Shown here: piece by piece, positions 1 to 64,000 of the stretch
Layout: each line of letters opens with the position of its first letter
How positions within the stretch are numbered: position 1 is the stretch's first letter
Source: Vicinamibacterales bacterium
Lineage (GTDB): Bacteria; Acidobacteriota; Vicinamibacteria; Vicinamibacterales; UBA8438
Assembly (NCBI GenBank): GCA_965207665.1
Contig: CBDBMV010000002.1
Location: 89,704-153,703, forward strand
DNA length: 64,000 bases
Reading direction: 5' to 3'
Notes under the pieces: generated by a model
The model's database searches: none
What the model was told of the DNA's origin: nothing
What the model saw: the letters and a program-made list of their open reading frames with translations, nothing else
Position numbers and translations under genes: made by a program

Positions 1-188
1 ACGCGCCGAGCCGATAGAATCCACGAAGTGCTCGCATCGCTTCCCCCTGCGTTGCCATGACATCGCGAGGATACCAAACGCGCCCCGCGCAACTCCGACT
101 CCGGAAGCCATTCGCGTAGTGGCCCAGCGTCCGGAGTGTGCCAGAATGAGCGTAGGCAACTCCGGCGGACGTTTCGAGGAGGAACCGC

Positions 189-1223
189 ATGGATCGTCGA
201 TACCCGGCTTGCCGGAAAGTGACCGTATTCGCCGCCGCGCTCGTGCTCCTGGCGCCGCTGGCCGCGGCGCCGGCGGCCCAGGGTCAGGCCGATCAGAGCG
301 CGCCGCGCACGGCTTGGGGCGACCCCGACCTCCAGGGCATGTGGGACTTCCGCACGGTCACCCCGCTGGAACGGCCCGAGGAGTTCGCTGACAAGGAGTT
401 CCTGACGGCCGAGGACGCGGTGGCGCTGCGCGAGAACGAGCTCGCCAGCCGCAACGCCGACCGCCGCGGGTCGAGCCAGGCCAGCGACCTGGAGCGGGGC
501 TACAACGACTTCTGGTGGGACTACGGCTCCGAGCTGACCGAGGACCGCCGCACGTCGCTGATTGTCGACCCGCCGAACGGCCGGATGCCGCCCTTGACGG
601 CCGCGGCGGCGGCGCTGGCCAATGAGCCTCGGCGCGGCTCTCCGAAGGAGCGGATCGTGCTGGGCGTGGTGCCGTCAGGCCCCGAAGACATCGGTCTGGC
701 GGAGCGGTGCCTGGTGGGATTCAACTCCGGACCGCCGATCGTCCCGAGCTTCTACAACAACAACGTGCTGCTACTGCAAGGGCCCGGCTACGTCGTGCTG
801 CACACCGAGATGATTCACGAGACGCGCGTCATTCCCCTCGACGGGCGCCCGCACCTGCCGGCTTCGATGCGCCAGTGGCTGGGCGACTCCCGCGGGCGCT
901 GGGAAGGTGACACGCTGGTCGTGGAGACGAGGAACTTCACCGACAAGACCAGCTTCACCGGCCTGCCCTACCAACGCGGCGGCTCGACCGAGAACATGCA
1001 CCTGGTGGAGCGGTTTCGGCGGGCAAGCGCCGGCGGGCTCGTTTACGAGTTCACGGTCACGGACCCCGCGGCATGGACGCAGCCGTGGACGGCCGTCGTG
1101 CCTATGAAGCTGACGGACAGCCCGATATTCGAATACGCGTGCCACGAGGGCAACTACGCGATGTTCAACATGCTCGCCGGGTCCCGGTCCCAGGAGCGTG
1201 AGGAGGAGGAGAAGAAGCAATGA
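189..1223 (+). CDS. Secreted protein, uncharacterised paralog family (copy P1)
   Basis: 344-aa ORF with GAGGAGG upstream of the ATG and a signal-peptide-like N-terminus. All family blocks are present: PRTAWGDPDLQGMW, SLIVDPPNGRMP, ERC, EMIHETRVIPLDGRPH, WEGDTLVVET, YACHEGNY. Confidence 0.85.
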   Translation: MDRRYPACRKVTVFAAALVLLAPLAAAPAAQGQADQSAPRTAWGDPDLQGMWDFRTVTPLERPEEFADKEFLTAEDAVALRENELASRNADRRGSSQASDLERGYNDFWWDYGSELTEDRRTSLIVDPPNGRMPPLTAAAAALANEPRRGSPKERIVLGVVPSGPEDIGLAERCLVGFNSGPPIVPSFYNNNVLLLQGPGYVVLHTEMIHETRVIPLDGRPHLPASMRQWLGDSRGRWEGDTLVVETRNFTDKTSFTGLPYQRGGSTENMHLVERFRRASAGGLVYEFTVTDPAAWTQPWTAVVPMKLTDSPIFEYACHEGNYAMFNMLAGSRSQEREEEEKKQ

Positions 1224-2218
1224 CAGCTCGATTTGCCTGGATAGCGTTCGTAGTGGCCGGCGCCGTCGCGCTCGGTCCCGCGGCAGCCGCGGGCCAGACC
1301 GCGGGCGGCAGCGGGGAGATGCCCCGGACCGGCTGGGGCGACCCCGACCTGCAGGGCGTGTGGGACTTCCGGACGCTCACGCCGCTGGAGCGGCCCGACG
1401 CGCTGGGCGACCAGCAGACCTTTGCGACGGAGGAGGCGGCCGCCGAGTTCGCGGCAGTAACCGCCCATGCGCTCGATGCGGATCGCCGGGACAACGCCGA
1501 CCAGGCGTTCGGGTTCGGCAGCGATATCGAGCGCGCCTACAACCAGTTCTGGATGGACTACGGCAGCGACCTGACCGACGACCGGCGGACGTCGCTGATC
1601 GTCGATCCCCCCGACGGCAAGATCCCCTGGACCCCCGAAGGGCGCGAGCGTCCGGGCACGTTCGCCGGGGCATTCTCCGGCATGGTGACGGAAGGCCCCG
1701 AGGACCGGGCGCTCCCGGAGCGCTGCATCCTGGGCTTCAATGCCGGACCGCCGATGACGCCGAGCGCCTACAACAACAACGTGCAGTTGTTCCAGACGCC
1801 CGACACCGTGGTGATCTTCAACGAGATGGTCCACGACGCCCGCATCGTCCCGCTCGACGGGCGGCCGCACCTGGCGGATTCAGTCCGCCAGTGGATGGGC
1901 AACTCGCGGGGACGCTGGGAGGGCGACACGCTGGTTGTGGAGACCACCAACTTCCTGCGCGAGACGGCCTTCACCGGCTCCAGCGCCAACCTGCACCTCG
2001 TGGAGCGTTTCACGCGCGTCGCCGACGACGTGCTGCTGTACGAGTTCACGGCGTCGGATCCGACCACCTACACCCGGGCCTGGACCGCCCAGGTCCCGAT
2101 GCGCCTGTCGGACGGTCATCTCTACGAGTACGCCTGCCACGAAGGCAACTACGGCATGTTCAACCTGCTGGCCGGCGCGCGGGCCGAGGAGCGGGAGGCG
2201 GCCGCGGGCGGGCGGTAG
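1220..2218 (+). CDS. Secreted protein, uncharacterised paralog family (copy P2)
   Basis: 332-aa ORF whose start overlaps the P1 stop (ATGA). Same conserved blocks: PRTGWGDPDLQGVW ... YACHEGNY. Confidence 0.85.
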   Translation: MTARFAWIAFVVAGAVALGPAAAAGQTAGGSGEMPRTGWGDPDLQGVWDFRTLTPLERPDALGDQQTFATEEAAAEFAAVTAHALDADRRDNADQAFGFGSDIERAYNQFWMDYGSDLTDDRRTSLIVDPPDGKIPWTPEGRERPGTFAGAFSGMVTEGPEDRALPERCILGFNAGPPMTPSAYNNNVQLFQTPDTVVIFNEMVHDARIVPLDGRPHLADSVRQWMGNSRGRWEGDTLVVETTNFLRETAFTGSSANLHLVERFTRVADDVLLYEFTASDPTTYTRAWTAQVPMRLSDGHLYEYACHEGNYGMFNLLAGARAEEREAAAGGR

Positions 2219-2243
2219 ATCTCCGCGCTGCCGGCGCCAACCT

Positions 2244-3518
2244 ATGCGTGCCACAGCGGCGGGAATGGCCGCCGCGCTGCTCCTGGCGTGCGGCTCGGGT
2301 GACGGACGCGCCGTTTCCGGCCAGCAGCAGGCGCCTGCGGACGGCGCGGACGACCCGATCGCGGTGCTCGTCGGCCGGCTCGACCTGGAACGCTACAAGG
2401 CCATCATCAAGGGCCTGACGCAGTTCGGCGACCGCCGGCAGGGCACGCAGCGCAACCGGGACGCCGTCGACTGGATCGAAGCGCAGCTCGAGGCGGCCGG
2501 CTGCCCCACCGAGCGGCATCATTACGTCTACGATCCGCCGCCGCGGCCGGCCGACGACCGTGCCAGACCGCGCCGCGTCGCGGACGCCCCTTTGAACCCG
2601 CCCGGTCCGACTCCGACTGGCGGCCGCATTGGACGCAATGGCAGCGGTCCAGGCGGCAGCTCCATCTTCGGCTACCGGCGGCCGACCGGCGTCGTCCGCG
2701 ATCCGCTGGCCCAGCCCGACGAGGCGCTGCGTGCGCTGAACCTGGAGGAGCCGACCAACGGCGAGCGGTCGCAGGTGTACTGCACGAAGGTCGGCAGCAC
2801 GCGCCCCAGCGAGATGTACATCCTGGGAGCGCACATGGACGGCCACGGCTTCGGCGAGGGCGCCGACGACGACGCCTCGGGCACCGCGCTGGTTATGGAG
2901 CTGGCGCGCATCCTCAGCGCGCCGGACGTCGAGACCGGCGTGTCCATCCGCTTCGCGCTGTGGAACAACGAGGAGACCGGGCTCAACGGAAGCCGCGCGT
3001 ACGTCGAAGACCGCCGCGAGCAGCAGGGCATTGAAGACCCGCCCGGTTCCGGACGTTACCCCGAACCCCGCTGGCTGGGTATGATCCAGCACGACATGAT
3101 GCTATTCGACCACGGCGCGCCGGGACCGGACGGCGAGGTCAGCCCCGTTCAGCGGCGCGAGGCCGACGTCAACATCGAGTTCCAGTCGAATTCGGACCTG
3201 GCCGACGCGTCACGCGACCTTGCCTTCCGCTTCAAGGCCGCCAACGACGCCTACGCCACCGACTATCCCGCGGCCGTCGGCCCCCACATGACCAACACGG
3301 ACTCGACGCCGTTCATGAACCTCACGCCGTCGATCAGCCTGCGGGAGAACGAGCGCGGCATGCACATCGGCGCCGGCTGGAACCCCCACTGGCACCAACC
3401 CACCGACCTCTATCGGACGTACAACGACGACGACTTCCGTCTGGGACTGAACGCTGCGCAGACCACGCTGGCCGCGATAGCGGAGCTGGCCGAGGCGACG
3501 GTCGTCACACCTCGATAG
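2244..3518 (+). CDS. M28 family metallopeptidase
   Basis: Start trimmed to the ATG at 2244 (MRATAAGMAAALLLACGSG, lipoprotein-like). Zn-ligand motifs HMDGHGFGEGADDDASG and WNNEETGLNGS. Confidence 0.8.
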   Translation: MRATAAGMAAALLLACGSGDGRAVSGQQQAPADGADDPIAVLVGRLDLERYKAIIKGLTQFGDRRQGTQRNRDAVDWIEAQLEAAGCPTERHHYVYDPPPRPADDRARPRRVADAPLNPPGPTPTGGRIGRNGSGPGGSSIFGYRRPTGVVRDPLAQPDEALRALNLEEPTNGERSQVYCTKVGSTRPSEMYILGAHMDGHGFGEGADDDASGTALVMELARILSAPDVETGVSIRFALWNNEETGLNGSRAYVEDRREQQGIEDPPGSGRYPEPRWLGMIQHDMMLFDHGAPGPDGEVSPVQRREADVNIEFQSNSDLADASRDLAFRFKAANDAYATDYPAAVGPHMTNTDSTPFMNLTPSISLRENERGMHIGAGWNPHWHQPTDLYRTYNDDDFRLGLNAAQTTLAAIAELAEATVVTPR

Positions 3519-3553
3519 CCGGGCCCGGACCGACTCAACCCGCCGGGCGTTGG

Positions 3554-4507
3554 TCAGCGGACGAAGAGCGAGCCGCCGCCGAGCTCGTAGAAGACGATGG
3601 GCACGAAGTCGTTCGCGGTCCACGTCGCCTCCTGGCCCCACTGGGCGTCGTAGGCGGCCGTCGGCCGCGCGGCCATCACCCCTTCCAGGCTGCGGCCCTC
3701 GGCGATCAGCGCCTGCACCCGGTCGCGGATATCCACGGTCATATCGAGGAACCCGACGAGGGCGTCGCGGCCCACCACCTCGAGGCCGTGGCCGGGAATC
3801 ACGCGCGTCTGCGGTCCCGCCAGTGCCACCGCCGCCTCCAGCGCCTCGATGGTGCCCGCCACCGTCCCGCCGTTATAGACGTCGACAATCGGATAGCTCG
3901 TGGTGCGGAAGACATCGCCCAGGTGCAGCACGTCCGAGTCCGGGAAGTGGACGAAGGCGTCGCCGTCGGTGTGGGCCGCCGGCGCGAGAAAGGCCCGCAC
4001 GTCCTCGCCGTTGAAGTGAAAGCTCAGCGCCGAGTCGAAGGTCACGACCGGCCGCGCCCCGGCCGCCGGTTGCGGCGAGAACCGCCCGCCCCGGCGCGGG
4101 GTCCGCAGCCGCTCCAGCGCCCGCACCCGGAGATTGTCGTGGGCGAAGATCAGCACGTCCCGCCTGGCGAGCGGCTCGTTGCCGCCGATGTGGTCCGGGT
4201 GCACGTGCGTGTTGATCAGGAAGCGGATGTCGCCGTCCGACACGCGCCGCACCGCGTCGACCAGCCGCTCGGCCAGCGGCTCGAACAGGGAATCGACGAG
4301 CAGCACGCCGTCCGGCCCGGCGAAAACGCCGACGTTGCCGCCTCCGCCCGGCCGCGAGACCATGTGGACCTGGCCCGCCACCGGCACGATGGTCAGCTCG
4401 ACGCCCGCGAACCGGTCGGCCTGGTTCTGCCCGCCGGCGCTGACGGCGACGATGGCCATGCAGAGCGCGGCGAGCGCGAAGACGACGACGCGGGGTTGTC
4501 TGAGCAT
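3554..4507 (-). CDS. MBL-fold metallo-hydrolase, secreted
   Basis: Start trimmed to the ATG at 4507 (MLRQPRVVVFALAALCMAIVA). Motifs HVHPDH and HTDGD. Confidence 0.8.
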   Translation of the reverse strand: MLRQPRVVVFALAALCMAIVAVSAGGQNQADRFAGVELTIVPVAGQVHMVSRPGGGGNVGVFAGPDGVLLVDSLFEPLAERLVDAVRRVSDGDIRFLINTHVHPDHIGGNEPLARRDVLIFAHDNLRVRALERLRTPRRGGRFSPQPAAGARPVVTFDSALSFHFNGEDVRAFLAPAAHTDGDAFVHFPDSDVLHLGDVFRTTSYPIVDVYNGGTVAGTIEALEAAVALAGPQTRVIPGHGLEVVGRDALVGFLDMTVDIRDRVQALIAEGRSLEGVMAARPTAAYDAQWGQEATWTANDFVPIVFYELGGGSLFVR

Positions 4508-4521
4508 CGGACGGCTCCTTC

Positions 4522-5196
4522 CTACTGTCCCGCGCGGGCTGCCGCGTTGATGTCGTCGCTTTCCAGGATTGGCGACGACCAGCCGCGCCGCGCGACTCGA
4601 ATCATGGCCCGTCCGAAGGCCTCGCCCGTGGTCACATGCCGCGGGAGCAATAGCCGCAGGAGGGGGTAGAGCGGCCGCAGGAAGAAGTACAACGCGCGGA
4701 GCCACCGTGACCGCGGGACGGCGCCCCTGGCCGCATGGACGTACGCGGGACGAAAAATATAGGCCCCCGCGAACGGCAGTTTCAACAGGTCGTTCTCGGT
4801 CTTGCCTCTCACCCTGGCCCACATCGAACGGCCCTGCTCGCTGCTGTCGGCGCCCGCGCCGGAGACGTAGCAGAAGACGAGGCCCTGATTGTTGGCCAGG
4901 AGCGCCTCGGCCGCCGCCAGGGTGAAGTCGTACGTGATGTGGCGATAGCGGTCCTCGTTCATCCCGAGCGAAGAGACGCCGAGACAATAGAAGCACGCGT
5001 CGAACCCGGTGAGGCGCTCGCCGATTCCGGAATAGTCGGCGAAGTCGTCGTGGACGATCTGCTCGAGTTTCCCGTGCTGCACGTCGGTCGCACGGCGGCC
5101 AATCGTGAGCACGCGGCTGACTTCCGGATCAGCGAGGCACTCCAGGAGAACGCCCCGGCCAATCATGCCGGTAGCGCCGAACAGGACAATCCTCAT
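4522..5196 (-). CDS. NAD(P)-binding domain protein (atypical SDR/NmrA-like)
   Basis: Start trimmed to MRIVLFGATGMIGRGV (Rossmann GxxGxxG). 4-nt overlap with the upstream SDR gene. Confidence 0.7.
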   Translation of the reverse strand: MRIVLFGATGMIGRGVLLECLADPEVSRVLTIGRRATDVQHGKLEQIVHDDFADYSGIGERLTGFDACFYCLGVSSLGMNEDRYRHITYDFTLAAAEALLANNQGLVFCYVSGAGADSSEQGRSMWARVRGKTENDLLKLPFAGAYIFRPAYVHAARGAVPRSRWLRALYFFLRPLYPLLRLLLPRHVTTGEAFGRAMIRVARRGWSSPILESDDINAAARAGQ

Positions 5197-6047
5197 GCCC
5201 CTCCGTTGACCTCGAGATGGTCCGACACCTTGACGCCGGTAAACGACTCCGTGAATGCGACCAGCCGGCGGCATTTCTCGAGCGGATCGCCGCGCCCCAG
5301 CTTGACGGTTCGGGGTTTCTCCAGGTGGAACGCCCGGCCGGCCACGTCGGGAGCATCCGTCTGACGGATATGCGAGACCAGCCGCTTGCCGGCCTCGTCC
5401 GGCTCGATCATGCCGAACAGTCTGGAAAGCAGCCGGATCGGCCACGCCTGCTCCCGGATCTGCCGCGTGTTGACCACTCCGGGAGTCACCATCTCGTGCG
5501 GCACGGTCGTGAGCGCCAGCTCGTGCAGGTAGTGCACCAGATATGTATCCGCGGTATTGGCCAGCGACGTCGCCTTGAGGATGCCGAAGCGCGGATCGGA
5601 AAGGCTGTCGTAGGGAATGTCGGAAGCGAGCAGCGTCCCGCCGACATGCACGACGCGGGCCTGGTCTCCCGCGGCCAGCAAGGCATTCAGCTTCAGTGAA
5701 AAGAGATAGCGCGACATGTAACCGACGGCAAACGTCGTCTCGATGCCGTCCACCGTCAACGACACCTTCCTGGTCACCGCGTTGGCGTTCAGGATCAGCA
5801 AGTCCAGCGCCTGGTGGGCCGTCACGTACTCGTCCAGGAATCGCCGGGTCTCGGAAAGCACGGCCAGATCGGTCAGAAACAGCTCGTGCTGCGCGGAACT
5901 GATCGCCCGCAGCTCCGCCAGCGTCTCCTCGCCGCGTTGCGCGTTGCGGCCCAACGCGTGCACGGTATAGCCGCACCGCGCCAACTCCAGGGCTGTCGCC
6001 CTGCCAATGCCGTCCGTCGCTCCGGTCACCAACGCTGTACGAGGCAT
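5193..6047 (-). CDS. Short-chain dehydrogenase/reductase
   Basis: Start trimmed to MPRTALVTGATDGIGRA (TGxxxGxG). Confidence 0.75.
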   Translation of the reverse strand: MPRTALVTGATDGIGRATALELARCGYTVHALGRNAQRGEETLAELRAISSAQHELFLTDLAVLSETRRFLDEYVTAHQALDLLILNANAVTRKVSLTVDGIETTFAVGYMSRYLFSLKLNALLAAGDQARVVHVGGTLLASDIPYDSLSDPRFGILKATSLANTADTYLVHYLHELALTTVPHEMVTPGVVNTRQIREQAWPIRLLSRLFGMIEPDEAGKRLVSHIRQTDAPDVAGRAFHLEKPRTVKLGRGDPLEKCRRLVAFTESFTGVKVSDHLEVNGGA

Positions 6048-6172
6048 CGATTCGTCAGGGCGTGAGCCTATCAGACCCTCCGTGCATGCATGAGGGCAGC
6101 GGCGACCGGCGTGATACGCTGGCGCCGATCGATGCCTGCGATCAGCGGGCGGCCATGCCCGGGAGGACAACC

Positions 6173-6790
6173 ATGTCGAGAACGTTGAAGATCGGCGGCT
6201 CGCTAGTTGTCGGTATCGTCGTGCTGGCGCTCATCACGTTGCGCCTGGTCGGTTTCGCGCCGCAATACCTGGATCCCCGCAGCGAGGAGTTCGAGCGCGC
6301 AAACCGCATCGCCCGGCCCGGCCTGTGGCTCACGGGAGAGGTGGTCCGCGAGGTGGTAACGGACTGGGACTTCGTCAACCACCTCGACGATCCCGAGCGC
6401 CGCGACACCGTCATGCTCGAGACCCGCACTTGGTACGGCATCCCCCACTCGGTCACCATCGGCATCGTCGGCCGCGGCGACAAGCTCTACATCCACGCCA
6501 ATTCCAGCGGGTGGCGCATGCAGAGGCCCTTCCCGCACGACAAGTACTGGACCCAGAACGTGTCCCGCGACCCGCGGGTGCGCCTGAAGATAGAGGACAA
6601 GATCTACGAGGCGACCGTGGCGCTGATGACGGACCGCGACGAGGTCGCGGCCGTGCTGGGCAGGGACCCCGTAACGGTCGAAAGCGGGCCCGACGGACAG
6701 GAGCGCGTCACGGCCGTCATGCACTACTGGCGCGTGTTCCAGCGGAACGTGCCCGACTACTCTGCGGACTCGCAGGGGGTGGCGTTCTGA
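6173..6790 (+). CDS. Hypothetical membrane-anchored protein
   Basis: Internal ATG gives MSRTLKIGGSLVVGIVVLALITL (one TM helix). No family recognised. Confidence 0.5.
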   Translation: MSRTLKIGGSLVVGIVVLALITLRLVGFAPQYLDPRSEEFERANRIARPGLWLTGEVVREVVTDWDFVNHLDDPERRDTVMLETRTWYGIPHSVTIGIVGRGDKLYIHANSSGWRMQRPFPHDKYWTQNVSRDPRVRLKIEDKIYEATVALMTDRDEVAAVLGRDPVTVESGPDGQERVTAVMHYWRVFQRNVPDYSADSQGVAF

Positions 6791-6826
6791 AGGTGCCGTT
6801 GGGTGACGCGCCGGATGTAGTACCGG

Positions 6827-7738
6827 TCAAACTCCCTGAAACCAATCGGACCGGATCCGCACCCTCTCGATCATCTCAGTCTCAACGCCAAGTTCGTTTT
6901 CCTTGAGCAGGTCGCAAAGGCGATCCCCGTCTATCAGGTCGATCGCGATCGCGCCATCCCGGGTGGCCTCATCAGAGGCCTGACTGGTGAAATTACCCGT
7001 TGTGATGAACAGGCCTTTGTCAGCACGCCCCTGCAACGCGCCGCGAAAATCCCTAATCTCCTTGGCGCCGACGCTCCCCTTCCAACGCTTGCACTGGAAA
7101 TAGATCTGAAAAGAAACCAAGTTCACGCGCAGCACGCCCACACCGTCGATACCACCGTCACCGGACTTCCCACGCACTTCGACTTTGGTGAATCCCGCTT
7201 CGCGCAAGAGACGTTGTGACAGCCGCTCAAATGCATCGGGCGGCATCGCAACCAGCACTGCCACGAGCGACGACTTCCAGTCTTCAGCCTCCTCTGAGTC
7301 GCCATTCGTCGATCCAACAATAGCCGCATCAGCCGCCTTGGCTGCCTGACGCTTGGCACGTGCTCGTTCGCGCTCTTCTTTCGCAACCTGCGCATAGATC
7401 GCACCTGTTTCGTCGAGCTCCGTGATCGCTGCTCCGCTATCGGTCAGCGCCCAGACCCCACGCGAAGAGTTCACGAGTGCCTTGCCGCGTCTGAGGTATG
7501 TGCGCGCCCAGGCGAGGTAGTAACTCACCCGCGTCTGGTTTTCGTTTCGTGGCATCGTGAAGGTCTGCTCGGCTTCGGTCACGCCCTCTAAATCGACCAC
7601 CTTCTCGTCAAGCTCTTGAATAGTGGCCGATCCGCCCAAGTCCTTGAGTGCTTCGATCGTAACTAGCATCATCCCGGGCAAATCCGGCAGGCTTTCCGCG
7701 TCGATCTCAAAACGTCTCTTTACCATTGCACTGTCCAA
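6827..7738 (-). CDS. mrr: Mrr-type restriction endonuclease
   Basis: N-terminal winged-helix-like region plus a C-terminal Mrr catalytic core: GDGGIDGVG ... YFQCKRW ... GLFITTG. G+C is visibly lower than the flanks. Confidence 0.85.
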   Translation of the reverse strand: MDSAMVKRRFEIDAESLPDLPGMMLVTIEALKDLGGSATIQELDEKVVDLEGVTEAEQTFTMPRNENQTRVSYYLAWARTYLRRGKALVNSSRGVWALTDSGAAITELDETGAIYAQVAKEERERARAKRQAAKAADAAIVGSTNGDSEEAEDWKSSLVAVLVAMPPDAFERLSQRLLREAGFTKVEVRGKSGDGGIDGVGVLRVNLVSFQIYFQCKRWKGSVGAKEIRDFRGALQGRADKGLFITTGNFTSQASDEATRDGAIAIDLIDGDRLCDLLKENELGVETEMIERVRIRSDWFQGV

Positions 7739-7999
7739 ATCGTTGGAATCACATGCCTACGAACTTGTCACCATCGCATGTGGTCCCTACTATAACCGGA
7801 CCTGTCGACCCTCGTGAACCGTGCTGGGTTTCCGGGAGGCTCCGCTTCTTCGATGCATGGAGTTCGAGGAAAGACCGAGTCGGTACACGCCGATGGAACG
7901 CGACAGGGCGGCTCGAATGGTACTGGAGTTGAGACGGACCGCTATCCGGTAGTGTGCCGCACCACCCCGGAGCCCCCCTGAAATCGAAGAAAATAGCGC

Positions 8000-8575
8000 A
8001 TGGCCACGTCAAGCCTTGGCAGACTAGCAGTGGTGCTTCGTACGGGCGACGAACAGTTCCAAGGCATCGCTGACTCGCTGCGGTTGCTCGACTACTGGCG
8101 CTGGTCCGGCTCCAGTCTCATGGACAACACGGCTCGAGGGTTGCTTGCCGAGTTCCTAGTTGCGGCGGCCGTTGGCCTGCACAAAACACCCCGGACTGAA
8201 TGGGATAGCTACGACGTGCGTGCGCCGAACGGCACCACGATCGAGGTCAAGAGCGCCGCCTCCATTCAGTCGTGGGAACAGGCCGCTCCGACCCCGATCC
8301 AGTTCGGGATCGCTCCTCGTTACGGCTGGGATCCAGAGACAGGGCAGTACGGCGAGCAGCCTCGGCGCTGGGCTGATCTCTACGTCTTCTGCGTCCTCAA
8401 GGGTACGGAGCCGCTCGACATCGACAAGTGGCAGTTCTACGTGGTTCAAACGACGGTGCTCAACGAAGTGTGCGGAGACCAGAGAACTATCCGCCTGGCG
8501 CCACTCCGTCGGCTTCCACACCGGCAATGTGGTTACCGGGACTTGAAGGACGTTATCGAGAACATGGACGGGTAG
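8000..8575 (+). CDS. PD-(D/E)xK nuclease-like hypothetical protein
   Basis: 191-aa ORF with LLAEFLV ... SYDVRAPNGTTIEVKSA (D ... ExK arrangement). Divergent from mrr. Confidence 0.55.
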   Translation: MATSSLGRLAVVLRTGDEQFQGIADSLRLLDYWRWSGSSLMDNTARGLLAEFLVAAAVGLHKTPRTEWDSYDVRAPNGTTIEVKSAASIQSWEQAAPTPIQFGIAPRYGWDPETGQYGEQPRRWADLYVFCVLKGTEPLDIDKWQFYVVQTTVLNEVCGDQRTIRLAPLRRLPHRQCGYRDLKDVIENMDG

Positions 8576-8721
8576 ACAGCATCGTTGCGCGCACATCGGC
8601 GCGTACTCCGTTGCAACGATGTTGTGGCGGCGAACGTCGGATTCGAACCCGTCGCGATGTCAACTGACGGAGACTTCGCCAGATGCGAAGCGGTCAACCA
8701 ACGACCACCGGCCTCTTGTAA

Positions 8722-9042
8722 TCGGACACCGGTGGCGACGGACCGGTAGTCGTGCTACTTCACGGCGTGCTGATGAATGGCAGCCTGTGGAACGGCATCG
8801 TGGAGGGCTTGCGCGATCGCTATCGCTGCATCGTCCCGGAGCTGCCGTTCGGCGCACACAGCACGCCGATGCCGAAGGATGCCGACCTCAGCCTCGGATC
8901 GATAACCACCATGATTGCCGAGTTCCTCGTGGAGCTCGACCTGCACGACGTCACTCTGGTCTGCAACGATTGGGGCAGCGCACAGCTCGTCGTCAGCCCC
9001 GGAGGTTCGGATCGGGTCGCGAACCTCGTGCTCGTCTCCTGC
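8722..9042 (+). pseudogene. Alpha/beta-hydrolase gene fragment, truncated at both ends
   Basis: Frame reads GGDGPVVVLLHGVLMNGSLW ... VTLVCNDWGSA (nucleophile-elbow position) ... NLVLVSC. An in-frame stop lies at 8719 just upstream. The 3' part is replaced by IS3 and IS110 sequence from about 9043. Confidence 0.6.
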
Positions 9043-9107
9043 ACCAGCCGAACCGCACGCTCCCGTACCTCCGGTGAATACCGACTCGGTCTTCCCATCG
9101 ACTCCAT
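9043..9107 (-). pseudogene. 5' fragment of an IS3-family orfA (about 22 codons)
   Basis: Minus strand reads (MES)MGRPSRYSPEVRERAVRLVQE, typical of the N-terminus of the IS3/IS911 HTH transposase orfA. Similarity is lost beyond that. Confidence 0.45.
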
Positions 9108-9111
9108 CCTC

Positions 9112-10503
9112 TTAAGAAACTCCAGGCTCCACGAGTTGGCCCGTTTCTAGATGGATCAGGCCGAGACCGAGTTGTTGGGCACGGTTACGGAGATTTCGTA
9201 GGGCGCGCGTACGGTGTTGCGCTTCGTAGGCGTCGACACCCGGATCGGCGTACTCGATGTCGCCGCGCAAAACCCGGTAGACAAGTATCGCGAGCTTACG
9301 AGCCGTCGCGGTGATGGCCTTGGCCTTCCCGACACGGTAGGCGAGACGGCGGTAGTACGCCCCGAGGGCGGTGGAGGTTCTCCCGACCGACATGGCGCAC
9401 AAGCGGAGTATGGTGGCGGCACGGTTCGCAGATGGGACGGTCCGCGAGCTAATCACTCGCCCTCCGGTGATCTTGTTCTTGGGCGCGAGGGTCAGCCAGG
9501 ACGTGAAGTGCTTTGCGCTGGGCCACCGCGTCATGTCGGTGCCGATCTCGGCGATGAGTCGTAGGGCCGTATACGGCCCGATGGAGTCGATCCGTGTGAG
9601 ATCCGCGCCGCAGAGGCGGTGGAGGGGGCTGCGAATCTCGAAGCGCGGTTCGTTCTTGGTCCGCTGCCGCTGCCGCGCCGGAGAAAGCGCGTTCTCGGAA
9701 GACGCGTGCTCCGCGGCCAAGTCCCGCAGCAGGGATTCGATCGCCTCATCGCATCGGCCGATCTGATGCTGATAGCTCTCGTAGAGTTCGAGGTTTTGGC
9801 GCAGGGCAAAGACATGCTCTGGCCGATAGTTCCCGGTCAGTGCGGCGGCAATCTCGTCCTCAGACGCACGACAGCGGTAGTTGCGGTGAGCCGCGAGTGC
9901 GCCGGGGTCGGTCACGCCGCGGGCGATGTCGCGTACGATTCGTATCCCCGTCTCTCCGGTGATGTCGGTAATGACATGATGGAGCTGGACGTTCATCTGC
10001 ACCAGGGCTTTCTGAATCCGACGGACGTGCGTGGCGGCATCCTGTATCAGCGTCTCCCGATGCCGGAGGTACGCGCGGAGTGAGACCAGATCCGCTGACG
10101 GTCGGAAACTCCCGCGCAGCAGGCCGACGCTGTGCAGTTCCTGCAGCCACTGGCAGTCGATCACATCCGTCTTCCGTCCCGGGACGTTCTTCACGTGTCG
10201 GGCGTTCACCAGCACTACCTCAAAGCCTTGTGCTTCGAGCATGTCATACAGCGGGATCCAGAACACGCCGGTGGCCTCCATAGCCACCGTGTCGATGCGG
10301 CATGCCTGCAACCACTCGACCAGTTTAGAAAGCTGTGGCGTCAGCGTCCTGAAGCGACGGACCGGCTCTCGGTCCCGATCGGCCGGTACCGCCACGTAGT
10401 GATGCTGAGCCCCGCAGTCGATCCCGGCGGCGTTGGGCTTGATCTCCGGTAGTGCCGCCGCCGGCTTCTTCGTCTTCTGTGCACGAACGCGCCTGTCTGC
10501 CAT
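9112..10503 (-). CDS. IS110-family transposase (DEDD/RuvC-like N-terminal domain plus C-terminal Tnp domain)
   Basis: 463 aa: AGIDCGAQHHYVAV, VAMEATGVFW, VVLVNARHVKN ... KTDVIDCQWL; C-terminal LTRIDSIGPYTALRLIAEIG ... FTSWLTLAPKNKITGG. Confidence 0.9.
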   Translation of the reverse strand: MADRRVRAQKTKKPAAALPEIKPNAAGIDCGAQHHYVAVPADRDREPVRRFRTLTPQLSKLVEWLQACRIDTVAMEATGVFWIPLYDMLEAQGFEVVLVNARHVKNVPGRKTDVIDCQWLQELHSVGLLRGSFRPSADLVSLRAYLRHRETLIQDAATHVRRIQKALVQMNVQLHHVITDITGETGIRIVRDIARGVTDPGALAAHRNYRCRASEDEIAAALTGNYRPEHVFALRQNLELYESYQHQIGRCDEAIESLLRDLAAEHASSENALSPARQRQRTKNEPRFEIRSPLHRLCGADLTRIDSIGPYTALRLIAEIGTDMTRWPSAKHFTSWLTLAPKNKITGGRVISSRTVPSANRAATILRLCAMSVGRTSTALGAYYRRLAYRVGKAKAITATARKLAILVYRVLRGDIEYADPGVDAYEAQHRTRALRNLRNRAQQLGLGLIHLETGQLVEPGVS

Positions 10504-10766
10504 CGGATCCTCCTCCGCTCGGCGATTGGAGAGTCCGGGGGCAGGGTGCGGTTAGGAACAATCTCTTAAGCGGGATCACGCAAGCGTGTCACCAACGAGG
10601 TGGCCGCGACACATCCCTTGGACCACGCTCCCAAACGGGCTCGCCAAGCACCAGTGGAAGGGTCGGCCTCAGTCCCCGGACGCCGCCGCGACTCTACCCC
10701 AGCATGCCGCGAGAGAACCCCGGTTTCTTTGATTTCAGGTGTCGGGCGTCGCGCCCCGTACGGCGG
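10504..10766 (-). ncRNA. Candidate bridge-RNA-encoding 5' non-coding end of IS110 copy 1
   Basis: 263 nt without a credible ORF, upstream of the transposase gene. Contains 8-mers identical to the element-end/core junction (ctcttaag at 10563-10570) and to the target-flank/core junction (gctcccaa at 10627-10634). Confidence 0.35.
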
Positions 10767-10769
10767 CTC

Positions 10770-12161
10770 TTAAGAAACTCCAGGCTCCACGAGTTGGCCC
10801 GTTTCTAGATGGATCAGGCCGAGACCGAGTTGTTGGGCACGGTTACGGAGATTTCGTAGGGCGCGCGTACGGTGTTGCGCTTCGTAGGCGTCGACACCCG
10901 GATCGGCGTACTCGATGTCGCCGCGCAAAACCCGGTAGACAAGTATCGCGAGCTTACGAGCCGTCGCGGTGATGGCCTTGGCCTTCCCGACACGGTAGGC
11001 GAGACGGCGGTAGTACGCCCCGAGGGCGGTGGAGGTTCTCCCGACCGACATGGCGCACAAGCGGAGTATGGTGGCGGCACGGTTCGCAGATGGGACGGTC
11101 CGCGAGCTAATCACTCGCCCTCCGGTGATCTTGTTCTTGGGCGCGAGGGTCAGCCAGGACGTGAAGTGCTTTGCGCTGGGCCACCGCGTCATGTCGGTGC
11201 CGATCTCGGCGATGAGTCGTAGGGCCGTATACGGCCCGATGGAGTCGATCCGTGTGAGATCCGCGCCGCAGAGGCGGTGGAGGGGGCTGCGAATCTCGAA
11301 GCGCGGTTCGTTCTTGGTCCGCTGCCGCTGCCGCGCCGGAGAAAGCGCGTTCTCGGAAGACGCGTGCTCCGCGGCCAAGTCCCGCAGCAGGGATTCGATC
11401 GCCTCATCGCATCGGCCGATCTGATGCTGATAGCTCTCGTAGAGTTCGAGGTTTTGGCGCAGGGCAAAGACATGCTCTGGCCGATAGTTCCCGGTCAGTG
11501 CGGCGGCAATCTCGTCCTCAGACGCACGACAGCGGTAGTTGCGGTGAGCCGCGAGTGCGCCGGGGTCGGTCACGCCGCGGGCGATGTCGCGTACGATTCG
11601 TATCCCCGTCTCTCCGGTGATGTCGGTAATGACATGATGGAGCTGGACGTTCATCTGCACCAGGGCTTTCTGAATCCGACGGACGTGCGTGGCGGCATCC
11701 TGTATCAGCGTCTCCCGATGCCGGAGGTACGCGCGGAGTGAGACCAGATCCGCTGACGGTCGGAAACTCCCGCGCAGCAGGCCGACGCTGTGCAGTTCCT
11801 GCAGCCACTGGCAGTCGATCACATCCGTCTTCCGTCCCGGGACGTTCTTCACGTGTCGGGCGTTCACCAGCACTACCTCAAAGCCTTGTGCTTCGAGCAT
11901 GTCATACAGCGGGATCCAGAACACGCCGGTGGCCTCCATAGCCACCGTGTCGATGCGGCATGCCTGCAACCACTCGACCAGTTTAGAAAGCTGTGGCGTC
12001 AGCGTCCTGAAGCGACGGACCGGCTCTCGGTCCCGATCGGCCGGTACCGCCACGTAGTGATGCTGAGCCCCGCAGTCGATCCCGGCGGCGTTGGGCTTGA
12101 TCTCCGGTAGTGCCGCCGCCGGCTTCTTCGTCTTCTGTGCACGAACGCGCCTGTCTGCCAT
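10770..12161 (-). CDS. IS110-family transposase (identical second copy)
   Basis: 463-aa product identical to 9112..10503. Confidence 0.9.
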   Translation of the reverse strand: MADRRVRAQKTKKPAAALPEIKPNAAGIDCGAQHHYVAVPADRDREPVRRFRTLTPQLSKLVEWLQACRIDTVAMEATGVFWIPLYDMLEAQGFEVVLVNARHVKNVPGRKTDVIDCQWLQELHSVGLLRGSFRPSADLVSLRAYLRHRETLIQDAATHVRRIQKALVQMNVQLHHVITDITGETGIRIVRDIARGVTDPGALAAHRNYRCRASEDEIAAALTGNYRPEHVFALRQNLELYESYQHQIGRCDEAIESLLRDLAAEHASSENALSPARQRQRTKNEPRFEIRSPLHRLCGADLTRIDSIGPYTALRLIAEIGTDMTRWPSAKHFTSWLTLAPKNKITGGRVISSRTVPSANRAATILRLCAMSVGRTSTALGAYYRRLAYRVGKAKAITATARKLAILVYRVLRGDIEYADPGVDAYEAQHRTRALRNLRNRAQQLGLGLIHLETGQLVEPGVS

Positions 12162-12424
12162 CGGATCCTCCTCCGCTCGGCGATTGGAGAGTCCGGGGGC
12201 AGGGTGCGGTTAGGAACAATCTCTTAAGCGGGATCACGCAAGCGTGTCACCAACGAGGTGGCCGCGACACATCCCTTGGACCACGCTCCCAAACGGGCTC
12301 GCCAAGCACCAGTGGAAGGGTCGGCCTCAGTCCCCGGACGCCGCCGCGACTCTACCCCAGCATGCCGCGAGAGAACCCCGGTTTCTTTGATTTCAGGTGT
12401 CGGGCGTCGCGCCCCGTACGGCGG
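12162..12424 (-). ncRNA. Candidate bridge-RNA-encoding 5' non-coding end of IS110 copy 2
   Basis: Identical to 10504..10766. Confidence 0.35.
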
Positions 12425-12427
12425 CTC

Positions 12428-12469
12428 CCAAGAAATGGAGTCTCCAGGAAACCCGGTACGGTTCATACA
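12428..12469 (-). mobile_element. IS3-family left-end remnant (terminal repeat region), separated from its orfA start by the IS110 pair
   Basis: Minus strand reads TG(TA)TGAACCGTACCGGGTTTCCTGGAGACTCCATTTCTTGG. Joining it to 9108 and downward restores GGGAGGA-N8-ATG of the orfA fragment. Confidence 0.4.
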
Positions 12470-12609
12470 AATGGTTGACGACATCTCTGTCCTCGACAAT
12501 AGTGCTGCTCTTTGTCTGAGCGATGAGAACGAAAGTCAAATTATTCAATAGCCGTGCCTTCATCGCCATCTACAGGAGGCAGGGCGGCGCACTTAGGCCA
12601 ACAATCCTA

Positions 12610-14709
12610 TCATGGCATGAGCGCGACAAAATCTGCGTACGCTGTGCGCAACCTCGCTACGAAATGGTTTCTCTCCTGCGCCTGGACGTGTCGCGTCTGT
12701 ACTGCGGTCTTCTTCTCGTACGGGTGTGATACTGGAACGTGGTTTCGCCGAGTGTTCATGTCCCGGAAGCAGCCACCTATTCTTGGACAATTCCTTGAAA
12801 ACGGTCCGTTCGCGTCCAGCGTCACTCCGAAATCAACAAGGTTTCCATCCTTGCCCACCGTGGTACAAGCTGCGCGGTGACCCGCAGCCGCTAGGTGCCG
12901 CTGTAGCGCCAAGAACACAGTTTGATTAAACGAGTTCTGACATACCAACCAAAACGATCGCCTAGCAGCGAACGTCGCCTCCGCCAGCTTTAGCATGCCG
13001 AGTGCATGGACGTACTCAGCGCCCAACAGCGTGCGCCATGATTTACCCCGTGGCACGCTGTATCGAGCGTTGAGAATCTCCGCAACGGCATCAACTTTCG
13101 GGACCGGCGACGCGGTGACGCCCAGCTCACCTAGCGTGTTCGCTACCTGCGATGGCAGCGCCGCCGTCGTTAGGCCAAACGTCGACGGGGATAACCCTCG
13201 CTCTTGCAGTGCCGCACAAACTGAAAGGCCGGGTTCAGGACTGCTGCGCCTGAGAAATATATCTACCAGCTCGTCTTTGCGATAGCTTCCATCCGGAAGA
13301 ACGGGAGCTAACACCGATTGCAGCAGCGGCACCTGGTACTTCAGCCACCGACTGAGACGACGCGACGTCACCTCCTCAGAGACGCACAGGAAGTGACACG
13401 CCCCCCATTTCTCCACGAAGTTCTCAAAGGATTTCTTTCTTGCAATACTCACGGCACGGTCGATGAAGTTGCGGAGTTCAGCCACGGTCTTCGAGGTTGG
13501 GGTCCGTACGTACCGGGCAAGCACGTGCCACGCCTCGCCACGAATGTACGGGTAGGGACTGCTTTGAACTAGATCGTGACAGAGTCGTTCGATCGGCCTG
13601 CGAAAGCCAAATCGTCCGATATAGGCAAAGAACGCATCAGCATGCTCAGGATGTCGTGTGATCAGGCGTAGGACGAATTTGAGTAGGTCCGTATCCGGAT
13701 CTGCACGGTAGAGTACAAACCGAAGCCTTGTCTTGTCAGTAACACGGTTAGGTCTCCCTGCAATCGCAGAGCGAAAAGTGCTGCGAGCATACTGCCTGTC
13801 GAGCCTTTCGCTCCCTGAGCCTTCATGTTGCGGATCTGAAATGCTCGGCAACATCCCCATCGCGTCTTCCACGCTCTGTGCACGCTTTATGGAAAACTTT
13901 CCGGTCTGGGGAATAAGGCCTCGCTCCCTACAATGGCGCTCCAGTTCAATGAGACTTGCACGAACCTCGTCCTCAGTCGCACCGAAAAGCCTAACGTCGT
14001 CAACATATCGCGTATAGCCCCGACGCTTCTGTAGGGCGCGGTCGATGGGAAAGAGGAAGCATTCGGCAAGGAAATCAGATGCTAGCGGACCTTGCGGCAA
14101 TCCATGACCGTGTCCAGACGACGCTCGGTCGGAACTCCAGACCTTTAGGCACTCTCCGAGCCATTCCAGGTCGGCACTCGACGTTCGGGGATAAATCGTC
14201 CTCAGTAGAAGCTCGTGAGAAATTGTCTCGTAAAATGCCGCCAGGTCGAAGTCGCCAACCCACCGGATACCGTCGGCGTAGTGCCTCTTAATCTGGCGCT
14301 GGAATGCCCTGTATGTGAACTGCCATTGGCGAAAGAAAAAGATGCTCTCGGGTTTCTCGAGTATGTTGCTGAACACGACCTTGAACTGGAGCGGTCGGCG
14401 TTTCTGCTGCATTCGCTTGGCCGCGAGATTGGCGAATGCCTGAAGGACGATCTGATCTTCGACTCGAAGTAGAGCAAGCGGTCGATGGAGGCCTGAGGCC
14501 TTTGGAACGTAAATGCGTTCTGGACGTTGCGGTTCAAAGGCCCGACCGATTAGGCGTTGCCGGAGGTCTGCTAGGTTCGCACTAAGCGCGACCTCGTATG
14601 CGTAGTATATGTCTCGATAGAAGCGCTTATACTGGTAATTGCTACCCGTTGTGATTCGTCGCCAAGCCAGCTCTAAATTGTTCTTGCTTGCGAGCTGGTT
14701 TATCCTCAT
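12610..14709 (-). CDS. Stand-alone reverse transcriptase with ~370-aa helical C-terminal extension (Abi/UG defence-associated RT-like)
   Basis: 699 aa with RT motifs YVPKASGLHRPLALLRVEDQIVLQA, DFDLAAFYETISH, GLPQGPLASDFLAECF and YTRYVDDVRLFG. No endonuclease or maturase motifs seen. Low-G+C context. Confidence 0.85.
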   Translation of the reverse strand: MRINQLASKNNLELAWRRITTGSNYQYKRFYRDIYYAYEVALSANLADLRQRLIGRAFEPQRPERIYVPKASGLHRPLALLRVEDQIVLQAFANLAAKRMQQKRRPLQFKVVFSNILEKPESIFFFRQWQFTYRAFQRQIKRHYADGIRWVGDFDLAAFYETISHELLLRTIYPRTSSADLEWLGECLKVWSSDRASSGHGHGLPQGPLASDFLAECFLFPIDRALQKRRGYTRYVDDVRLFGATEDEVRASLIELERHCRERGLIPQTGKFSIKRAQSVEDAMGMLPSISDPQHEGSGSERLDRQYARSTFRSAIAGRPNRVTDKTRLRFVLYRADPDTDLLKFVLRLITRHPEHADAFFAYIGRFGFRRPIERLCHDLVQSSPYPYIRGEAWHVLARYVRTPTSKTVAELRNFIDRAVSIARKKSFENFVEKWGACHFLCVSEEVTSRRLSRWLKYQVPLLQSVLAPVLPDGSYRKDELVDIFLRRSSPEPGLSVCAALQERGLSPSTFGLTTAALPSQVANTLGELGVTASPVPKVDAVAEILNARYSVPRGKSWRTLLGAEYVHALGMLKLAEATFAARRSFWLVCQNSFNQTVFLALQRHLAAAGHRAACTTVGKDGNLVDFGVTLDANGPFSRNCPRIGGCFRDMNTRRNHVPVSHPYEKKTAVQTRHVQAQERNHFVARLRTAYADFVALMP

Positions 14710-15143
14710 CGAATTTGCCGATTAACGTCCGTTGCGCAGAGCGTCGTCACACAAGGTGGTCCGGGTGCGGTTGAGGAACTCGCGTATGCCTACGCCGGCT
14801 TAGTTCATCGGGTGCAAGAGAAAGACTACATCACGGCACCACTACTGCAGCTCAGATATTCGCTACGAATACCCCGACTACCGTCACCTCCCCGACAGTC
14901 ATGTTCTCAACCTCGCCACCAACCTATTGCAGGCACCGAAACATCAACGGCCAACTGCGTAGGAACTCAAACCGAGGCTACACTGATCCGAAAAGTGCGG
15001 GATGTTCTGGATACAACCGGTGTCTAGCTATGTATATAAGCTCTCGAAAGAATATCACCGGCCAGATTCTTGCGACCGCCTCATGACCCCGTGCGATCGC
15101 GGTAGTGTTCCGACGACTCCTCGGGTCGAGATTATCTGCGCGG

Positions 15144-15575
15144 TCAACTCCTAGATGCAGCACTCGCTACGAGGAGAACCGAACCAGTGACTAGTAACGG
15201 AAGCCCCCACGAAAGCTGTACAGACTGCATCGCTATTTCGCCCAACGCTGCGAACGGATTGCCAGCGAGCTCGACTTCCATCTCAGTCCGAACGCTACTC
15301 AGCATCATCTGGAACTGAATAAACGTAAATCCAATAACAGCCAAGGAACCGAACCCGGCAATCCAGTTCCACGCATACCGTCCCATTAGCGTCGCGACAA
15401 TTGCGGACACGCCGAGGATCAAGACGATTGTGCCATCACCTTGGCCGTTTTGGAAGTACGACTGACTACCCACGAACGGCAACGTCACGATGGGTGCGAA
15501 CACGCCAACGGCACAAACGATTCCTCCCACTAGCCCCAACCAGTAACGTCTTGGCACGCCCATCGCCTCTGCCAT
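15144..15575 (-). CDS. Small integral membrane protein (about 4 TM helices)
   Basis: 143-aa ORF with four hydrophobic stretches. Same strand as the RT, upstream of it. Confidence 0.55.
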   Translation of the reverse strand: MAEAMGVPRRYWLGLVGGIVCAVGVFAPIVTLPFVGSQSYFQNGQGDGTIVLILGVSAIVATLMGRYAWNWIAGFGSLAVIGFTFIQFQMMLSSVRTEMEVELAGNPFAALGEIAMQSVQLSWGLPLLVTGSVLLVASAASRS

Positions 15576-15834
15576 ACCATTTGCCTTTCGCTCTACGCCC
15601 GATACGCCATCAACATGCTATGTACGCCTGTCGGCACGTGCCTCACTAGGACCACTATCGACGGAATGCATGCCCCTCTTCGCGAGCGGCCTCCAGTATC
15701 GAACCATTTTTTATGTCACGATCCAATGAAGGAAAACCTCACTATCCATTGACTGCCCGCACCGAGGAATCGATCCGCAGGACGCGTGCGAAGTGGCCTT
15801 CGTTCTCCCGACCAACACACGACCTAAGTTGAGT

Positions 15835-15925
15835 GGCGGAGAGGGTGGGATTCGAACCCACGTGCCGGTTTCCCGACAAGACGCTTTCGAGGCGCCCCCG
15901 TTACGACCACTTCGGTACCTCTCCG
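15835..15925 (-). tRNA. tRNA-Ser (anticodon CGA)
   Basis: Reverse complement folds as a type II tRNA. Acceptor stem GGAGAGG/CCTCTCC, anticodon loop CTCGAAA, long variable arm, T-arm GTGGGTTCGAATCCCAC, encoded CCA. Confidence 0.9.
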
Positions 15926-15989
15926 CATATTTTGACGGCGGGGGTGCGGTGGTCTCGCTCTCCCCTGCCCTACTGTCCGGCGCCTGGCG

Positions 15990-16493
15990 CTACGTGCCGG
16001 CGGCCTCGGCCGCGCGCGGCTCCGTAGCGCGCCGGCGCCGGAAGAACGCCTGCATCAGCTCGCGGCACTCGGCTTCGAGCACGCCGCCGACCGCGCTCAC
16101 GCGGTGGTTGAGCGCGGGGTTGTCGAGCGCCTGCGCTACCGACGCGACAGCGCCTGAACGCGGCTCCGGGGCGCCGTACACCAGCGTCGCGATCCGCGCG
16201 TGCACCAGCGCGCCGGCGCACATGAGGCACGGCTCGACGGTGACGTACAGCGCCGCGCCGGTGAGCCGGTAGTTGCCGAGTGCGCGTGCGGCCGACCGCA
16301 GTGCGACCATTTCGGCGTGCGCGGTCGGGTCGCTGGCACTGATCGGCTGATTGAAGCCGGCGCCGACCAACCGGCCCTCGTGCACGACCACGGCGCCGAC
16401 CGGCACCTCATCCAATTCGAGGGCTTGCAGCGCCTGGTCGAGCGCGGCGCGCATCCAGCGCTCGTGCTCGCTCGCGGCTTCGCCGGCAGCCAC
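15990..16493 (-). CDS. tadA: tRNA adenosine(34) deaminase
   Basis: HAEMVALR and PCLMCAGAL zinc-deaminase motifs; 167 aa. Confidence 0.9.
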
Positions 16494-16509
16494 GTTCCAG
16501 CCTCTAATC

Positions 16510-17082
16510 CTACTGTCCGGCTTCGTTGTCGATCCAGACGCGGATGTTGCGGCCGCCGCCGGTCACCCGGATGTCGTCGCCGGGCCGGCCGGCCAGGGCC
16601 TGCACGGCGCCCTGGATGTCCAGGCGGTCGCCGTCGGCCGCCAGCGCGGCGTCGAGCACGGCGGCGGGCAGCTCGGCCAGCATGGTCTCGCCGTCGCGCT
16701 CCGCGTTCACGGTGACCTGCTCGCCGGTCTTCTCCACGCGGACGACGGCGCCCTCGTGCTCGGCGGTGACGGGGCCCGACGCGGATTGCACCTCGGCCCA
16801 CAGATCGCGCAGCGCGTCGACGGGCAGGACCTGCCCCGAGCCCAGGTTGATCTGCCCGTTCTCGGTGATGGCGTTGGGCGCCATGGCCAGCAGCGCGCCG
16901 ACGGCGCCGACCGGCAGCGTGAGGCTGCCGGGCTCGGCGCCGGCCTCCTCCGTCTGGATGTGAAGATACGCCGGCGGGGCGCCGGGGTCCTGCGCGGACG
17001 GCGCCACCATGACGAACGCAACGGTCACTATCGCCGCGGCGGCGGCCAGGACGGCGAACAGGATGAGGGCGGCGAGGCGCAT
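16510..17082 (-). CDS. Hypothetical membrane-anchored or secreted protein
   Basis: 190-aa ORF with N-terminal hydrophobic helix [26 protein letters not shown]. No family recognised. Confidence 0.5.
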
Positions 17083-17094
17083 CGTGCGGCCGTT

Positions 17095-18729
17095 TCAGTC
17101 GCCGAGCGCGAAGGTGAAGATGGCCTGGCCGGCGGCGATGGTCACCTGCTGGCGGCCGTTCACCTGGTAGGTGATGGGCGCTGCAATCACGTTGCCGCCC
17201 AGGCGCCTGTGCCACAGGTCGTCGCCGGTCTCGGCGTCCAGCGCGATGAAGTTGCCGGTGACGGTCCCCGCAAAAGCCAGGCCTCCGGCGGTGGTCATCA
17301 CGCCCGACATCGACTTGGGCTGCACGCGGTGCTCCCAGACCACGCGGGCGGTCTGCGGGTCGATCGCGCGCACGGCGCTGACCCGGTCGTTGCGCGACGT
17401 CTGCGGCGTGTGGCTGCCGCCAATGAACAGTTGGCCCGGCACGTACTCGGATTCCGCCTGGTAGTACATCGCGCTGCCGTCGTACGCCATCGTGTAGAAC
17501 AGCCCGGTGTCGGGGCTGTAGGAGGGCGACCACCAGTTGGAGGCGCCGTTCACGTCGGGATACACCAGCCGGCCCTCGGGCGTCGGCTCCATGTTCGGCA
17601 CGCGGATGGGCCGCCCGCTGTCGTCGAGGCCCTGCGCCCAGGTCTGCACGGCAAATTCCCGCCCCTGCACGAAGCGGCCGGTCTCGCGGTCGAGCACGTA
17701 GAAGAAGCCGTTGCGGTTGGCAAACAGCATCAGCTTCTGCGTGCGCCCGCCGACCTCCATGTCGACGAGCACCGGCACCTGGCAGGCGTCCCAGTCGTGG
17801 ACGTCGTGCGGCGTGAACTGAAAGTGCCACTGGATCTCGCCGGTGTCAGCGTCGATGGCGATGACGCTGTCGGAGTAGAGATTGTCGCCCTCGCGCGCCT
17901 CGCCGTTCCAGTCGGGGCCGGGGTTGCCGACGCCCCAGTAGATGAGGTTGAGGTCCGGGTCGTACGAGCCGGTCATCCAGGTCGACGCGCCGCCGGTCTT
18001 CCAGGAATCGCCTTCCCACGTCTCGTTGCCGGGCTCGCCCGGACCGGGAATGGTGTAGGCCCGCCAGCGGCGCTCGCCCGTATCGGCGTCGTAGGCGTCC
18101 ACCCAGCCGCGAATGCCGTACTCTCCTCCGCCGGTGCCGGTGACGATCATGTCCTTCACCACCAGCGGCGCGGCCGTCATGCTGTAGCCGGCGAGGTGGT
18201 CGGCAATCTTGCGGTCCCACAGCTCGGTGCCGGTGGCGGCGTCGAGCGCGATCAGGTGCGCGTCCATGGTGGTCAGGTAGAGCCGCTCGCCGAGCATGCC
18301 GACGCCGCGGCTCTGCTTGCTGCAGCAGAGCGCCAGCGTGTCGGACAGGTCGTGCTGGTAGGTCCAGAACACGTTGCCGGTGGCCGCGTCGAGGGCGTAC
18401 ACCTCGTTCTCCGGCGTGGTGAGGTACATGATGCCGTCCTTCACCAGCGGCGTGGTCTGCACCTGGCCGAGGACGGGCAGTTGCCGCACCCAGGCGAGCT
18501 CCAGCCGGTCGACGTTGGAGCGGTCGATCTGCGCCAAGCGGCTGTGGCGTTGTGCGTGGTACTGGCCGTGATAGGTGATCCAGTTCGCGGGATCGTCGCC
18601 GGCGCGCACGATCTGCTCGTACGTCACCCCGCCGCCCTGGGCGCCGAGCGCGGCGACTGCGCAGAGCGCGGCCAGGAGTCCGAGGCAGAGCGTTCGCCGG
18701 AAGGTCTGAGTTCGCATCGAATTGGTCAT
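17095..18729 (-). CDS. PQQ-dependent alcohol dehydrogenase-like quinoprotein
   Basis: Start trimmed to the ATG at 18729 (MTNSMRTQTF, signal peptide). WITYHGQYHAQRHSRLAQI, vicinal CC (LALCCSKQSRGV) and repeated beta-propeller W motifs. ATGA overlap with the upstream cytochrome c gene. Confidence 0.8.
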   Translation of the reverse strand: MTNSMRTQTFRRTLCLGLLAALCAVAALGAQGGGVTYEQIVRAGDDPANWITYHGQYHAQRHSRLAQIDRSNVDRLELAWVRQLPVLGQVQTTPLVKDGIMYLTTPENEVYALDAATGNVFWTYQHDLSDTLALCCSKQSRGVGMLGERLYLTTMDAHLIALDAATGTELWDRKIADHLAGYSMTAAPLVVKDMIVTGTGGGEYGIRGWVDAYDADTGERRWRAYTIPGPGEPGNETWEGDSWKTGGASTWMTGSYDPDLNLIYWGVGNPGPDWNGEAREGDNLYSDSVIAIDADTGEIQWHFQFTPHDVHDWDACQVPVLVDMEVGGRTQKLMLFANRNGFFYVLDRETGRFVQGREFAVQTWAQGLDDSGRPIRVPNMEPTPEGRLVYPDVNGASNWWSPSYSPDTGLFYTMAYDGSAMYYQAESEYVPGQLFIGGSHTPQTSRNDRVSAVRAIDPQTARVVWEHRVQPKSMSGVMTTAGGLAFAGTVTGNFIALDAETGDDLWHRRLGGNVIAAPITYQVNGRQQVTIAAGQAIFTFALGD

Positions 18730-19547
18730 CTCTGTCGCAGGGAAGAGAGGTACGCCACGAGGTCGTCCAGCTCGGTGTCGTCGAGGCGCCCGGCGAAGCT
18801 GGGCATCAGCGAGACTTCCGGGCTCTCGATCTCCTCGAGGTCCGACTTCATGAACGAACGCAGGCGGCCGGCCATGTCGAGGAGCTGGACCGAATAGGAA
18901 TCCTCGTTGAGCAGCACGCCCACCGTCGGCGCGCCGTCGGCGCCGACCACGCGCACCTGGCGGAATTCCTCCTCGATGTCGCCGCCCGGATCGACGATGG
19001 ACGCCCGCAGGTGCACCGGCGAGCGGCTCCAGCCGATGGTGCTCAGCTCCGGCCCCAGCCGCCCGCCCTCGCCGCCGACGAAGTGGCAGCGCCCGCAGTC
19101 GTGGCGGACGTACAACTCCCGGCCGGCGTCGGGGTCGCCGGTCTCGGCCATCTCCGCCGGGGCGCGCAGCGAGCGGACGAAGGCGACGATCTGCCACATC
19201 TCCTGGTCCGACAGTCGGACCGACGGCATGCCGGTGTTCGGGATACCGCTCAGGATGTTCATGAAGATGGCGCGGTCGCTGTTGCCGTGGCGGTACACCT
19301 CGCGCGTCAGGTCCGGCCCGCGGTCGCCCTGGCCGTCGGCGCCGTGGCACACGGAGCAGCGCGACGCGAACAGCTCCCCGCCCACCCTGACATCCTCATC
19401 CGAGGTGTACGGATTCGCGTCGACCCCGCGCTGGGCGTCGATGGACGCCAGCGGGCGCTGCGCGGTGGCCGGCGGGGCCAGGACCAGCAGCGCCGCAACC
19501 AGCAACGCGAACACGGCGGCGGGACGCGTGAACATGCGCATCGGCAC
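18726..19547 (-). CDS. Dihaem c-type cytochrome
   Basis: Two CxxCH motifs (CSVCH, CGRCH) and a signal peptide. Confidence 0.85.
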   Translation of the reverse strand: MPMRMFTRPAAVFALLVAALLVLAPPATAQRPLASIDAQRGVDANPYTSDEDVRVGGELFASRCSVCHGADGQGDRGPDLTREVYRHGNSDRAIFMNILSGIPNTGMPSVRLSDQEMWQIVAFVRSLRAPAEMAETGDPDAGRELYVRHDCGRCHFVGGEGGRLGPELSTIGWSRSPVHLRASIVDPGGDIEEEFRQVRVVGADGAPTVGVLLNEDSYSVQLLDMAGRLRSFMKSDLEEIESPEVSLMPSFAGRLDDTELDDLVAYLSSLRQR

Positions 19548-19579
19548 AGCGAAGCTTACCTTACGAGCATAATATCGGC

Positions 19580-21565
19580 ATGCTCAGACCGGGTTCCCAA
19601 CTAAGCCGTCTTCCAGGCGCGCCAGTCACCATGATCGCCGTCCCGCTCTTGACCGTCTTCCTCAGCTTCAGCGGCACCGCGCCCGCCGCTGCGCAGCCGT
19701 CAGGCCACGACGGCGAATGGCGCAGCTACGGCGGCGGGACCGGCGGGGCGAAGTACTCCCCGCTCGACCAGATCGACGCGGACAACGTGGACGACCTGCG
19801 CATCGCCTGGCGCTGGCGCTCGGTCGACTACGACCTGGTCGACGAGAACCCGGACCTGCGTTTCAACCACACCCTGCTCGGCACGCCGCTGTTGGTCGGC
19901 GACCGGTTGTACATGAGCACCAACCTGGGCCAGTCGGCGGCCATCGATCCGGCCACCGGCGAGACGCTCTGGGTGTACCGCGCGCTGGACGACGGCGCCG
20001 GCCGGCCGCGCGGCGGCTCCACCCGCGGCGTCGCGTATTGGCACGACCCGGGCCTGGACGACGAGCGGATCTTCGTCGTCAGCGGCGAGCACCTCGTGGC
20101 GCTCGACGCGAAGACCGGCAACCCGATCGGCGAGTTCGGCGAAGGCGGCAAGGCCGACCTGCGGGCGGGCATCCCGCGGCTGGAGGAGTACCAGTGGAAC
20201 GCCCCGCCGCTGGTCTGCCGCGACACCGTCATCGTCGGCATCTACGTCAACGACGTGCCGATGAACAAGGAGCAGGCGCCCGGCTACATCCAGGGCTTCG
20301 ATGCGGTGACCGGCCGGCTGAAGTGGCAGTTCAACCCGGTGCCGCAGCCGGGCGAGCCGGGCAACGAGACGTGGGAGGACGGCTCTTGGGAGTACACCGG
20401 ATCGGCGACGGTCTGGTCGGTGATGACCGCCGACGAGGAGCTGGGCTACGCCTATCTCCCCACCGGCACGCCGACCCACAACTGGTACGGCGGCCACCGG
20501 CCCGGCGACAACCTGTTCGCCGAGAGCCTGCTCTGCCTCGACTGCGACACGGGGCGGCTGGTCTGGTACTTCCAGATGATCCACCACGGCGTGTGGGACT
20601 ACGACATCGCCTCGCCGCCGATCCTGGCCGACATCACCGTCGACGGCCGGCCGATCAAGGCAGTGGCGCAGGTGAGCAAGCAGGCGTTCACCTACGTCTT
20701 CGACCGCGTCACCGGCGAGCCGGTCTGGCCGATCGAGGAGCGCCCCGTGCCGCCGTCGGACGTGCCGGGCGAGCAGCTCTCGCCGACGCAGCCCTTCCCG
20801 ACGAAGCCCGCGCCGTTCGACCGGCAGGGCATCACCGAGGACGACCTGATCGACTTCACCCCGGAGCTGCGCGCCGAGGCGCTGGAGATCTTCAGGCAGT
20901 ACCGCTCCGGGCCGATGTTCACGCCCCCGTCCGTGCGCGACGAGTCGCCGGGCGGCACGCTGGGCACGCTGCAGCTTCCGAGCTACGTGGGTGGCTCGAA
21001 TTGGAACGGCGCGGCGTACGACCCCGACACGCAGATGCTCTACGTGCCGTCCATCACCGCTCCAATCCTGGTGTGGCTGCGGCAGCCCGACCCCACGGTG
21101 TCGAACTTCCGCTACATCCGCGGCAACCGCAACGTGTACATCGACGGCCCGCGCGGCCTGCCGCTGGTCAAGCCGCCGTGGGGCCGCATCACCGCCATCG
21201 ACCTCAACACCGGCGAGCACGTCTGGATGACGCCGAACGGCCCCGGACCGCGGGACCACATCGCGCTGCAGGACCTGGCGCTGCCGTGGCTGGGGGCGCC
21301 CGGTCGCGCGGCGCCGCTGCTGACGAAGACGCTGCTGTTCCTGGGAGACGGATCGCCGTCGCTGGTAGTCATTCCGCCGCACGGCGGGGGCAAGATGTTC
21401 CGCGCCTACGACAAGGCGACCGGCGACGTGCTGTGGCAGACCGAGCTGCCGGCCGGCACGTCAGGCGCACCCATGACGTACCTGCACGAGGGGAAGCAGT
21501 ACATCGCGGTGGCCATCAGCGACAACGAGCACGAGGGCGAGGTGATCACCCTCGCGCTGCCTTGA
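19580..21565 (+). CDS. PQQ-dependent dehydrogenase (beta-propeller quinoprotein)
   Basis: WRSYGGGTGGAKYSPLDQIDADNVDDLRIAWRW and propeller repeats. The true start may be the ATG at 19631 (MIAVPLL), which would leave a more plausible divergent intergenic region. Confidence 0.8.
   Translation: MLRPGSQLSRLPGAPVTMIAVPLLTVFLSFSGTAPAAAQPSGHDGEWRSYGGGTGGAKYSPLDQIDADNVDDLRIAWRWRSVDYDLVDENPDLRFNHTLLGTPLLVGDRLYMSTNLGQSAAIDPATGETLWVYRALDDGAGRPRGGSTRGVAYWHDPGLDDERIFVVSGEHLVALDAKTGNPIGEFGEGGKADLRAGIPRLEEYQWNAPPLVCRDTVIVGIYVNDVPMNKEQAPGYIQGFDAVTGRLKWQFNPVPQPGEPGNETWEDGSWEYTGSATVWSVMTADEELGYAYLPTGTPTHNWYGGHRPGDNLFAESLLCLDCDTGRLVWYFQMIHHGVWDYDIASPPILADITVDGRPIKAVAQVSKQAFTYVFDRVTGEPVWPIEERPVPPSDVPGEQLSPTQPFPTKPAPFDRQGITEDDLIDFTPELRAEALEIFRQYRSGPMFTPPSVRDESPGGTLGTLQLPSYVGGSNWNGAAYDPDTQMLYVPSITAPILVWLRQPDPTVSNFRYIRGNRNVYIDGPRGLPLVKPPWGRITAIDLNTGEHVWMTPNGPGPRDHIALQDLALPWLGAPGRAAPLLTKTLLFLGDGSPSLVVIPPHGGGKMFRAYDKATGDVLWQTELPAGTSGAPMTYLHEGKQYIAVAISDNEHEGEVITLALP
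21504..21561 (+). repeat. 58-bp direct repeat, copy A (3' end of the PQQ dehydrogenase CDS)
   Basis: Matches 23168..23225 with 2 mismatches, counted by eye. Confidence 0.8.
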
Positions 21566-21693
21566 CCCTGGTCCGCACCGCGCGCGCTTCCGACCCGCCG
21601 ATGCCCCGCGGCGGCGAGACGTTTGTGATGAACCCGCAGAAGGTAGAGTGCCGTGTGAGACACGTGGTGCGGGAACCTTGCTGTTGATACACG

Positions 21694-23115
21694 ATGGGAA
21701 TCGATACAAAGCGGATCCGGGTCAACAAGGAGCGCGTGCTGAAGTCTGCTGCCGATATCGGCCGCGGGGTGGCGGAGTCCGTCTCAAGCGGGTCGAAGAA
21801 GGCGCTGGACGCTACGGCAAGCGGATCGAAACGGGCGATGGCATCGGCGGCTAGCGGATCCCGCAAGGCTCTGGATTCCACGACAGCCACATCGCGGAAG
21901 GCGCTGAAGTCTGCTGCCGATATCAGCCGTGAGGTGGCGGAGTCCGTCTCAAGCGGGTCGAAGAAGGCGCTGGATGCTGCGGCGGGCAGCTCGAAACGGG
22001 CGGTGGCATCGGCGGCTAGCGGATCCCGCAAGGCTCTGGATTCCACGACAGCCACATCGCGAAAGGCGATGAAGTCTGCTGCCGATTCCGGCCGCAAGGT
22101 CGCGGGGTCGGTCTCAAGCGGGTCCAAGAAGGCACTGGACGCTACGGCAAGCGGTTCAAAACGAGCGATCGCATCGGCGGCTAGCGGGTCCCGAAAGGCT
22201 CTGGAATCAACGACGGCCGTATCGCGAGAGGCATGGAATTCGGCGTCGGTGTCGGCGGCTCGCCTGATTGGTGTGACCCAGGCCGCCTTAGCGAGCAGGT
22301 TGTCAGTCGACCTAAATTCCATGCTCGCCGGCATCGCTGAAGGTCCGGCGACAATCTACGACAAGGCCATGGACGCGGGGTATCTTGAAACCAGCATCGG
22401 TGGCGCGTATCACCGTCTGTTCGACGGGGGGCACACGATCGCGGGAGCGGCGAAGGCGGTCCAGGGTGCCTCAACCCAGGACAGCCTCATCCATGAGGGC
22501 CTCGGCTTTGTCCAGGGGATGTTCCGGGACATGACGACGGCCAAAGGTCTGCCATTGGCGAATTGGGACAAGGCGACGTATGAACACGCCGCGAGCTTCC
22601 TGGAATCGCAGTTTCAAATCAGTCGCGAGTGGTTCTACAACCTGAACACCTACAACGCAGCTGATTTGGTGGGCGGTACGATCGGCATACTCGCGGTGGT
22701 GTTCTTGTGGAATCGGGCCGACACGGAGAGCTTCAGCAGGATGGTGGGCAGCATGGGCGTGGCGGCCGGTCTCAGCGCGAATCCGCTGCTACTGGTCATC
22801 ACGGTAGTCGCCTTGGCGAGAGCCTTTCAGAGGGCCAGAACGGAGGGCAAATGGGGCGACTTCGTCGATGGATCGATACGCGGATCTGTGGTCGCAGCGC
22901 TCACGATCTTCGCAGTCGCACAGGTCACGACGCTTGGCGGCCCCGTGGGTCTGTCCTTCTTGGTAGGCCTCGTGGTCGGCATCCTCGCCAGCAAGGCCGT
23001 GTCTCACGTCAGCGTTGCCGAGATCAGCCGAGTCCTGGCTGAACGGGCCAAGGCAGCCGCAGTTGAGTTCAGGAGCCTCCGGGGCCTGACAATTCCAGCG
23101 CTACCAGCGCGATAG
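21694..23115 (+). CDS. Hypothetical protein: N-terminal 11-residue repeats plus C-terminal multi-TM region
   Basis: 473-aa ORF. Three 55-aa (165-bp) tandem repeats, each made of five 11-mers (SGSKKALDATA type). The C-terminal third has hydrophobic helices. Confidence 0.7.
   Translation: MGIDTKRIRVNKERVLKSAADIGRGVAESVSSGSKKALDATASGSKRAMASAASGSRKALDSTTATSRKALKSAADISREVAESVSSGSKKALDAAAGSSKRAVASAASGSRKALDSTTATSRKAMKSAADSGRKVAGSVSSGSKKALDATASGSKRAIASAASGSRKALESTTAVSREAWNSASVSAARLIGVTQAALASRLSVDLNSMLAGIAEGPATIYDKAMDAGYLETSIGGAYHRLFDGGHTIAGAAKAVQGASTQDSLIHEGLGFVQGMFRDMTTAKGLPLANWDKATYEHAASFLESQFQISREWFYNLNTYNAADLVGGTIGILAVVFLWNRADTESFSRMVGSMGVAAGLSANPLLLVITVVALARAFQRARTEGKWGDFVDGSIRGSVVAALTIFAVAQVTTLGGPVGLSFLVGLVVGILASKAVSHVSVAEISRVLAERAKAAAVEFRSLRGLTIPALPAR
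21739..22233 (+). repeat. 3 x 165-bp in-frame tandem repeat within the CDS
   Basis: Near-identical nucleotide units starting gaagtctgctgccgat... Confidence 0.85.
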
Positions 23116-23167
23116 CGGTGCTCCTGTCCGGACTCAGCAACGAGCGGCCTCTCCCATTGCAACGCCG

Positions 23168-23225
23168 TCGCGGTGGCGATCAGCGACAACGAGCACGAGG
23201 GCGAGGTGATCGCCCTCGCGCTGCC
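23168..23225 (+). repeat. 58-bp direct repeat, copy B (orphan copy of the PQQ dehydrogenase 3' end)
   Basis: Encodes AVAISDNEHEGEVIALALP followed by a stop, with no upstream PQQ-like reading frame. Confidence 0.8.
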
Positions 23226-23286
23226 GTAACAATGACCGTTCCGCCAAGACCGTTACCTGGCGGGGCCGTGGCCGACGCAGCGCCAG

Positions 23287-23541
23287 TCAGCGGTAGGCGT
23301 CACGGCGGCGAACGACGCGAGCGATTTCAACAACCCTGTCGTCGAAATGGTAGGAGTAGAGAACGCGCCAAGCACCTACGCGGAGGCGCCATCCCTTGCC
23401 AGGGCCCCGCAGGCGCTTGACGTCTCCAGCGCCAGTCTCTGCGTGTCGTTCGATTGCGTCAACGATGCGGGTGCGTGCCTGTCGATCCAGTTGCTTCAGG
23501 TCTTGAAGCGCTCGGGTCGATAGCGAAACCGTCCAACTCAA
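23287..23541 (-). CDS. RelE/ParE-family type II toxin
   Basis: 84 aa: DLKQLDRQARTRIVDAI ... VKRLRG ... WRLRVGAWRVLY ... VVRRRDAY. Confidence 0.8.
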   Translation of the reverse strand: MSWTVSLSTRALQDLKQLDRQARTRIVDAIERHAETGAGDVKRLRGPGKGWRLRVGAWRVLYSYHFDDRVVEIARVVRRRDAYR

Positions 23542-23801
23542 AGGTCAAGTTCCCGCTTGACCTCGTCAAGAGTGTGGGTTCGGCCGGCCGCGAAATCCTC
23601 GCGTCCCTCGTCCAGAAGACGGCGGCCTCGCTCGCTCAGTTCCTCGTCCTCTTCCTGCGCGGCTATCGCAACTCTCACCAGAGGGTCGCCATGCGCGGCC
23701 AGGTATTCAAGAAAACGCTCCGCAGCGTGGATCTCGGCTTCCGGCAGGCGATCCACGAGACGATACAGACGAGTTCTCAAATCAGCTTCCATGACTGCCA
23801 T
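23538..23801 (-). CDS. Putative cognate antitoxin
   Basis: 87-aa acidic protein directly upstream of the toxin, with a 4-nt overlap. Confidence 0.6.
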   Translation of the reverse strand: MAVMEADLRTRLYRLVDRLPEAEIHAAERFLEYLAAHGDPLVRVAIAAQEEDEELSERGRRLLDEGREDFAAGRTHTLDEVKRELDL

Positions 23802-23825
23802 GGTATCTGTCCACTCCTCCGCACT

Positions 23826-24257
23826 TTACGGCTCGGGACTGATCGGGCCTTCCGCCGGGCGCTCGGTCGTGCCCAGCTCGTAGCCCCTGTCCTTCCAGTC
23901 GTTCAGTGCGCAGAATTCGCCGGCGTTGTAACCGTTCGATCTGAAGAGCTCCGCAGCACGGGAGCCCCGGCCTCCGCCGTTTCAAAAGAAGACGAGGCGG
24001 ACGTCCTTGGGAATGTCGGACATCCGGTCCTCGAGCTCCCCTACCGGGATGTGGATGGCGCCGGGAATCGAGCCGCTGGCCACCTCGTGGTCCTCGCGCA
24101 CGTCGATCATCAGCACCTCGGCGCCGGCGTCAAGCTGCTGCTTCAGCTCGTCGATTTCCATGCGCTCGGTCTGCGCCGCCGCGGGCAGCGCCACGGCCAG
24201 CAGGCCTGCCGCGCCCAGCAACGCGAACAGCCGGAATCGTAATGGATGAAGCATCAT
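23826..24257 (-). CDS. Periplasmic single-domain rhodanese with in-frame TGA (codon 92) at the catalytic Cys position; candidate selenoprotein
   Basis: AGGAGG 7 nt upstream of ATGATG, then a signal peptide. IDVREDHEVASGSIPGAIHIP ... KDVRLVFF-TGA-NGGGRGSRAAELFRSNGY ... LNDWKDRGYEL. The same frame continues 51 more codons to the TAA at 23826. Confidence 0.6.
23946..23967 (-). promoter_or_regulatory. Candidate bacterial SECIS hairpin
   Basis: Begins 15 nt after the UGA. Stem GGGCUCC/GGAGCUC (7 bp including one G-U), 8-nt loop CGUGCUGC containing GU. Confidence 0.4.
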
Positions 24258-24267
24258 CGCGGGCCTC

Positions 24268-25227
24268 CTAGCGACTGCCGGTTTCCGCCGCCTCCAGCGC
24301 ACGCGCGCCGAGCAGGATGTTCTCCAATCCGTAGTTGCCCTCGTGGCAGGCATACTCGTATATCCCGCCTTCGAGGGTTGTCATCGGGATCGACGCCGTC
24401 CACGGCCGCGTGTATTCCTTGGGATCGGTCAGCGTGTACTGGTAGTCGATCGAGTTCTCGCCGGTCCGCGTGAAGCGCTCCACCAGACTCGTGGTCTCGG
24501 TGCCGCCGAAGACCGTACGGGCGCGTCCGTTCACGGGGCTGAAGTTGGTGGTCTCGACCACCAGCGTATCCCCCTCCCAGCGGCCGCGCGAGTCGCCCAT
24601 CCACTGCCCGATGCGGGGGTCGGGGTGCGGGCGCCCGTCCAGGGGAATGATGCGCGAGTCGTGGATCATCTCCACGTAGATCACCACGTATCCCGGCGTC
24701 TGGAAGATCTGGTAGTTGTGGTTGTAGAAGCCGGGCATCATGGCGCCGGGCATCCCGCGGGAGATGCAGCGCTCGTACTCGTTGCGGTCTTCCGGGCCGG
24801 CCGCTTCCCGGTCGCGGTACGACTCGCGGGTGGGCCGGTAGGCCGCCTCCGCGGCCGTCAGCGGCAGCTTGCCGTCCGGCGGGTCGACGATGAGCGACGT
24901 GCGCGCCATGTTCACGCCGCGCTCGACCCAGAAGTTGTTGTAGGAGCCGGTCTCGCCCGTGCCCGCCTCGATGCCACGCGCCTCGCGGGCGACGTCGGCC
25001 GCCGCGTCCCGGGATGCGCGCTCCTCGTCGGTAAGCAGCTCCCCGGCCTCCACGCTGTCCGGACGCTCCAGCGGGGTCTGCGTGGTGTTCGTCCAGAATC
25101 CCTGCAGGTCGGGGTCGCCCCACGGGGTGCGGGGCGCCGACCAGCTACCCGCCTGAGCGGCTGCAGCAACCGGCGCGAGCGCCACGACCGTCGCCGCGCA
25201 CAACGCTACGAGAATTCGGCAGGTCAT
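24268..25227 (-). CDS. Secreted protein, uncharacterised paralog family (copy P3)
   Basis: Start trimmed to MTCRILVALCAATVVALAPVAAAAQA. All family blocks present. Its stop codon overlaps the SD of the rhodanese gene. Confidence 0.85.
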   Translation of the reverse strand: MTCRILVALCAATVVALAPVAAAAQAGSWSAPRTPWGDPDLQGFWTNTTQTPLERPDSVEAGELLTDEERASRDAAADVAREARGIEAGTGETGSYNNFWVERGVNMARTSLIVDPPDGKLPLTAAEAAYRPTRESYRDREAAGPEDRNEYERCISRGMPGAMMPGFYNHNYQIFQTPGYVVIYVEMIHDSRIIPLDGRPHPDPRIGQWMGDSRGRWEGDTLVVETTNFSPVNGRARTVFGGTETTSLVERFTRTGENSIDYQYTLTDPKEYTRPWTASIPMTTLEGGIYEYACHEGNYGLENILLGARALEAAETGSR

Positions 25228-25250
25228 CTTTCCCTCCTCAACAGCCGGTA

Positions 25251-26219
25251 TCACCGGGACTGGCTGGCCGCCTGGGCCTGCTCGATGGCGCGCGCGCCCA
25301 GCAGGATGTTTTCCAGCCCGTAGTTGCCCTCGTGACAGGCGTACTCGTATATCCCGCCTTCGAGGGTGATCATCGGGATCGACGCGGTCCACGGCCGCGA
25401 GTACTCCGTGGGGTCGGTCACCGTGAACTCGTAGTCGATCGAGTTCTCGCCGGTCCGCGTGAATCGCTCCACCAGGCGCGTGGTCGGGTTGCCGCCGAAG
25501 ACGGTCAGGCCGCGCCCGGTTATCGGGGCGAAGTTGGTGGTCTCGACGACCAGCGTATCGCCCTCCCAGTGGCCGCGCGAGTCGCCCATCCACTGGCCGA
25601 TGCTGGCGTCGGGATGCGGGCGGCCGTCCAGGGGAATGATGCGGGAATCGTGGACCATCTCGACGTAGATGACGACGTATCCCGGTATCTGGAGGATCTG
25701 GTAGTTGTGGTTGTAGAAGCCGGGCATCATGGAGCCCGGCATGCCGCGGCTGATGCAGCGCTCGTACAGGTTGCGGTCCTCCGGGCCGGCCGGCTCCCGG
25801 CTGCGGTACGAATTGCGGTCCGCGCGGCGGGCGATCTCCGCGGCCGTCAACGGGAGCTTGCCGTCAGGCGGGTCGATGATGAGCGACGTGCGCGCCATGC
25901 GCACCCCGCGCTCGACCCAGAAGTTGTTATAGGAACCCGTCTCGCCCGTGCCGGGCTCGATGCCGCGGGCCTCCCGGGCGACGTCCCCGGCCGCGTCGCG
26001 CGACGCGCGTTCCTCGTCGGACAGCACGTCGCCCGCCGCCATGTCGTCCGGACGTTCCAGCGGGGTCGTCGTGGTGTTCGTCCAGAATCCCTGCAGGTCC
26101 GGGTCGCCCCACGGCGTGCGGGGCGCCGACCAGTTGTCCGCCTGGGCGGCTGCAGCGGCCGGCGCGAGCGCCACGACCGCCGCCACCGCGAATAACGCTA
26201 CGAGAATCCGGCAGGTCAT
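25251..26219 (-). CDS. Secreted protein, uncharacterised paralog family (copy P4)
   Basis: 322 aa, very similar to P3 and P5, with GAGGAGGGAAAG upstream. Confidence 0.85.
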   Translation of the reverse strand: MTCRILVALFAVAAVVALAPAAAAAQADNWSAPRTPWGDPDLQGFWTNTTTTPLERPDDMAAGDVLSDEERASRDAAGDVAREARGIEPGTGETGSYNNFWVERGVRMARTSLIIDPPDGKLPLTAAEIARRADRNSYRSREPAGPEDRNLYERCISRGMPGSMMPGFYNHNYQILQIPGYVVIYVEMVHDSRIIPLDGRPHPDASIGQWMGDSRGHWEGDTLVVETTNFAPITGRGLTVFGGNPTTRLVERFTRTGENSIDYEFTVTDPTEYSRPWTASIPMITLEGGIYEYACHEGNYGLENILLGARAIEQAQAASQSR

Positions 26220-26262
26220 CTTTCCCTCCTCCTCGCACGCGCGGATTGCCGCCCGGCCCGGG

Positions 26263-27228
26263 TCACCGGGACTGGTTGGCGGCCGCCTCCAGGGCGCGCG
26301 CGCCCAGCAGGATGTTCTCCAGCCCGTAGTTGCCCTCGTGGCAGGCGTACTCGTATATCCCGCCTTCGAGGGTGGTCATCGGGATCGACGCCGTCCACGG
26401 TCTCGTGTACTCCGCGGGGTCGGTCACCGTGAACTCGTAGTCGATCGAGTGCTCGCCGGTCCGCGTGAAGCGTTCCACCAGTCGCGCGCTCTCGTTGGCG
26501 CCGAAGATGCCAAGCGCCCGCTGGTTTACCTGAGTGACGTTGACGGTCTCGACCACCAGCGTGTCGCCCTCCCAGCGGCCGCGGGAATCCCCGAGCCACT
26601 GCCGAATCTGCGGGTCGACGTGCGGACGTCCGTCCAGGGGGATGATGCGGGCATCGTGGACCATCTCGACATAGATGGCGACGTACCCCGGCGCCTGGAG
26701 GATCTGATAGTTGTGGTTGTAGAAGCCGGGCATCATGGCGCCCGGCATGCCGCGCGAGATGCACCGCTCGAACGCGCTGCGGTCCTCGGGACCGGCCGGC
26801 AACTGGTTCCGATACGCTTCGCGGCCCGCACGGCGCGTGGCCTCCGCCGGCGTCAGCGGCAGCTTCCCGTCCGGCGGGTCGACGATGAGCGACGCGCGTG
26901 CCATGCGCACCCCGCGCTCGACCCAGAAGTTGTTGTAGGAGCCGGTTTCGCCGGTACCCGGCTCGATGCCCCGCGCCTCGCGGGCGACGTCACCGGCGGT
27001 GTCCCGGGACGCGCGTTCCTCGTCGGAAAGCACATCTCCCGCCGCCACGTCGTCCGGCCGTTCCAGCGGCGTTGTGGTGGTGTTGGTCCAGAAACCCTGC
27101 AGGTCGGGGTCGCCCCACGGCGTGCGCGGCGCCGACCAGTTGCCCGCCTGACCCGCGACGCTCACCGGCGCCAGCAACGCGACCGCCGCCGCCGCGCAGA
27201 TCGCTACGAGAATCCGGCAGGTCATCAT
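26263..27228 (-). CDS. Secreted protein, uncharacterised paralog family (copy P5)
   Basis: Start trimmed to MMTCRILVAICAAAAV. All family blocks present. Confidence 0.85.
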   Translation of the reverse strand: MMTCRILVAICAAAAVALLAPVSVAGQAGNWSAPRTPWGDPDLQGFWTNTTTTPLERPDDVAAGDVLSDEERASRDTAGDVAREARGIEPGTGETGSYNNFWVERGVRMARASLIVDPPDGKLPLTPAEATRRAGREAYRNQLPAGPEDRSAFERCISRGMPGAMMPGFYNHNYQILQAPGYVAIYVEMVHDARIIPLDGRPHVDPQIRQWLGDSRGRWEGDTLVVETVNVTQVNQRALGIFGANESARLVERFTRTGEHSIDYEFTVTDPAEYTRPWTASIPMTTLEGGIYEYACHEGNYGLENILLGARALEAAANQSR

Positions 27229-27342
27229 CCCCTCCTCACGCTTCCCGTACGCGGTTACTGGGCATGATGGATCAGGACCCAATCGCAAGCAAGGATTAGC
27301 GGCCGGTCGCCGGCAGAAATCCGGCGCTGGTCCGACGGGAAC

Positions 27343-28560
27343 TCAAGCCGCCGCCCGCACCGGCAGGTTCTCCAGGCCGCGCAGGACGACGCTGGTGCGG
27401 TACGCGGGCCGGTCGGACACCAGGCCGAGCGACGGATAGCGCTCCAGCAGCACCTCGATGGCGACGCGCCCTTCGAGGCGCGCGAGCGGCGCGCCGAGGC
27501 AGAAGTGGATGCCGCGGCCGAACGCCACGTGGTTGTTCTCGCGGCGCCCGACGTCGAGCTGGTCGGGATGGTCGAACACGGCCGGATCGCGGTTGGCGGC
27601 GCCGTTCAGCAGCAGGACGTTGTCGTCGCGCCGCAGCGGGATGCCGTTCACCTCGGTGTCCTCGAGCACCAGCCGCAGCGTGGCCTGCACGGGCGAGTCG
27701 TAGCGCAGCAGCTCCTCCACCGCCACGGGAATCCCGGCGGGGTCCTCCCGCAGGGTCTGGAGCTGCTCCGGATGCTGCAGCAGCGCGAGCATGCCGTTGC
27801 CGATCAGGTTGGTGGTGGTCTCGTTGCCGGCCACCAGCAGCAGCCGCAGCATGGCGAGCATCTCGCGCTCGGTGAGCCGATCCCCCTCCTCCTCGACGTG
27901 GACGAGCGCACTGATGATGTCGTCGCGCGGCTCCCCGCGCCGCGCCTGGATGATCGACCGGAAGTACCCGTTGAGCGACTCGCTGGCCTCGTTGGCGATG
28001 CGCAGCGTCCGCGCGTCGATAAGCGGCTCGAGGATGCGGGCGCGCCGGTTCGACCATTCCCGGAACTGCGCGCGTTCTTCCGGCGGCACACCCAGCATCT
28101 CGGCGATGACCATGACCGGGAGCGGGTTGGCGAGCCCCTCCATCAGGTCGAAGCCGGCGGGGTCCTCGGCGGCGTCGAGCAGCTCGTGCGCCATCTCCCG
28201 GATGCGCGGCTCGAGCGCGGCCACAGCCTTCGGGGTGAACGCCTTGTTGACGAGCGTGCGCAGGCGGGTATGGTCCGGCGGGTCCAGGAACAGGATGGTC
28301 GGATCCGGCATCTGCGGCAGCGAGCTGCGGCGGCGGCGCGCCGGGTCGCGCTTGCGCTGGTCGCTCGAGAAGCGCCGGAAGTCGCGCAGCACGGCGTCCA
28401 CCTCGGCGTGGCGGCTGAAGATCCACACGTCCATCAGCCGGCTGTGGTGCACGGGGTCCCGGGTGCGCAGCCGGTCGTAGAACGGATACGGGTTGCGCGC
28501 CATGTGGGCGGCCAGCGGGTTGTAGGCCACGCCGGTGCGCCAGCGCTCCGGCGCCAGCAT
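27343..28560 (-). CDS. Cytochrome P450
   Basis: Start trimmed to the ATG at 28560. I-helix LLVAGNETTTN, ExxR (EELLRYD) and haem loop FGRGIHFCLGAPLA. Confidence 0.9.
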   Translation of the reverse strand: MLAPERWRTGVAYNPLAAHMARNPYPFYDRLRTRDPVHHSRLMDVWIFSRHAEVDAVLRDFRRFSSDQRKRDPARRRRSSLPQMPDPTILFLDPPDHTRLRTLVNKAFTPKAVAALEPRIREMAHELLDAAEDPAGFDLMEGLANPLPVMVIAEMLGVPPEERAQFREWSNRRARILEPLIDARTLRIANEASESLNGYFRSIIQARRGEPRDDIISALVHVEEEGDRLTEREMLAMLRLLLVAGNETTTNLIGNGMLALLQHPEQLQTLREDPAGIPVAVEELLRYDSPVQATLRLVLEDTEVNGIPLRRDDNVLLLNGAANRDPAVFDHPDQLDVGRRENNHVAFGRGIHFCLGAPLARLEGRVAIEVLLERYPSLGLVSDRPAYRTSVVLRGLENLPVRAAA

Positions 28561-28613
28561 GACGCTGGCGAGCACGGACTGCAGTCTGCGGCGGAGCAAG
28601 GCCGGCTCTCCCG

Positions 28614-29801
28614 TCAGCCCCCGACCCGGGTGAACTTCTGGTTGCGGCGGCCGCCGGCCGTCTCGGCCAGGTACAGGTCGCCGTGGGAGTCGGCCACGAT
28701 GGTGTGCACGAAGGTGAACTCGCCGGCCATGTGGCCGGAGCGGCCGAAGCTGCCCACGATGTCGCCGCTCTCGCGCTCCAGGATCCAGATGCGGTTGCTG
28801 CCGAGGTCGACGACGAACATGTGCCGCTGCTCGGGGTCGCGCGACAGCTCGATGTCGGTGGCCCGCAGCGTTGCCTCGCCGTAGGCGGGCGGATCGATCG
28901 GGATGATCCGCTCCAGGTTGCCCACGCGGTCGAACACCTGGATGCGGTTCTGGCCGCGGTCGCAGGCATAGACCAAGCCGTCGTTGCCGAGCACGACGCA
29001 GTGCGGATGCCCGCCGCCGGTTTCGACGAACTGCCCCTCGCCGCTGCCAGCCGAGCCCCACTGGCGCAGGTAGTTGCCCTCGGCGTCGAACACCACCATG
29101 CGGTGGTTGCCGTAGCCGTCCGCCACGTAGACCGAGCCCCGCTGGCCGGTGACCGGGTCCGGCTCCGGGTCGACCGCGATGTCGGCCGGGGCGTTCAGCA
29201 GCGTGCGGCTCGTGTTATTGCCCGGCTCGCCGCAGGTGGGATACGGCGCGTTCGGACGCAGCGTGGGCGGGCCGTCGCACAGCCCCTTGGTGCCGATCTG
29301 CAGCAGCATCCGCGAGCCGTCGTTCGTCCACTTCTGGACCACGCCGTCGGAGTTGCCGGCGATCCAGATGTTGTCCATGTGGTCGACGAAGCAGCCGTGG
29401 ATGCCGTGCGGCAGCGTCGCGGCCGCGCCGTCCTCGGTCAGCGTCGGGTCGCCCCAACTGTCGGACACATTCCCCTCGCGGTCGTAGATGACCACGGGCG
29501 GCGACGGGATCGACTGGTCGCCCTCCTGGGCCAGCAGGCCGTTGGGCAGGAAGCCGCGGTTGACGGTGACGATGCGGTCGCGCGAGTCCACGCAGCTCGC
29601 GCCCACCATGCCGGTCACCCACAGGCGCTCCAGCCCGTCGGCGCCCGTCTCGGTGGGCAGCGGCTTGGGCCAGAACGGGTCGACGCGGTAGCTGGGCGCC
29701 CCGCCGCTCTGCGCCGCCGGCAGCGCCAGCAGCAGCGCGCCGCCGACCAGGACCATGGACAGACCGACCGCAATTCGCGCCGATGTTCTCTTGGGCATCA
29801 C
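28614..29801 (-). CDS. Secreted NHL-repeat six-bladed beta-propeller, PAL-like (peptidyl-alpha-hydroxyglycine alpha-amidating lyase)
   Basis: Signal peptide, then LPHGIHGCFVD ... IWIAGN, VYVADGYGNHRMVVFDAEGNYLRQWG, GQF ... HPHCVVL, ACDRGQNRIQVF and VHTIVADSHGDLYLAE. These parallel blocks I recall from the animal PAL catalytic core. Confidence 0.7.
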   Translation of the reverse strand: MMPKRTSARIAVGLSMVLVGGALLLALPAAQSGGAPSYRVDPFWPKPLPTETGADGLERLWVTGMVGASCVDSRDRIVTVNRGFLPNGLLAQEGDQSIPSPPVVIYDREGNVSDSWGDPTLTEDGAAATLPHGIHGCFVDHMDNIWIAGNSDGVVQKWTNDGSRMLLQIGTKGLCDGPPTLRPNAPYPTCGEPGNNTSRTLLNAPADIAVDPEPDPVTGQRGSVYVADGYGNHRMVVFDAEGNYLRQWGSAGSGEGQFVETGGGHPHCVVLGNDGLVYACDRGQNRIQVFDRVGNLERIIPIDPPAYGEATLRATDIELSRDPEQRHMFVVDLGSNRIWILERESGDIVGSFGRSGHMAGEFTFVHTIVADSHGDLYLAETAGGRRNQKFTRVGG

Positions 29802-29843
29802 GCCCGTATCTTACTCCCGTAGAATTCGGTGCGTGGAGGCCGC

Positions 29844-30461
29844 ATGAAGATACCGTCGAGCGCCTGGACAGCCCTTATCCTCTGCGTCGCCGCCGCGGCA
29901 ACGCTTGCGCAGGAGCAGCGCATCGCCAGCCCGGCGGGCCGCTCGGCCACCCAAGTGGGCGGCACGTACGACGAGCGCGCGGGATACGTCGGCGGACGGT
30001 GGATCGAGATCACCTACGGCCGGCCGATCCGGCGCGGCCGCGACCTGTTCGGCCCCGACGACTACCGCGAGTTCCTCAACGACGGCGCGCCCCTCTGGCG
30101 CGCGGGCGCCAACACGACGACCCAGCTCATCACCGAGGCGCCGCTGACCTTCGGCGGCCAGACGATCGAGCCCGGCACGTACACCGTCTTCATCGACCTG
30201 GCCACCGACCCGTGGACGTTTGTCGTCTCCACCTGGGCGGCGCAGCAGGAATACGACTTCGAGAACAAGGAGGCGCTCTTCGGCGCCTACTACTACACGC
30301 CGGACAAGGATGTGGTGCGGACGCCGATGCGGCAGGAGACGTCAACCTACACACACGACCAGCTCTCGTGGCAGTTCCTCGACGTGAGCGCCGGCGGCGG
30401 CCGGCTGGCGCTGTTCTGGGAAGAGGTGATCGCGTCCGTGGCGTTCACCGTCGGGGAGTGA
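29844..30461 (+). CDS. DUF2911-like secreted protein
   Basis: GGAGG upstream of the ATG at 29844. ITYGRPIRRGRDLFG ... WRAGANTTTQL ... GQTIEPGTYTVFIDL. Confidence 0.65.
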   Translation: MKIPSSAWTALILCVAAAATLAQEQRIASPAGRSATQVGGTYDERAGYVGGRWIEITYGRPIRRGRDLFGPDDYREFLNDGAPLWRAGANTTTQLITEAPLTFGGQTIEPGTYTVFIDLATDPWTFVVSTWAAQQEYDFENKEALFGAYYYTPDKDVVRTPMRQETSTYTHDQLSWQFLDVSAGGGRLALFWEEVIASVAFTVGE

Positions 30462-30470
30462 CCGCCGGCC

Positions 30471-31139
30471 TCAGGGCTCCCGCAGGATGAGCACGTCTTC
30501 GAGCGGCTTGCGGCGCAGGTCGGGCACCTGCGCGCCGGCCGCGGGATAGCCGACCGGCATCAGCAGGCACGCCGTCTCGTTGGCGGGTCGCTCCAGGATC
30601 TCCCGCAGGAAGCCCATCGGGCTGGGTGTGTGCGTCAGCGCCACCAGCCCGGCCTGGTGCACCGCGGTCAGGAACATGCCCGCCGCGATGCCGACCGACT
30701 CGGCCACGTAGTAGTGGCGGACGTGCTCGCCGTCCGGCCCCACGCCGTGGTTCTGACGGAACAGCACCACCAGCCAGGGCGCGATTTCGAGGAACGGCTT
30801 GTGCTCGTCCGTGCCCAGCGGCTCCAGCGCGCGCAACCATTCGTCGGGCATCCGCCCGCTGTAGTTTTCCTGCTCCTCGCGCTCGGCGGCGACGCGGATG
30901 CGGCGCTTGATCTCCGGGTCCGAGACCGCGACGAACGTCCACGGCTGGCGGTGCGCGCCGGAAGGCGCCGTGGACGCCGCACGCACGAGCTCCTCGATCA
31001 CGTCGGCCGGCACCGGCTCGGGACTGAAGTCGCGCACCGTGCGGCGCCGGTTCATTTCCTCGTAGAAGCGGCGCGCCCGCGCGGCGACGTCCGCCTCCTC
31101 CGGCTTCTCGTACCGCAGCGGGATCATTCTGGGCTTCAT
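30471..31139 (-). CDS. Nitroreductase-superfamily flavoprotein, iodotyrosine-deiodinase-like subfamily
   Basis: Start trimmed to MKPRMIPL. RRTVRDFSPEPVP ... TAPSGAHRQPWTFVAV ... EREEQENYSGRM ... HKPFLEIAPWLVVLF ... HYYVAESVGIA ... LLMPVGYPA aligns block by block with my recollection of animal and bacterial IYD. Confidence 0.7.
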   Translation of the reverse strand: MKPRMIPLRYEKPEEADVAARARRFYEEMNRRRTVRDFSPEPVPADVIEELVRAASTAPSGAHRQPWTFVAVSDPEIKRRIRVAAEREEQENYSGRMPDEWLRALEPLGTDEHKPFLEIAPWLVVLFRQNHGVGPDGEHVRHYYVAESVGIAAGMFLTAVHQAGLVALTHTPSPMGFLREILERPANETACLLMPVGYPAAGAQVPDLRRKPLEDVLILREP

Positions 31140-31215
31140 GACAGGTTGCGCGCGCCGCCCTCGTGGGCGATCATCGTCCATACTCGCGTAGCGGGCAACG
31201 AACCGGGAGGACGGG

Positions 31216-32187
31216 ATGCGCAGTCGAACACTCGCGGCGTTCGCGGCCGGGCTGATTGTCATCGGTTGGGGCGCGACGGCGGTCGCACAGGACACCGCGG
31301 CCGGCGCCTGGACGCCGCCCCGCACGCCGGACGGCCACCCCGACATCCAGGGCATCTGGACCAACTACGACAACACGCCGTTCGAGACGCCTGACGACGC
31401 GGACCTGGAACGCCTTGCGCCGCTCGCCTACTGGTTCCCGGGCACGAACGACCCGGACCGCCTGCGCGCGGCCGCGGCCCGCCCCAGGCAGGACGGCCAG
31501 CGGATCGGGTTCGCGGACGGCCCGTCCGCCGCGCTGCGCAATGCGCCGCGCCGGTCGATGGTGGTCGACCCGCCGAGCGGACGGGTGCCGGTGCGTCCGG
31601 AGGCCGAGGCGACACGCGACTACAACCTCGTCAACCTGACCGATTCCTGGCTGAACCACACGCCGTGGGAGCGCTGCATCACGCGCGGCGTGCCCGGCGG
31701 CATCTTCCCGGGCGGCTACGGCGCCGGCTACCAGATCCTGCAATCGTCCGCCTTCGTGGTGATCTACTACGAGATGATCCACGAGGCCCGCATCATCCCG
31801 CTCGACCGCCCGCACCTGCCGGGCGACATCCGGCAGTGGAACGGCGACCCGCGCGGCCGCTGGGAGGGCGACACGCTGGTGATCGAGACGATCAACTACA
31901 ACGACAAGGGAACCATCGGCACGAACATCGCCACGCGCGCCATCCGCGGCCTCCCACAGACCGAGGCGCTGCACCTGGTGGAGCGCCTCACGCCGTCCGG
32001 GCCCGACACGATCGACTACGAAGTGACGATCGACGATCCCGGCTCGTTCACCCGCACCTGGACCGTGGCCATGCCGCTGAACCGGGACCCGACGTACCAG
32101 ATATACGAGTACGCCTGCCACGAAGGGAACTACGGCCTGGTGAACAGCCTCAGCGCCGGGCGCGCCGAAGACGCGGCTGCACGCTAG
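31216..32187 (+). CDS. Secreted protein, uncharacterised paralog family (copy P6)
   Basis: 323 aa: PRTPDGHPDIQGIW ... VVDPPSGRVP ... ERC ... EMIHEARIIPLDRPH ... YACHEGNY. Confidence 0.85.
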   Translation: MRSRTLAAFAAGLIVIGWGATAVAQDTAAGAWTPPRTPDGHPDIQGIWTNYDNTPFETPDDADLERLAPLAYWFPGTNDPDRLRAAAARPRQDGQRIGFADGPSAALRNAPRRSMVVDPPSGRVPVRPEAEATRDYNLVNLTDSWLNHTPWERCITRGVPGGIFPGGYGAGYQILQSSAFVVIYYEMIHEARIIPLDRPHLPGDIRQWNGDPRGRWEGDTLVIETINYNDKGTIGTNIATRAIRGLPQTEALHLVERLTPSGPDTIDYEVTIDDPGSFTRTWTVAMPLNRDPTYQIYEYACHEGNYGLVNSLSAGRAEDAAAR

Positions 32188-33983
32188 TTTCCGGGCGCCG
32201 CCGGCTGCCAGGCGGGGGTGCCCTCTTCCCAGCGGTTGTCGGTCAGCGCGCGCTGGTCCGAGCCGTCGGCGTTCATGATGAACAGCTCGCCGTAGGGCTG
32301 CGGGATGTCCGACATCGGCGCCTCGTCCTTGAAGCCGTAGCGCGAGCTGCTGAACAGGATGTGCGCGCCGTCGGCCGACCACGCGGGGTGCGAGTCGTTG
32401 CCCGGCGAGGTGGTCAGCCGCCGCACGTCGCTGCCGTCGGGCCGCATGGTGTAAATGTCGAACTCGTCGTCCGCCAGCCGGCTGAAGACGATGCGGTCAC
32501 CGCGCGGCGACCAGACTGGGAAATTGTCGTAGCCGGTCGTCAGCGTCCGCACCTTGCCGTCCTTCAGGCTGACGATGCGCAGGCCGCCCGCCGTGTCGCT
32601 CCAGTAGCGGTACACCACCTCGTCGCCGGCGGGCGAGAAGCTGGGGAACCCGGCGTTGCCCTCTCCCGTGGTGAGCACCCGGCCGTCGGAGCCGTCCGCG
32701 CGCACCATCATCAGGTGCGCCGGGCGCGTGCGCGCCAGGAAGTAGTTGCCGACGCCAAACACGATCCACTCCCCGTCGGCCGACCACTGCGGCGCGAGCG
32801 CCGAGCCCTCGGCGCGGAAGATGCGCCGCGGGTCCGTCCCGTCGGTATTCCAGACCGCCAGCCCGGTGCGGTCGTCCGGGCGCCCGCGCCCGGTCCGCTC
32901 GCTCACGACCAGGTGCCTGCCGTCGGGCGACACCGCCGGGAAGCCGCTGGCGTACACCAGCTCGTAGCCCGGCTCGGCGGCCGCGATCACCTCTCCGGGT
33001 GAGCGCGGCGCCGCGATGGTTTCGATCGGCCCCTGCTGGTACACGACACGGCGGCCGTCGTGCGACCACGACGGGTTGCCGATGTCGCCCTCGCTGCCGG
33101 TCTCGCCGGAGCTGAACGCGAGCGCGGCCTGCCTTCCCGACTTGGCGAGCCAGGCGATGCGGTTGCGGTCCAGGAACTGGGGCGACAGCTTCATGCCGCG
33201 GCCCGCGGCGTGCTCGGTGCGCTCGCCGGTGGCGACGTCGACGGACACGATGCGCGAGTGCACGCCGGCCTGCAAGGGCAGCCAGCGCGCGTTGAACGTG
33301 TCGGCCACGTCCAGCTCGTAGTAGACGATGCGGCGGCCGTCGTCCGACCACTTTGGAGAGCCGGCCAGGCGGCCCTGCGGCGAGATCCGGCGCACGTCCT
33401 TCCCGTCCGCGCCCATCACGTACACGGCCGCCGGGTGGACGTGCTCCCAGCGTCCCTCCGCCTTCGGGAAGCCGCCGCCGCGGTCTGACGAGAACGCCAG
33501 CATCTCGCCGTCGGGCGACCAGCTCGGCCGGAAGTCGCCGCCCGGCACGTCCGTTACGTTGCGCACCGTGCCGGTCGCCAGCTCCAGGACGTGGATGTCG
33601 GTGGAGCCGCGCGCGCGGGTGGAGACGAACGCCAGCCGTCCGCCGTCCGGAGACAGCGCCGCCTGGTCGTCGAAGGCCGGGTCGTCGGTCAGCCGCTCCA
33701 TGCCGAGCCCGTCGGTGCGCACGCGGAAGATGTCGGCCGAGCCGTAGCGCTCGGACGTGAACACCACCCACTCGCCGTCGTGGGAGAACGACGCGTTGTA
33801 GTCGCGGTCTGTGCCGGCCAACAGCTTGCGGGGATCCGAGCCGTCCGCTTCCGCGATGTAGAGGACCGAGCGCGTCGGGCTCCACTGGTCGACGAAGATG
33901 CGGGCCTTCTCCTCCGCCGCGGCCGGGGCGGCGCAGGCCAGGAGCAGCAGCGCCGCCAGCTTGCTCGCGGATGTGCGGTTCAT
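32184..33983 (-). CDS. Periplasmic PD40/TolB-like beta-propeller repeat protein
   Basis: Start trimmed to MNRTSASKLAALLLLACAAPAAA. Many repeats of the S(P/W)DG..(I/L)(A/V)F.S.R type. Confidence 0.8.
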   Translation of the reverse strand: MNRTSASKLAALLLLACAAPAAAEEKARIFVDQWSPTRSVLYIAEADGSDPRKLLAGTDRDYNASFSHDGEWVVFTSERYGSADIFRVRTDGLGMERLTDDPAFDDQAALSPDGGRLAFVSTRARGSTDIHVLELATGTVRNVTDVPGGDFRPSWSPDGEMLAFSSDRGGGFPKAEGRWEHVHPAAVYVMGADGKDVRRISPQGRLAGSPKWSDDGRRIVYYELDVADTFNARWLPLQAGVHSRIVSVDVATGERTEHAAGRGMKLSPQFLDRNRIAWLAKSGRQAALAFSSGETGSEGDIGNPSWSHDGRRVVYQQGPIETIAAPRSPGEVIAAAEPGYELVYASGFPAVSPDGRHLVVSERTGRGRPDDRTGLAVWNTDGTDPRRIFRAEGSALAPQWSADGEWIVFGVGNYFLARTRPAHLMMVRADGSDGRVLTTGEGNAGFPSFSPAGDEVVYRYWSDTAGGLRIVSLKDGKVRTLTTGYDNFPVWSPRGDRIVFSRLADDEFDIYTMRPDGSDVRRLTTSPGNDSHPAWSADGAHILFSSSRYGFKDEAPMSDIPQPYGELFIMNADGSDQRALTDNRWEEGTPAWQPAAPGN

Positions 33984-34098
33984 GTTCCAGAGTGTATTCG
34001 GTTTCCCGTGCCCATCGGGACAGTCTTTGATATGCTTCCGGCTACCAGTCCGCGGGGGCGTACGTACGGTTGCGCCGCGCGGCGAGGAGGTATCGCTC

Positions 34099-35838
34099 AT
34101 GACCCTGCATCGTGTCGCTATTGCATGCCTGACGGCAGTCACGCTCATCGCGGCGCCCGCGCTGGCGGCCGCGGCCGACTACCACCACGTGCACATCAAC
34201 GCGTCGAGCCCAGCGAAGGGTGTCGAGTGGTATTCCGAGCACATGGAGTGCCAGCCGATCGCCGACCGCGACGACGCCGCGAACTGCGGCGGCGTGGAGA
34301 TCCTGTTCATGCCGCAGGCGACGACCGGCGGCAGCCAGGGCACCGGCATCAACCACATCGGATTCTCGTTCCCCGACCTCGACGCCAAGATGGCCGAGCT
34401 CGAGGCGGTCGGCGTGCGCGGCTCGGGCGTCAGGCTGCAGCGGTTCGAAGACGGCTCGATGGTGCGCGACATCCCGGGGCTCTTCAAGATCGCCTTCATC
34501 TTCGACCCCTGGGGCACCCGCATCGAGCTCGTCGAGGACAACGAGTACCTTGGCTTCCACCACATCCACCTGAGCGCCACGAATCCTGAGGAAACGCTGG
34601 CCTGGTACCGCGACGTGATGGGCGGCGAGCCGGCCTCGATGCGCGGCATGCTCGACGGCCTGCTGTTCGGCGACGTCTGGCTGATGGCGATGGAGCACCC
34701 CGAGGGAGCTGCGCCGGCCACCACACAGGGTCGCGCCATAGACCATGTCGCGTTCATGGTTGACGACCTCGACACGGCCGCGCCCGACATGCGTCAGCGC
34801 GGCGTGCGCTTCACGCAGGATCCGCTGGTCCCGGAGAACGCCCGCACCTCGGCCCGACAGGCGTATGTCGTCGGTCCCGACAACGTGCGCGTCGAGGTGA
34901 TCGAGACCGGATTCGCCGGCGTGGAGGTCGACCTGGCGCCCGTGGTCGCGCTGGACCAGGGGCCGTACGACGCGCCGCAGACCTCCTGGGGCGAGCCCGA
35001 CCTGCAGGGCGTGTGGCACAGCAACTCGTCGCACGGCATCCCGCTGGAGCGCCCGGAGGGCGTGGACGCGGCGGAGTTGACGCCCGAGGAAGCCGTGGCG
35101 CGGCGCGAGGGCGGCACGCTCGGCAGCATCTGGGGCTACGACCGGGAGTGGCGCGACACGACGCTGGGCTACGGCAACCAGTCCGTCTCCACGCAGGTAG
35201 CCATGGTCATCGACCCGCCCGACGGCCGCATCCCGCCGCTGACGCCGGAAGGCGAGGAGCTGGCGGCGCAGGCGCAACTGGACGCCCGGGCGTATGTACG
35301 CGGTCCGTCCGCCGGTCCAGAGGACCTGACGCCGTACGTGCGCTGCATCACGCGCGGCCTGCCGGGCATGATGTTCCCCTCGGTCTACAACAACGGCCTG
35401 CAGATCGTGCAGGGTCCCGGTTACGTCGCCATCACCAAGGAGATGATCCACGAGACGCGGGTCATTCCGACCACGCCGCAGCCGGAAGCGGGAGCGGGGC
35501 TGGAGCTCTGGCTCGGCGTACCGCAGGGCCGCTGGGACGGCGACACGCTGGTCATCGAGACGACCAACTTCAACGGCCGGTCGTCGTACCGGGGCTCCAC
35601 CGGAGACCTGAAGCTGACCGAGCGCTACCGCCGCGTCGGCCCGGGCATGCTGGAGTACCAGTTCACGATCGACGATCCGCAGGTCTGGACCCGGCCGTGG
35701 ACCGCGATGTTCCGGTTCGAGAAGGATGACGGGCAGTACGAGCTGGTCGAGTACGCCTGTCACGAAGGCAACTACGGCATGACCAACATCCTGAGCGGCT
35801 CCCGCGTCCGGGATGCCGCCGCGGAAGCCGGACGATAG
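34099..35838 (+). CDS. Fusion protein: two VOC (glyoxalase/extradiol dioxygenase-type) modules plus paralog-family domain (copy P7)
   Basis: GAGGAGG upstream of the ATG at 34099, then a signal peptide. Two HH(V/I)H(I/L) ... GINH(I/V)(G/A)F-type VOC halves, then PQTSWGEPDLQGVW ... YACHEGNY from about residue 290. Confidence 0.8.
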   Translation: MTLHRVAIACLTAVTLIAAPALAAAADYHHVHINASSPAKGVEWYSEHMECQPIADRDDAANCGGVEILFMPQATTGGSQGTGINHIGFSFPDLDAKMAELEAVGVRGSGVRLQRFEDGSMVRDIPGLFKIAFIFDPWGTRIELVEDNEYLGFHHIHLSATNPEETLAWYRDVMGGEPASMRGMLDGLLFGDVWLMAMEHPEGAAPATTQGRAIDHVAFMVDDLDTAAPDMRQRGVRFTQDPLVPENARTSARQAYVVGPDNVRVEVIETGFAGVEVDLAPVVALDQGPYDAPQTSWGEPDLQGVWHSNSSHGIPLERPEGVDAAELTPEEAVARREGGTLGSIWGYDREWRDTTLGYGNQSVSTQVAMVIDPPDGRIPPLTPEGEELAAQAQLDARAYVRGPSAGPEDLTPYVRCITRGLPGMMFPSVYNNGLQIVQGPGYVAITKEMIHETRVIPTTPQPEAGAGLELWLGVPQGRWDGDTLVIETTNFNGRSSYRGSTGDLKLTERYRRVGPGMLEYQFTIDDPQVWTRPWTAMFRFEKDDGQYELVEYACHEGNYGMTNILSGSRVRDAAAEAGR

Positions 35839-35947
35839 CGCCGGGGCGCGCCGCGCGCCTCCCTTTGCGTTCAGCGTGCCGACCGGCGCGCATCTCCACC
35901 GAGGGCGGTGGCCGCCACCCGGCGGCCCCGCCCCGTAATACCTGCCC

Positions 35948-37222
35948 GTGAACAGGACCAACCGCCGTTACATCGTGACCCTGGCCGCCGTGGCCGCCGG
36001 GATTCTCGTTGTCGGCACCCTGCTGCGGCCAGGGGAACAGTCGTTCGACGATCCGCTGCCCGCGCCGTCCCAGGCGGAGCTCAGCCGCCTGGCCAGCCTG
36101 TCCCAACGCCGCTCGGTCGACGACATGGCCGAGTACTTCGCGACCGTGGCCGGCGACCTGGAAGCGAACGTCGTGGACGTGCCGGGCCTGGACCGCAGCG
36201 GCATCGTCTGGGAGGACGGCCTCGTCCTGACCACGCGCATCGAGCCACGCTTCCCCGACGCGGCGACGGTCGGCACGCCGTCCGGCGACGTGGGCGTGGT
36301 CACGGAAGTGACCGGACCCGACCTGCCGCTTGCCGCGCTGCGCATTTCGCCGGTGGCCGGGCTGACGCCGCCGCGGCGCGGCGCGACGCGGCTGCTGTCA
36401 CGCGGCGAGTGGACCATCGCCCTGTGGTGGCGCGACCGCCGGGCCAGCTTCACGCCGGCGCACTACTTCGGCACGGCGCAGGTGCGCTGCGGCGGCCGGA
36501 CGGTCGACGAGGTGCTGACCAACGTCGCCTGGTCCCGCGAGATGGCGGGGGGCGGGCTGTTCGACCTCGACGGGAACTTGCTTGCCGTCGTCACGCCTTG
36601 CGGGGAGCGCTTCACCGCCGTCGCCGCCGACGGCGTCGCCGAGATCCTGCGCGACGCGCAGTCCCTGGAGGGACAGTTGCTGCGGCACTACGGGTTGCGG
36701 CTCGAGTCGCTCACCGTGCCCGAGCAGGAGTACTTCGCGCTCCACGCCGGGCTACTCGTGCGCGAAGTCTGGGCCGGCTACCGGGCGGACGAGGCGGGGC
36801 TGGAACCGGGCGACGTGCTGGTGGCGTTCAACACGTTCCCCGCCGCGGACATCGAGCAACTGTGGCCGCTCGTGGACGAGGCCACCCGCGGCATCTTCCT
36901 CCTGACGGTGGACCGCCACGGCGAGGTCGTCAGCATCCTGCTGCCGGCGGCGGGCGCCGCGGGCGACGACGAGGGCGAGCCCGCGGGCGCGGCAGGCCTG
37001 GTCTGGCAACCGCCGGCGCAGGGGCTGACCGTGGACACCGTCGCCGCGGACAGCCGTGCGGCCGACGCGGGCATCCGCGCCGGCGACCGACTGCTGCGCA
37101 TCGACGGCGTCGAGATCGTCGATGCGGACCAGGTGCGCGACGTCCTGGCGCCCGACCGCGGAACGGCCGCCTTCGTCGAGCTCGAACGCGCCGGCCGCCG
37201 ATTTGGCCTCCTCCTGCGGTAG
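35948..37222 (+). CDS. HtrA-like protein with two PDZ domains and a degenerate protease domain
   Basis: GTG start and TM anchor. PDZ signatures GLLVREVWAGYRADEAGLEPGDVLV and VAADSRAADAGIRAGDRLLRIDG. The protease-like region has TTRIE in place of TNxHV and AGGGLFDLDGNLLAV in place of GNSGG. Confidence 0.65.
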   Translation: MNRTNRRYIVTLAAVAAGILVVGTLLRPGEQSFDDPLPAPSQAELSRLASLSQRRSVDDMAEYFATVAGDLEANVVDVPGLDRSGIVWEDGLVLTTRIEPRFPDAATVGTPSGDVGVVTEVTGPDLPLAALRISPVAGLTPPRRGATRLLSRGEWTIALWWRDRRASFTPAHYFGTAQVRCGGRTVDEVLTNVAWSREMAGGGLFDLDGNLLAVVTPCGERFTAVAADGVAEILRDAQSLEGQLLRHYGLRLESLTVPEQEYFALHAGLLVREVWAGYRADEAGLEPGDVLVAFNTFPAADIEQLWPLVDEATRGIFLLTVDRHGEVVSILLPAAGAAGDDEGEPAGAAGLVWQPPAQGLTVDTVAADSRAADAGIRAGDRLLRIDGVEIVDADQVRDVLAPDRGTAAFVELERAGRRFGLLLR

Positions 37223-37231
37223 CGTCAGTTT

Positions 37232-38434
37232 ATGGACGAACTGACGTCTCTCGGCCTGATCCTGCTGCTCGCGCTGCTGGCCGGGCACCTGGTCAAGGTC
37301 CTGCGGATACCGGAGGTCACCGGCTACATCCTGGCCGGCATCGCGCTTGGGCCGTCCATACTGGGCTGGGTCTCGGCCGAGAACCTGCTGGCGCTGGAGG
37401 TGCTGAGCGAGGTCGCGCTCGGCCTCATCCTCTTCTCCATCGGATCCGTCTTCGAGTTCTCGCGGTTCCGGCGCCTGGGCCGCCAGTTCCTGTACCTGAC
37501 GCTCGTGGAGTCCGTGCTGGCGTCGGCGCTCGTCACCATCGGCGTCCTGGTGCTGGGTCAGCCGTGGCAGGTGGCGCTGCTGCTGGGCGCCGTCGCCATC
37601 GCCACCGCCCCCGCCTCCACGCTGATGGTCATCCGCGAGTGCGACAGCTCCGGCCCCCTGACGGACAACCTGCTCGGCATCATCGCGGTGAACAACCTTT
37701 TCTGCATCACCGCGTACGCCGGCGCGGCGGCGCTGATCGACCTCACCTCGGGCATCGGCGGGCGGTCGCTCTTCGACGCCTTGTACCTGGCGGTGTTCCC
37801 GCTGGTCTGGCAGCTCGTCGGATCCGCGGCGTGGGGCTACCTGGTGGGGATGCTGCTGGCCGGCTGGTCCACGCAGGTGAAGGAGACCGGCGAGATGCTG
37901 ATCCTGCTGGCCGGCTCCATCCTGCTCTGCGTCGGCGTGTCGCGCCTGCTGGAGCTGTCGCCTCTGGTCGCCAGCCTGGCCGTGGGGGCGACCATGGTGA
38001 ACCTGTCGCGCCGCAGCCGCCCCCTGTTCAGCACGCTGGCCGGCACCGACCCGCCGTTCTACGCGATCTTCTTCGTGCTGGCCGGCGCCGACCTGGACCT
38101 GGCGCTGGTGCCCGCGATGGGCGTGGTGGGGATGGTCTACGTGGGCGGCCGCTCGGTCGGCAAGTTCGTCGGCGCGGTGGCCGGCGCGCGCTGGCTGCGA
38201 CTCGAGCCCAGCGTCCAGCGCTACCTGGGGTTCGGGCTGCTGGCCCAGGCCGGCCTGGCGGTCGGCCTGACGCTGGCCATCGAGGCGCGCTACGAGACGT
38301 TCGGTCCGGCGGTCTCGACGGTGGTGCTGGCGTCGGTCGCGATATTCGAGATGATCGGGCCGATCAGCGCCCGCTTCGCCCTCGTGCGCTCGGGCGAAGC
38401 TTTCACCGCGCCGGGGGAGCAGGCGCCCGCCTGA
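37232..38434 (+). CDS. Cation:proton antiporter (CPA2/Kef-like)
   Basis: 400-aa polytopic protein starting LGLILLLALLAGHLVKVLRIPEVTGYILAGIALGPS. Confidence 0.8.
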   Translation: MDELTSLGLILLLALLAGHLVKVLRIPEVTGYILAGIALGPSILGWVSAENLLALEVLSEVALGLILFSIGSVFEFSRFRRLGRQFLYLTLVESVLASALVTIGVLVLGQPWQVALLLGAVAIATAPASTLMVIRECDSSGPLTDNLLGIIAVNNLFCITAYAGAAALIDLTSGIGGRSLFDALYLAVFPLVWQLVGSAAWGYLVGMLLAGWSTQVKETGEMLILLAGSILLCVGVSRLLELSPLVASLAVGATMVNLSRRSRPLFSTLAGTDPPFYAIFFVLAGADLDLALVPAMGVVGMVYVGGRSVGKFVGAVAGARWLRLEPSVQRYLGFGLLAQAGLAVGLTLAIEARYETFGPAVSTVVLASVAIFEMIGPISARFALVRSGEAFTAPGEQAPA

Positions 38435-38529
38435 GGCGCCTCGCTGGAGGAAGTTCGGCCCGGCGGCGGCGGCGGGTGGGTATATACTGGGCCATCTGAC
38501 AGTCCCGGGTTTTTTGCAAGGGGGCAGCC

Positions 38530-39519
38530 GTGTCGACAAGAAACGTTGCGCTCGCGTCCGTGCTTCTCGTTCTCCCCGCGGTTTCCGCCGCGCAGTCCGC
38601 CGCACCGGCCGGTGAAATCCCGCGCACCGCGTGGGGCGCGCCGGACCTGCAGGGGGTCTACGACTTCGGCAGCGCGATACCGCTGCAGCGGCCCGTCGAG
38701 CTGGGCGATCGGGCGGTGCTGACGGAGGAGGAGGCCGCCGTCCTGGAGCAGCGGGCCGCCGAGCTGTTCAACGACGAGGTCAACCGCGACAGCCTGACGC
38801 CGCCCAACTACAACCACTTCTGGTTCGAGTTCGGAACGACCGTGGCGGACACCCTCCAGTCGTCGCTCATCGTGGATCCGCCGGACGGCCGCATTCCGCC
38901 CGTCACCGCCGCGGAAGAGCAGCGGCGTGCGGCGCATGACGCCGCCGGCGGCTACCCGGTGCGGGTGCTGGGCGGCGGCATTGGCATGGCAGGGCCCGAG
39001 GACCGCGGCCTGGCCGAACGCTGCATCCTGGGCTTCAACGCGGGACCGCCGATCGTGCCGGCCTCCTACAACAACTACCTGCAGGTGTTCCAGACGCCCG
39101 ACCATGTCGTGATCTTCACCGAGATGGTGCACGACGCGCGCATCATTCCGCTCGACGGCCGGCCGCACCTGCCGTCCCATATCCGGCAGTGGATGGGCGA
39201 CTCGCGCGCGCGCTGGGAGGGCGACACGCTGGTCATCGAGAGCTCGAATTACACCCCCAAGCGCGGCTACAACATCAGTTGGATGAATGTGGTCGGCACG
39301 GGCGAGTCGATGCAGTTGACCGAGCGGCTGACCCGCGTGAACGCCGACATGCTGATCTACGAGTACACCTACGACAACCCGGCGATGTTCACGCAGCCGT
39401 TCAGCGCCTCGATTCCGTTGGCGCGGACCGACGAGGGCGCGGTCTTCGAGTATGCCTGCCACGAGGGCAACTACGGCATGATGAACATCCTGAGCGGCGC
39501 GCGCAGCGCCGGGGAGTGA
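38530..39519 (+). CDS. Secreted protein, uncharacterised paralog family (copy P8)
   Basis: GTG start, 329 aa: PRTAWGAPDLQGVY ... SLIVDPPDGRIPP ... ERC ... EMVHDARIIPLDGRPH ... YACHEGNY. Confidence 0.85.
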   Translation: MSTRNVALASVLLVLPAVSAAQSAAPAGEIPRTAWGAPDLQGVYDFGSAIPLQRPVELGDRAVLTEEEAAVLEQRAAELFNDEVNRDSLTPPNYNHFWFEFGTTVADTLQSSLIVDPPDGRIPPVTAAEEQRRAAHDAAGGYPVRVLGGGIGMAGPEDRGLAERCILGFNAGPPIVPASYNNYLQVFQTPDHVVIFTEMVHDARIIPLDGRPHLPSHIRQWMGDSRARWEGDTLVIESSNYTPKRGYNISWMNVVGTGESMQLTERLTRVNADMLIYEYTYDNPAMFTQPFSASIPLARTDEGAVFEYACHEGNYGMMNILSGARSAGE

Positions 39520-39543
39520 CGCGCCGGAGGACCAGGCGGCGGG

Positions 39544-40431
39544 CTAGGGCTCGACGATGAACGTCACGTCCTGGACGGTGTCGAGCCCGCCGTCGTGGGC
39601 TTCCGCCCGCAGCACGTAGGCGCCGGGCTCGGCAAAGGTCGCGTCGACCACCCAGCGGCCGTCCTCGGGCAGCGGCGGCGGCTCCCAGCCGCGCGACCAC
39701 GGCGTGTTGGCGCCGGGCCGCGGATCCTCCCACACGTTGAACTGCGGCGGATCGAAGGTGACCTGTCCCTCGCCGCGGTAGACGAACCAGGCGAAGCGCA
39801 GCCCGCTCGCGCTGTCGGGCGTGCCCCCAACGCTGCCGCTGGCCGGCGGCGGCCGCATGGGCCGCCGCTTCGGCACGCCGTCGTCGCTCGCGTGGGCCGT
39901 CAACGTCACTGGCTGGCCGACCTTGACGCGGCGCGTCGTTTCACCGTCCACCGTCAGCTCGGGCGCGACGTTGCCGGCGATGTTGTAGGCGCCGCCGGCG
40001 GGTCCTCCCGCACCGTTGTTGTTCATGATGACGATGTCATCGATGAAGTAGTCCGGCCGCAGCGTGCCGTACGCGCGCTCGGTCTGGCCGGCGCTGGTCA
40101 GCGTCCACACCACTTCCTTGTCGCCGAAGTCGGCGGGAACGCGCACCCGGAACAGGAAGCGGCTGCGCCGCGGGAGGAAACGCGTCGGCTGGCCCTGATC
40201 CGGGCCGCCCGGCTCGACGTTGTTGTCCGGGCCGATCGGCACGTCGATCGCCTTGTCCCAGTTGCGGTTCATGTAGCCGAACACGAGGTTGAACGAGCCG
40301 TCCGGGTTCTGCTCCCAGCCTTCGTAGGCGGGCGCGATGTTCTCGTACGGCGCGGGCGACACCTGGGCTTCGGCCATGCCGCCGGCGAACAGGAACACCC
40401 CGAGCGCCAGTCCGATTCTCAGCGTGGACAT
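39544..40431 (-). CDS. Hypothetical secreted protein
   Basis: Start trimmed to MSTLRIGLALGVFLFAGGMAEAQ. Lies 16 nt downstream of the haem-c/PHM-like gene. No family recognised. Confidence 0.6.
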   Translation of the reverse strand: MSTLRIGLALGVFLFAGGMAEAQVSPAPYENIAPAYEGWEQNPDGSFNLVFGYMNRNWDKAIDVPIGPDNNVEPGGPDQGQPTRFLPRRSRFLFRVRVPADFGDKEVVWTLTSAGQTERAYGTLRPDYFIDDIVIMNNNGAGGPAGGAYNIAGNVAPELTVDGETTRRVKVGQPVTLTAHASDDGVPKRRPMRPPPASGSVGGTPDSASGLRFAWFVYRGEGQVTFDPPQFNVWEDPRPGANTPWSRGWEPPPLPEDGRWVVDATFAEPGAYVLRAEAHDGGLDTVQDVTFIVEP

Positions 40432-40447
40432 CTGTGCTACTCGCCTG

Positions 40448-41899
40448 CTACTGCTGGTTGCCGTCAGCCTCGGCAGCATCCGACTCGTCGCTGGCGCCAG
40501 CCAGCGGACAGAGCGGACAGCCCGGGACGAGCTGCCCCGGCTGCAGGTCGAGCCGCTCGATCCGCTCGGCCATCGCCAGCTCGAACTCTTCGTCCGACAG
40601 CTCGATGCCGCGCCCCAGGTGCAGCAGCATCTGGTCCACCGAGCGGTGGCCCATGCCGGTCCAGTTGCGCGGGTCGGCGATGTTCTTGTTGGCCGGCGTC
40701 GTGTCGAACCAGGCCCTGGTGCGCAGGATCGTGCCCTTGGGCAGCAACGGGGCGGCATCGTCGTCGTAGGTGTAGACGGTCACCCAACTGTGGTTGTAGC
40801 CGGCGCAGTTCAGCGTCTCCACCTGCGAGCCGTAGACGGCCTCCAGGCACATCCGCACGCCCGCCGCGTGCAGGTGCGGCTCGAAGATGGTGAGCAGCGT
40901 GTTCTCCATCAGCGCCCCGAGGGCCTCGAACTCCTGGCCGGCCTCCATCCCCTTCAGGTCGATGTACGGCGTCGACGGGCCGATGCGCGTGAGCTCGAAC
41001 TTCGGCTCGTAGCCCTTGGGGTGGAACTTCAGGCCGATGTCGAGGCGGGCGATGGTATGCCGGCCGTTGGAGTGCAGGTGCGTGGAGGGGAAGTAGAACT
41101 TCGAGCCGGCCTTCAGCAGCCGTCCCGCCTCCGGATGGAAGAAGTCCGCGTTGCGGCCGACCTCGTGCACCGGCCAGCCGGCGCTGGTCGCCGCGTCCTC
41201 CGTCGGCTTGCCGTCCGCGTCCAGCGCGGTCAGCACCATGTGGTGAATGACGTAGGTGCCGCCGACCGTCTGCTTGTTGGGGGTCGGCTCCGCGTTGTTG
41301 ATCTCCTTCATCTCGATCGCGGCAACGTAGCGGTCCTCGGTCATCCCGGTCAGCACCTCGCCCGTCGGTCCCCACCAGTCGGGCGCCCGCGCGGCGACTT
41401 CGATGTCCGGCGAGGACAGGATCAGGTCGGGCTCGCCGATTTGCCATTCGCTGGCGCTGGTGAACTCCAGCGGCGGCGGCAGGTCGGCCGGGTTGCCGCG
41501 CGGCGCGCCGTTGTCCGCCCACCACGCGATCTTGGCGATCTCCTCTTCGGTCAGCGAGATATCGCCCTTGAAGCGCTGGATGCCGACGTCCTTCTCGATG
41601 TACCAGGGCGGCATGGCCTCGGGCTTGTCGCGCAGGCCGGTGCGGTGCTTGATCGACCGCGCCCACGGACGCACCTGCTCGTAGGTCAGCAGCGACATCG
41701 GCGCCACGGACTCGGGCCGGTGGCAGCGCTGGCAGCTCCGCTGCAGGATGGGTGCGATGTCCTTGTTGTAGGTGACGTCCATCGCCTCCGGTGTGGACTG
41801 GGCGGCCGCGGGCGCCGCGAACGCCAGCAGCGCCGCCGTTGCCAACACGCACAGGCTGCTCGAAACCGCAGCCGCTACGAGATGCCGATTGCGCTTCAT
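40448..41899 (-). CDS. Haem-c domain fused to a copper type II (PHM/DBH-like) monooxygenase-like domain
   Basis: Start trimmed to MKRNRHLVAAAV. CQRCH, then YVIHHMVL (HH), STHLHSNG, EPHLHAAGVRM (HxH) and a late conserved Met (VDQMLLH). Confidence 0.65.
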   Translation of the reverse strand: MKRNRHLVAAAVSSSLCVLATAALLAFAAPAAAQSTPEAMDVTYNKDIAPILQRSCQRCHRPESVAPMSLLTYEQVRPWARSIKHRTGLRDKPEAMPPWYIEKDVGIQRFKGDISLTEEEIAKIAWWADNGAPRGNPADLPPPLEFTSASEWQIGEPDLILSSPDIEVAARAPDWWGPTGEVLTGMTEDRYVAAIEMKEINNAEPTPNKQTVGGTYVIHHMVLTALDADGKPTEDAATSAGWPVHEVGRNADFFHPEAGRLLKAGSKFYFPSTHLHSNGRHTIARLDIGLKFHPKGYEPKFELTRIGPSTPYIDLKGMEAGQEFEALGALMENTLLTIFEPHLHAAGVRMCLEAVYGSQVETLNCAGYNHSWVTVYTYDDDAAPLLPKGTILRTRAWFDTTPANKNIADPRNWTGMGHRSVDQMLLHLGRGIELSDEEFELAMAERIERLDLQPGQLVPGCPLCPLAGASDESDAAEADGNQQ

Positions 41900-42062
41900 C
41901 AGACAGACCTCCGTCGTCGGCGAGGGAATGGGTTCCCTTGATGTGCATCGAAACGATACATCGAAATGCGCAAATGGCCAAACGCGTCCGGCATGATCGC
42001 AACGCAACCGCGTCGCTCGGCGGCGGCGGGTGTATGATCGACCGCGTTCCAGGAGGTGCGGA

Positions 42063-43088
42063 ATGCCGTATCGTTGCCTTGTTGCATCGTTGAGCGTCGT
42101 CGTGCTCGTCGTCCTGGCGCCGGTCGCCGCCGCGGGCCAGGAAGCGGACGGGTGGACCATGCCGAGGACGCCGTGGGGCGACCCGGACCTGATGGGCACC
42201 TACACGAACAAGACCATCACGCCGGTGCAACGTCCCGAGGAGCTGGCCGGACAGGAATTCCTCAGCGCCGAAGAAATAGAACGGCTGGAGCGCGAGCGCA
42301 TCGAGCGCAACGACCGGCTGCTGCACGCGCCGCCGCAGACGACCGTGGCGGGCGGCGACGTGGGCGCCTACAACAATTTCTGGCTGGACTTCGGCACGCG
42401 GCCGACCGAGCGTACGTCCCTGATCGTCGACCCGCCCGACGGGCGCATCCCGCCGGTCACGCCGGAATATGAAGCGTACGCGAAGCGGCGCGCCGAGGAG
42501 CGCCTGACCCGCGGAGAGGCCGACTCCTACACGGACCTGCAGCTCAACGACCGCTGCATCGTCTGGTCGGCCGGCCCGCCGATGATGCCGGGGCCGTACA
42601 ACAACACGTACATGATCTTCCAGACGCAGGACTTCATCGCCATCGAGGTGGAAATGATCCACGACACGCGGATCATCCCGCTGGACGGGCGGCCGCACCT
42701 GCCGTCGCACATCCGGCAGTACCTGGGCGACATGCGGGGCCGCTGGGAAGGCGACACGCTGGTCGTCGAAACGACGAACATCCAGCGCACCGAGGGCGAG
42801 CCCGGCGTGCAGGGCGCCGACGAGTTCGAGATCCGCGCCTCGAACGGCCGCACCGACGACACTATCCGCATCGTCGAGCGGTTCACGCGGGTCTCCGACG
42901 ACACCATCAACTACCAGTTCACGGTCGAGGATCCCAGCCGCTGGACGCGGAGCTACTCGGGCGAATTTCCGTTCGTGATGACCGACGGCAACCTGTACGA
43001 ATACGCCTGCCACGAGGGCAACTACAGCATGCCCAATATCCTGGGCGGCGAACGCGCCCTGGAAGCGGCCGGCCGGCGCTCGCGCTAG
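42063..43088 (+). CDS. Secreted protein, uncharacterised paralog family (copy P9)
   Basis: AGGAGG upstream of the ATG at 42063. PRTPWGDPDLMGTY ... SLIVDPPDGRIPP ... DRC ... EMIHDTRIIPLDGRPH ... YACHEGNY. Confidence 0.85.
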   Translation: MPYRCLVASLSVVVLVVLAPVAAAGQEADGWTMPRTPWGDPDLMGTYTNKTITPVQRPEELAGQEFLSAEEIERLERERIERNDRLLHAPPQTTVAGGDVGAYNNFWLDFGTRPTERTSLIVDPPDGRIPPVTPEYEAYAKRRAEERLTRGEADSYTDLQLNDRCIVWSAGPPMMPGPYNNTYMIFQTQDFIAIEVEMIHDTRIIPLDGRPHLPSHIRQYLGDMRGRWEGDTLVVETTNIQRTEGEPGVQGADEFEIRASNGRTDDTIRIVERFTRVSDDTINYQFTVEDPSRWTRSYSGEFPFVMTDGNLYEYACHEGNYSMPNILGGERALEAAGRRSR

Positions 43089-43117
43089 GCGCGGGTAGCC
43101 GATAACGGGGAGACACG

Positions 43118-43645
43118 ATGCGGGCAATCGGTACGGCGCTCTGTCTGATGCTTGCGGCGGGGGTCGTCACGGCCCAGGCACCGGCCTCCGGGCCGCCGAC
43201 CGCGAACCTGGCGCAGCTCATGCGCGCCATCATGTTTCCGAACTCGAACATCATCTTCAACGTTCAGGGGCAGGACCCGGCGGAGCCGAAGCCGATCTAC
43301 GAGCCCGGGAGCGGCAGCTTCTCCTGGGTCGACTGGGGCGCCGGCATCTACACCGGGTGGGAGGTTGTGGAGAACGCCGGCATCGCGATCGAGGAGGCCA
43401 CTGATCTCGTGATGAAACCCGGCCGCGTCTGCACCAACGGCCGGCCCGTGCCTCTGGAGCAGGCCGACTTCGTGACCGGCATCGGACGCCTGCGGGCGGT
43501 GGCGAGGGACGTGCAGGAAGCCGCCCGGGCGGAGGATCAGGAGCAGGTGATCGAGCTCACCACGCGCCTCGCCGAGGCGTGCTACGGTTGCCACCAAGTG
43601 CACCGCATCGCCCCGCCGGGCGGAGAGAACCGTTGCGTCCCGTAA
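43118..43645 (+). CDS. Class II c-type cytochrome (c-prime/c556-like four-helix bundle)
   Basis: Signal peptide and a single CYGCH motif near the C-terminus, the class II arrangement. Confidence 0.7.
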   Translation: MRAIGTALCLMLAAGVVTAQAPASGPPTANLAQLMRAIMFPNSNIIFNVQGQDPAEPKPIYEPGSGSFSWVDWGAGIYTGWEVVENAGIAIEEATDLVMKPGRVCTNGRPVPLEQADFVTGIGRLRAVARDVQEAARAEDQEQVIELTTRLAEACYGCHQVHRIAPPGGENRCVP

Positions 43646-43656
43646 TAGGAGGAACC

Positions 43657-44223
43657 ATGCGCGGAGAGAAAATTCTGTATCTGTTGACGGGGATCCTGAT
43701 CGGCGCGGTCGGTTTCGGCTGCGTGAGCATGCAGGTGGAGCCCACGGCGGAGGCGGAGGATGCCGGCTCGGCCGAGCTGACCGGCGCGGACCTGGCCGAG
43801 ATCCAGCAACTGGCCTCGCAGTACAGCCAGGGCAGCGACCTCGGCAACGCCGACATGTGGGTGAACGTCTTCGCCGACGACGGCATCTTCCGCATCGCCG
43901 ACTACGGCGAGTGGGTCGGCCGCGAGGAGATCCGCCAGTACCGGACCGAGACGTTCGCGCCGCGTCCGGAAAATTACAACTACCGCCACTGGAACAGCAG
44001 TTGGGTGATCCTGCCCGACGGGAATGGCGGCGCCACGGGCAAGGTGTACTGGATGGGCTTCGACCCGACCGCCGAGCCGCTCGTCGTCACCGACACCGGC
44101 ATCTACCACGACGAGTACGTCAAGACGCCGGACGGCTGGCGGATGGCGGTGCGGCACGCGATGCCCGACCCCGCCGTCGAGGGCGGCAGCGGCAGCCGGC
44201 CCGTCAGCCTGCAGAACCGGTAG
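43657..44223 (+). CDS. SnoaL/NTF2-like fold protein with N-terminal TM anchor
   Basis: AGGAGG upstream of the ATG at 43657. IQQLASQYSQGSDLGNADMWVNVFADDGIF ... YRHWNSSWVI ... DGWRMAVRH. Confidence 0.65.
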   Translation: MRGEKILYLLTGILIGAVGFGCVSMQVEPTAEAEDAGSAELTGADLAEIQQLASQYSQGSDLGNADMWVNVFADDGIFRIADYGEWVGREEIRQYRTETFAPRPENYNYRHWNSSWVILPDGNGGATGKVYWMGFDPTAEPLVVTDTGIYHDEYVKTPDGWRMAVRHAMPDPAVEGGSGSRPVSLQNR

Positions 44224-44264
44224 CTGGCCGTTACGTTCGTCAGAGTGAACCAGGGGAGGTTGTA

Positions 44265-45239
44265 ATGAATCTACGTACCATTGCTGCGCTGTTGGCGCTG
44301 TTAATCCCGCTGCTGCTCGCGCCCGCGCCCGCCGCGGCGCAGTCGGAGGCCGGCTGGAACGCGCCCAGGACGGACTGGGGCCATCCGGACCTGCAGGGAG
44401 TCTGGTCGAACAAGACCACGACGCCCCTGGAGCGTCCCGCGGACCTGGCCGGCAAGACGGAGCTGACGGACGAGGAGTGGGCGCTGCGCAACCCCGAGGC
44501 GGGCCTGAGCGACGACCGCCCGAGCGGCGACCCGGTCGGCTTCTACAACGATTACTGGCTGGAGCAGGGCGAGCTGTCGAAGGCGACCTCGCTCATCGTG
44601 GACCCGCCGGACGGCCGGCTGCCGGCGTCGACGCCCTCCGAGCAGGAGCTGCAACGCACCGCGAAGAGCTCCTACAGCTCCATCGGCGGCGCGAGCTTCG
44701 ACACCTACCTCGAGTTCAACGCCTACGACCGCTGCATCACGCGCGGCATGCCGGGGGCGATGACGCCGGGGTTCTACAACCACAACTACCAGATCCTCCA
44801 GACGCCGGACCACGTCGTGATCATGGTCGAGATGATCCACGACGCGCGCATCATCCCGCTGGACGGCAGCCCGCATCCCGATCCTTCGATACGGCAGTGG
44901 ATGGGCGACTCGCGCGGCTACTGGGACGGTGACACGCTGGTCGTCGAGAGCCGCAACTTCACCGGCAAGATCCCGCACCGCATCGGCACGGTGTCGGCCG
45001 GAAGCGAGCATCTCCACGTGGTGGAGCGGTTCACCCGCGTGGACGCTGACACCATCGACTACCAGGTGACCGTGACGGATCCCACCATCTGGACCAGCTC
45101 CTGGACGACGTCGATGCCGATGACGGTGCTGGACGGCTCGATCTACGAGTACGCGTGCCACGAAGGCAACTACTTCCTGCCGAACGCGCTGCGTGGTTCA
45201 CGTGCGGAGGAAGCGGCCATGGAGTCCGCGTCGAAGTAA
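44265..45239 (+). CDS. Secreted protein, uncharacterised paralog family (copy P10)
   Basis: Start trimmed to MNLRTIAALLALLIPLLLAPAPAAAQ. PRTDWGHPDLQGVW ... YACHEGNY. Confidence 0.85.
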   Translation: MNLRTIAALLALLIPLLLAPAPAAAQSEAGWNAPRTDWGHPDLQGVWSNKTTTPLERPADLAGKTELTDEEWALRNPEAGLSDDRPSGDPVGFYNDYWLEQGELSKATSLIVDPPDGRLPASTPSEQELQRTAKSSYSSIGGASFDTYLEFNAYDRCITRGMPGAMTPGFYNHNYQILQTPDHVVIMVEMIHDARIIPLDGSPHPDPSIRQWMGDSRGYWDGDTLVVESRNFTGKIPHRIGTVSAGSEHLHVVERFTRVDADTIDYQVTVTDPTIWTSSWTTSMPMTVLDGSIYEYACHEGNYFLPNALRGSRAEEAAMESASK

Positions 45240-45251
45240 GTAGCCGCATCC

Positions 45252-46013
45252 TTGGAGCTGTACGACGAGCTGGCGGCCTGGTGGCCGCTGCTGGATGATC
45301 CGGCCGACTACGCCGAGGAGGCCGGCGTCTACAGCGATCTGCTCGCCGGCGCCTGCGACCGGCCCATCGAGTCGCTCCTGGAACTGGGCAGCGGCGGCGG
45401 CAACAACGCGTCGCACATGAAGCGGCGCTTTGCCCGGCTCGTCCTGAGCGATCTCTCCCCCGGCATGCTGGAGGTCAACCGCGCGCTCAACCCGGAGTGC
45501 GAGCACCACCGCGGCGACATGCGGACGCTGCGCCTGAACCGCACCTTCGACGCGGTCTTCGTCCACGATGCGGTCTGCTACATGACGACGGAGGCCGACC
45601 TGCGGCGCGCCATGGAGACGGCCTGGATCCACTGCCGGGCCGGCGGCGCGGCGCTCTTCGCGCCGGACTACGTGCGGGAGAACTTCCGGGCGGGCACGAC
45701 CTCAGGCGGCTGCGACGAACGGCGCGCGCCGCATGCCGGCGAGGAATGCCCGCGCGGGTTGCGCTACCTGGAATGGGTGTGGGACCCGGATCCGTCCGAC
45801 ACGCAGTACCTGGCCGACTACGCCTTCCTGCTCAGGGAGCGCGACGGCAGCGTGCGCACCGTGCAGGACCGCCACGTCGAGGGGCTGTTCCCCCGCGAGC
45901 TGTGGCTGTCGCTGCTGGCGGAAGTCGGCTTCGAGGCGCGCAGCGTGCCGCTGGTCCTCTCTGACGTGGAGCCCGGCCGGCACGAGATGTTCGCGTGCCG
46001 GCGGCCGGGCTGA
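45252..46013 (+). CDS. Class I SAM-dependent methyltransferase
   Basis: LLELGSGGGNNASHM motif I. TTG start as in the ORF track; start uncertain. Confidence 0.7.
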   Translation: MELYDELAAWWPLLDDPADYAEEAGVYSDLLAGACDRPIESLLELGSGGGNNASHMKRRFARLVLSDLSPGMLEVNRALNPECEHHRGDMRTLRLNRTFDAVFVHDAVCYMTTEADLRRAMETAWIHCRAGGAALFAPDYVRENFRAGTTSGGCDERRAPHAGEECPRGLRYLEWVWDPDPSDTQYLADYAFLLRERDGSVRTVQDRHVEGLFPRELWLSLLAEVGFEARSVPLVLSDVEPGRHEMFACRRPG

Positions 46014-46019
46014 CAACAA

Positions 46020-46038
46020 CCGTTCGCGGGACGAACGG
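46020..46038. terminator. Hairpin between convergent genes (possible bidirectional terminator)
   Basis: CCGTTCG-CGGGA-CGAACGG (7-bp stem). No clear U-tract. Confidence 0.3.
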
Positions 46039-46052
46039 CAGCCGCGGGCTGG

Positions 46053-46541
46053 CTACTCCCCGCGGTACTCCTCTTCGGTCACCGGGCCGAACCAGGAGGT
46101 CGGTCTGTCGCCGGCGCCGCCGAGGACGGTGAGCTGCACCACGTGCTCGTCCGGCGAGGCCCCGTGCCAGTGCACGACGCCCGCGGCCGCGAAGACTGGA
46201 CTCCCGCCGGGCACCAGCTCGATGATCTCGCCGCCGCGCACCTGCGTGCGGCCGCGACCCTCTTCGGCCGCCAGGATCTGCCAGCCGCCATGGCTGTGCC
46301 AGTTCGAGCGGACCCCGGCCTCGAAGCGCAGGCGGAGCGCCCGCATGTCGGACGAGTCCGGCCGGCTCGGCTCGCCGCCGGTGAAGTTGCTCTGGACAGC
46401 CGCCGTGGTCTCCGGCTGGCCGAACACGAGGATTGCGAACACGCCCGCCGCCACGATGGCGAGCAGGATGCTCACCCGGGATTGCGCCTGCCTCATCATG
46501 TCGCTTCTCCCTCTGTCCTGCTTCTGTCGTAAGCCTAACAT
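46053..46541 (-). CDS. Cupin-domain protein
   Basis: WHSHGGWQ ... GVVHWHGA cupin motifs. N-terminal TM or signal segment; the start could be the internal MMRQAQ. Confidence 0.7.
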   Translation of the reverse strand: MLGLRQKQDRGRSDMMRQAQSRVSILLAIVAAGVFAILVFGQPETTAAVQSNFTGGEPSRPDSSDMRALRLRFEAGVRSNWHSHGGWQILAAEEGRGRTQVRGGEIIELVPGGSPVFAAAGVVHWHGASPDEHVVQLTVLGGAGDRPTSWFGPVTEEEYRGE

Positions 46542-46572
46542 CGCCGCAGGGATTGCATGGACAGGAAAATGG

Positions 46573-46601
46573 TTGACAGTCGATCCAGATAACTCTAGTT
46601 T
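46573..46601 (+). promoter_or_regulatory. Candidate sigma70-type promoter of the TonB-receptor operon
   Basis: TTGACA (46573-46578), 17-nt spacer, TAGTTT (46596-46601), within an unusually A+T-rich 60-bp stretch. Confidence 0.35.
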
Positions 46602-46630
46602 ATAAAGTAACTCTCGTTTTAAGAGTTTCT

Positions 46631-48877
46631 ATGGTTGAGAGGACTCGCCGTGGCGCGCGACTCGGACGCATCCTGTGCTGGATGATTGTCGCGCTGCCGC
46701 TAACCGGCCAGGCCGCCGTGAGTGAGACAACCCACCAGCAGGAGACCGTAATTCGGGGCGTCGTGACGGACAGGGATGGGCGGCCGCTCGCCGGCGTGCA
46801 GGTCTACATGCAGGGCAGCCAGACCCTCGAGGCAACCGATGCGCAGGGCCGCTTCGTCCTGCGCACCGGGGAGACGGGATCCCGCGTGCTCGTCGCCTTC
46901 GCTCCCGGATACTGGTCGTCGGAAGTGCTGCTCGAGCTCGACGGCTCCGCACTGGACGTCGAGGTGTTGATGGAGCCTGCCGACCTGGCGGAGACGGTCG
47001 AGGTCGCGGCGCCCGCGCCCGAAGACGCGGCTCCCTCGGTGCAGGCGTTCGAAGCCCTCGACGTCGTGCGGCTTCCGGGCGCGCAGGCCGACGTGATGCT
47101 CTACGTCCAGAACCTGGCCGGGGTGAATCAACTCAACGACGAAGCCGGGTTGTTCGTGCGCGGCGGCGATTCGAACGAAGTGCTCACGATGCTCGACGAG
47201 GCCGTGCTGTACCACCCCTACCGCTACGAGACGGTAACCGGCGGTATCCGTGGAACCGTGGATCCGTTTCTGACGAGCGGAATCGCCTTCAGTTCCGGCG
47301 GCTTTCCGGCACGGTACGGGAACGCGCTGAGCGGCGTGCTGGAGATGAGCGGCCTGGGACGGCCGGCGGCGCCCGCGGCAGGGGCGACGCTGGCGCTGAG
47401 CGGCGTTTCCGGCAATGCATCCCTGCCTGTACGCGATCAGGGCGGCGTACGCGTCTCCGGTAACTGGTCGGAGACAGGCCCGATGTTCCGCTTGAACCGG
47501 TCGCCGCGGGCGTTCACCCGCCATCCGGATTCCCGGGATGTGAACGCCAGCGGCCACTACGAATCACCGGCGCTCGGATCGTTCAAGGTGTTCGGGATGT
47601 CGCTGCGGGAGAACGTCGGCATCGAGATCGAGCGGGAAGCGTTCCGGGGCTTCCTGGAATCGGCGAATGCGAACGACCTGGCGTACCTGCGCTGGGACAA
47701 GCTGTCCGCGGGCGGATGGCGCGCGGGCGCGACGTTGGCCGTGACCGAGTACCGCAGCGGCACACATGCCGGTGCGCTCGACATCCAGCAGGCCGATCGC
47801 CGGCAGTCCTGGCGCTTCGACGTGTCCCGCATCACCGCCGCCGGGACCGTTCGTTTCGGGACCGACGGGAGCAGGTCGCGCCACGCCTTCGCGGGACGTG
47901 CGCCGCACACGAGCGTCGACGTCGGTGGCGTGCGGGGTGTGTCGTCGTTCGACGTCGCGTTCGACGACTGGCACTCCGGCTCCTACGTCGAGTTCGAGGG
48001 CGCGCCGGGAGTGCTCGTGCCAAACCTCGGCGTGCGCATCGACCGGTTCGACCGCGCCGGCGCCACCAGGATTGACCCGCGGCTGGGCCTGCTCGTCAGA
48101 ACCGGGGAACGCCAGCGGCTCCGCGTCGCCTGGGGCGTCTACCACCAGGCTCCCGGGACGGGCAGCTACTACGGCTCCTACCGCGGATCGGCTGCCCTGG
48201 AGCCGATGAAGGCGTACCACTGGGTGGGCGGCTACGAGTACGCGGCCCCGGACGAGTCGCTGCAGTTGCGTGTGGAGGCGTATTACAAGCGCTATCGTGA
48301 TCTACCGCTCGAGTACCCGGCGAGGACGTTCTCGTCCACGGGGTACGGCGCTGCCCGCGGCGTCGACCTGTACGCACGGAAGGGCTGGCGGAACCTGAGT
48401 GTGGAAGCCGTCTACGGTTGGCTGCACACCCGGCGCAGATGGACGTCGACGGTAGAGGCGTCACGCGGCCTCGACGTCCCGGAAACGGGAACGTGGACGC
48501 CCCACTTCGCGATTCCCCACGGGCTGCGCGCGACGGCGACGGTCGCGGTGACAGACACCGTGACCGCCTCGGCGAGCTGGCGTACAGCGTCCGGACGGCC
48601 ATTCACGCCCGTCGTGGCCGCGAGACCAGGCGAGCTGGGATACGTGCCGGTCTACGGCGCCATCAACTCGGACCGCGCGCCGCGCTACGAACGGCTCGAC
48701 CTCGGCATGGACATCATTACGCCGTTCGGTCCGATCCTGTTCGCCGCGGTCACGAACGCGCTGGGCCGGGACAACGTGCTGGATTACGCCTACTCGCCCG
48801 ACTACGCCGAACGCAGGCCCGTCGCGGTCGCGTTGCCGCGGGCCGTATATTTCGGAATGACGGTGTCGTTGCGCTAG
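46631..48877 (+). CDS. TonB-dependent receptor-like outer-membrane protein with carboxypeptidase-regulatory-like N-terminal domain
   Basis: IRGVVTDRDGRPLAGVQVYMQGSQTLEATDAQGRFVL, a plug-like region (VVRLPGAQADV ... FVRGGDSNEV) and a long beta-rich C-terminus. Confidence 0.7.
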   Translation: MVERTRRGARLGRILCWMIVALPLTGQAAVSETTHQQETVIRGVVTDRDGRPLAGVQVYMQGSQTLEATDAQGRFVLRTGETGSRVLVAFAPGYWSSEVLLELDGSALDVEVLMEPADLAETVEVAAPAPEDAAPSVQAFEALDVVRLPGAQADVMLYVQNLAGVNQLNDEAGLFVRGGDSNEVLTMLDEAVLYHPYRYETVTGGIRGTVDPFLTSGIAFSSGGFPARYGNALSGVLEMSGLGRPAAPAAGATLALSGVSGNASLPVRDQGGVRVSGNWSETGPMFRLNRSPRAFTRHPDSRDVNASGHYESPALGSFKVFGMSLRENVGIEIEREAFRGFLESANANDLAYLRWDKLSAGGWRAGATLAVTEYRSGTHAGALDIQQADRRQSWRFDVSRITAAGTVRFGTDGSRSRHAFAGRAPHTSVDVGGVRGVSSFDVAFDDWHSGSYVEFEGAPGVLVPNLGVRIDRFDRAGATRIDPRLGLLVRTGERQRLRVAWGVYHQAPGTGSYYGSYRGSAALEPMKAYHWVGGYEYAAPDESLQLRVEAYYKRYRDLPLEYPARTFSSTGYGAARGVDLYARKGWRNLSVEAVYGWLHTRRRWTSTVEASRGLDVPETGTWTPHFAIPHGLRATATVAVTDTVTASASWRTASGRPFTPVVAARPGELGYVPVYGAINSDRAPRYERLDLGMDIITPFGPILFAAVTNALGRDNVLDYAYSPDYAERRPVAVALPRAVYFGMTVSLR

Positions 48878-48899
48878 CTACCAGAAGAAGAGGTATCTC

Positions 48900-49670
48900 A
48901 TGCGGCGAACGGAAAGTGCGGTGTTTGCCTTCGGCATGGTCGCCCTGCTGGCGGCGCCGGCCACGGGGGCGGAGTTTGCGGAAGTCTGGCCCGGAGTCGT
49001 CGAGCGGATCGAGCGGGCGTACGTGCTGGGCGACGCCTCGGGAATGCGGTCCGCGCGAACGGCTGTCAAGGAGCTGCTGGGCTCCCAGCTGACGGACGAC
49101 CAGCGATCGATCGCGCGCTACACCGTCGCCTACCTCAACTGGCGGCTGTTCTTCCTCACGGACAGCTCGGCCGACGATGAGCGGGAGGCGCTGCTCGACG
49201 AAGCATTGGAGCTGCTGGGCGCAGATGTCGCGGAAAACGACGCCAACGCGGAATCTCACGCGCTGATGGCCAGCGTCTACGGCCTGCAGATCAGCCAGTC
49301 CCGCCTGAGAGCGGCGTTCCTCGGCACGCGGGCGGGTCGCGCGTCCGCGCGCGCCGCGGAGCTCGAACCGAATAATCCCCGCGTGCTGCTGCTCGACGGC
49401 ATCGGCAAGCTGAACACGCCCAGGGCGTTCGGCGGCGGCGAAGACCGGGCCGAGGCACTGCTGCTGCGGGCCGCCGCGGCGTTCCGCACGGAGCCGCCCG
49501 GTCGCCCGTGGCCGCGTTGGGGGCGCATCGATGCGTACGCGTGGCTGGGACAGGTTGCGGTCAGGCGTGGTGACGCGGACGCTGCACGGCGATACTACCT
49601 GCAGGCGCTCGATATCGAACCGGAGTTCGCCTGGGTGCGCCAGGTGCTGCTGCCGGCGCTGGAGCAGTGA
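48900..49670 (+). CDS. Secreted helical-repeat (TPR-like) protein
   Basis: Signal peptide and Ala/Leu-rich helical repeats, ending VAVRRGDADAARRYYLQALDIEPEF. Confidence 0.55.
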   Translation: MRRTESAVFAFGMVALLAAPATGAEFAEVWPGVVERIERAYVLGDASGMRSARTAVKELLGSQLTDDQRSIARYTVAYLNWRLFFLTDSSADDEREALLDEALELLGADVAENDANAESHALMASVYGLQISQSRLRAAFLGTRAGRASARAAELEPNNPRVLLLDGIGKLNTPRAFGGGEDRAEALLLRAAAAFRTEPPGRPWPRWGRIDAYAWLGQVAVRRGDADAARRYYLQALDIEPEFAWVRQVLLPALEQ

Positions 49671-49741
49671 CCGCGCCAGGAGCAGGGCAGGCGCGAGAGG
49701 TATGCCGCCTATATGCTTATTGCGTCATCAAGGAGGAGCAC

Positions 49742-51088
49742 GTGCGGCACGGGATAGCGCTGGCGCTCGGCGCCGGCCTGGTCGCCCTGACGGGCAGCGG
49801 ACTGCACGCCGAGGACTGGCCGCAGTGGTGGGGGCCGGACCGCAGCGGCGTCTGGCGCGAGACGGGCATCGTCGAACGCTTTCCCGAAGACGGCCTCAAG
49901 GTAACCTGGAGCGTCCCGATCGGCAACGGCTTCGGCGGGCCGGCCGTGGCCGACGGCCGCGTGTTCGTCACCGACTGGCACGAGGACCCGGAGTCGCGCA
50001 CGGTCGACGGCACCGAACGGGTGCTGGCGCTCGACGAGGAGACCGGCGAGATCCTCTGGACGTACTCCTGGGGCACGACCTACCGCACGCTCATGCTGTC
50101 GTACGCGGCCGGCCCGATGGCCACGCCGACGGTCGACGGGGACCGCGTCTACGTGCTCGGCGCCACCGGGCTGCTCTGGTGTCTCGACGTCGAGACCGGC
50201 GCCGTCATCTGGCACCGCAACTACCTCGCGGAATACGACGCCAGCATGCCGGAGACCGGCAGCTCCAGCGCGCCGCTCGTGGACGGGGACCAGCTCATTA
50301 CGGTTGTCGGCGGGGAGCCGGATGCCCTCGTCGTCTCGTTCGACAAGTACACCGGCGCGGAGTTGTGGCGGTCCCTGGAAGTGACCGGCGGCAGCCGGGC
50401 GGCGCCGATCATCTACGAGGCGGGCGGCGTCCGCCAGTTGATCATCTGGCACCCGTCTGCACTGGTGTCTCTCAACCCCGAGAACGGAGAGGTCTACTGG
50501 GAGGAGCCCTGGCAGGTCGGCGGCATGAACGTGGTCACGCCGGTCAGGTCGGGCAACTACCTGCTGGTCAGCAACTTCTACAACGGCTCGATGATGATGC
50601 GGCTCAGCAACGACCGGCCGGCCGCGACGATGATGTGGAAGGGATCGAGCCGCAGCGAATTCCCGAACGAGACCGACGGACTGCACGCCGTCATCACGCC
50701 CCCGCAGATCATCGGCGACTACGTCTACGGCGTGGGGAGCTACGGCGAGCTGCGCGGTCTCGACGCGCTCACCGGCGAGCGGCTGTGGATGAGCGGGGAG
50801 ATGACGCCCCAGTCGCGCTGGGGCGGCGCGTTCATCGTGCAACACGAAGACCGCTACTTCGTCAACAACGACGACGGCGACCTCATCATCGCGCAGTTCA
50901 CGCCGGAGGGCTACGTCGAGCTCGATCGCACGAAGCTGATCGAGGCCACTACGAGCGCAGGTTACGGTCCGCGCAGGCGGCACGACCGGCTGGTCAACTG
51001 GTGCCACCCGGCCTACGCCAACCGCCACATCGTGCAACGCAACGCGCAGCGGATCCTGCGCGCGTCGCTCGCGGCCGAAGACTACTAA
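49742..51088 (+). CDS. PQQ-like (BamB-type) beta-propeller repeat protein
   Basis: AAGGAGG upstream of the GTG at 49742, then a signal peptide. EDWPQWWGPDRSGVW ... GPAVADGRVFV and repeated propeller blades. Confidence 0.75.
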   Translation: MRHGIALALGAGLVALTGSGLHAEDWPQWWGPDRSGVWRETGIVERFPEDGLKVTWSVPIGNGFGGPAVADGRVFVTDWHEDPESRTVDGTERVLALDEETGEILWTYSWGTTYRTLMLSYAAGPMATPTVDGDRVYVLGATGLLWCLDVETGAVIWHRNYLAEYDASMPETGSSSAPLVDGDQLITVVGGEPDALVVSFDKYTGAELWRSLEVTGGSRAAPIIYEAGGVRQLIIWHPSALVSLNPENGEVYWEEPWQVGGMNVVTPVRSGNYLLVSNFYNGSMMMRLSNDRPAATMMWKGSSRSEFPNETDGLHAVITPPQIIGDYVYGVGSYGELRGLDALTGERLWMSGEMTPQSRWGGAFIVQHEDRYFVNNDDGDLIIAQFTPEGYVELDRTKLIEATTSAGYGPRRRHDRLVNWCHPAYANRHIVQRNAQRILRASLAAEDY

Positions 51089-51105
51089 TCGAGGGGAACA
51101 CCGTG

Positions 51106-52140
51106 ATGTGCAGCAGCAATATCCGTGCGGCGCGGTTCGTGATGGCGGCCGCAGTCCTGTTGTTGGGCGTGCAGGGAGCTGCCGCGCAAGTGACGGACGC
51201 GGTGGCCGCGGCCGTCGAGGGCGAAGCCTGGGTCCACCCGCGCACGCCGTGGGGCGACCCCGACCTGCAGGGCATCTGGAACAACACCGCGTGGAACGCG
51301 ACGCCCCTCGAATTTCAGACCGAGGAAGACATCGCGGAGACGGAAAGAAGGCGCAGGAATCGTCCCAGGCTCCCCGGCGCCGCCAGTGTCGGCTACGACG
51401 GCGATATCTGGGGTGAGGGCGCCCGCGCGGGGCGGGCCACGCCGCCGATCGACCTGACGCACCTGATCGTCGAACCGGCCAACGGCAAGCTGCCGGCCCT
51501 GACGCCGGAAGCGCAGCAGAGATGGGATGCCCGGCGCGAGGCCCGCAGGGGCCTTTCGCAGGACGAGCCGCGGCCGGGCGCCTGGGTCGAGGACGTCACC
51601 GTGTGGATGCGCTGCATCTCGCGCGGCCTGCCGGACGCGATGTTTCCCCGGCTGTACAACAACGTCTACCACTTCCTCCAGATCCCGGGGTACGTCGTCA
51701 TCGTCTACGAGATGATTCACGACGCCCGCATCATTCCCCTGGGCGGCGGTGCGCACCTGCCCGAGCACATGCGCCAATGGCTCGGCGACTCGCGCGGACG
51801 CTGGGAAGGCGACACGCTCGTGGTCGAGACGGAGAATTTCGTCGGCCATGAGTTCGGCCTGATTCCCCACGGCGGGGGCGGCGCCGGCACCTACCGCGGG
51901 GCGAGTAGGGCCCTGAAGCTCACCGAGCGCTTCACGCGCGTCTCGGACGAGTTCATCGACTACCGGTTCACGATCGACGATCCCTACCTCTATACGGCCC
52001 CCTGGACGGGTGCGGTTCCCCTGACGACGATCGAGAGTCCGGAGGGGATCCTGGAATACGCGTGCCACGAGGGGAACTACGCCATCGTCACCGCCCTCGG
52101 CGGCGCGCTCGCGCGCGACGCCGCTCCCGCGTCCAGGTAG
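51106..52140 (+). CDS. Secreted protein, uncharacterised paralog family (copy P11)
   Basis: Last 345 codons of a much longer artefactual ORF. MCSSNIRAARFVMAAAVLLLG signal, then PRTPWGDPDLQGIW ... EMIHDARIIPLGGGAH ... YACHEGNY. Confidence 0.85.
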   Translation: MCSSNIRAARFVMAAAVLLLGVQGAAAQVTDAVAAAVEGEAWVHPRTPWGDPDLQGIWNNTAWNATPLEFQTEEDIAETERRRRNRPRLPGAASVGYDGDIWGEGARAGRATPPIDLTHLIVEPANGKLPALTPEAQQRWDARREARRGLSQDEPRPGAWVEDVTVWMRCISRGLPDAMFPRLYNNVYHFLQIPGYVVIVYEMIHDARIIPLGGGAHLPEHMRQWLGDSRGRWEGDTLVVETENFVGHEFGLIPHGGGGAGTYRGASRALKLTERFTRVSDEFIDYRFTIDDPYLYTAPWTGAVPLTTIESPEGILEYACHEGNYAIVTALGGALARDAAPASR

Positions 52141-52231
52141 ATCCGGGGGCGGGCGAACGCCGCTTGACGGGTACGCCATCAGGTCCGAAATCGGCCAACG
52201 CGGCATCTGCTGCAACGCTATAGTGTCGGTG

Positions 52232-53743
52232 ATGCTGGATGCCGCGGTATGCGAACGGGCCCGCCTGTCGCGCGATGCGAGGTTCGACGGCCGATTCTTC
52301 ATCGGCGTCGTGACCACGGGCATCTACTGCCGGCCGACCTGCCCGGTCCAGCCGCCGGGGGCCGCCAACGTTCGCTTCTACGGCTCCGCGGCAGCCGCGG
52401 CCCAGGCGGGATTCCGTCCCTGCCTGCGATGCCGTCCCGAGACGGCGCCGGGGAGTCCGGCGTGGGCCGGATCGCCCACCACGGTGCGCCGCGCCTTGCG
52501 CCTGATAGAAGACGGGGCACTCGACGAGGGAGACGTGGGCGAGCTGGCGCTGCGGCTCGGTATCGGCGCGCGGCACCTGCGCCGGCTGTTCGACCGCCAC
52601 GTGGGCGCGTCACCGCTGCAGATTGCCTCGACCTGCCGCCTTCACCGCGCGAAGCGGCTGATCGACGCTACCGACCTGCCGTTCGACGCGATCGCCCAAG
52701 CGGCCGGGTTCGGCAGCGTCCGGCGCTTCAACCAGGTGCTGCGCGGCGTCTACGGACGCACGCCGCGCGAGCTGCGCCGACGGCGCCGCGGTGCGTCGGC
52801 GTTCGCCGAGCGGCCGGGCGGCGGATTGCGTCTCCGCCTCTACTACCGGACCCCTTACGATGCTGGAGCGCTGCTGGGTTATCTGGCGCCACGCGCGGTT
52901 CCGGGAGTGGAAGTTGTCGATGCGGCGCGGGGAACCTACCGGCGTGCGTTCCGCCTCGCGGGATTGGAGAGTTGGAACGCCGGCACCGTCAGCGTCGAAA
53001 CAGGCGGTGACGGATACCTCGCCGCCGAGGTCCGCCACGCGGACGCACGCGTGCTGTTGGACGTTGCGGCCCGACTGCGGCGGCTCTTCGACCTGGACGC
53101 CGACCCCTTGTGGCTCGGCCGCCATCTGGCTGGCGTTCCGCTTCCGGCCGCCCGCACCGAAGCGCTGTCCGGAATTCGTGTGCCCGGCGCCTGGGACGGC
53201 TTCGAGCTGGCCGTGCGTGCGGTGTTGGGCCAGCAGGTAACGGTGAAGGGCGCGACCACGCTCGCCGGCCGCCTCGTCGGCGAGCTCGGCGAAGCTCTGC
53301 CGGACCATCTGCGAGGGTCCGGCCTCGTCCGGTCGTTTCCGTCCCCCGGCGCGGTCGCCGGCTTCGACCTGTGCAGCATCGGTGTGCCGGCGGGCCGTGC
53401 GACCGCGCTGCGCAGACTGGCCGAGGCCGTCTCGGCCGGCGAGCTCGACCTCGACGCAGCAGCCGACCCTGAAGCGGCGAAAGCGCGGCTGACCGCTATC
53501 CCCGGCATCGGTTCCTGGACCGCGGAGTACATCGCGATGCGCGCGCTGCGCGACCCGGACGCGTTTCCCGCCGGCGATCTGCATCTGCGCAAGGCCGTGG
53601 GGTGCGGCGAGGCGGTCAACGCACGGGAGCTGCGGGCGATGGCCGAGGCGTGGCGCCCGTGGCGGGCCTACGCGGCGATGCTGCTCTGGCAAGACGGCAG
53701 CGCCCACCTGCCTGGAGGTTTGGATGCCCAAGTTTTTTCATGA
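52232..53743 (+). CDS. Ada-type Zn/AraC regulatory domain fused to AlkA-type DNA-3-methyladenine glycosylase II
   Basis: FFIGVVTTGIYCRPTCP ... CLRCRP (Ada Zn site), an AraC HTH region, then an HhH-GPD region (IPGIGSWTAEYIAMRAL). The start could be the GTG at 52223. Confidence 0.8.
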   Translation: MLDAAVCERARLSRDARFDGRFFIGVVTTGIYCRPTCPVQPPGAANVRFYGSAAAAAQAGFRPCLRCRPETAPGSPAWAGSPTTVRRALRLIEDGALDEGDVGELALRLGIGARHLRRLFDRHVGASPLQIASTCRLHRAKRLIDATDLPFDAIAQAAGFGSVRRFNQVLRGVYGRTPRELRRRRRGASAFAERPGGGLRLRLYYRTPYDAGALLGYLAPRAVPGVEVVDAARGTYRRAFRLAGLESWNAGTVSVETGGDGYLAAEVRHADARVLLDVAARLRRLFDLDADPLWLGRHLAGVPLPAARTEALSGIRVPGAWDGFELAVRAVLGQQVTVKGATTLAGRLVGELGEALPDHLRGSGLVRSFPSPGAVAGFDLCSIGVPAGRATALRRLAEAVSAGELDLDAAADPEAAKARLTAIPGIGSWTAEYIAMRALRDPDAFPAGDLHLRKAVGCGEAVNARELRAMAEAWRPWRAYAAMLLWQDGSAHLPGGLDAQVFS

Positions 53744-54242
53744 CTTCGATACACCCATCGGCATCCTGCGCCTGGTGGGCGACGAGCGGCATCTCGAACG
53801 CATCGACCTGCCGAACGCGGCGGCTCGCGCACCCGATGCCGAGTGGCGCGAAAAACCCGGCGCGCTGCCCGCGGCGCTGGACGCGGCGAAGCGCCAGCTT
53901 GCGGAGTACTTCGACGGGGACCGGCGCGACTTCGACCTGCCGCTCGCTCCGGACGGCACGCCGTTTCAGCTCCGGGTCTGGGAGGAGCTCCGCCGCATCG
54001 CGTACGCCGAAACCATCTCCTACGGCGAGCTGGCGCGCCGCATCGGCCAGCCGACGGCGTCACGCGCGGTGGGCGCGGCCAACGGCCGGAACCCGCTCTC
54101 CATCGTGGTGCCGTGCCACCGCGTGATAGGCGCCGACGGCACGCTCACCGGCTTTGGCGGCGGCCTGCCGGTCAAGCAGGCGCTCCTCGACCTCGAAAGC
54201 CGGGTGGCGGGCGCGCGCTTTTCGGGAGGAAATCTCCGATGA
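53724..54242 (+). CDS. ogt: Methylated-DNA--protein-cysteine methyltransferase
   Basis: IVVPCHRVIGADGTLTGFGGG active-site motif. Confidence 0.9.
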   Translation: MPKFFHDFDTPIGILRLVGDERHLERIDLPNAAARAPDAEWREKPGALPAALDAAKRQLAEYFDGDRRDFDLPLAPDGTPFQLRVWEELRRIAYAETISYGELARRIGQPTASRAVGAANGRNPLSIVVPCHRVIGADGTLTGFGGGLPVKQALLDLESRVAGARFSGGNLR

Positions 54243-55171
54243 CCAGCCTATCTGTCCGTTCGATTCCGGCGGCAGCCTGCTTTCTGCTGCTCGCGAGCAC
54301 GTCCGGCTCGGCGCAAACCGCCGAGCACTTGGCCAACGTCCACGTGGTGTTGACGGAAGGGCCGGTGGCGCACCCGGACGGAACGGTCTACTTCACGGAC
54401 CTTGCCAACGATCGGATTGTGAGGCTGGGCACGGACGGCCTGGTCTCGACGTATCGCCAGCCGGCCAACCGGCCGAACGGCCTGCGGCTCGACGCCCAGT
54501 TCAGGCTGCTCGCCGCCGAACGGGGCGACGCCGAGCGCGGCATGCCCGGCAGAATCACCCGGACCGATCTCGAGACGGGCGTCATCGAGGTGCTCGCGGA
54601 CAGCTCCGGAGCGGTGGACTTCGGCGTACCGAACGATCTGACATTCGACGCCCGCGGGCGCATCTACTTCACCGGCTCGGGCGAGGTATATCGCCTCGAC
54701 ACGGACGGCGCCGTGACCAAGATCGCCGCGTCTCCGCTGGTTCAGGGATCAAATGGCCTGATCCTGTCGCTCGACGATCGCACGCTGTACCTGGTCGAGA
54801 TCAATCGCGGCGCGGGCCTGCCGCGCCGGATTCGGGCATTCGACCTGAGCCCCGAAGGCACGCTGTCCAATCCGCGCGTCTTCCACGATTTCGCCCCGGG
54901 TCGCGGCGCGGACGGCATGGGGATCGACGTCGAAGGCAACATCTACGTCGCAGCCGGCATGAACCAGACGCGGGACACGAGCGAGACACTGGACAACCCG
55001 GCCGGCGTCTATGTCTTCTCCCCCGCCGGCGAGCTCATCAATCGGATTCCGATCCCGCAGGACACCATCACCAACCTCGCCTTCGGCGGACCGGACATGC
55101 AGACCATGTACGTGACGTCCGGCAACACCGTATTCCGGGTCGCCATGGACATCCCCGGGACCCGCCGCTGA
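54239..55171 (+). CDS. SMP-30/gluconolactonase/LRE-family beta-propeller, secreted
   Basis: ATGA overlap with ogt, then a signal peptide. EGPVAHPDGTVYFTD, PNGLRLD, SNGLILS, ADGMGIDVEGNIYVA and TNLAFGG. Confidence 0.75.
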   Translation: MTSLSVRSIPAAACFLLLASTSGSAQTAEHLANVHVVLTEGPVAHPDGTVYFTDLANDRIVRLGTDGLVSTYRQPANRPNGLRLDAQFRLLAAERGDAERGMPGRITRTDLETGVIEVLADSSGAVDFGVPNDLTFDARGRIYFTGSGEVYRLDTDGAVTKIAASPLVQGSNGLILSLDDRTLYLVEINRGAGLPRRIRAFDLSPEGTLSNPRVFHDFAPGRGADGMGIDVEGNIYVAAGMNQTRDTSETLDNPAGVYVFSPAGELINRIPIPQDTITNLAFGGPDMQTMYVTSGNTVFRVAMDIPGTRR

Positions 55172-55199
55172 GCTCGGTACGCCGCCGGCAAACCTTCGG

Positions 55200-58082
55200 C
55201 TAGAACTCCAGGCGGAGGCCCGCCCGGAAGACTCGCGGGTTCAGTATCGCGATGATCTCGTTGTAGCGAGGCCCTGAGATGGTGCGGAAGTTCAACACCG
55301 TGGCGTCGTTCAGCACGTTGAAGGCGTCGAGCAGAAGCGTGAGGCTGACGCCGCCCCGCAACATGAGCTGCTTCTCGGCCCGAAGGTCGAGGACGCCGAC
55401 GCTCGGCGCGCGCTCGTCGTACGGGTTGGCCATCACCCGCTCCGTGCCGGCGTTCGGCAGCGGCACGTTGATCTGCCGGCCGACCTGGAAGCCGCTCTGC
55501 AACCGGTAGGCGGCCGCCAGCCCGATCTCGTACGGAAACACGTAGCGGCCGGCCAGCTTGTAGTTCCAGTAGCTCGTCGCGACCCGCCCGAACCGCGTCT
55601 GGTTGGCTTGCCATTCGTACGTCGTGCCTTCGACGAAGTCGAAGCGGGCCGCCGTCCGCACGCTCGTCGAGGACGTCGTCCGCAGCGGCGCTGCGGCCCA
55701 GGTGTGCAGAAACGACGTCAGCAGCATCCAGCGGTCCGAGAACCGGCGGTTCAGCGCCACTTCGACAGTGTGGTAGTCACCGTCGGGCGACGGCAGCCCG
55801 TGCCGGCCGGGGTTGACGTAGCGCCGGTCCTCGGGGACGTCCGGCGGCCGGTCGAAGAGCTGCAGCACCTGGTCGTCGGCGGTTCCCTCGATATCGTCTG
55901 CGCCACGGTCCGCATACGCGAAGGGGATCCCGTAGGCGAACGCCCGGTTCATGTCGACGATGCCGTAGAGGTTGCGGGCATTCTTGTACACGTACGAGCC
56001 GCGGAATGACATGCCGTCCGCAATCTGCTGTTCGAAGTGGGCGGAGATCTCGTGACCGTACGCGCTGGCGAGGTCCGGATCCACGGCGACCGTTCCGGCT
56101 CCGCCCAGGGTGCCGATGCGTCGTCCGAGCTCCGGCGAGTCGGCGAGGCCGCCGCTGGGCCCCGGGTCCAGCTCGCGGTTCCCGTTCAGGTCGCGGAACA
56201 CGAACCGGGCCGCCGCCTGACCAACGGGGTTCTCGTCGTCCACGATGGTCGTGCTCGGGTTCCAGTAGAAGCGTCCCGCGAACAGCTTCACCACCGAGCG
56301 TCCCTCGCCCGTCAGGTCGAACGCGGCCCCTGCCCGTGGGCCGACGTTGGCCCAGGTCAGGACGTTGCGCGCCTCTACGTGCTGCGGCGCCCAGATGTCA
56401 GAGTGGTTCGGGGAGATGGACTGCTCCGGCCAGCCCATGACGTGGCGGTCGAAGCGCACACCGACGTTCAGCGTGAGCCGGTCGGTCACGGCCCAGGAAT
56501 CCTGGGCGAAGCCGGAGAGGAGATGGACGGTGTTCACGCCGGTGTTGGGGGTGTTGTAGATGTCCACCTCGGCCGGCGCCCCGCCCAGATCCCGATAGAA
56601 CAGGTCGCCGGGCTGCATGCGGAGGAAGCTGAGACGCTCGCGGTAGACCTCGAAGCCGACCTTCAGGGTGTGCTCGCCGCCGAAGTCGTCGGCGAAGAAG
56701 GTGGCGTTCCCGGACGCCTGCGGTTTCGTGATCGAGCGGAAGTGATAGTAGTCGAAGGCGTTCGTGTAGTCGCCGGTGGTGAGCTCCAGTCTTCCGGACG
56801 GAATCCCCTCCACGCTCGACGAGCGGGTCTGCGTCGGATACAGGGGCCAACGGTTGATCCAGTGGCTGACCTGGAGGTTCAGGAACAGCCGGTTGCTGAC
56901 GGGGTTGCGGTATTCCAGCTTCATCGGCATGTTCGCCGACTGTTGGTACCACGCCGCCTCGAGCGGACGGTCGCCGCCAAGCCCCCGCTCGGCCTGCAGC
57001 TTGGTGCGCCGGTTGAAGAACCCGACGAGCTGGCTGGCGCCGCCGAGCTGATGCGTCACCTTGGCGGTCCAGTTCTCGAGCTGCGTCGTGGCCGGGTTCG
57101 GATTCCCGATTGTCAGCTCCTCCTGGTGATTCAGCCGGTACCCGGCGTAGAACCAGGTGCGGCCGGGTCGGAGCGGCCCGCCGAGCCCGACGTTCACGTC
57201 GCTCTGGAGCGTGACCGGGTTGCCCGCCAGCAGTCCTCCCGGCGGCGCGCGGTACGGGCCCACCGCGCCGCCGCCTGCGCGCAGCGCATCGGGGACGTTG
57301 TCCGCCACCGTGCGGTCGTTCAGGAAGTCGACGTGGACGTCGCCGGTGAAGCGGTCGCCGCCCGACTTCGTGGTCAGGTTCAGGAAGGCACCCAGACCGT
57401 GCGTTTCGCCCATGTTCCCGGCGCCGCCGAGCTGGAAGTCCTCCAGGCTGCCGTAGTCGAAGTAGCCGGCGTTCCAGGCGGTCCCCTCGGTGACGTTGAT
57501 GCCTTCCAGCAGGGTGCGGTGCTGGTCGCCGAACCCGAAGGCCTGGTAGCCGGTCTGGGTGCCGGTGTTCGACCCGCCGACGTCGTAAGCCTCCATCTGG
57601 AAACCGGGCGCCTGCGCCATGGCAGCCCAGATGTCCCGCGCGTTGGGAACTTCCTCGAGTAGCTCCTCGGTGAAGTTGACGGCCGTGGTGGTAGTCCTGA
57701 CGTCCACGAGCGGCGCGGCGGCGGCGATGGTAACCATCTCCTCGACGCCGCCGATCTCCAGCGTGGCATCCACGGTCAGCGTCGTGTTGAGCACGATCCG
57801 GAGATCGTCGCGCACGACGGTGCGGAATCCCGGAAGCGAAAAGGTGACCGCGTAGTCGCCGGTCGGCAGGGCGGGGAACACGTAGCCCCCCTGGCTCCCC
57901 GTCACCACGACGCGGTCCCGGATCAGCGACGCGCTCGAGGCCGTCACGGTGACGCCTGGAAGCACCGCGCCGGTGGCGTCGGTCACCGCGCCCACGAGGC
58001 GGCCGCGCAACTCCTGCGCGCCGGCCCCGACCACCGCGACCAGCACCGCCGTCGCGGTGAGCACTACAAGGCGGCCGATCAT
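55200..58082 (-). CDS. TonB-dependent receptor with carboxypeptidase-regulatory-like N-terminal domain
   Basis: 960 aa: LRGRLVGAVTDATGAVLPGVTVTASS ... GGYVFPALPTGDYAVTFSLPGF, a long beta-barrel region and a C-terminal ...GLRLEF. Confidence 0.85.
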   Translation of the reverse strand: MIGRLVVLTATAVLVAVVGAGAQELRGRLVGAVTDATGAVLPGVTVTASSASLIRDRVVVTGSQGGYVFPALPTGDYAVTFSLPGFRTVVRDDLRIVLNTTLTVDATLEIGGVEEMVTIAAAAPLVDVRTTTTAVNFTEELLEEVPNARDIWAAMAQAPGFQMEAYDVGGSNTGTQTGYQAFGFGDQHRTLLEGINVTEGTAWNAGYFDYGSLEDFQLGGAGNMGETHGLGAFLNLTTKSGGDRFTGDVHVDFLNDRTVADNVPDALRAGGGAVGPYRAPPGGLLAGNPVTLQSDVNVGLGGPLRPGRTWFYAGYRLNHQEELTIGNPNPATTQLENWTAKVTHQLGGASQLVGFFNRRTKLQAERGLGGDRPLEAAWYQQSANMPMKLEYRNPVSNRLFLNLQVSHWINRWPLYPTQTRSSSVEGIPSGRLELTTGDYTNAFDYYHFRSITKPQASGNATFFADDFGGEHTLKVGFEVYRERLSFLRMQPGDLFYRDLGGAPAEVDIYNTPNTGVNTVHLLSGFAQDSWAVTDRLTLNVGVRFDRHVMGWPEQSISPNHSDIWAPQHVEARNVLTWANVGPRAGAAFDLTGEGRSVVKLFAGRFYWNPSTTIVDDENPVGQAAARFVFRDLNGNRELDPGPSGGLADSPELGRRIGTLGGAGTVAVDPDLASAYGHEISAHFEQQIADGMSFRGSYVYKNARNLYGIVDMNRAFAYGIPFAYADRGADDIEGTADDQVLQLFDRPPDVPEDRRYVNPGRHGLPSPDGDYHTVEVALNRRFSDRWMLLTSFLHTWAAAPLRTTSSTSVRTAARFDFVEGTTYEWQANQTRFGRVATSYWNYKLAGRYVFPYEIGLAAAYRLQSGFQVGRQINVPLPNAGTERVMANPYDERAPSVGVLDLRAEKQLMLRGGVSLTLLLDAFNVLNDATVLNFRTISGPRYNEIIAILNPRVFRAGLRLEF

Positions 58083-58113
58083 GAACCGGGGATCACTGCG
58101 CTCTGAACAAGGA

Positions 58114-58190
58114 GTGGCGCGCCCTGCAGGATTCGAACCTGCGGCCTCCTGGTTCGTAGCCAGACGCTCTATCCAGCTGAGCTAAGGGCG
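58114..58190 (-). tRNA. tRNA-Arg (anticodon ACG)
   Basis: Reverse complement is GCGCCCTTAGCTCAGCTGGATAGAGCGTCTGGCTACGAACCAGGAGGCCGCAGGTTCGAATCCTGCAGGGCGCGCCA. It gives a canonical cloverleaf with an encoded CCA. Confidence 0.9.
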
Positions 58191-58274
58191 CGGGGACCGT
58201 TGATTATAGCAACAGCCCGTCTCTGACGCCCGAGCGCTGCGACCGGTCGGGAGCGGTACAATTTCTGGATCCCG

Positions 58275-60935
58275 ATGCCCAGCCCCGCACCGCCGAACCC
58301 GGAAGTGGACCTGCGCGAGCCGCTCCTGACCTGGAACGAGGCGTTCGCGGCCGGCTCCGCCGTTGCCGGGGGCAAGGGCTGGAACCTCGCCCGCCTCGCA
58401 CGCTACGGCTTCAGTGTTCCGCCCGGCGGCGTCGTTCCTGCCTCCGTCTACGCCGGGCTGTTCCGTACACCGGACATAGCCGCCCTGGCCGCCCCGCTCG
58501 CGGCGGTGACCCTGGACGAGATCGGCAGCGACGACCTGGAGGCGCGTCTCGCCGCGCTCCGCGACCTCGTCATCCGGACGGGCCTGCCGCCTGCCGCCCG
58601 CGCGGCGGTGGACCGGTTCCTGGATGAGAGCGGGTTGGATGCTAGGCCGGTCGCGGTCCGCTCCTCCGCCGTAGCGGAGGACGGCGCCGACACGGCTTTC
58701 GCCGGCATCCACGAGAGCTATCTGGGCGTCGTCGGGCTCGACGCCGTGTGTGCGGCGGTGTCGCGATGTTTCGCGTCGCTGTGGACCCCGCGCGCCGTCG
58801 CCTACCGGCGGCGGGCGGGCGTCGCCGACGACGCCACGCCGTGCGCCGTGGTGATCTGCGAGATGGTCGGCGACCCGCGCCACGGCCCGGCGGCGGCCGG
58901 CGTCGCCTTTTCGTGCGATCCCGTGACGGGCGAGCGGCAGGTCGTGACGATCGAGCTTGCCGCGGGGACGGGAGACGCCGTCGTCCGCGGGACCGTCGCG
59001 CCGCAGCAGTACGCGGTGCGACGGATCGATCTGGAAACCGAGGTAGCGCGGCTGGACGACACCGGAGACGCGGCGGTCCTCGCAGACCGCGAGATCGAGG
59101 CGCTGGCGCGCATCGTCGTGCGGGTCCACTGGGCGCTCGGCGACGGGGACGCGCCGCAGGACGTGGAGTGGGCCTGGGACGGCCGGACGTTCTGGATGCT
59201 CCAGTCGCGGCCGGTCACCCGGCTGCCGCGCTGGACCTTTCCCGGCATTCCGACCGAGACCCCGATCTGGTCGAACGCCAACATCCGCGACTCTCTCCCC
59301 CGGCCGCTGACCATGGCCACCTGGTCGCTGCTCGATACGTCCGTGCAGGCCGTCGTCCACGCCTCGACGCAGGCGGTGGACTATCCGTTGCCGCACGGCA
59401 TGCAGGTGATGCGCCGGTTCGGCGGGCGGCCCTATTTCGATCTCGACAGCCTGCAATGGAGCCTCTACGACTCGGTCGGCATTCTGCCGGCCGACACAAA
59501 CCACATCATGGGCGGATTTCAGCCCGAGATCGCGGTGCCGGACGGGCGCCCGCTCCGCGGCCGGGCCGGCCTCGCACGCATGTGGCGGCGGCTGCTGCTG
59601 GCCCGCCGGCTGCTGTGGTTCCATCGGGAAATCCCCCCGCAGATCGATGCGCTGGTCGCACGCGCCAGGGAGGGCCGCGCGGTCGACCTCTCGACCCTCA
59701 GCGACGAGGCGCTGCTGGCGCGCTTCCGGGATGTGCAAGCACTGGGCGTCGAGTACCAGCCGGTCCTGCAGCTCGCCGCCAGCTACTGCGCCGCCTGCAT
59801 GAAGGTGGCGGAGGATTTCTTCGCGCTGGTTACCCGCCGTGACGCACAACCGCTGGTTGCTCGTCTCCTGGCGGCGTCGGGAGACGTGGCCAGCGCCGAG
59901 CATGGGTTTCGCATCCGGGAGCTCGCCGACAGCGCCGCCGGGGACGCCGCGGCGGAGGCCGCGCTGCGGGATCCCGACCCGTTCGCCTGGCGCGCGCTAC
60001 CGGCGGACACCCCGTTCCGCGTCGCGATGGAGGACTACCTGGACCGCTACGGCCACCGGGCCGTCTACGAGATGGAGCTCGCCAGCGTCCGCTGGGCGGA
60101 GGATCCGCGCTACGTGCTCGAGCAGGTGCGTTTCCACCTCGGCCACCCACCCGCGCGTGACGCGCGGTCGCGCGCCGCCGACCTGCGGCGGCGGGCGGAA
60201 ACGGAGCTGGCGGCGGTCCCTGCCTGGCTCCGGCCCATCGCGCGGCGGATTGTGGCCCGCGCCCGACTGGGCGCCGCGCTGCGGGAGAACGCCAAGTCGG
60301 GCTCGGCGGCGGCCCTCACCCTCGTCCGTCAGATATGCCTGGAGGTGGGACGACGCATGCAGACGGCCGGCCGCATCGGCGCCGCGCAAGACGTCTTTCA
60401 CCTTAGTCTTCTCGACGTCGAAGCGTGGCTGACAGGAACCTGGGACGGGAGCGGCGCGGGCGCGCTGGCCGGCGACCGTCGGGCGCGCCTTGCGGCCCAG
60501 CAGGAGCTGGAACTCCCCGGCGTGATCATGGATTCGCCCACGGCGGCGCCAGGCGCAGACGCCCGGCGGGACGCGGCGGTCGCACCCGCGCCGGACGGTG
60601 ACGCGTGGGACGGCGTGGCGGCGGCGCCGGGCGCGGCCGAAGGCGCCGCCTGCGTGCTGCGCACCCCGCATGACGGCGGCCGCATGCGCCGCAACGACGT
60701 GCTGGTGGCGCCCTCCACCGACCCCGGCTGGACGCCGCTGTTCCTGCGCGCCTCGGCGGTGGTGACGGAGACCGGCGGCTACCTGTCGCACGGCGCCGTC
60801 GTGGCCCGCGAGTTCGGGCTCCCCGCGGTGGTCAACGTGCGCGACGCCATGCACCTGATCGCCGACGGCGACCGGCTGCGTGTCGACGGCAACGCCGGCC
60901 GGGTCATCCGCATCGAACGCACCCAAGAGGTATGA
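58275..60935 (+). CDS. PEP-utilising family protein: PPDK_N ATP-grasp, central domain and C-terminal swivel phosphohistidine domain (rifampicin-phosphotransferase-like architecture)
   Basis: N-terminus GGKGWNLARLARYGFSVPPG; C-terminus LVAPSTDPGWTPLFLRASAVVTETGGYLSHGAVVAREFGLPAVV. Confidence 0.75.
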   Translation: MPSPAPPNPEVDLREPLLTWNEAFAAGSAVAGGKGWNLARLARYGFSVPPGGVVPASVYAGLFRTPDIAALAAPLAAVTLDEIGSDDLEARLAALRDLVIRTGLPPAARAAVDRFLDESGLDARPVAVRSSAVAEDGADTAFAGIHESYLGVVGLDAVCAAVSRCFASLWTPRAVAYRRRAGVADDATPCAVVICEMVGDPRHGPAAAGVAFSCDPVTGERQVVTIELAAGTGDAVVRGTVAPQQYAVRRIDLETEVARLDDTGDAAVLADREIEALARIVVRVHWALGDGDAPQDVEWAWDGRTFWMLQSRPVTRLPRWTFPGIPTETPIWSNANIRDSLPRPLTMATWSLLDTSVQAVVHASTQAVDYPLPHGMQVMRRFGGRPYFDLDSLQWSLYDSVGILPADTNHIMGGFQPEIAVPDGRPLRGRAGLARMWRRLLLARRLLWFHREIPPQIDALVARAREGRAVDLSTLSDEALLARFRDVQALGVEYQPVLQLAASYCAACMKVAEDFFALVTRRDAQPLVARLLAASGDVASAEHGFRIRELADSAAGDAAAEAALRDPDPFAWRALPADTPFRVAMEDYLDRYGHRAVYEMELASVRWAEDPRYVLEQVRFHLGHPPARDARSRAADLRRRAETELAAVPAWLRPIARRIVARARLGAALRENAKSGSAAALTLVRQICLEVGRRMQTAGRIGAAQDVFHLSLLDVEAWLTGTWDGSGAGALAGDRRARLAAQQELELPGVIMDSPTAAPGADARRDAAVAPAPDGDAWDGVAAAPGAAEGAACVLRTPHDGGRMRRNDVLVAPSTDPGWTPLFLRASAVVTETGGYLSHGAVVAREFGLPAVVNVRDAMHLIADGDRLRVDGNAGRVIRIERTQEV

Positions 60936-60994
60936 TTTGCCATTGGGCCGCCGAGATGTCCCGGCCCTCCGATGGCGCGTTTCAGGAGCTATCC

Positions 60995-62323
60995 ATGCGT
61001 TTTCGAATTGCCTTGGTAACCGCGGTCATCGGCGTGGCCGGCCTGCCAGGTGCGGGCGCCGCGCAGCCGGCCGAGAGCCCGGTCACGTTCGCCGAGCACG
61101 TGGCGCCGATCTTCTACGAGCGCTGCACGACCTGCCATCGGCCCGGCCAGGTGGGTCCGATGTCGCTGCTGACCTATGCGGACGCCCGGCCGTGGGCGCG
61201 TTCCATCCGGCAGAAGGTCGTCGGGAGAGAGATGCCGCCGTGGGATGCCGATCCGGCCATCGGCGCCTGGGCCAACGACCGCAGCCTGAGCGACGAACAG
61301 ATAGCCACCATCGTCGCCTGGGCCGACGGCGGAGCCCCGAGCGGGGACCTCGCCGCCATGCCGCCCGTGCCGGGCTACGCGGACAGCGAATGGAGCATCG
61401 GCAAGCCCGACGCGATCTTCAGCACTCCCCCGTTCGAAGTGCCGCTCGACGGCACGGTCGACTACACCTACTTCGAGGTGCCGACCAGTCTCACCGAGGA
61501 CAAGTGGGTGAGCGCGCTCCAGGTGAGGCCGGGGGCGGCGGCGGCCGTGCACCACGTCATCGTCACTGCCAGAGCGCCGCGCCCGCCCGAGGCGCCCAGG
61601 GCGAGGCGGCGCGCCACACCGGGTATTCGCATCGACCGTGACATCCTGCCGGGGCGGGAGATCGAATGGAATCCGGGGGTGGCGCAACTCGGGGACCGCG
61701 GCAAGGGGACGTCGCTCGGCGGCACGACGGTCGGCAACGACGGCGTGACGATCTTCGAGCCGGGCACCGCGCGCCTGCTGAAGGCAGGCACCACGCTCGT
61801 GTTCGAGATGCACTACACGCCGACCGGCGAGCCGCATGTCGACGAGACCCGCCTCGGGCTGGTGTTCACGGACACGCCGCCGGACCGGCAGGTGTGGACC
61901 ACCGCGATCGTGCACGGACAGTTCGTAATCCCGCCCGGCGCGCCCGACTACAAGGTCGAAGCGGATCTGACGTTCACCGAGGACGTGAAGCTGCTGAACC
62001 TGCTGCCGCATTCGCACCTGCGCGGCGTGCGCTGGGACTACGAGGCGGTGTACCCCGACGGCCGCCGGGAAGCCGTGCTCTCCGTGCCCAGCTACGACTT
62101 CAACTGGCAGATCGACTACATCTTCGACGAGCCGCTGGAGTTGCCGGCGGGGTCGAAGATCCACGCCGTGGCGCTCTACGACAACTCGGCGGCCAACCGG
62201 TCGAATCCGGACCCGACCGCCGAGGTGCGCTGGGGCGAGCAGACCGACGAGGAGATGATGTTCACCGCCCTGTCGTATCTGATCGACGACGAGGCGGAAG
62301 CGGGCACGACGCCGGAGCCCTGA
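60995..62323 (+). CDS. Haem-c domain fused to a PHM/DBH-like copper monooxygenase-like domain (second copy)
   Basis: AGGAG upstream of the ATG at 60995, then a signal peptide. CTTCH, AAAVHHVIV (HH), FEMHYTP, LLPHSHLRG (HxH) and TDEEMMF (Met ligand position). Confidence 0.7.
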   Translation: MRFRIALVTAVIGVAGLPGAGAAQPAESPVTFAEHVAPIFYERCTTCHRPGQVGPMSLLTYADARPWARSIRQKVVGREMPPWDADPAIGAWANDRSLSDEQIATIVAWADGGAPSGDLAAMPPVPGYADSEWSIGKPDAIFSTPPFEVPLDGTVDYTYFEVPTSLTEDKWVSALQVRPGAAAAVHHVIVTARAPRPPEAPRARRRATPGIRIDRDILPGREIEWNPGVAQLGDRGKGTSLGGTTVGNDGVTIFEPGTARLLKAGTTLVFEMHYTPTGEPHVDETRLGLVFTDTPPDRQVWTTAIVHGQFVIPPGAPDYKVEADLTFTEDVKLLNLLPHSHLRGVRWDYEAVYPDGRREAVLSVPSYDFNWQIDYIFDEPLELPAGSKIHAVALYDNSAANRSNPDPTAEVRWGEQTDEEMMFTALSYLIDDEAEAGTTPEP

Positions 62324-63895
62324 TCAGGAGCTCGTCTTGGCGCGCATGAGCAGCGCCGCGGCCACCGCCAGGCCGACCACGGCCGCGGTGACGGTGAACA
62401 CGTCTCCCATCGCGCCGCCAAGCGCGGCGTTCAGCGCGGCGAGGAACGTATCCGCCAGCCGCCCGCCGTCCGCTCCAGCCTCCGCGAAGGCGGCCCGCAA
62501 CCCCTCGGTCGCGGACGGGTCCAGCAGCACCCGCGGATTGTCCTTGATGGCGTCGAGCTCGCCAGCGGTGAGCACCCCACCCACGTTGCCGGGAACGGTC
62601 TGGTCGAACCTGGCCGAGAACCGCGTCGTCAACACGCCGCCCAGCACCGCGAGGCCCGCCGCACCGCTGACCAGACGGAAGAAGTGCAGCGTGGACGTGG
62701 CGATCCCCACCAGCGCGAACGGAACGGAGTTCTGCACCGCCACGCCCAGCGTCGCGAGTGTGCCGCCCATGCCCAGGCCCATGATCACGATGTAGCCGAT
62801 GGCCTGGAGATAGCCCGTCTCCTGATCCATGGTGGAGAGCAGATACACGCCCGCCGTCATCAAGCCGGTATTGACGACCGCCTGCAGCCGGTAACGCGCA
62901 CCCGTTCTGGAAAGCAACTGCCCCGAGACCACCGAGCCGGCCACCATGCCGAGCATGATGGGCGTCAGGAACGCGCCGCTCCCGGTCGCCGACGTTCCCT
63001 GCACGCCCTGGAAGAACAGCGGCGTGAACAGGATGGTCCCGTACAGCCCGAAGCAGGTCAGGAACGTGACGGCCACCGCCGCCGCGACCACGCGGTTGCG
63101 GTAGATCTCCAGCGGCATGATCGGACACGCGGAGCGCGACTCGATGGCGACGAACGCCGCGCTCATCGCCAGTCCGAACGCCAGCAGCCCGGCCACCTGC
63201 GGCGAGGCCCAGGCGTAGCGCTCGCCCGCCAGCGACAACGCGACCATCACGGCCACCACTGCGAGCGTCAGCGTGACGATGCCGGGATAGTCGAGCCCGC
63301 GGTTGCCAGCCGCGGGCGCAATGCGCGGGAAATACCGCATGAGCAGCAGCAGCACCGGGATTCCGAGGGGCACGTTGATCAGGAAAATCCAGTTCCAGGA
63401 CGCGCTGTCGGTGATGACGCCGGCGAGCACGGGACCGGCGACCGCGGCCACCGCGTAGACGAGCCCCAGCAACCCTACGTACTTGCCGCGCTCCTCGGGC
63501 GCGTACAGGTCCGCCACGGCCACCGCGCTATTCGACATGATGATGCCGCCGCCGATGCCCTGCAGGGCGCGGAAGGCGATGAGCTGCGTCATGGTCTGGC
63601 TCAGCCCGGCCGGCACCGAGGCGGCGATGAAGATGGACAGGCCCAGGACGAAGAAGATCCGGCGGCCGTGGATGTCGGCCAGGCGGCCCGCAATCGGAAT
63701 TGCGACCGTGGCCGCCACCAGGTAGGAGGTCGCCGCCCACGTGTAGCGGTCGAATCCTCCCAGGTCGGCAACGATGACCGGCATGGCCGTCGCCAGGCTC
63801 ATCTGGCTCAGCGTGGCCAGGAACATCGCCAGCATGACCACGCCCATGGTCAGCGCGCGCTGCCGCCCGGAGAGCTGGCCGTAGGGTTGCGCCAT
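62324..63895 (-). CDS. MFS transporter, DHA2 (14-TMS, EmrB/QacA-like) drug:proton antiporter
   Basis: 523 aa, about 14 hydrophobic segments, GRLADIHGRR motif A-like loop. Confidence 0.8.
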   Translation of the reverse strand: MAQPYGQLSGRQRALTMGVVMLAMFLATLSQMSLATAMPVIVADLGGFDRYTWAATSYLVAATVAIPIAGRLADIHGRRIFFVLGLSIFIAASVPAGLSQTMTQLIAFRALQGIGGGIIMSNSAVAVADLYAPEERGKYVGLLGLVYAVAAVAGPVLAGVITDSASWNWIFLINVPLGIPVLLLLMRYFPRIAPAAGNRGLDYPGIVTLTLAVVAVMVALSLAGERYAWASPQVAGLLAFGLAMSAAFVAIESRSACPIMPLEIYRNRVVAAAVAVTFLTCFGLYGTILFTPLFFQGVQGTSATGSGAFLTPIMLGMVAGSVVSGQLLSRTGARYRLQAVVNTGLMTAGVYLLSTMDQETGYLQAIGYIVIMGLGMGGTLATLGVAVQNSVPFALVGIATSTLHFFRLVSGAAGLAVLGGVLTTRFSARFDQTVPGNVGGVLTAGELDAIKDNPRVLLDPSATEGLRAAFAEAGADGGRLADTFLAALNAALGGAMGDVFTVTAAVVGLAVAAALLMRAKTSS

Positions 63896-63918
63896 CGATA
63901 TCGGTTGTCCCCGACCGG

Positions 63919-64000
63919 CTACCTGAGCGCGCTGTATCCGCGATACGCCAGGCGGGACAGGCTCGAGAACATGTGCGACGGGCTCAGCACGGGCCGCGCG
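63919..64000 (-). CDS. 3' end of an unidentified CDS (partial; runs off the window)
   Basis: Open frame ...ARPVLSPSHMFSSLSRLAYRGYSALR followed by a stop, directly upstream of the MFS gene. Too short to classify. Confidence 0.25.
   Translation of the reverse strand, partial: ARPVLSPSHMFSSLSRLAYRGYSALR

Follow-up and report, generated by a model that had tools for sequence, protein, structure and literature searches.

A UGA-interrupted rhodanese gene of Vicinamibacteria predicted to encode a signal-peptide-bearing selenoprotein

A gene on the reverse strand of a 64,000-nt stretch of Vicinamibacterales DNA (here called the window) very probably encodes a 143-residue, signal-peptide-bearing single-domain rhodanese (sulfurtransferase) in which selenocysteine (Sec) takes the place of the catalytic nucleophile. 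Comparative sequence analysis reveals the signature of recoding, which consists of a conserved in-frame UGA, a conserved reading frame downstream of it, alternation with cysteine at the UGA column and a hairpin that is constrained at the RNA level. Judging from these sequence comparisons, we hold with high confidence that this is a genuine selenoprotein gene. Below we describe the gene and its features, the distribution of the UGA among homologs, the hairpin, and how the protein relates to known rhodaneses and selenoproteins.

Results

A rhodanese reading frame continues beyond an in-frame TGA

From the ATG at 24257 (-) the frame reads MMLHPLRF...DIPKDVRLVFF, a run of 91 codons that ends at a TGA (23984-23982), and then continues for 51 codons (NGGGRGSRAAELFRSNGYNAGEFCALNDWKDRGYELGTTERPAEGPISPEP) to a TAA at 23828-23826. 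The program-made list of open reading frames terminated the rhodanese ORF at the TGA; a preliminary description of this DNA had proposed that the frame stays open for another 51 codons, and translation bears this out. The strong AGGAGG that it reported is also present just before the ATG. The bases of this ribosome-binding site are partly shared with the TAG stop (24270-24268) of an upstream paralog gene, and for this reason the two genes are probably co-transcribed. Inspection of the sequence by eye revealed a basic n-region, a hydrophobic core and an A-A-A site at the N-terminus, in agreement with the signal peptide suggested earlier, and the homologs have N-termini equivalent to this putative signal peptide. 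The coordinates of all features are collected in Table 1.

Table 1 Features of the putative selenoprotein gene in the window
Feature	Coordinates	Strand	Description	Evidence
Full putative selenoprotein CDS	23826..24257	(-)	143 codons including Sec-92, plus TAA 23826-23828	Translation, Pfam match across TGA, ortholog architecture
Ribosome-binding site	24264..24269	(-)	AGGAGG, 6 nt 5' of ATG	Read directly from sequence
Predicted Sec-type signal peptide	24174..24257	(-)	Residues 1-28, MMLHPLRFRLFALLGAAGLLAVALPAAA, cleavage before Q29	Sequence features, homolog N-termini
Rhodanese homology domain	23925..24152	(-)	Residues 36-111, split by TGA	PF00581, PDB sequence matches, model of homolog P0018
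UGA codon 92, read as selenocysteine (putative)	23982..23984	(-)	Catalytic-Cys column, loop U-N-G-G-G-R-(G)-S	
SECIS-like hairpin	23946..23967	(-)	GGGCUCC-CGUGCUGC-GGAGCUC, 7-bp stem, 8-nt loop CGUGCUGC	MFE fold, comparative pairing, synonymous constraint
Second invariant cysteine, Cys116	23910..23912	(-)	In F-C-x-L-x-D-W-K	Alignments A1 and A4
Conserved C-terminal tail	23835..23861	(-)	R-P-x-x-G-P-I-x-P, beyond the rhodanese domain	Alignments A1 and A4

When the whole window was scanned for in-frame TGA codons with coding-like flanks on both sides, the scan returned the rhodanese gene and one ordinary gene junction and nothing else. No further selenoprotein genes emerged when the window and the Vicinamibacteria loci were scanned for them.

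The gene occupies a conserved syntenic position in Vicinamibacterales metagenome-assembled genomes (MAGs). The locus order is DUF2911, an NHL-repeat protein, an unknown protein and one to three secreted paralogs of unknown function, followed by the Sec-rhodanese gene, two PQQ-dependent dehydrogenases, an unknown protein, a tRNA deaminase and tRNA-Ser(cga). These neighbours hint at a periplasmic setting and give no specific functional clue beyond that. In the window, a ParE-type toxin gene and an antitoxin-like gene are inserted just 3' of the rhodanese gene; this same antitoxin-like ORF also follows the rhodanese gene in locus L019, and locus L004 has a remnant of it.

The UGA occupies the catalytic position of a rhodanese fold

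To search Pfam, we wrote U as C in the query protein. The Rhodanese family (PF00581) matches residues 36-111 and thereby spans the TGA, with a score of 53.9 bits against a cut-off of 22.2 (E = 2.6e-14). Alignment to PDB sequences places the TGA column at the catalytic cysteine of solved rhodaneses (6mxv, f-y-C-g-G-G-f-R-s; 4ocg, i-i-F-C-q-v-G-l-R-g), and with the cysteine of the Cys homologs in the same column the earlier claim that the TGA falls precisely on the catalytic Cys holds. In the segment LVFF-U-NGGGR-(G)S the nucleophile heads a six-residue active-site loop that follows the central β-strand. Six-residue active-site loops are of the sulfurtransferase type, while seven-residue loops are of the phosphatase or arsenate-reductase type.

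For structural comparison we modelled the Cys homolog P0018 with AlphaFold2; this homolog is 54% identical to the window protein and stands in for it here. The domain is modelled with a pLDDT of ~90 and can be overlaid on the rhodanese 3gk5 with a TM score of 0.85 and an rmsd of 1.7 Å over 99 columns. Together with the PF00581 match across the TGA, this agrees with the proposal that the segment after the TGA completes the rhodanese fold. The order of elements in the model is strand 88-92, Cys93, the loop, helix 98-108, strand 112-116, Cys117 and helix 119-124; judged on this model, a product that stops at the TGA would be devoid of the nucleophile, the active-site loop, two helices and one strand.

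A second cysteine, Cys116, is located 24 residues after Sec and is invariant in the Sec and Cys forms alike (alignments A1 and A4). Its equivalent in the P0018 model follows the strand that comes next in sequence order after the catalytic strand, and the alignments and the model suggest that Cys116 may be a candidate resolving or partner thiol. In the C-terminal tail, residues P134, G137 and P141 are invariant in the same two alignments, and the tail of the P0018 homolog is modelled with a pLDDT of ~83-90.

The same TGA recurs across homologs and alternates with cysteine

In a large protein collection, 716 relatives were found. Of the 120 best, 106 are short (82-95 residues), all ending in ...LVFF, and the other 14 are full-length (137-149 residues), all with Cys at the TGA column. 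One homolog, P0086, is found in a GenBank MAG record as an 86-aa 'rhodanese-like domain-containing protein' that ends short. A scan of one genome per species identified 13 loci in MAGs of Vicinamibacteria or unclassified Acidobacteria, several of which are closed chromosomes of 4.5-5.9 Mb, and one further locus was found on an 8.5-Mb contig (ERZ26694896:ctg118120). Complete Vicinamibacterales chromosomes carrying the gene include OZ253664.1, OY760136.1, OY762226.1 and OZ244656.1.

The window gene, the 13 MAG loci and the locus on the 8.5-Mb contig make up a set of 15 Vicinamibacteria-type genes. The first in-frame stop is a TGA at the same column in 15/15, and each gene continues with 50-52 conserved in-frame codons before a true stop. 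This terminal stop varies among TAA, TAG and TGA (TGA in 8/15), and the similarity among orthologs collapses past it. The check on orthologs that the preliminary description called for thus gives a clear answer, as the TGA and the codons after it are kept in all 14 orthologs of the window gene.

A metagenome scan added 80 more loci. Taken over all the fetched loci (~100), the catalytic codon reads TGA 76 times and TGC 6 times, which, along with the 14 full-length Cys homologs, establishes the Cys/Sec-type alternation that had been anticipated at this column. The TGA loci span 45-96% protein identity and include long-read MAG chromosomes, and many of the fetched loci are soil and sediment contigs. 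TGA forms therefore outnumber TGC forms within this rhodanese family by 76 to 6 fetched loci, a sample that is biased by the Sec-rich query alignment.

Selection on the segment after the TGA was analysed over 46 codons that are gap-free among 34 Sec-form genes. These codons match the C-terminal part of the Cys forms residue for residue, including Cys116 and the RPxxGPIxP tail. In the Vicinamibacteria-like group, Nei-Gojobori proportions upstream of the TGA are pS 0.53 and pN 0.115 (pN/pS 0.22), and those downstream are pS 0.49 and pN 0.173 (pN/pS 0.35). The codons before the TGA and those after it are both under purifying selection, and the substitution pattern and the match to the Cys forms indicate that the post-TGA segment is translated.

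A hairpin downstream of the UGA is constrained beyond its peptide

The preliminary description had also pointed to a SECIS-like hairpin 3' of the UGA. This hairpin is present in the minimum-free-energy (MFE) fold of the window sequence, its stem begins at the 15th nucleotide after the UGA (a 14-nt spacer) and reaches 8 bp when G23968·U23945 is counted. The sequence is G+C-rich, and the single-sequence fold energy is close to that of shuffled sequences (z = -0.62; 52/200 shuffles fold at least as well). In addition, gathering-threshold and permissive scans with the Rfam SECIS families, the covariance-model check proposed earlier, gave no match at the locus. Thus, the hairpin exceeds chance on comparative evidence alone.

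This evidence comes from 34 distinct sequences of the window type (F/T-U-N-G-G-x-R-x-S-R-A-A-E-L-F), in which 93.8% of cells in the 8-bp stem are paired. The stem is near-invariant across the 34, and covariation is weak, amounting to one G-C to A-U double change and G·U/A-U alternation. The stem codons are Ser TCC in 34/34, Ala GCG in 31/31, Glu GAG in 34/34 and Leu CTC in 32/33, with synonymous heterozygosities of 0, 0, 0 and 0.06, respectively. The values for the loop codons Arg and Ala are 0.49 and 0.58, and those for 53 other conserved codons of the gene have a median of 0.40 and a minimum of 0.06 (permutation p = 1.5e-5 and Mann-Whitney p = 5e-4 for the stem-codon constraint). Cys-form orthologs encode the same RSSRAAEL peptide with other codons (e.g. 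AGC TCA AGG GCC GCC GAA CTT) and without the hairpin, which demonstrates that the peptide does not force the hairpin to form. The synonymous sites thus point to RNA-level selection on the window-type hairpin, and in this respect its description as SECIS-like is well founded. The loop consensus is C-G-K-G-C-N-G-C; either CGU or CGG occurs and the G residues alone are conserved, so the GU that had been pointed out earlier is not a kept feature of the loop.

A sister subfamily (Y-U-x-x-G-G-R-A-x-R-A-A) contains an unrelated 7-bp hairpin, GG(G/A)CGCGC-GNN-GCGCG(C/U)Y, in the corresponding position. Across 35 sequences its pairing amounts to 99.6%. One of its pairs is G-C in 27 sequences and A-U in 8, a compensatory change that costs an Ala-to-Val substitution, and 0/500 shuffles attain the observed value; the 8 sequences with the A-U pair may stem from a single evolutionary event. 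The closest Cys forms of this subfamily (VFYCGGGGRASRAAQ) are without the hairpin. Both hairpin types harbor a G in the apical loop and start 10-14 nt past the UGA, the sister spacer being 10 nt. Bacterial SECIS elements are described as stem-loops that directly follow the UGA on its 3' side and have a G in a small apical loop (PMC9312934, PMC1088965), and both hairpin types, as predicted from sequence, fit this published description. A second small hairpin directly past the UGA (CGGC-GGAG-GCCG), which also appears in the MFE fold, found no support, as its pairing of 82% does not set it apart from shuffles.

Stop-codon use and selenocysteine machinery

TGA is the commonest stop in the window, where it ends 20 of the 36 likely genes. 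Because it serves as an ordinary stop there, and as the terminal stop of the rhodanese gene itself in 8 of the orthologous set of 15, a global reassignment of UGA is ruled out.

The only tRNA genes that ARAGORN detected in the window are tRNA-Ser(cga) and tRNA-Arg, and it found no tRNA-Sec there or in 51 loci. A tblastn search with E. coli SelA, SelB and SelD gave no match in the window or the ~100 fetched loci, and Pfam scans identified no sel genes among the ~56 window ORFs. For genomes of 4-8 Mb these results are uninformative. Some Acidobacteriota are reported to use or decode Sec (PMC12013277, PMC1794560), and a literature search on Vicinamibacteria and selenocysteine returned nothing relevant.

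Discussion

Relation to known rhodaneses and SECIS elements

Rhodaneses with Sec have been predicted since 2005, and the published catalogues list five forms, two of which are PF00581 proteins with a UxxG motif (PMC13188914, PMC9312934, PMC1088965, PMC1976440). The catalogue names are 'rhodanese-related sulfurtransferase' and 'rhodanese-like domain-containing protein forms 2 and 4', with the motif defined in PMC13188914. The preliminary description was therefore right that such proteins had been predicted; its picture of a rare group from marine metagenomes does not hold for the present family, which occurs on soil and sediment contigs and shows TGA in 76 loci against TGC in 6. Judged on the published description, the window protein carries the motif of the UxxG forms 2 and 4 (U-N-G-G in PF00581). 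As far as the catalogues describe them, the published Sec-rhodaneses share with it a single PF00581 domain, Sec at the catalytic Cys, Cys homologs and a 3' stem-loop with an apical G, and, like the window protein, they are known from computation rather than biochemistry. The Sargasso Sea Sec-rhodanese family is classed in these accounts under COG2897, whereas the members described here belong to Vicinamibacteria, which are soil Acidobacteriota. The signal peptide, the second invariant Cys and the RPxxGPIxP tail of the window family do not figure in the catalogue passages that describe the UxxG forms.

The best selenoprotein-specific match is to the curated NCBIfam model NF041203 (rhodanese_LYCAU, 'rhodanese-related (seleno)protein', form 3, CxU; E = 2.7e-10). 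The window protein scores 40 bits against a cut-off of 115 and has the motif F-F-U-N-G-G, not C-x-U, and hence is not a member. None of the NCBIfam models scores the window family above its cut-off, a probable reason for shortened public annotations such as P0086.

The E. coli proteins PspE and GlpE are single-domain thiosulfate sulfurtransferases, of which PspE bears a signal peptide and is active in the periplasm. Common to these and the window protein are a small single rhodanese domain and a six-residue loop of the C-x4-(R/S/T) type, but PspE and GlpE use Cys rather than Sec and are without the second conserved Cys and the C-terminal tail of the window family. Sequence similarity to them is weak (PDB 2jtq, E = 1e-4), and with 22.9 and 22 bits against cut-offs of 102 in the PspE and GlpE equivalog models, the window protein is not an equivalog of either.

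The SECIS of E. coli fdhF has a spacer of 11 nt. The window hairpin resembles it in lying within the coding region right after the UGA, in its apical-loop G and in a comparable spacer; it differs in showing no sequence similarity, an 8-nt loop and no bulged U, and its binding by SelB is putative.

The residue inserted at the UGA

Comparative data of this kind show recoding and cannot tell which residue enters. A different residue might be inserted at the UGA, either Cys, carried by a SelB-delivered, tRNA-Sec-like tRNA(Cys) with a UCA anticodon (selC*), or the residue of a suppressor allo-tRNA, and the product would then be a Cys-rhodanese. There are precedents for both routes, as selC* tRNA(Cys) is reported to be a mimic of tRNA-Sec with a possible role in opal suppression, and the allo-tRNAs of Acidobacteria may likewise suppress nonsense codons (PMC5389517). 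However, selC* is reported from anaerobic Firmicutes, Thermodesulfobacteria, Nitrospirae and Proteobacteria, not from Acidobacteria (PMC5389517), and neither the window nor the fetched loci contain such a tRNA. Moreover, a one-base change from TGA to TGC or TGT would suffice to encode Cys, yet the TGA is retained at a synonymous divergence of ~50% between orthologs (pS ~0.5), which makes insertion of Cys unlikely. Insertion of another residue is the chief remaining alternative, and we consider it improbable.

Still less probable, in our view, is that the TGA is a true stop, that the 91-residue product is real and non-catalytic, and that the 51 codons are kept for some other reason, such as a small ORF or an RNA element. 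Public gene callers do predict such a short product, of 85-95 residues, in more than 100 clusters, in keeping with the frequent use of TGA as a stop in the window. Yet the fragment would have neither the catalytic residue nor the active-site loop, and a helix, a strand and the fold's last helix would be missing as well. The downstream segment lacks its own start codon and ribosome-binding site, stays in frame in every ortholog and is homologous to the C-terminal part of the Cys forms, with the pN/pS of 0.35 given above. That the gene is a pseudogene with a recent nonsense mutation, or that a TGC or TGT codon was misassembled or misread, is how an isolated interrupted ORF would be read by default, and it needs a single base, but this has next to no probability here, because the identical TGA recurs across the orthologs and in 76 independent assemblies of widely differing protein identity, which excludes the base-call error considered earlier, and because purifying selection flanks the codon on both sides.

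A proposed path from recoding to sulfur transfer

For a Sec-containing rhodanese, we infer the following sequence of events. UGA codon 92 would be recoded, with the hairpin 14 nt downstream acting as a bacterial SECIS that recruits SelB·GTP·Sec-tRNA(Sec) to the ribosome. Sec would be inserted and 51 more codons translated, whereupon the active-site loop, helix, strand and tail would complete the fold, and the full-length protein would be exported through the Sec pathway. In the periplasm, the selenolate in the six-residue U-x4-R loop would take sulfane sulfur from a donor, which may be thiosulfate, a persulfide or a polysulfide, to form a Se-S intermediate from which the sulfur would be passed on. 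The invariant Cys116 could resolve, relay or partner with the selenolate.

A bolder reading, which we put forward as doubtful, is that the genes represent a large clade of exported selenoproteins that has so far escaped annotation in abundant Acidobacteria of soil (Vicinamibacteria and relatives). The Sec92/Cys116 pair on the rhodanese scaffold would then serve in the periplasm as a selenenyl-sulfide redox relay or a relay of sulfane sulfur (or selenium) and not as a classical thiosulfate:cyanide sulfurtransferase, Sec rather than Cys would be the dominant form, and a SECIS would have arisen anew at this position on at least two occasions.

Implications

The Sec-rhodanese class is already catalogued; the gene is an additional member and leaves the established picture of bacterial Sec decoding unchanged. 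What is mildly new is the lineage, the signal peptide, the invariant second Cys, the two SECIS designs and the Sec majority among the fetched loci, the last subject to the bias of a Sec-rich query. Gene callers routinely cut such genes at the UGA, and close homologs appear in the protein collection as catalytically dead fragments of 82-95 residues. With a family model, annotation would be put right both in Vicinamibacteria, a lineage common in soil, and on related metagenome contigs. The close Sec and Cys orthologs, with the same peptide encoded with and without a hairpin, provide a clean natural case of SECIS constraint on coding sequence, and the gene adds an apparently exported selenoenzyme to the selenoproteome of the Acidobacteriota.

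Genes adjoining the Sec-rhodanese

Immediately upstream of the Sec-rhodanese, a predicted selenoprotein with an in-frame UGA at the catalytic-Cys column, lie three tandem paralogs, with a gap of 10 nt from the end of the last one to the start of the Sec-rhodanese. The paralogs share a conserved C-terminal YEYACHEGNYGLENILLGARA motif and gave no Pfam match, and further copies (40-88% identity) are dispersed across related MAG loci.

An insertion at 23287-23801, lying between the Sec-rhodanese and PQQ dehydrogenase genes, carries a ParE-family toxin gene and an antitoxin-like ORF. A copy of the antitoxin-like ORF with 99% identity also follows the Sec-rhodanese gene in L019, and L004, one of the nine syntenic Vicinamibacterales loci (L004-L012), holds a 52-residue remnant; no other match was found in the syntenic MAG loci. 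The N-terminal half of the nearby 473-aa ORF consists of approximately six repeats of a ~30-residue unit (SGSKKALDA..GSKRA.ASAASGSRKAL.STTA.SRKA.KSAAD), and its C-terminal half is hydrophobic. This ORF gave no Pfam match and no homolog was found in the syntenic loci. Two PQQ-dependent dehydrogenase genes are arranged divergently at 17095-21565, the first of which is kept beside the rhodanese locus in all nine syntenic loci.

Features of the wider region

A low-G+C island (6827-15924) adjoins tRNA-Ser(cga), with a G+C content of 0.555-0.578 at 12-16 kb compared to ~0.69 elsewhere. Its cargo comprises an Mrr restriction endonuclease, a reverse-transcriptase ORF and an IS110-family insertion sequence present as two identical copies in tandem (9109-12161), which form a direct repeat with a spacing of 1658 nt. 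The region has the look of an island, mobile or defence-related, that integrated at this tRNA gene. The Ada/AraC/AlkA fusion and O6-methylguanine methyltransferase genes (52223-54242) are an ordinary adaptive-response pair.

Annotated features by window position
Feature	Position	Strand
Mrr restriction endonuclease (in island)	6827-7738	
IS110 transposase ORF, copy 1	9112-10503	minus
IS110 transposase ORF, copy 2	10770-12161	minus
Reverse-transcriptase ORF, 699 aa (in island)	12610-14709	
tRNA-Ser(cga)	15834-15924	minus
PQQ-dependent dehydrogenase, first	17095-19350	minus
PQQ-dependent dehydrogenase, second	19580-21565	plus
262-aa ORF, antisense to 473-aa ORF	21546-22334	
473-aa ORF	21694-23115	plus
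ParE-family toxin	23287-23541	minus
Antitoxin-like ORF, 87 aa, overlapping toxin gene	23538-23801	minus
Three tandem paralogs, each ~320 aa, with signal peptides	24268-27288	minus
Third PQQ-repeat protein	49667-51088	
Ada/AraC/AlkA fusion	52223-53743	plus
O6-methylguanine methyltransferase, overlapping end of fusion	53724-54242	plus

A second hairpin design in a sister subfamily

Metagenome contigs (L031-L083, alignment A3) yielded a sister Sec-rhodanese subfamily with the motif VFY-U-xxGGRAxRAA, some members of which lack a signal peptide. In this alignment the hairpin is G+C-rich and starts 10 nt after the UGA, with a 7-bp stem and a 3-nt loop, and is wholly unlike that of the Sec-rhodanese type found in the window. 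So complete a difference argues that the predicted SECIS at the UGA site has been replaced or reinvented inside one protein family.
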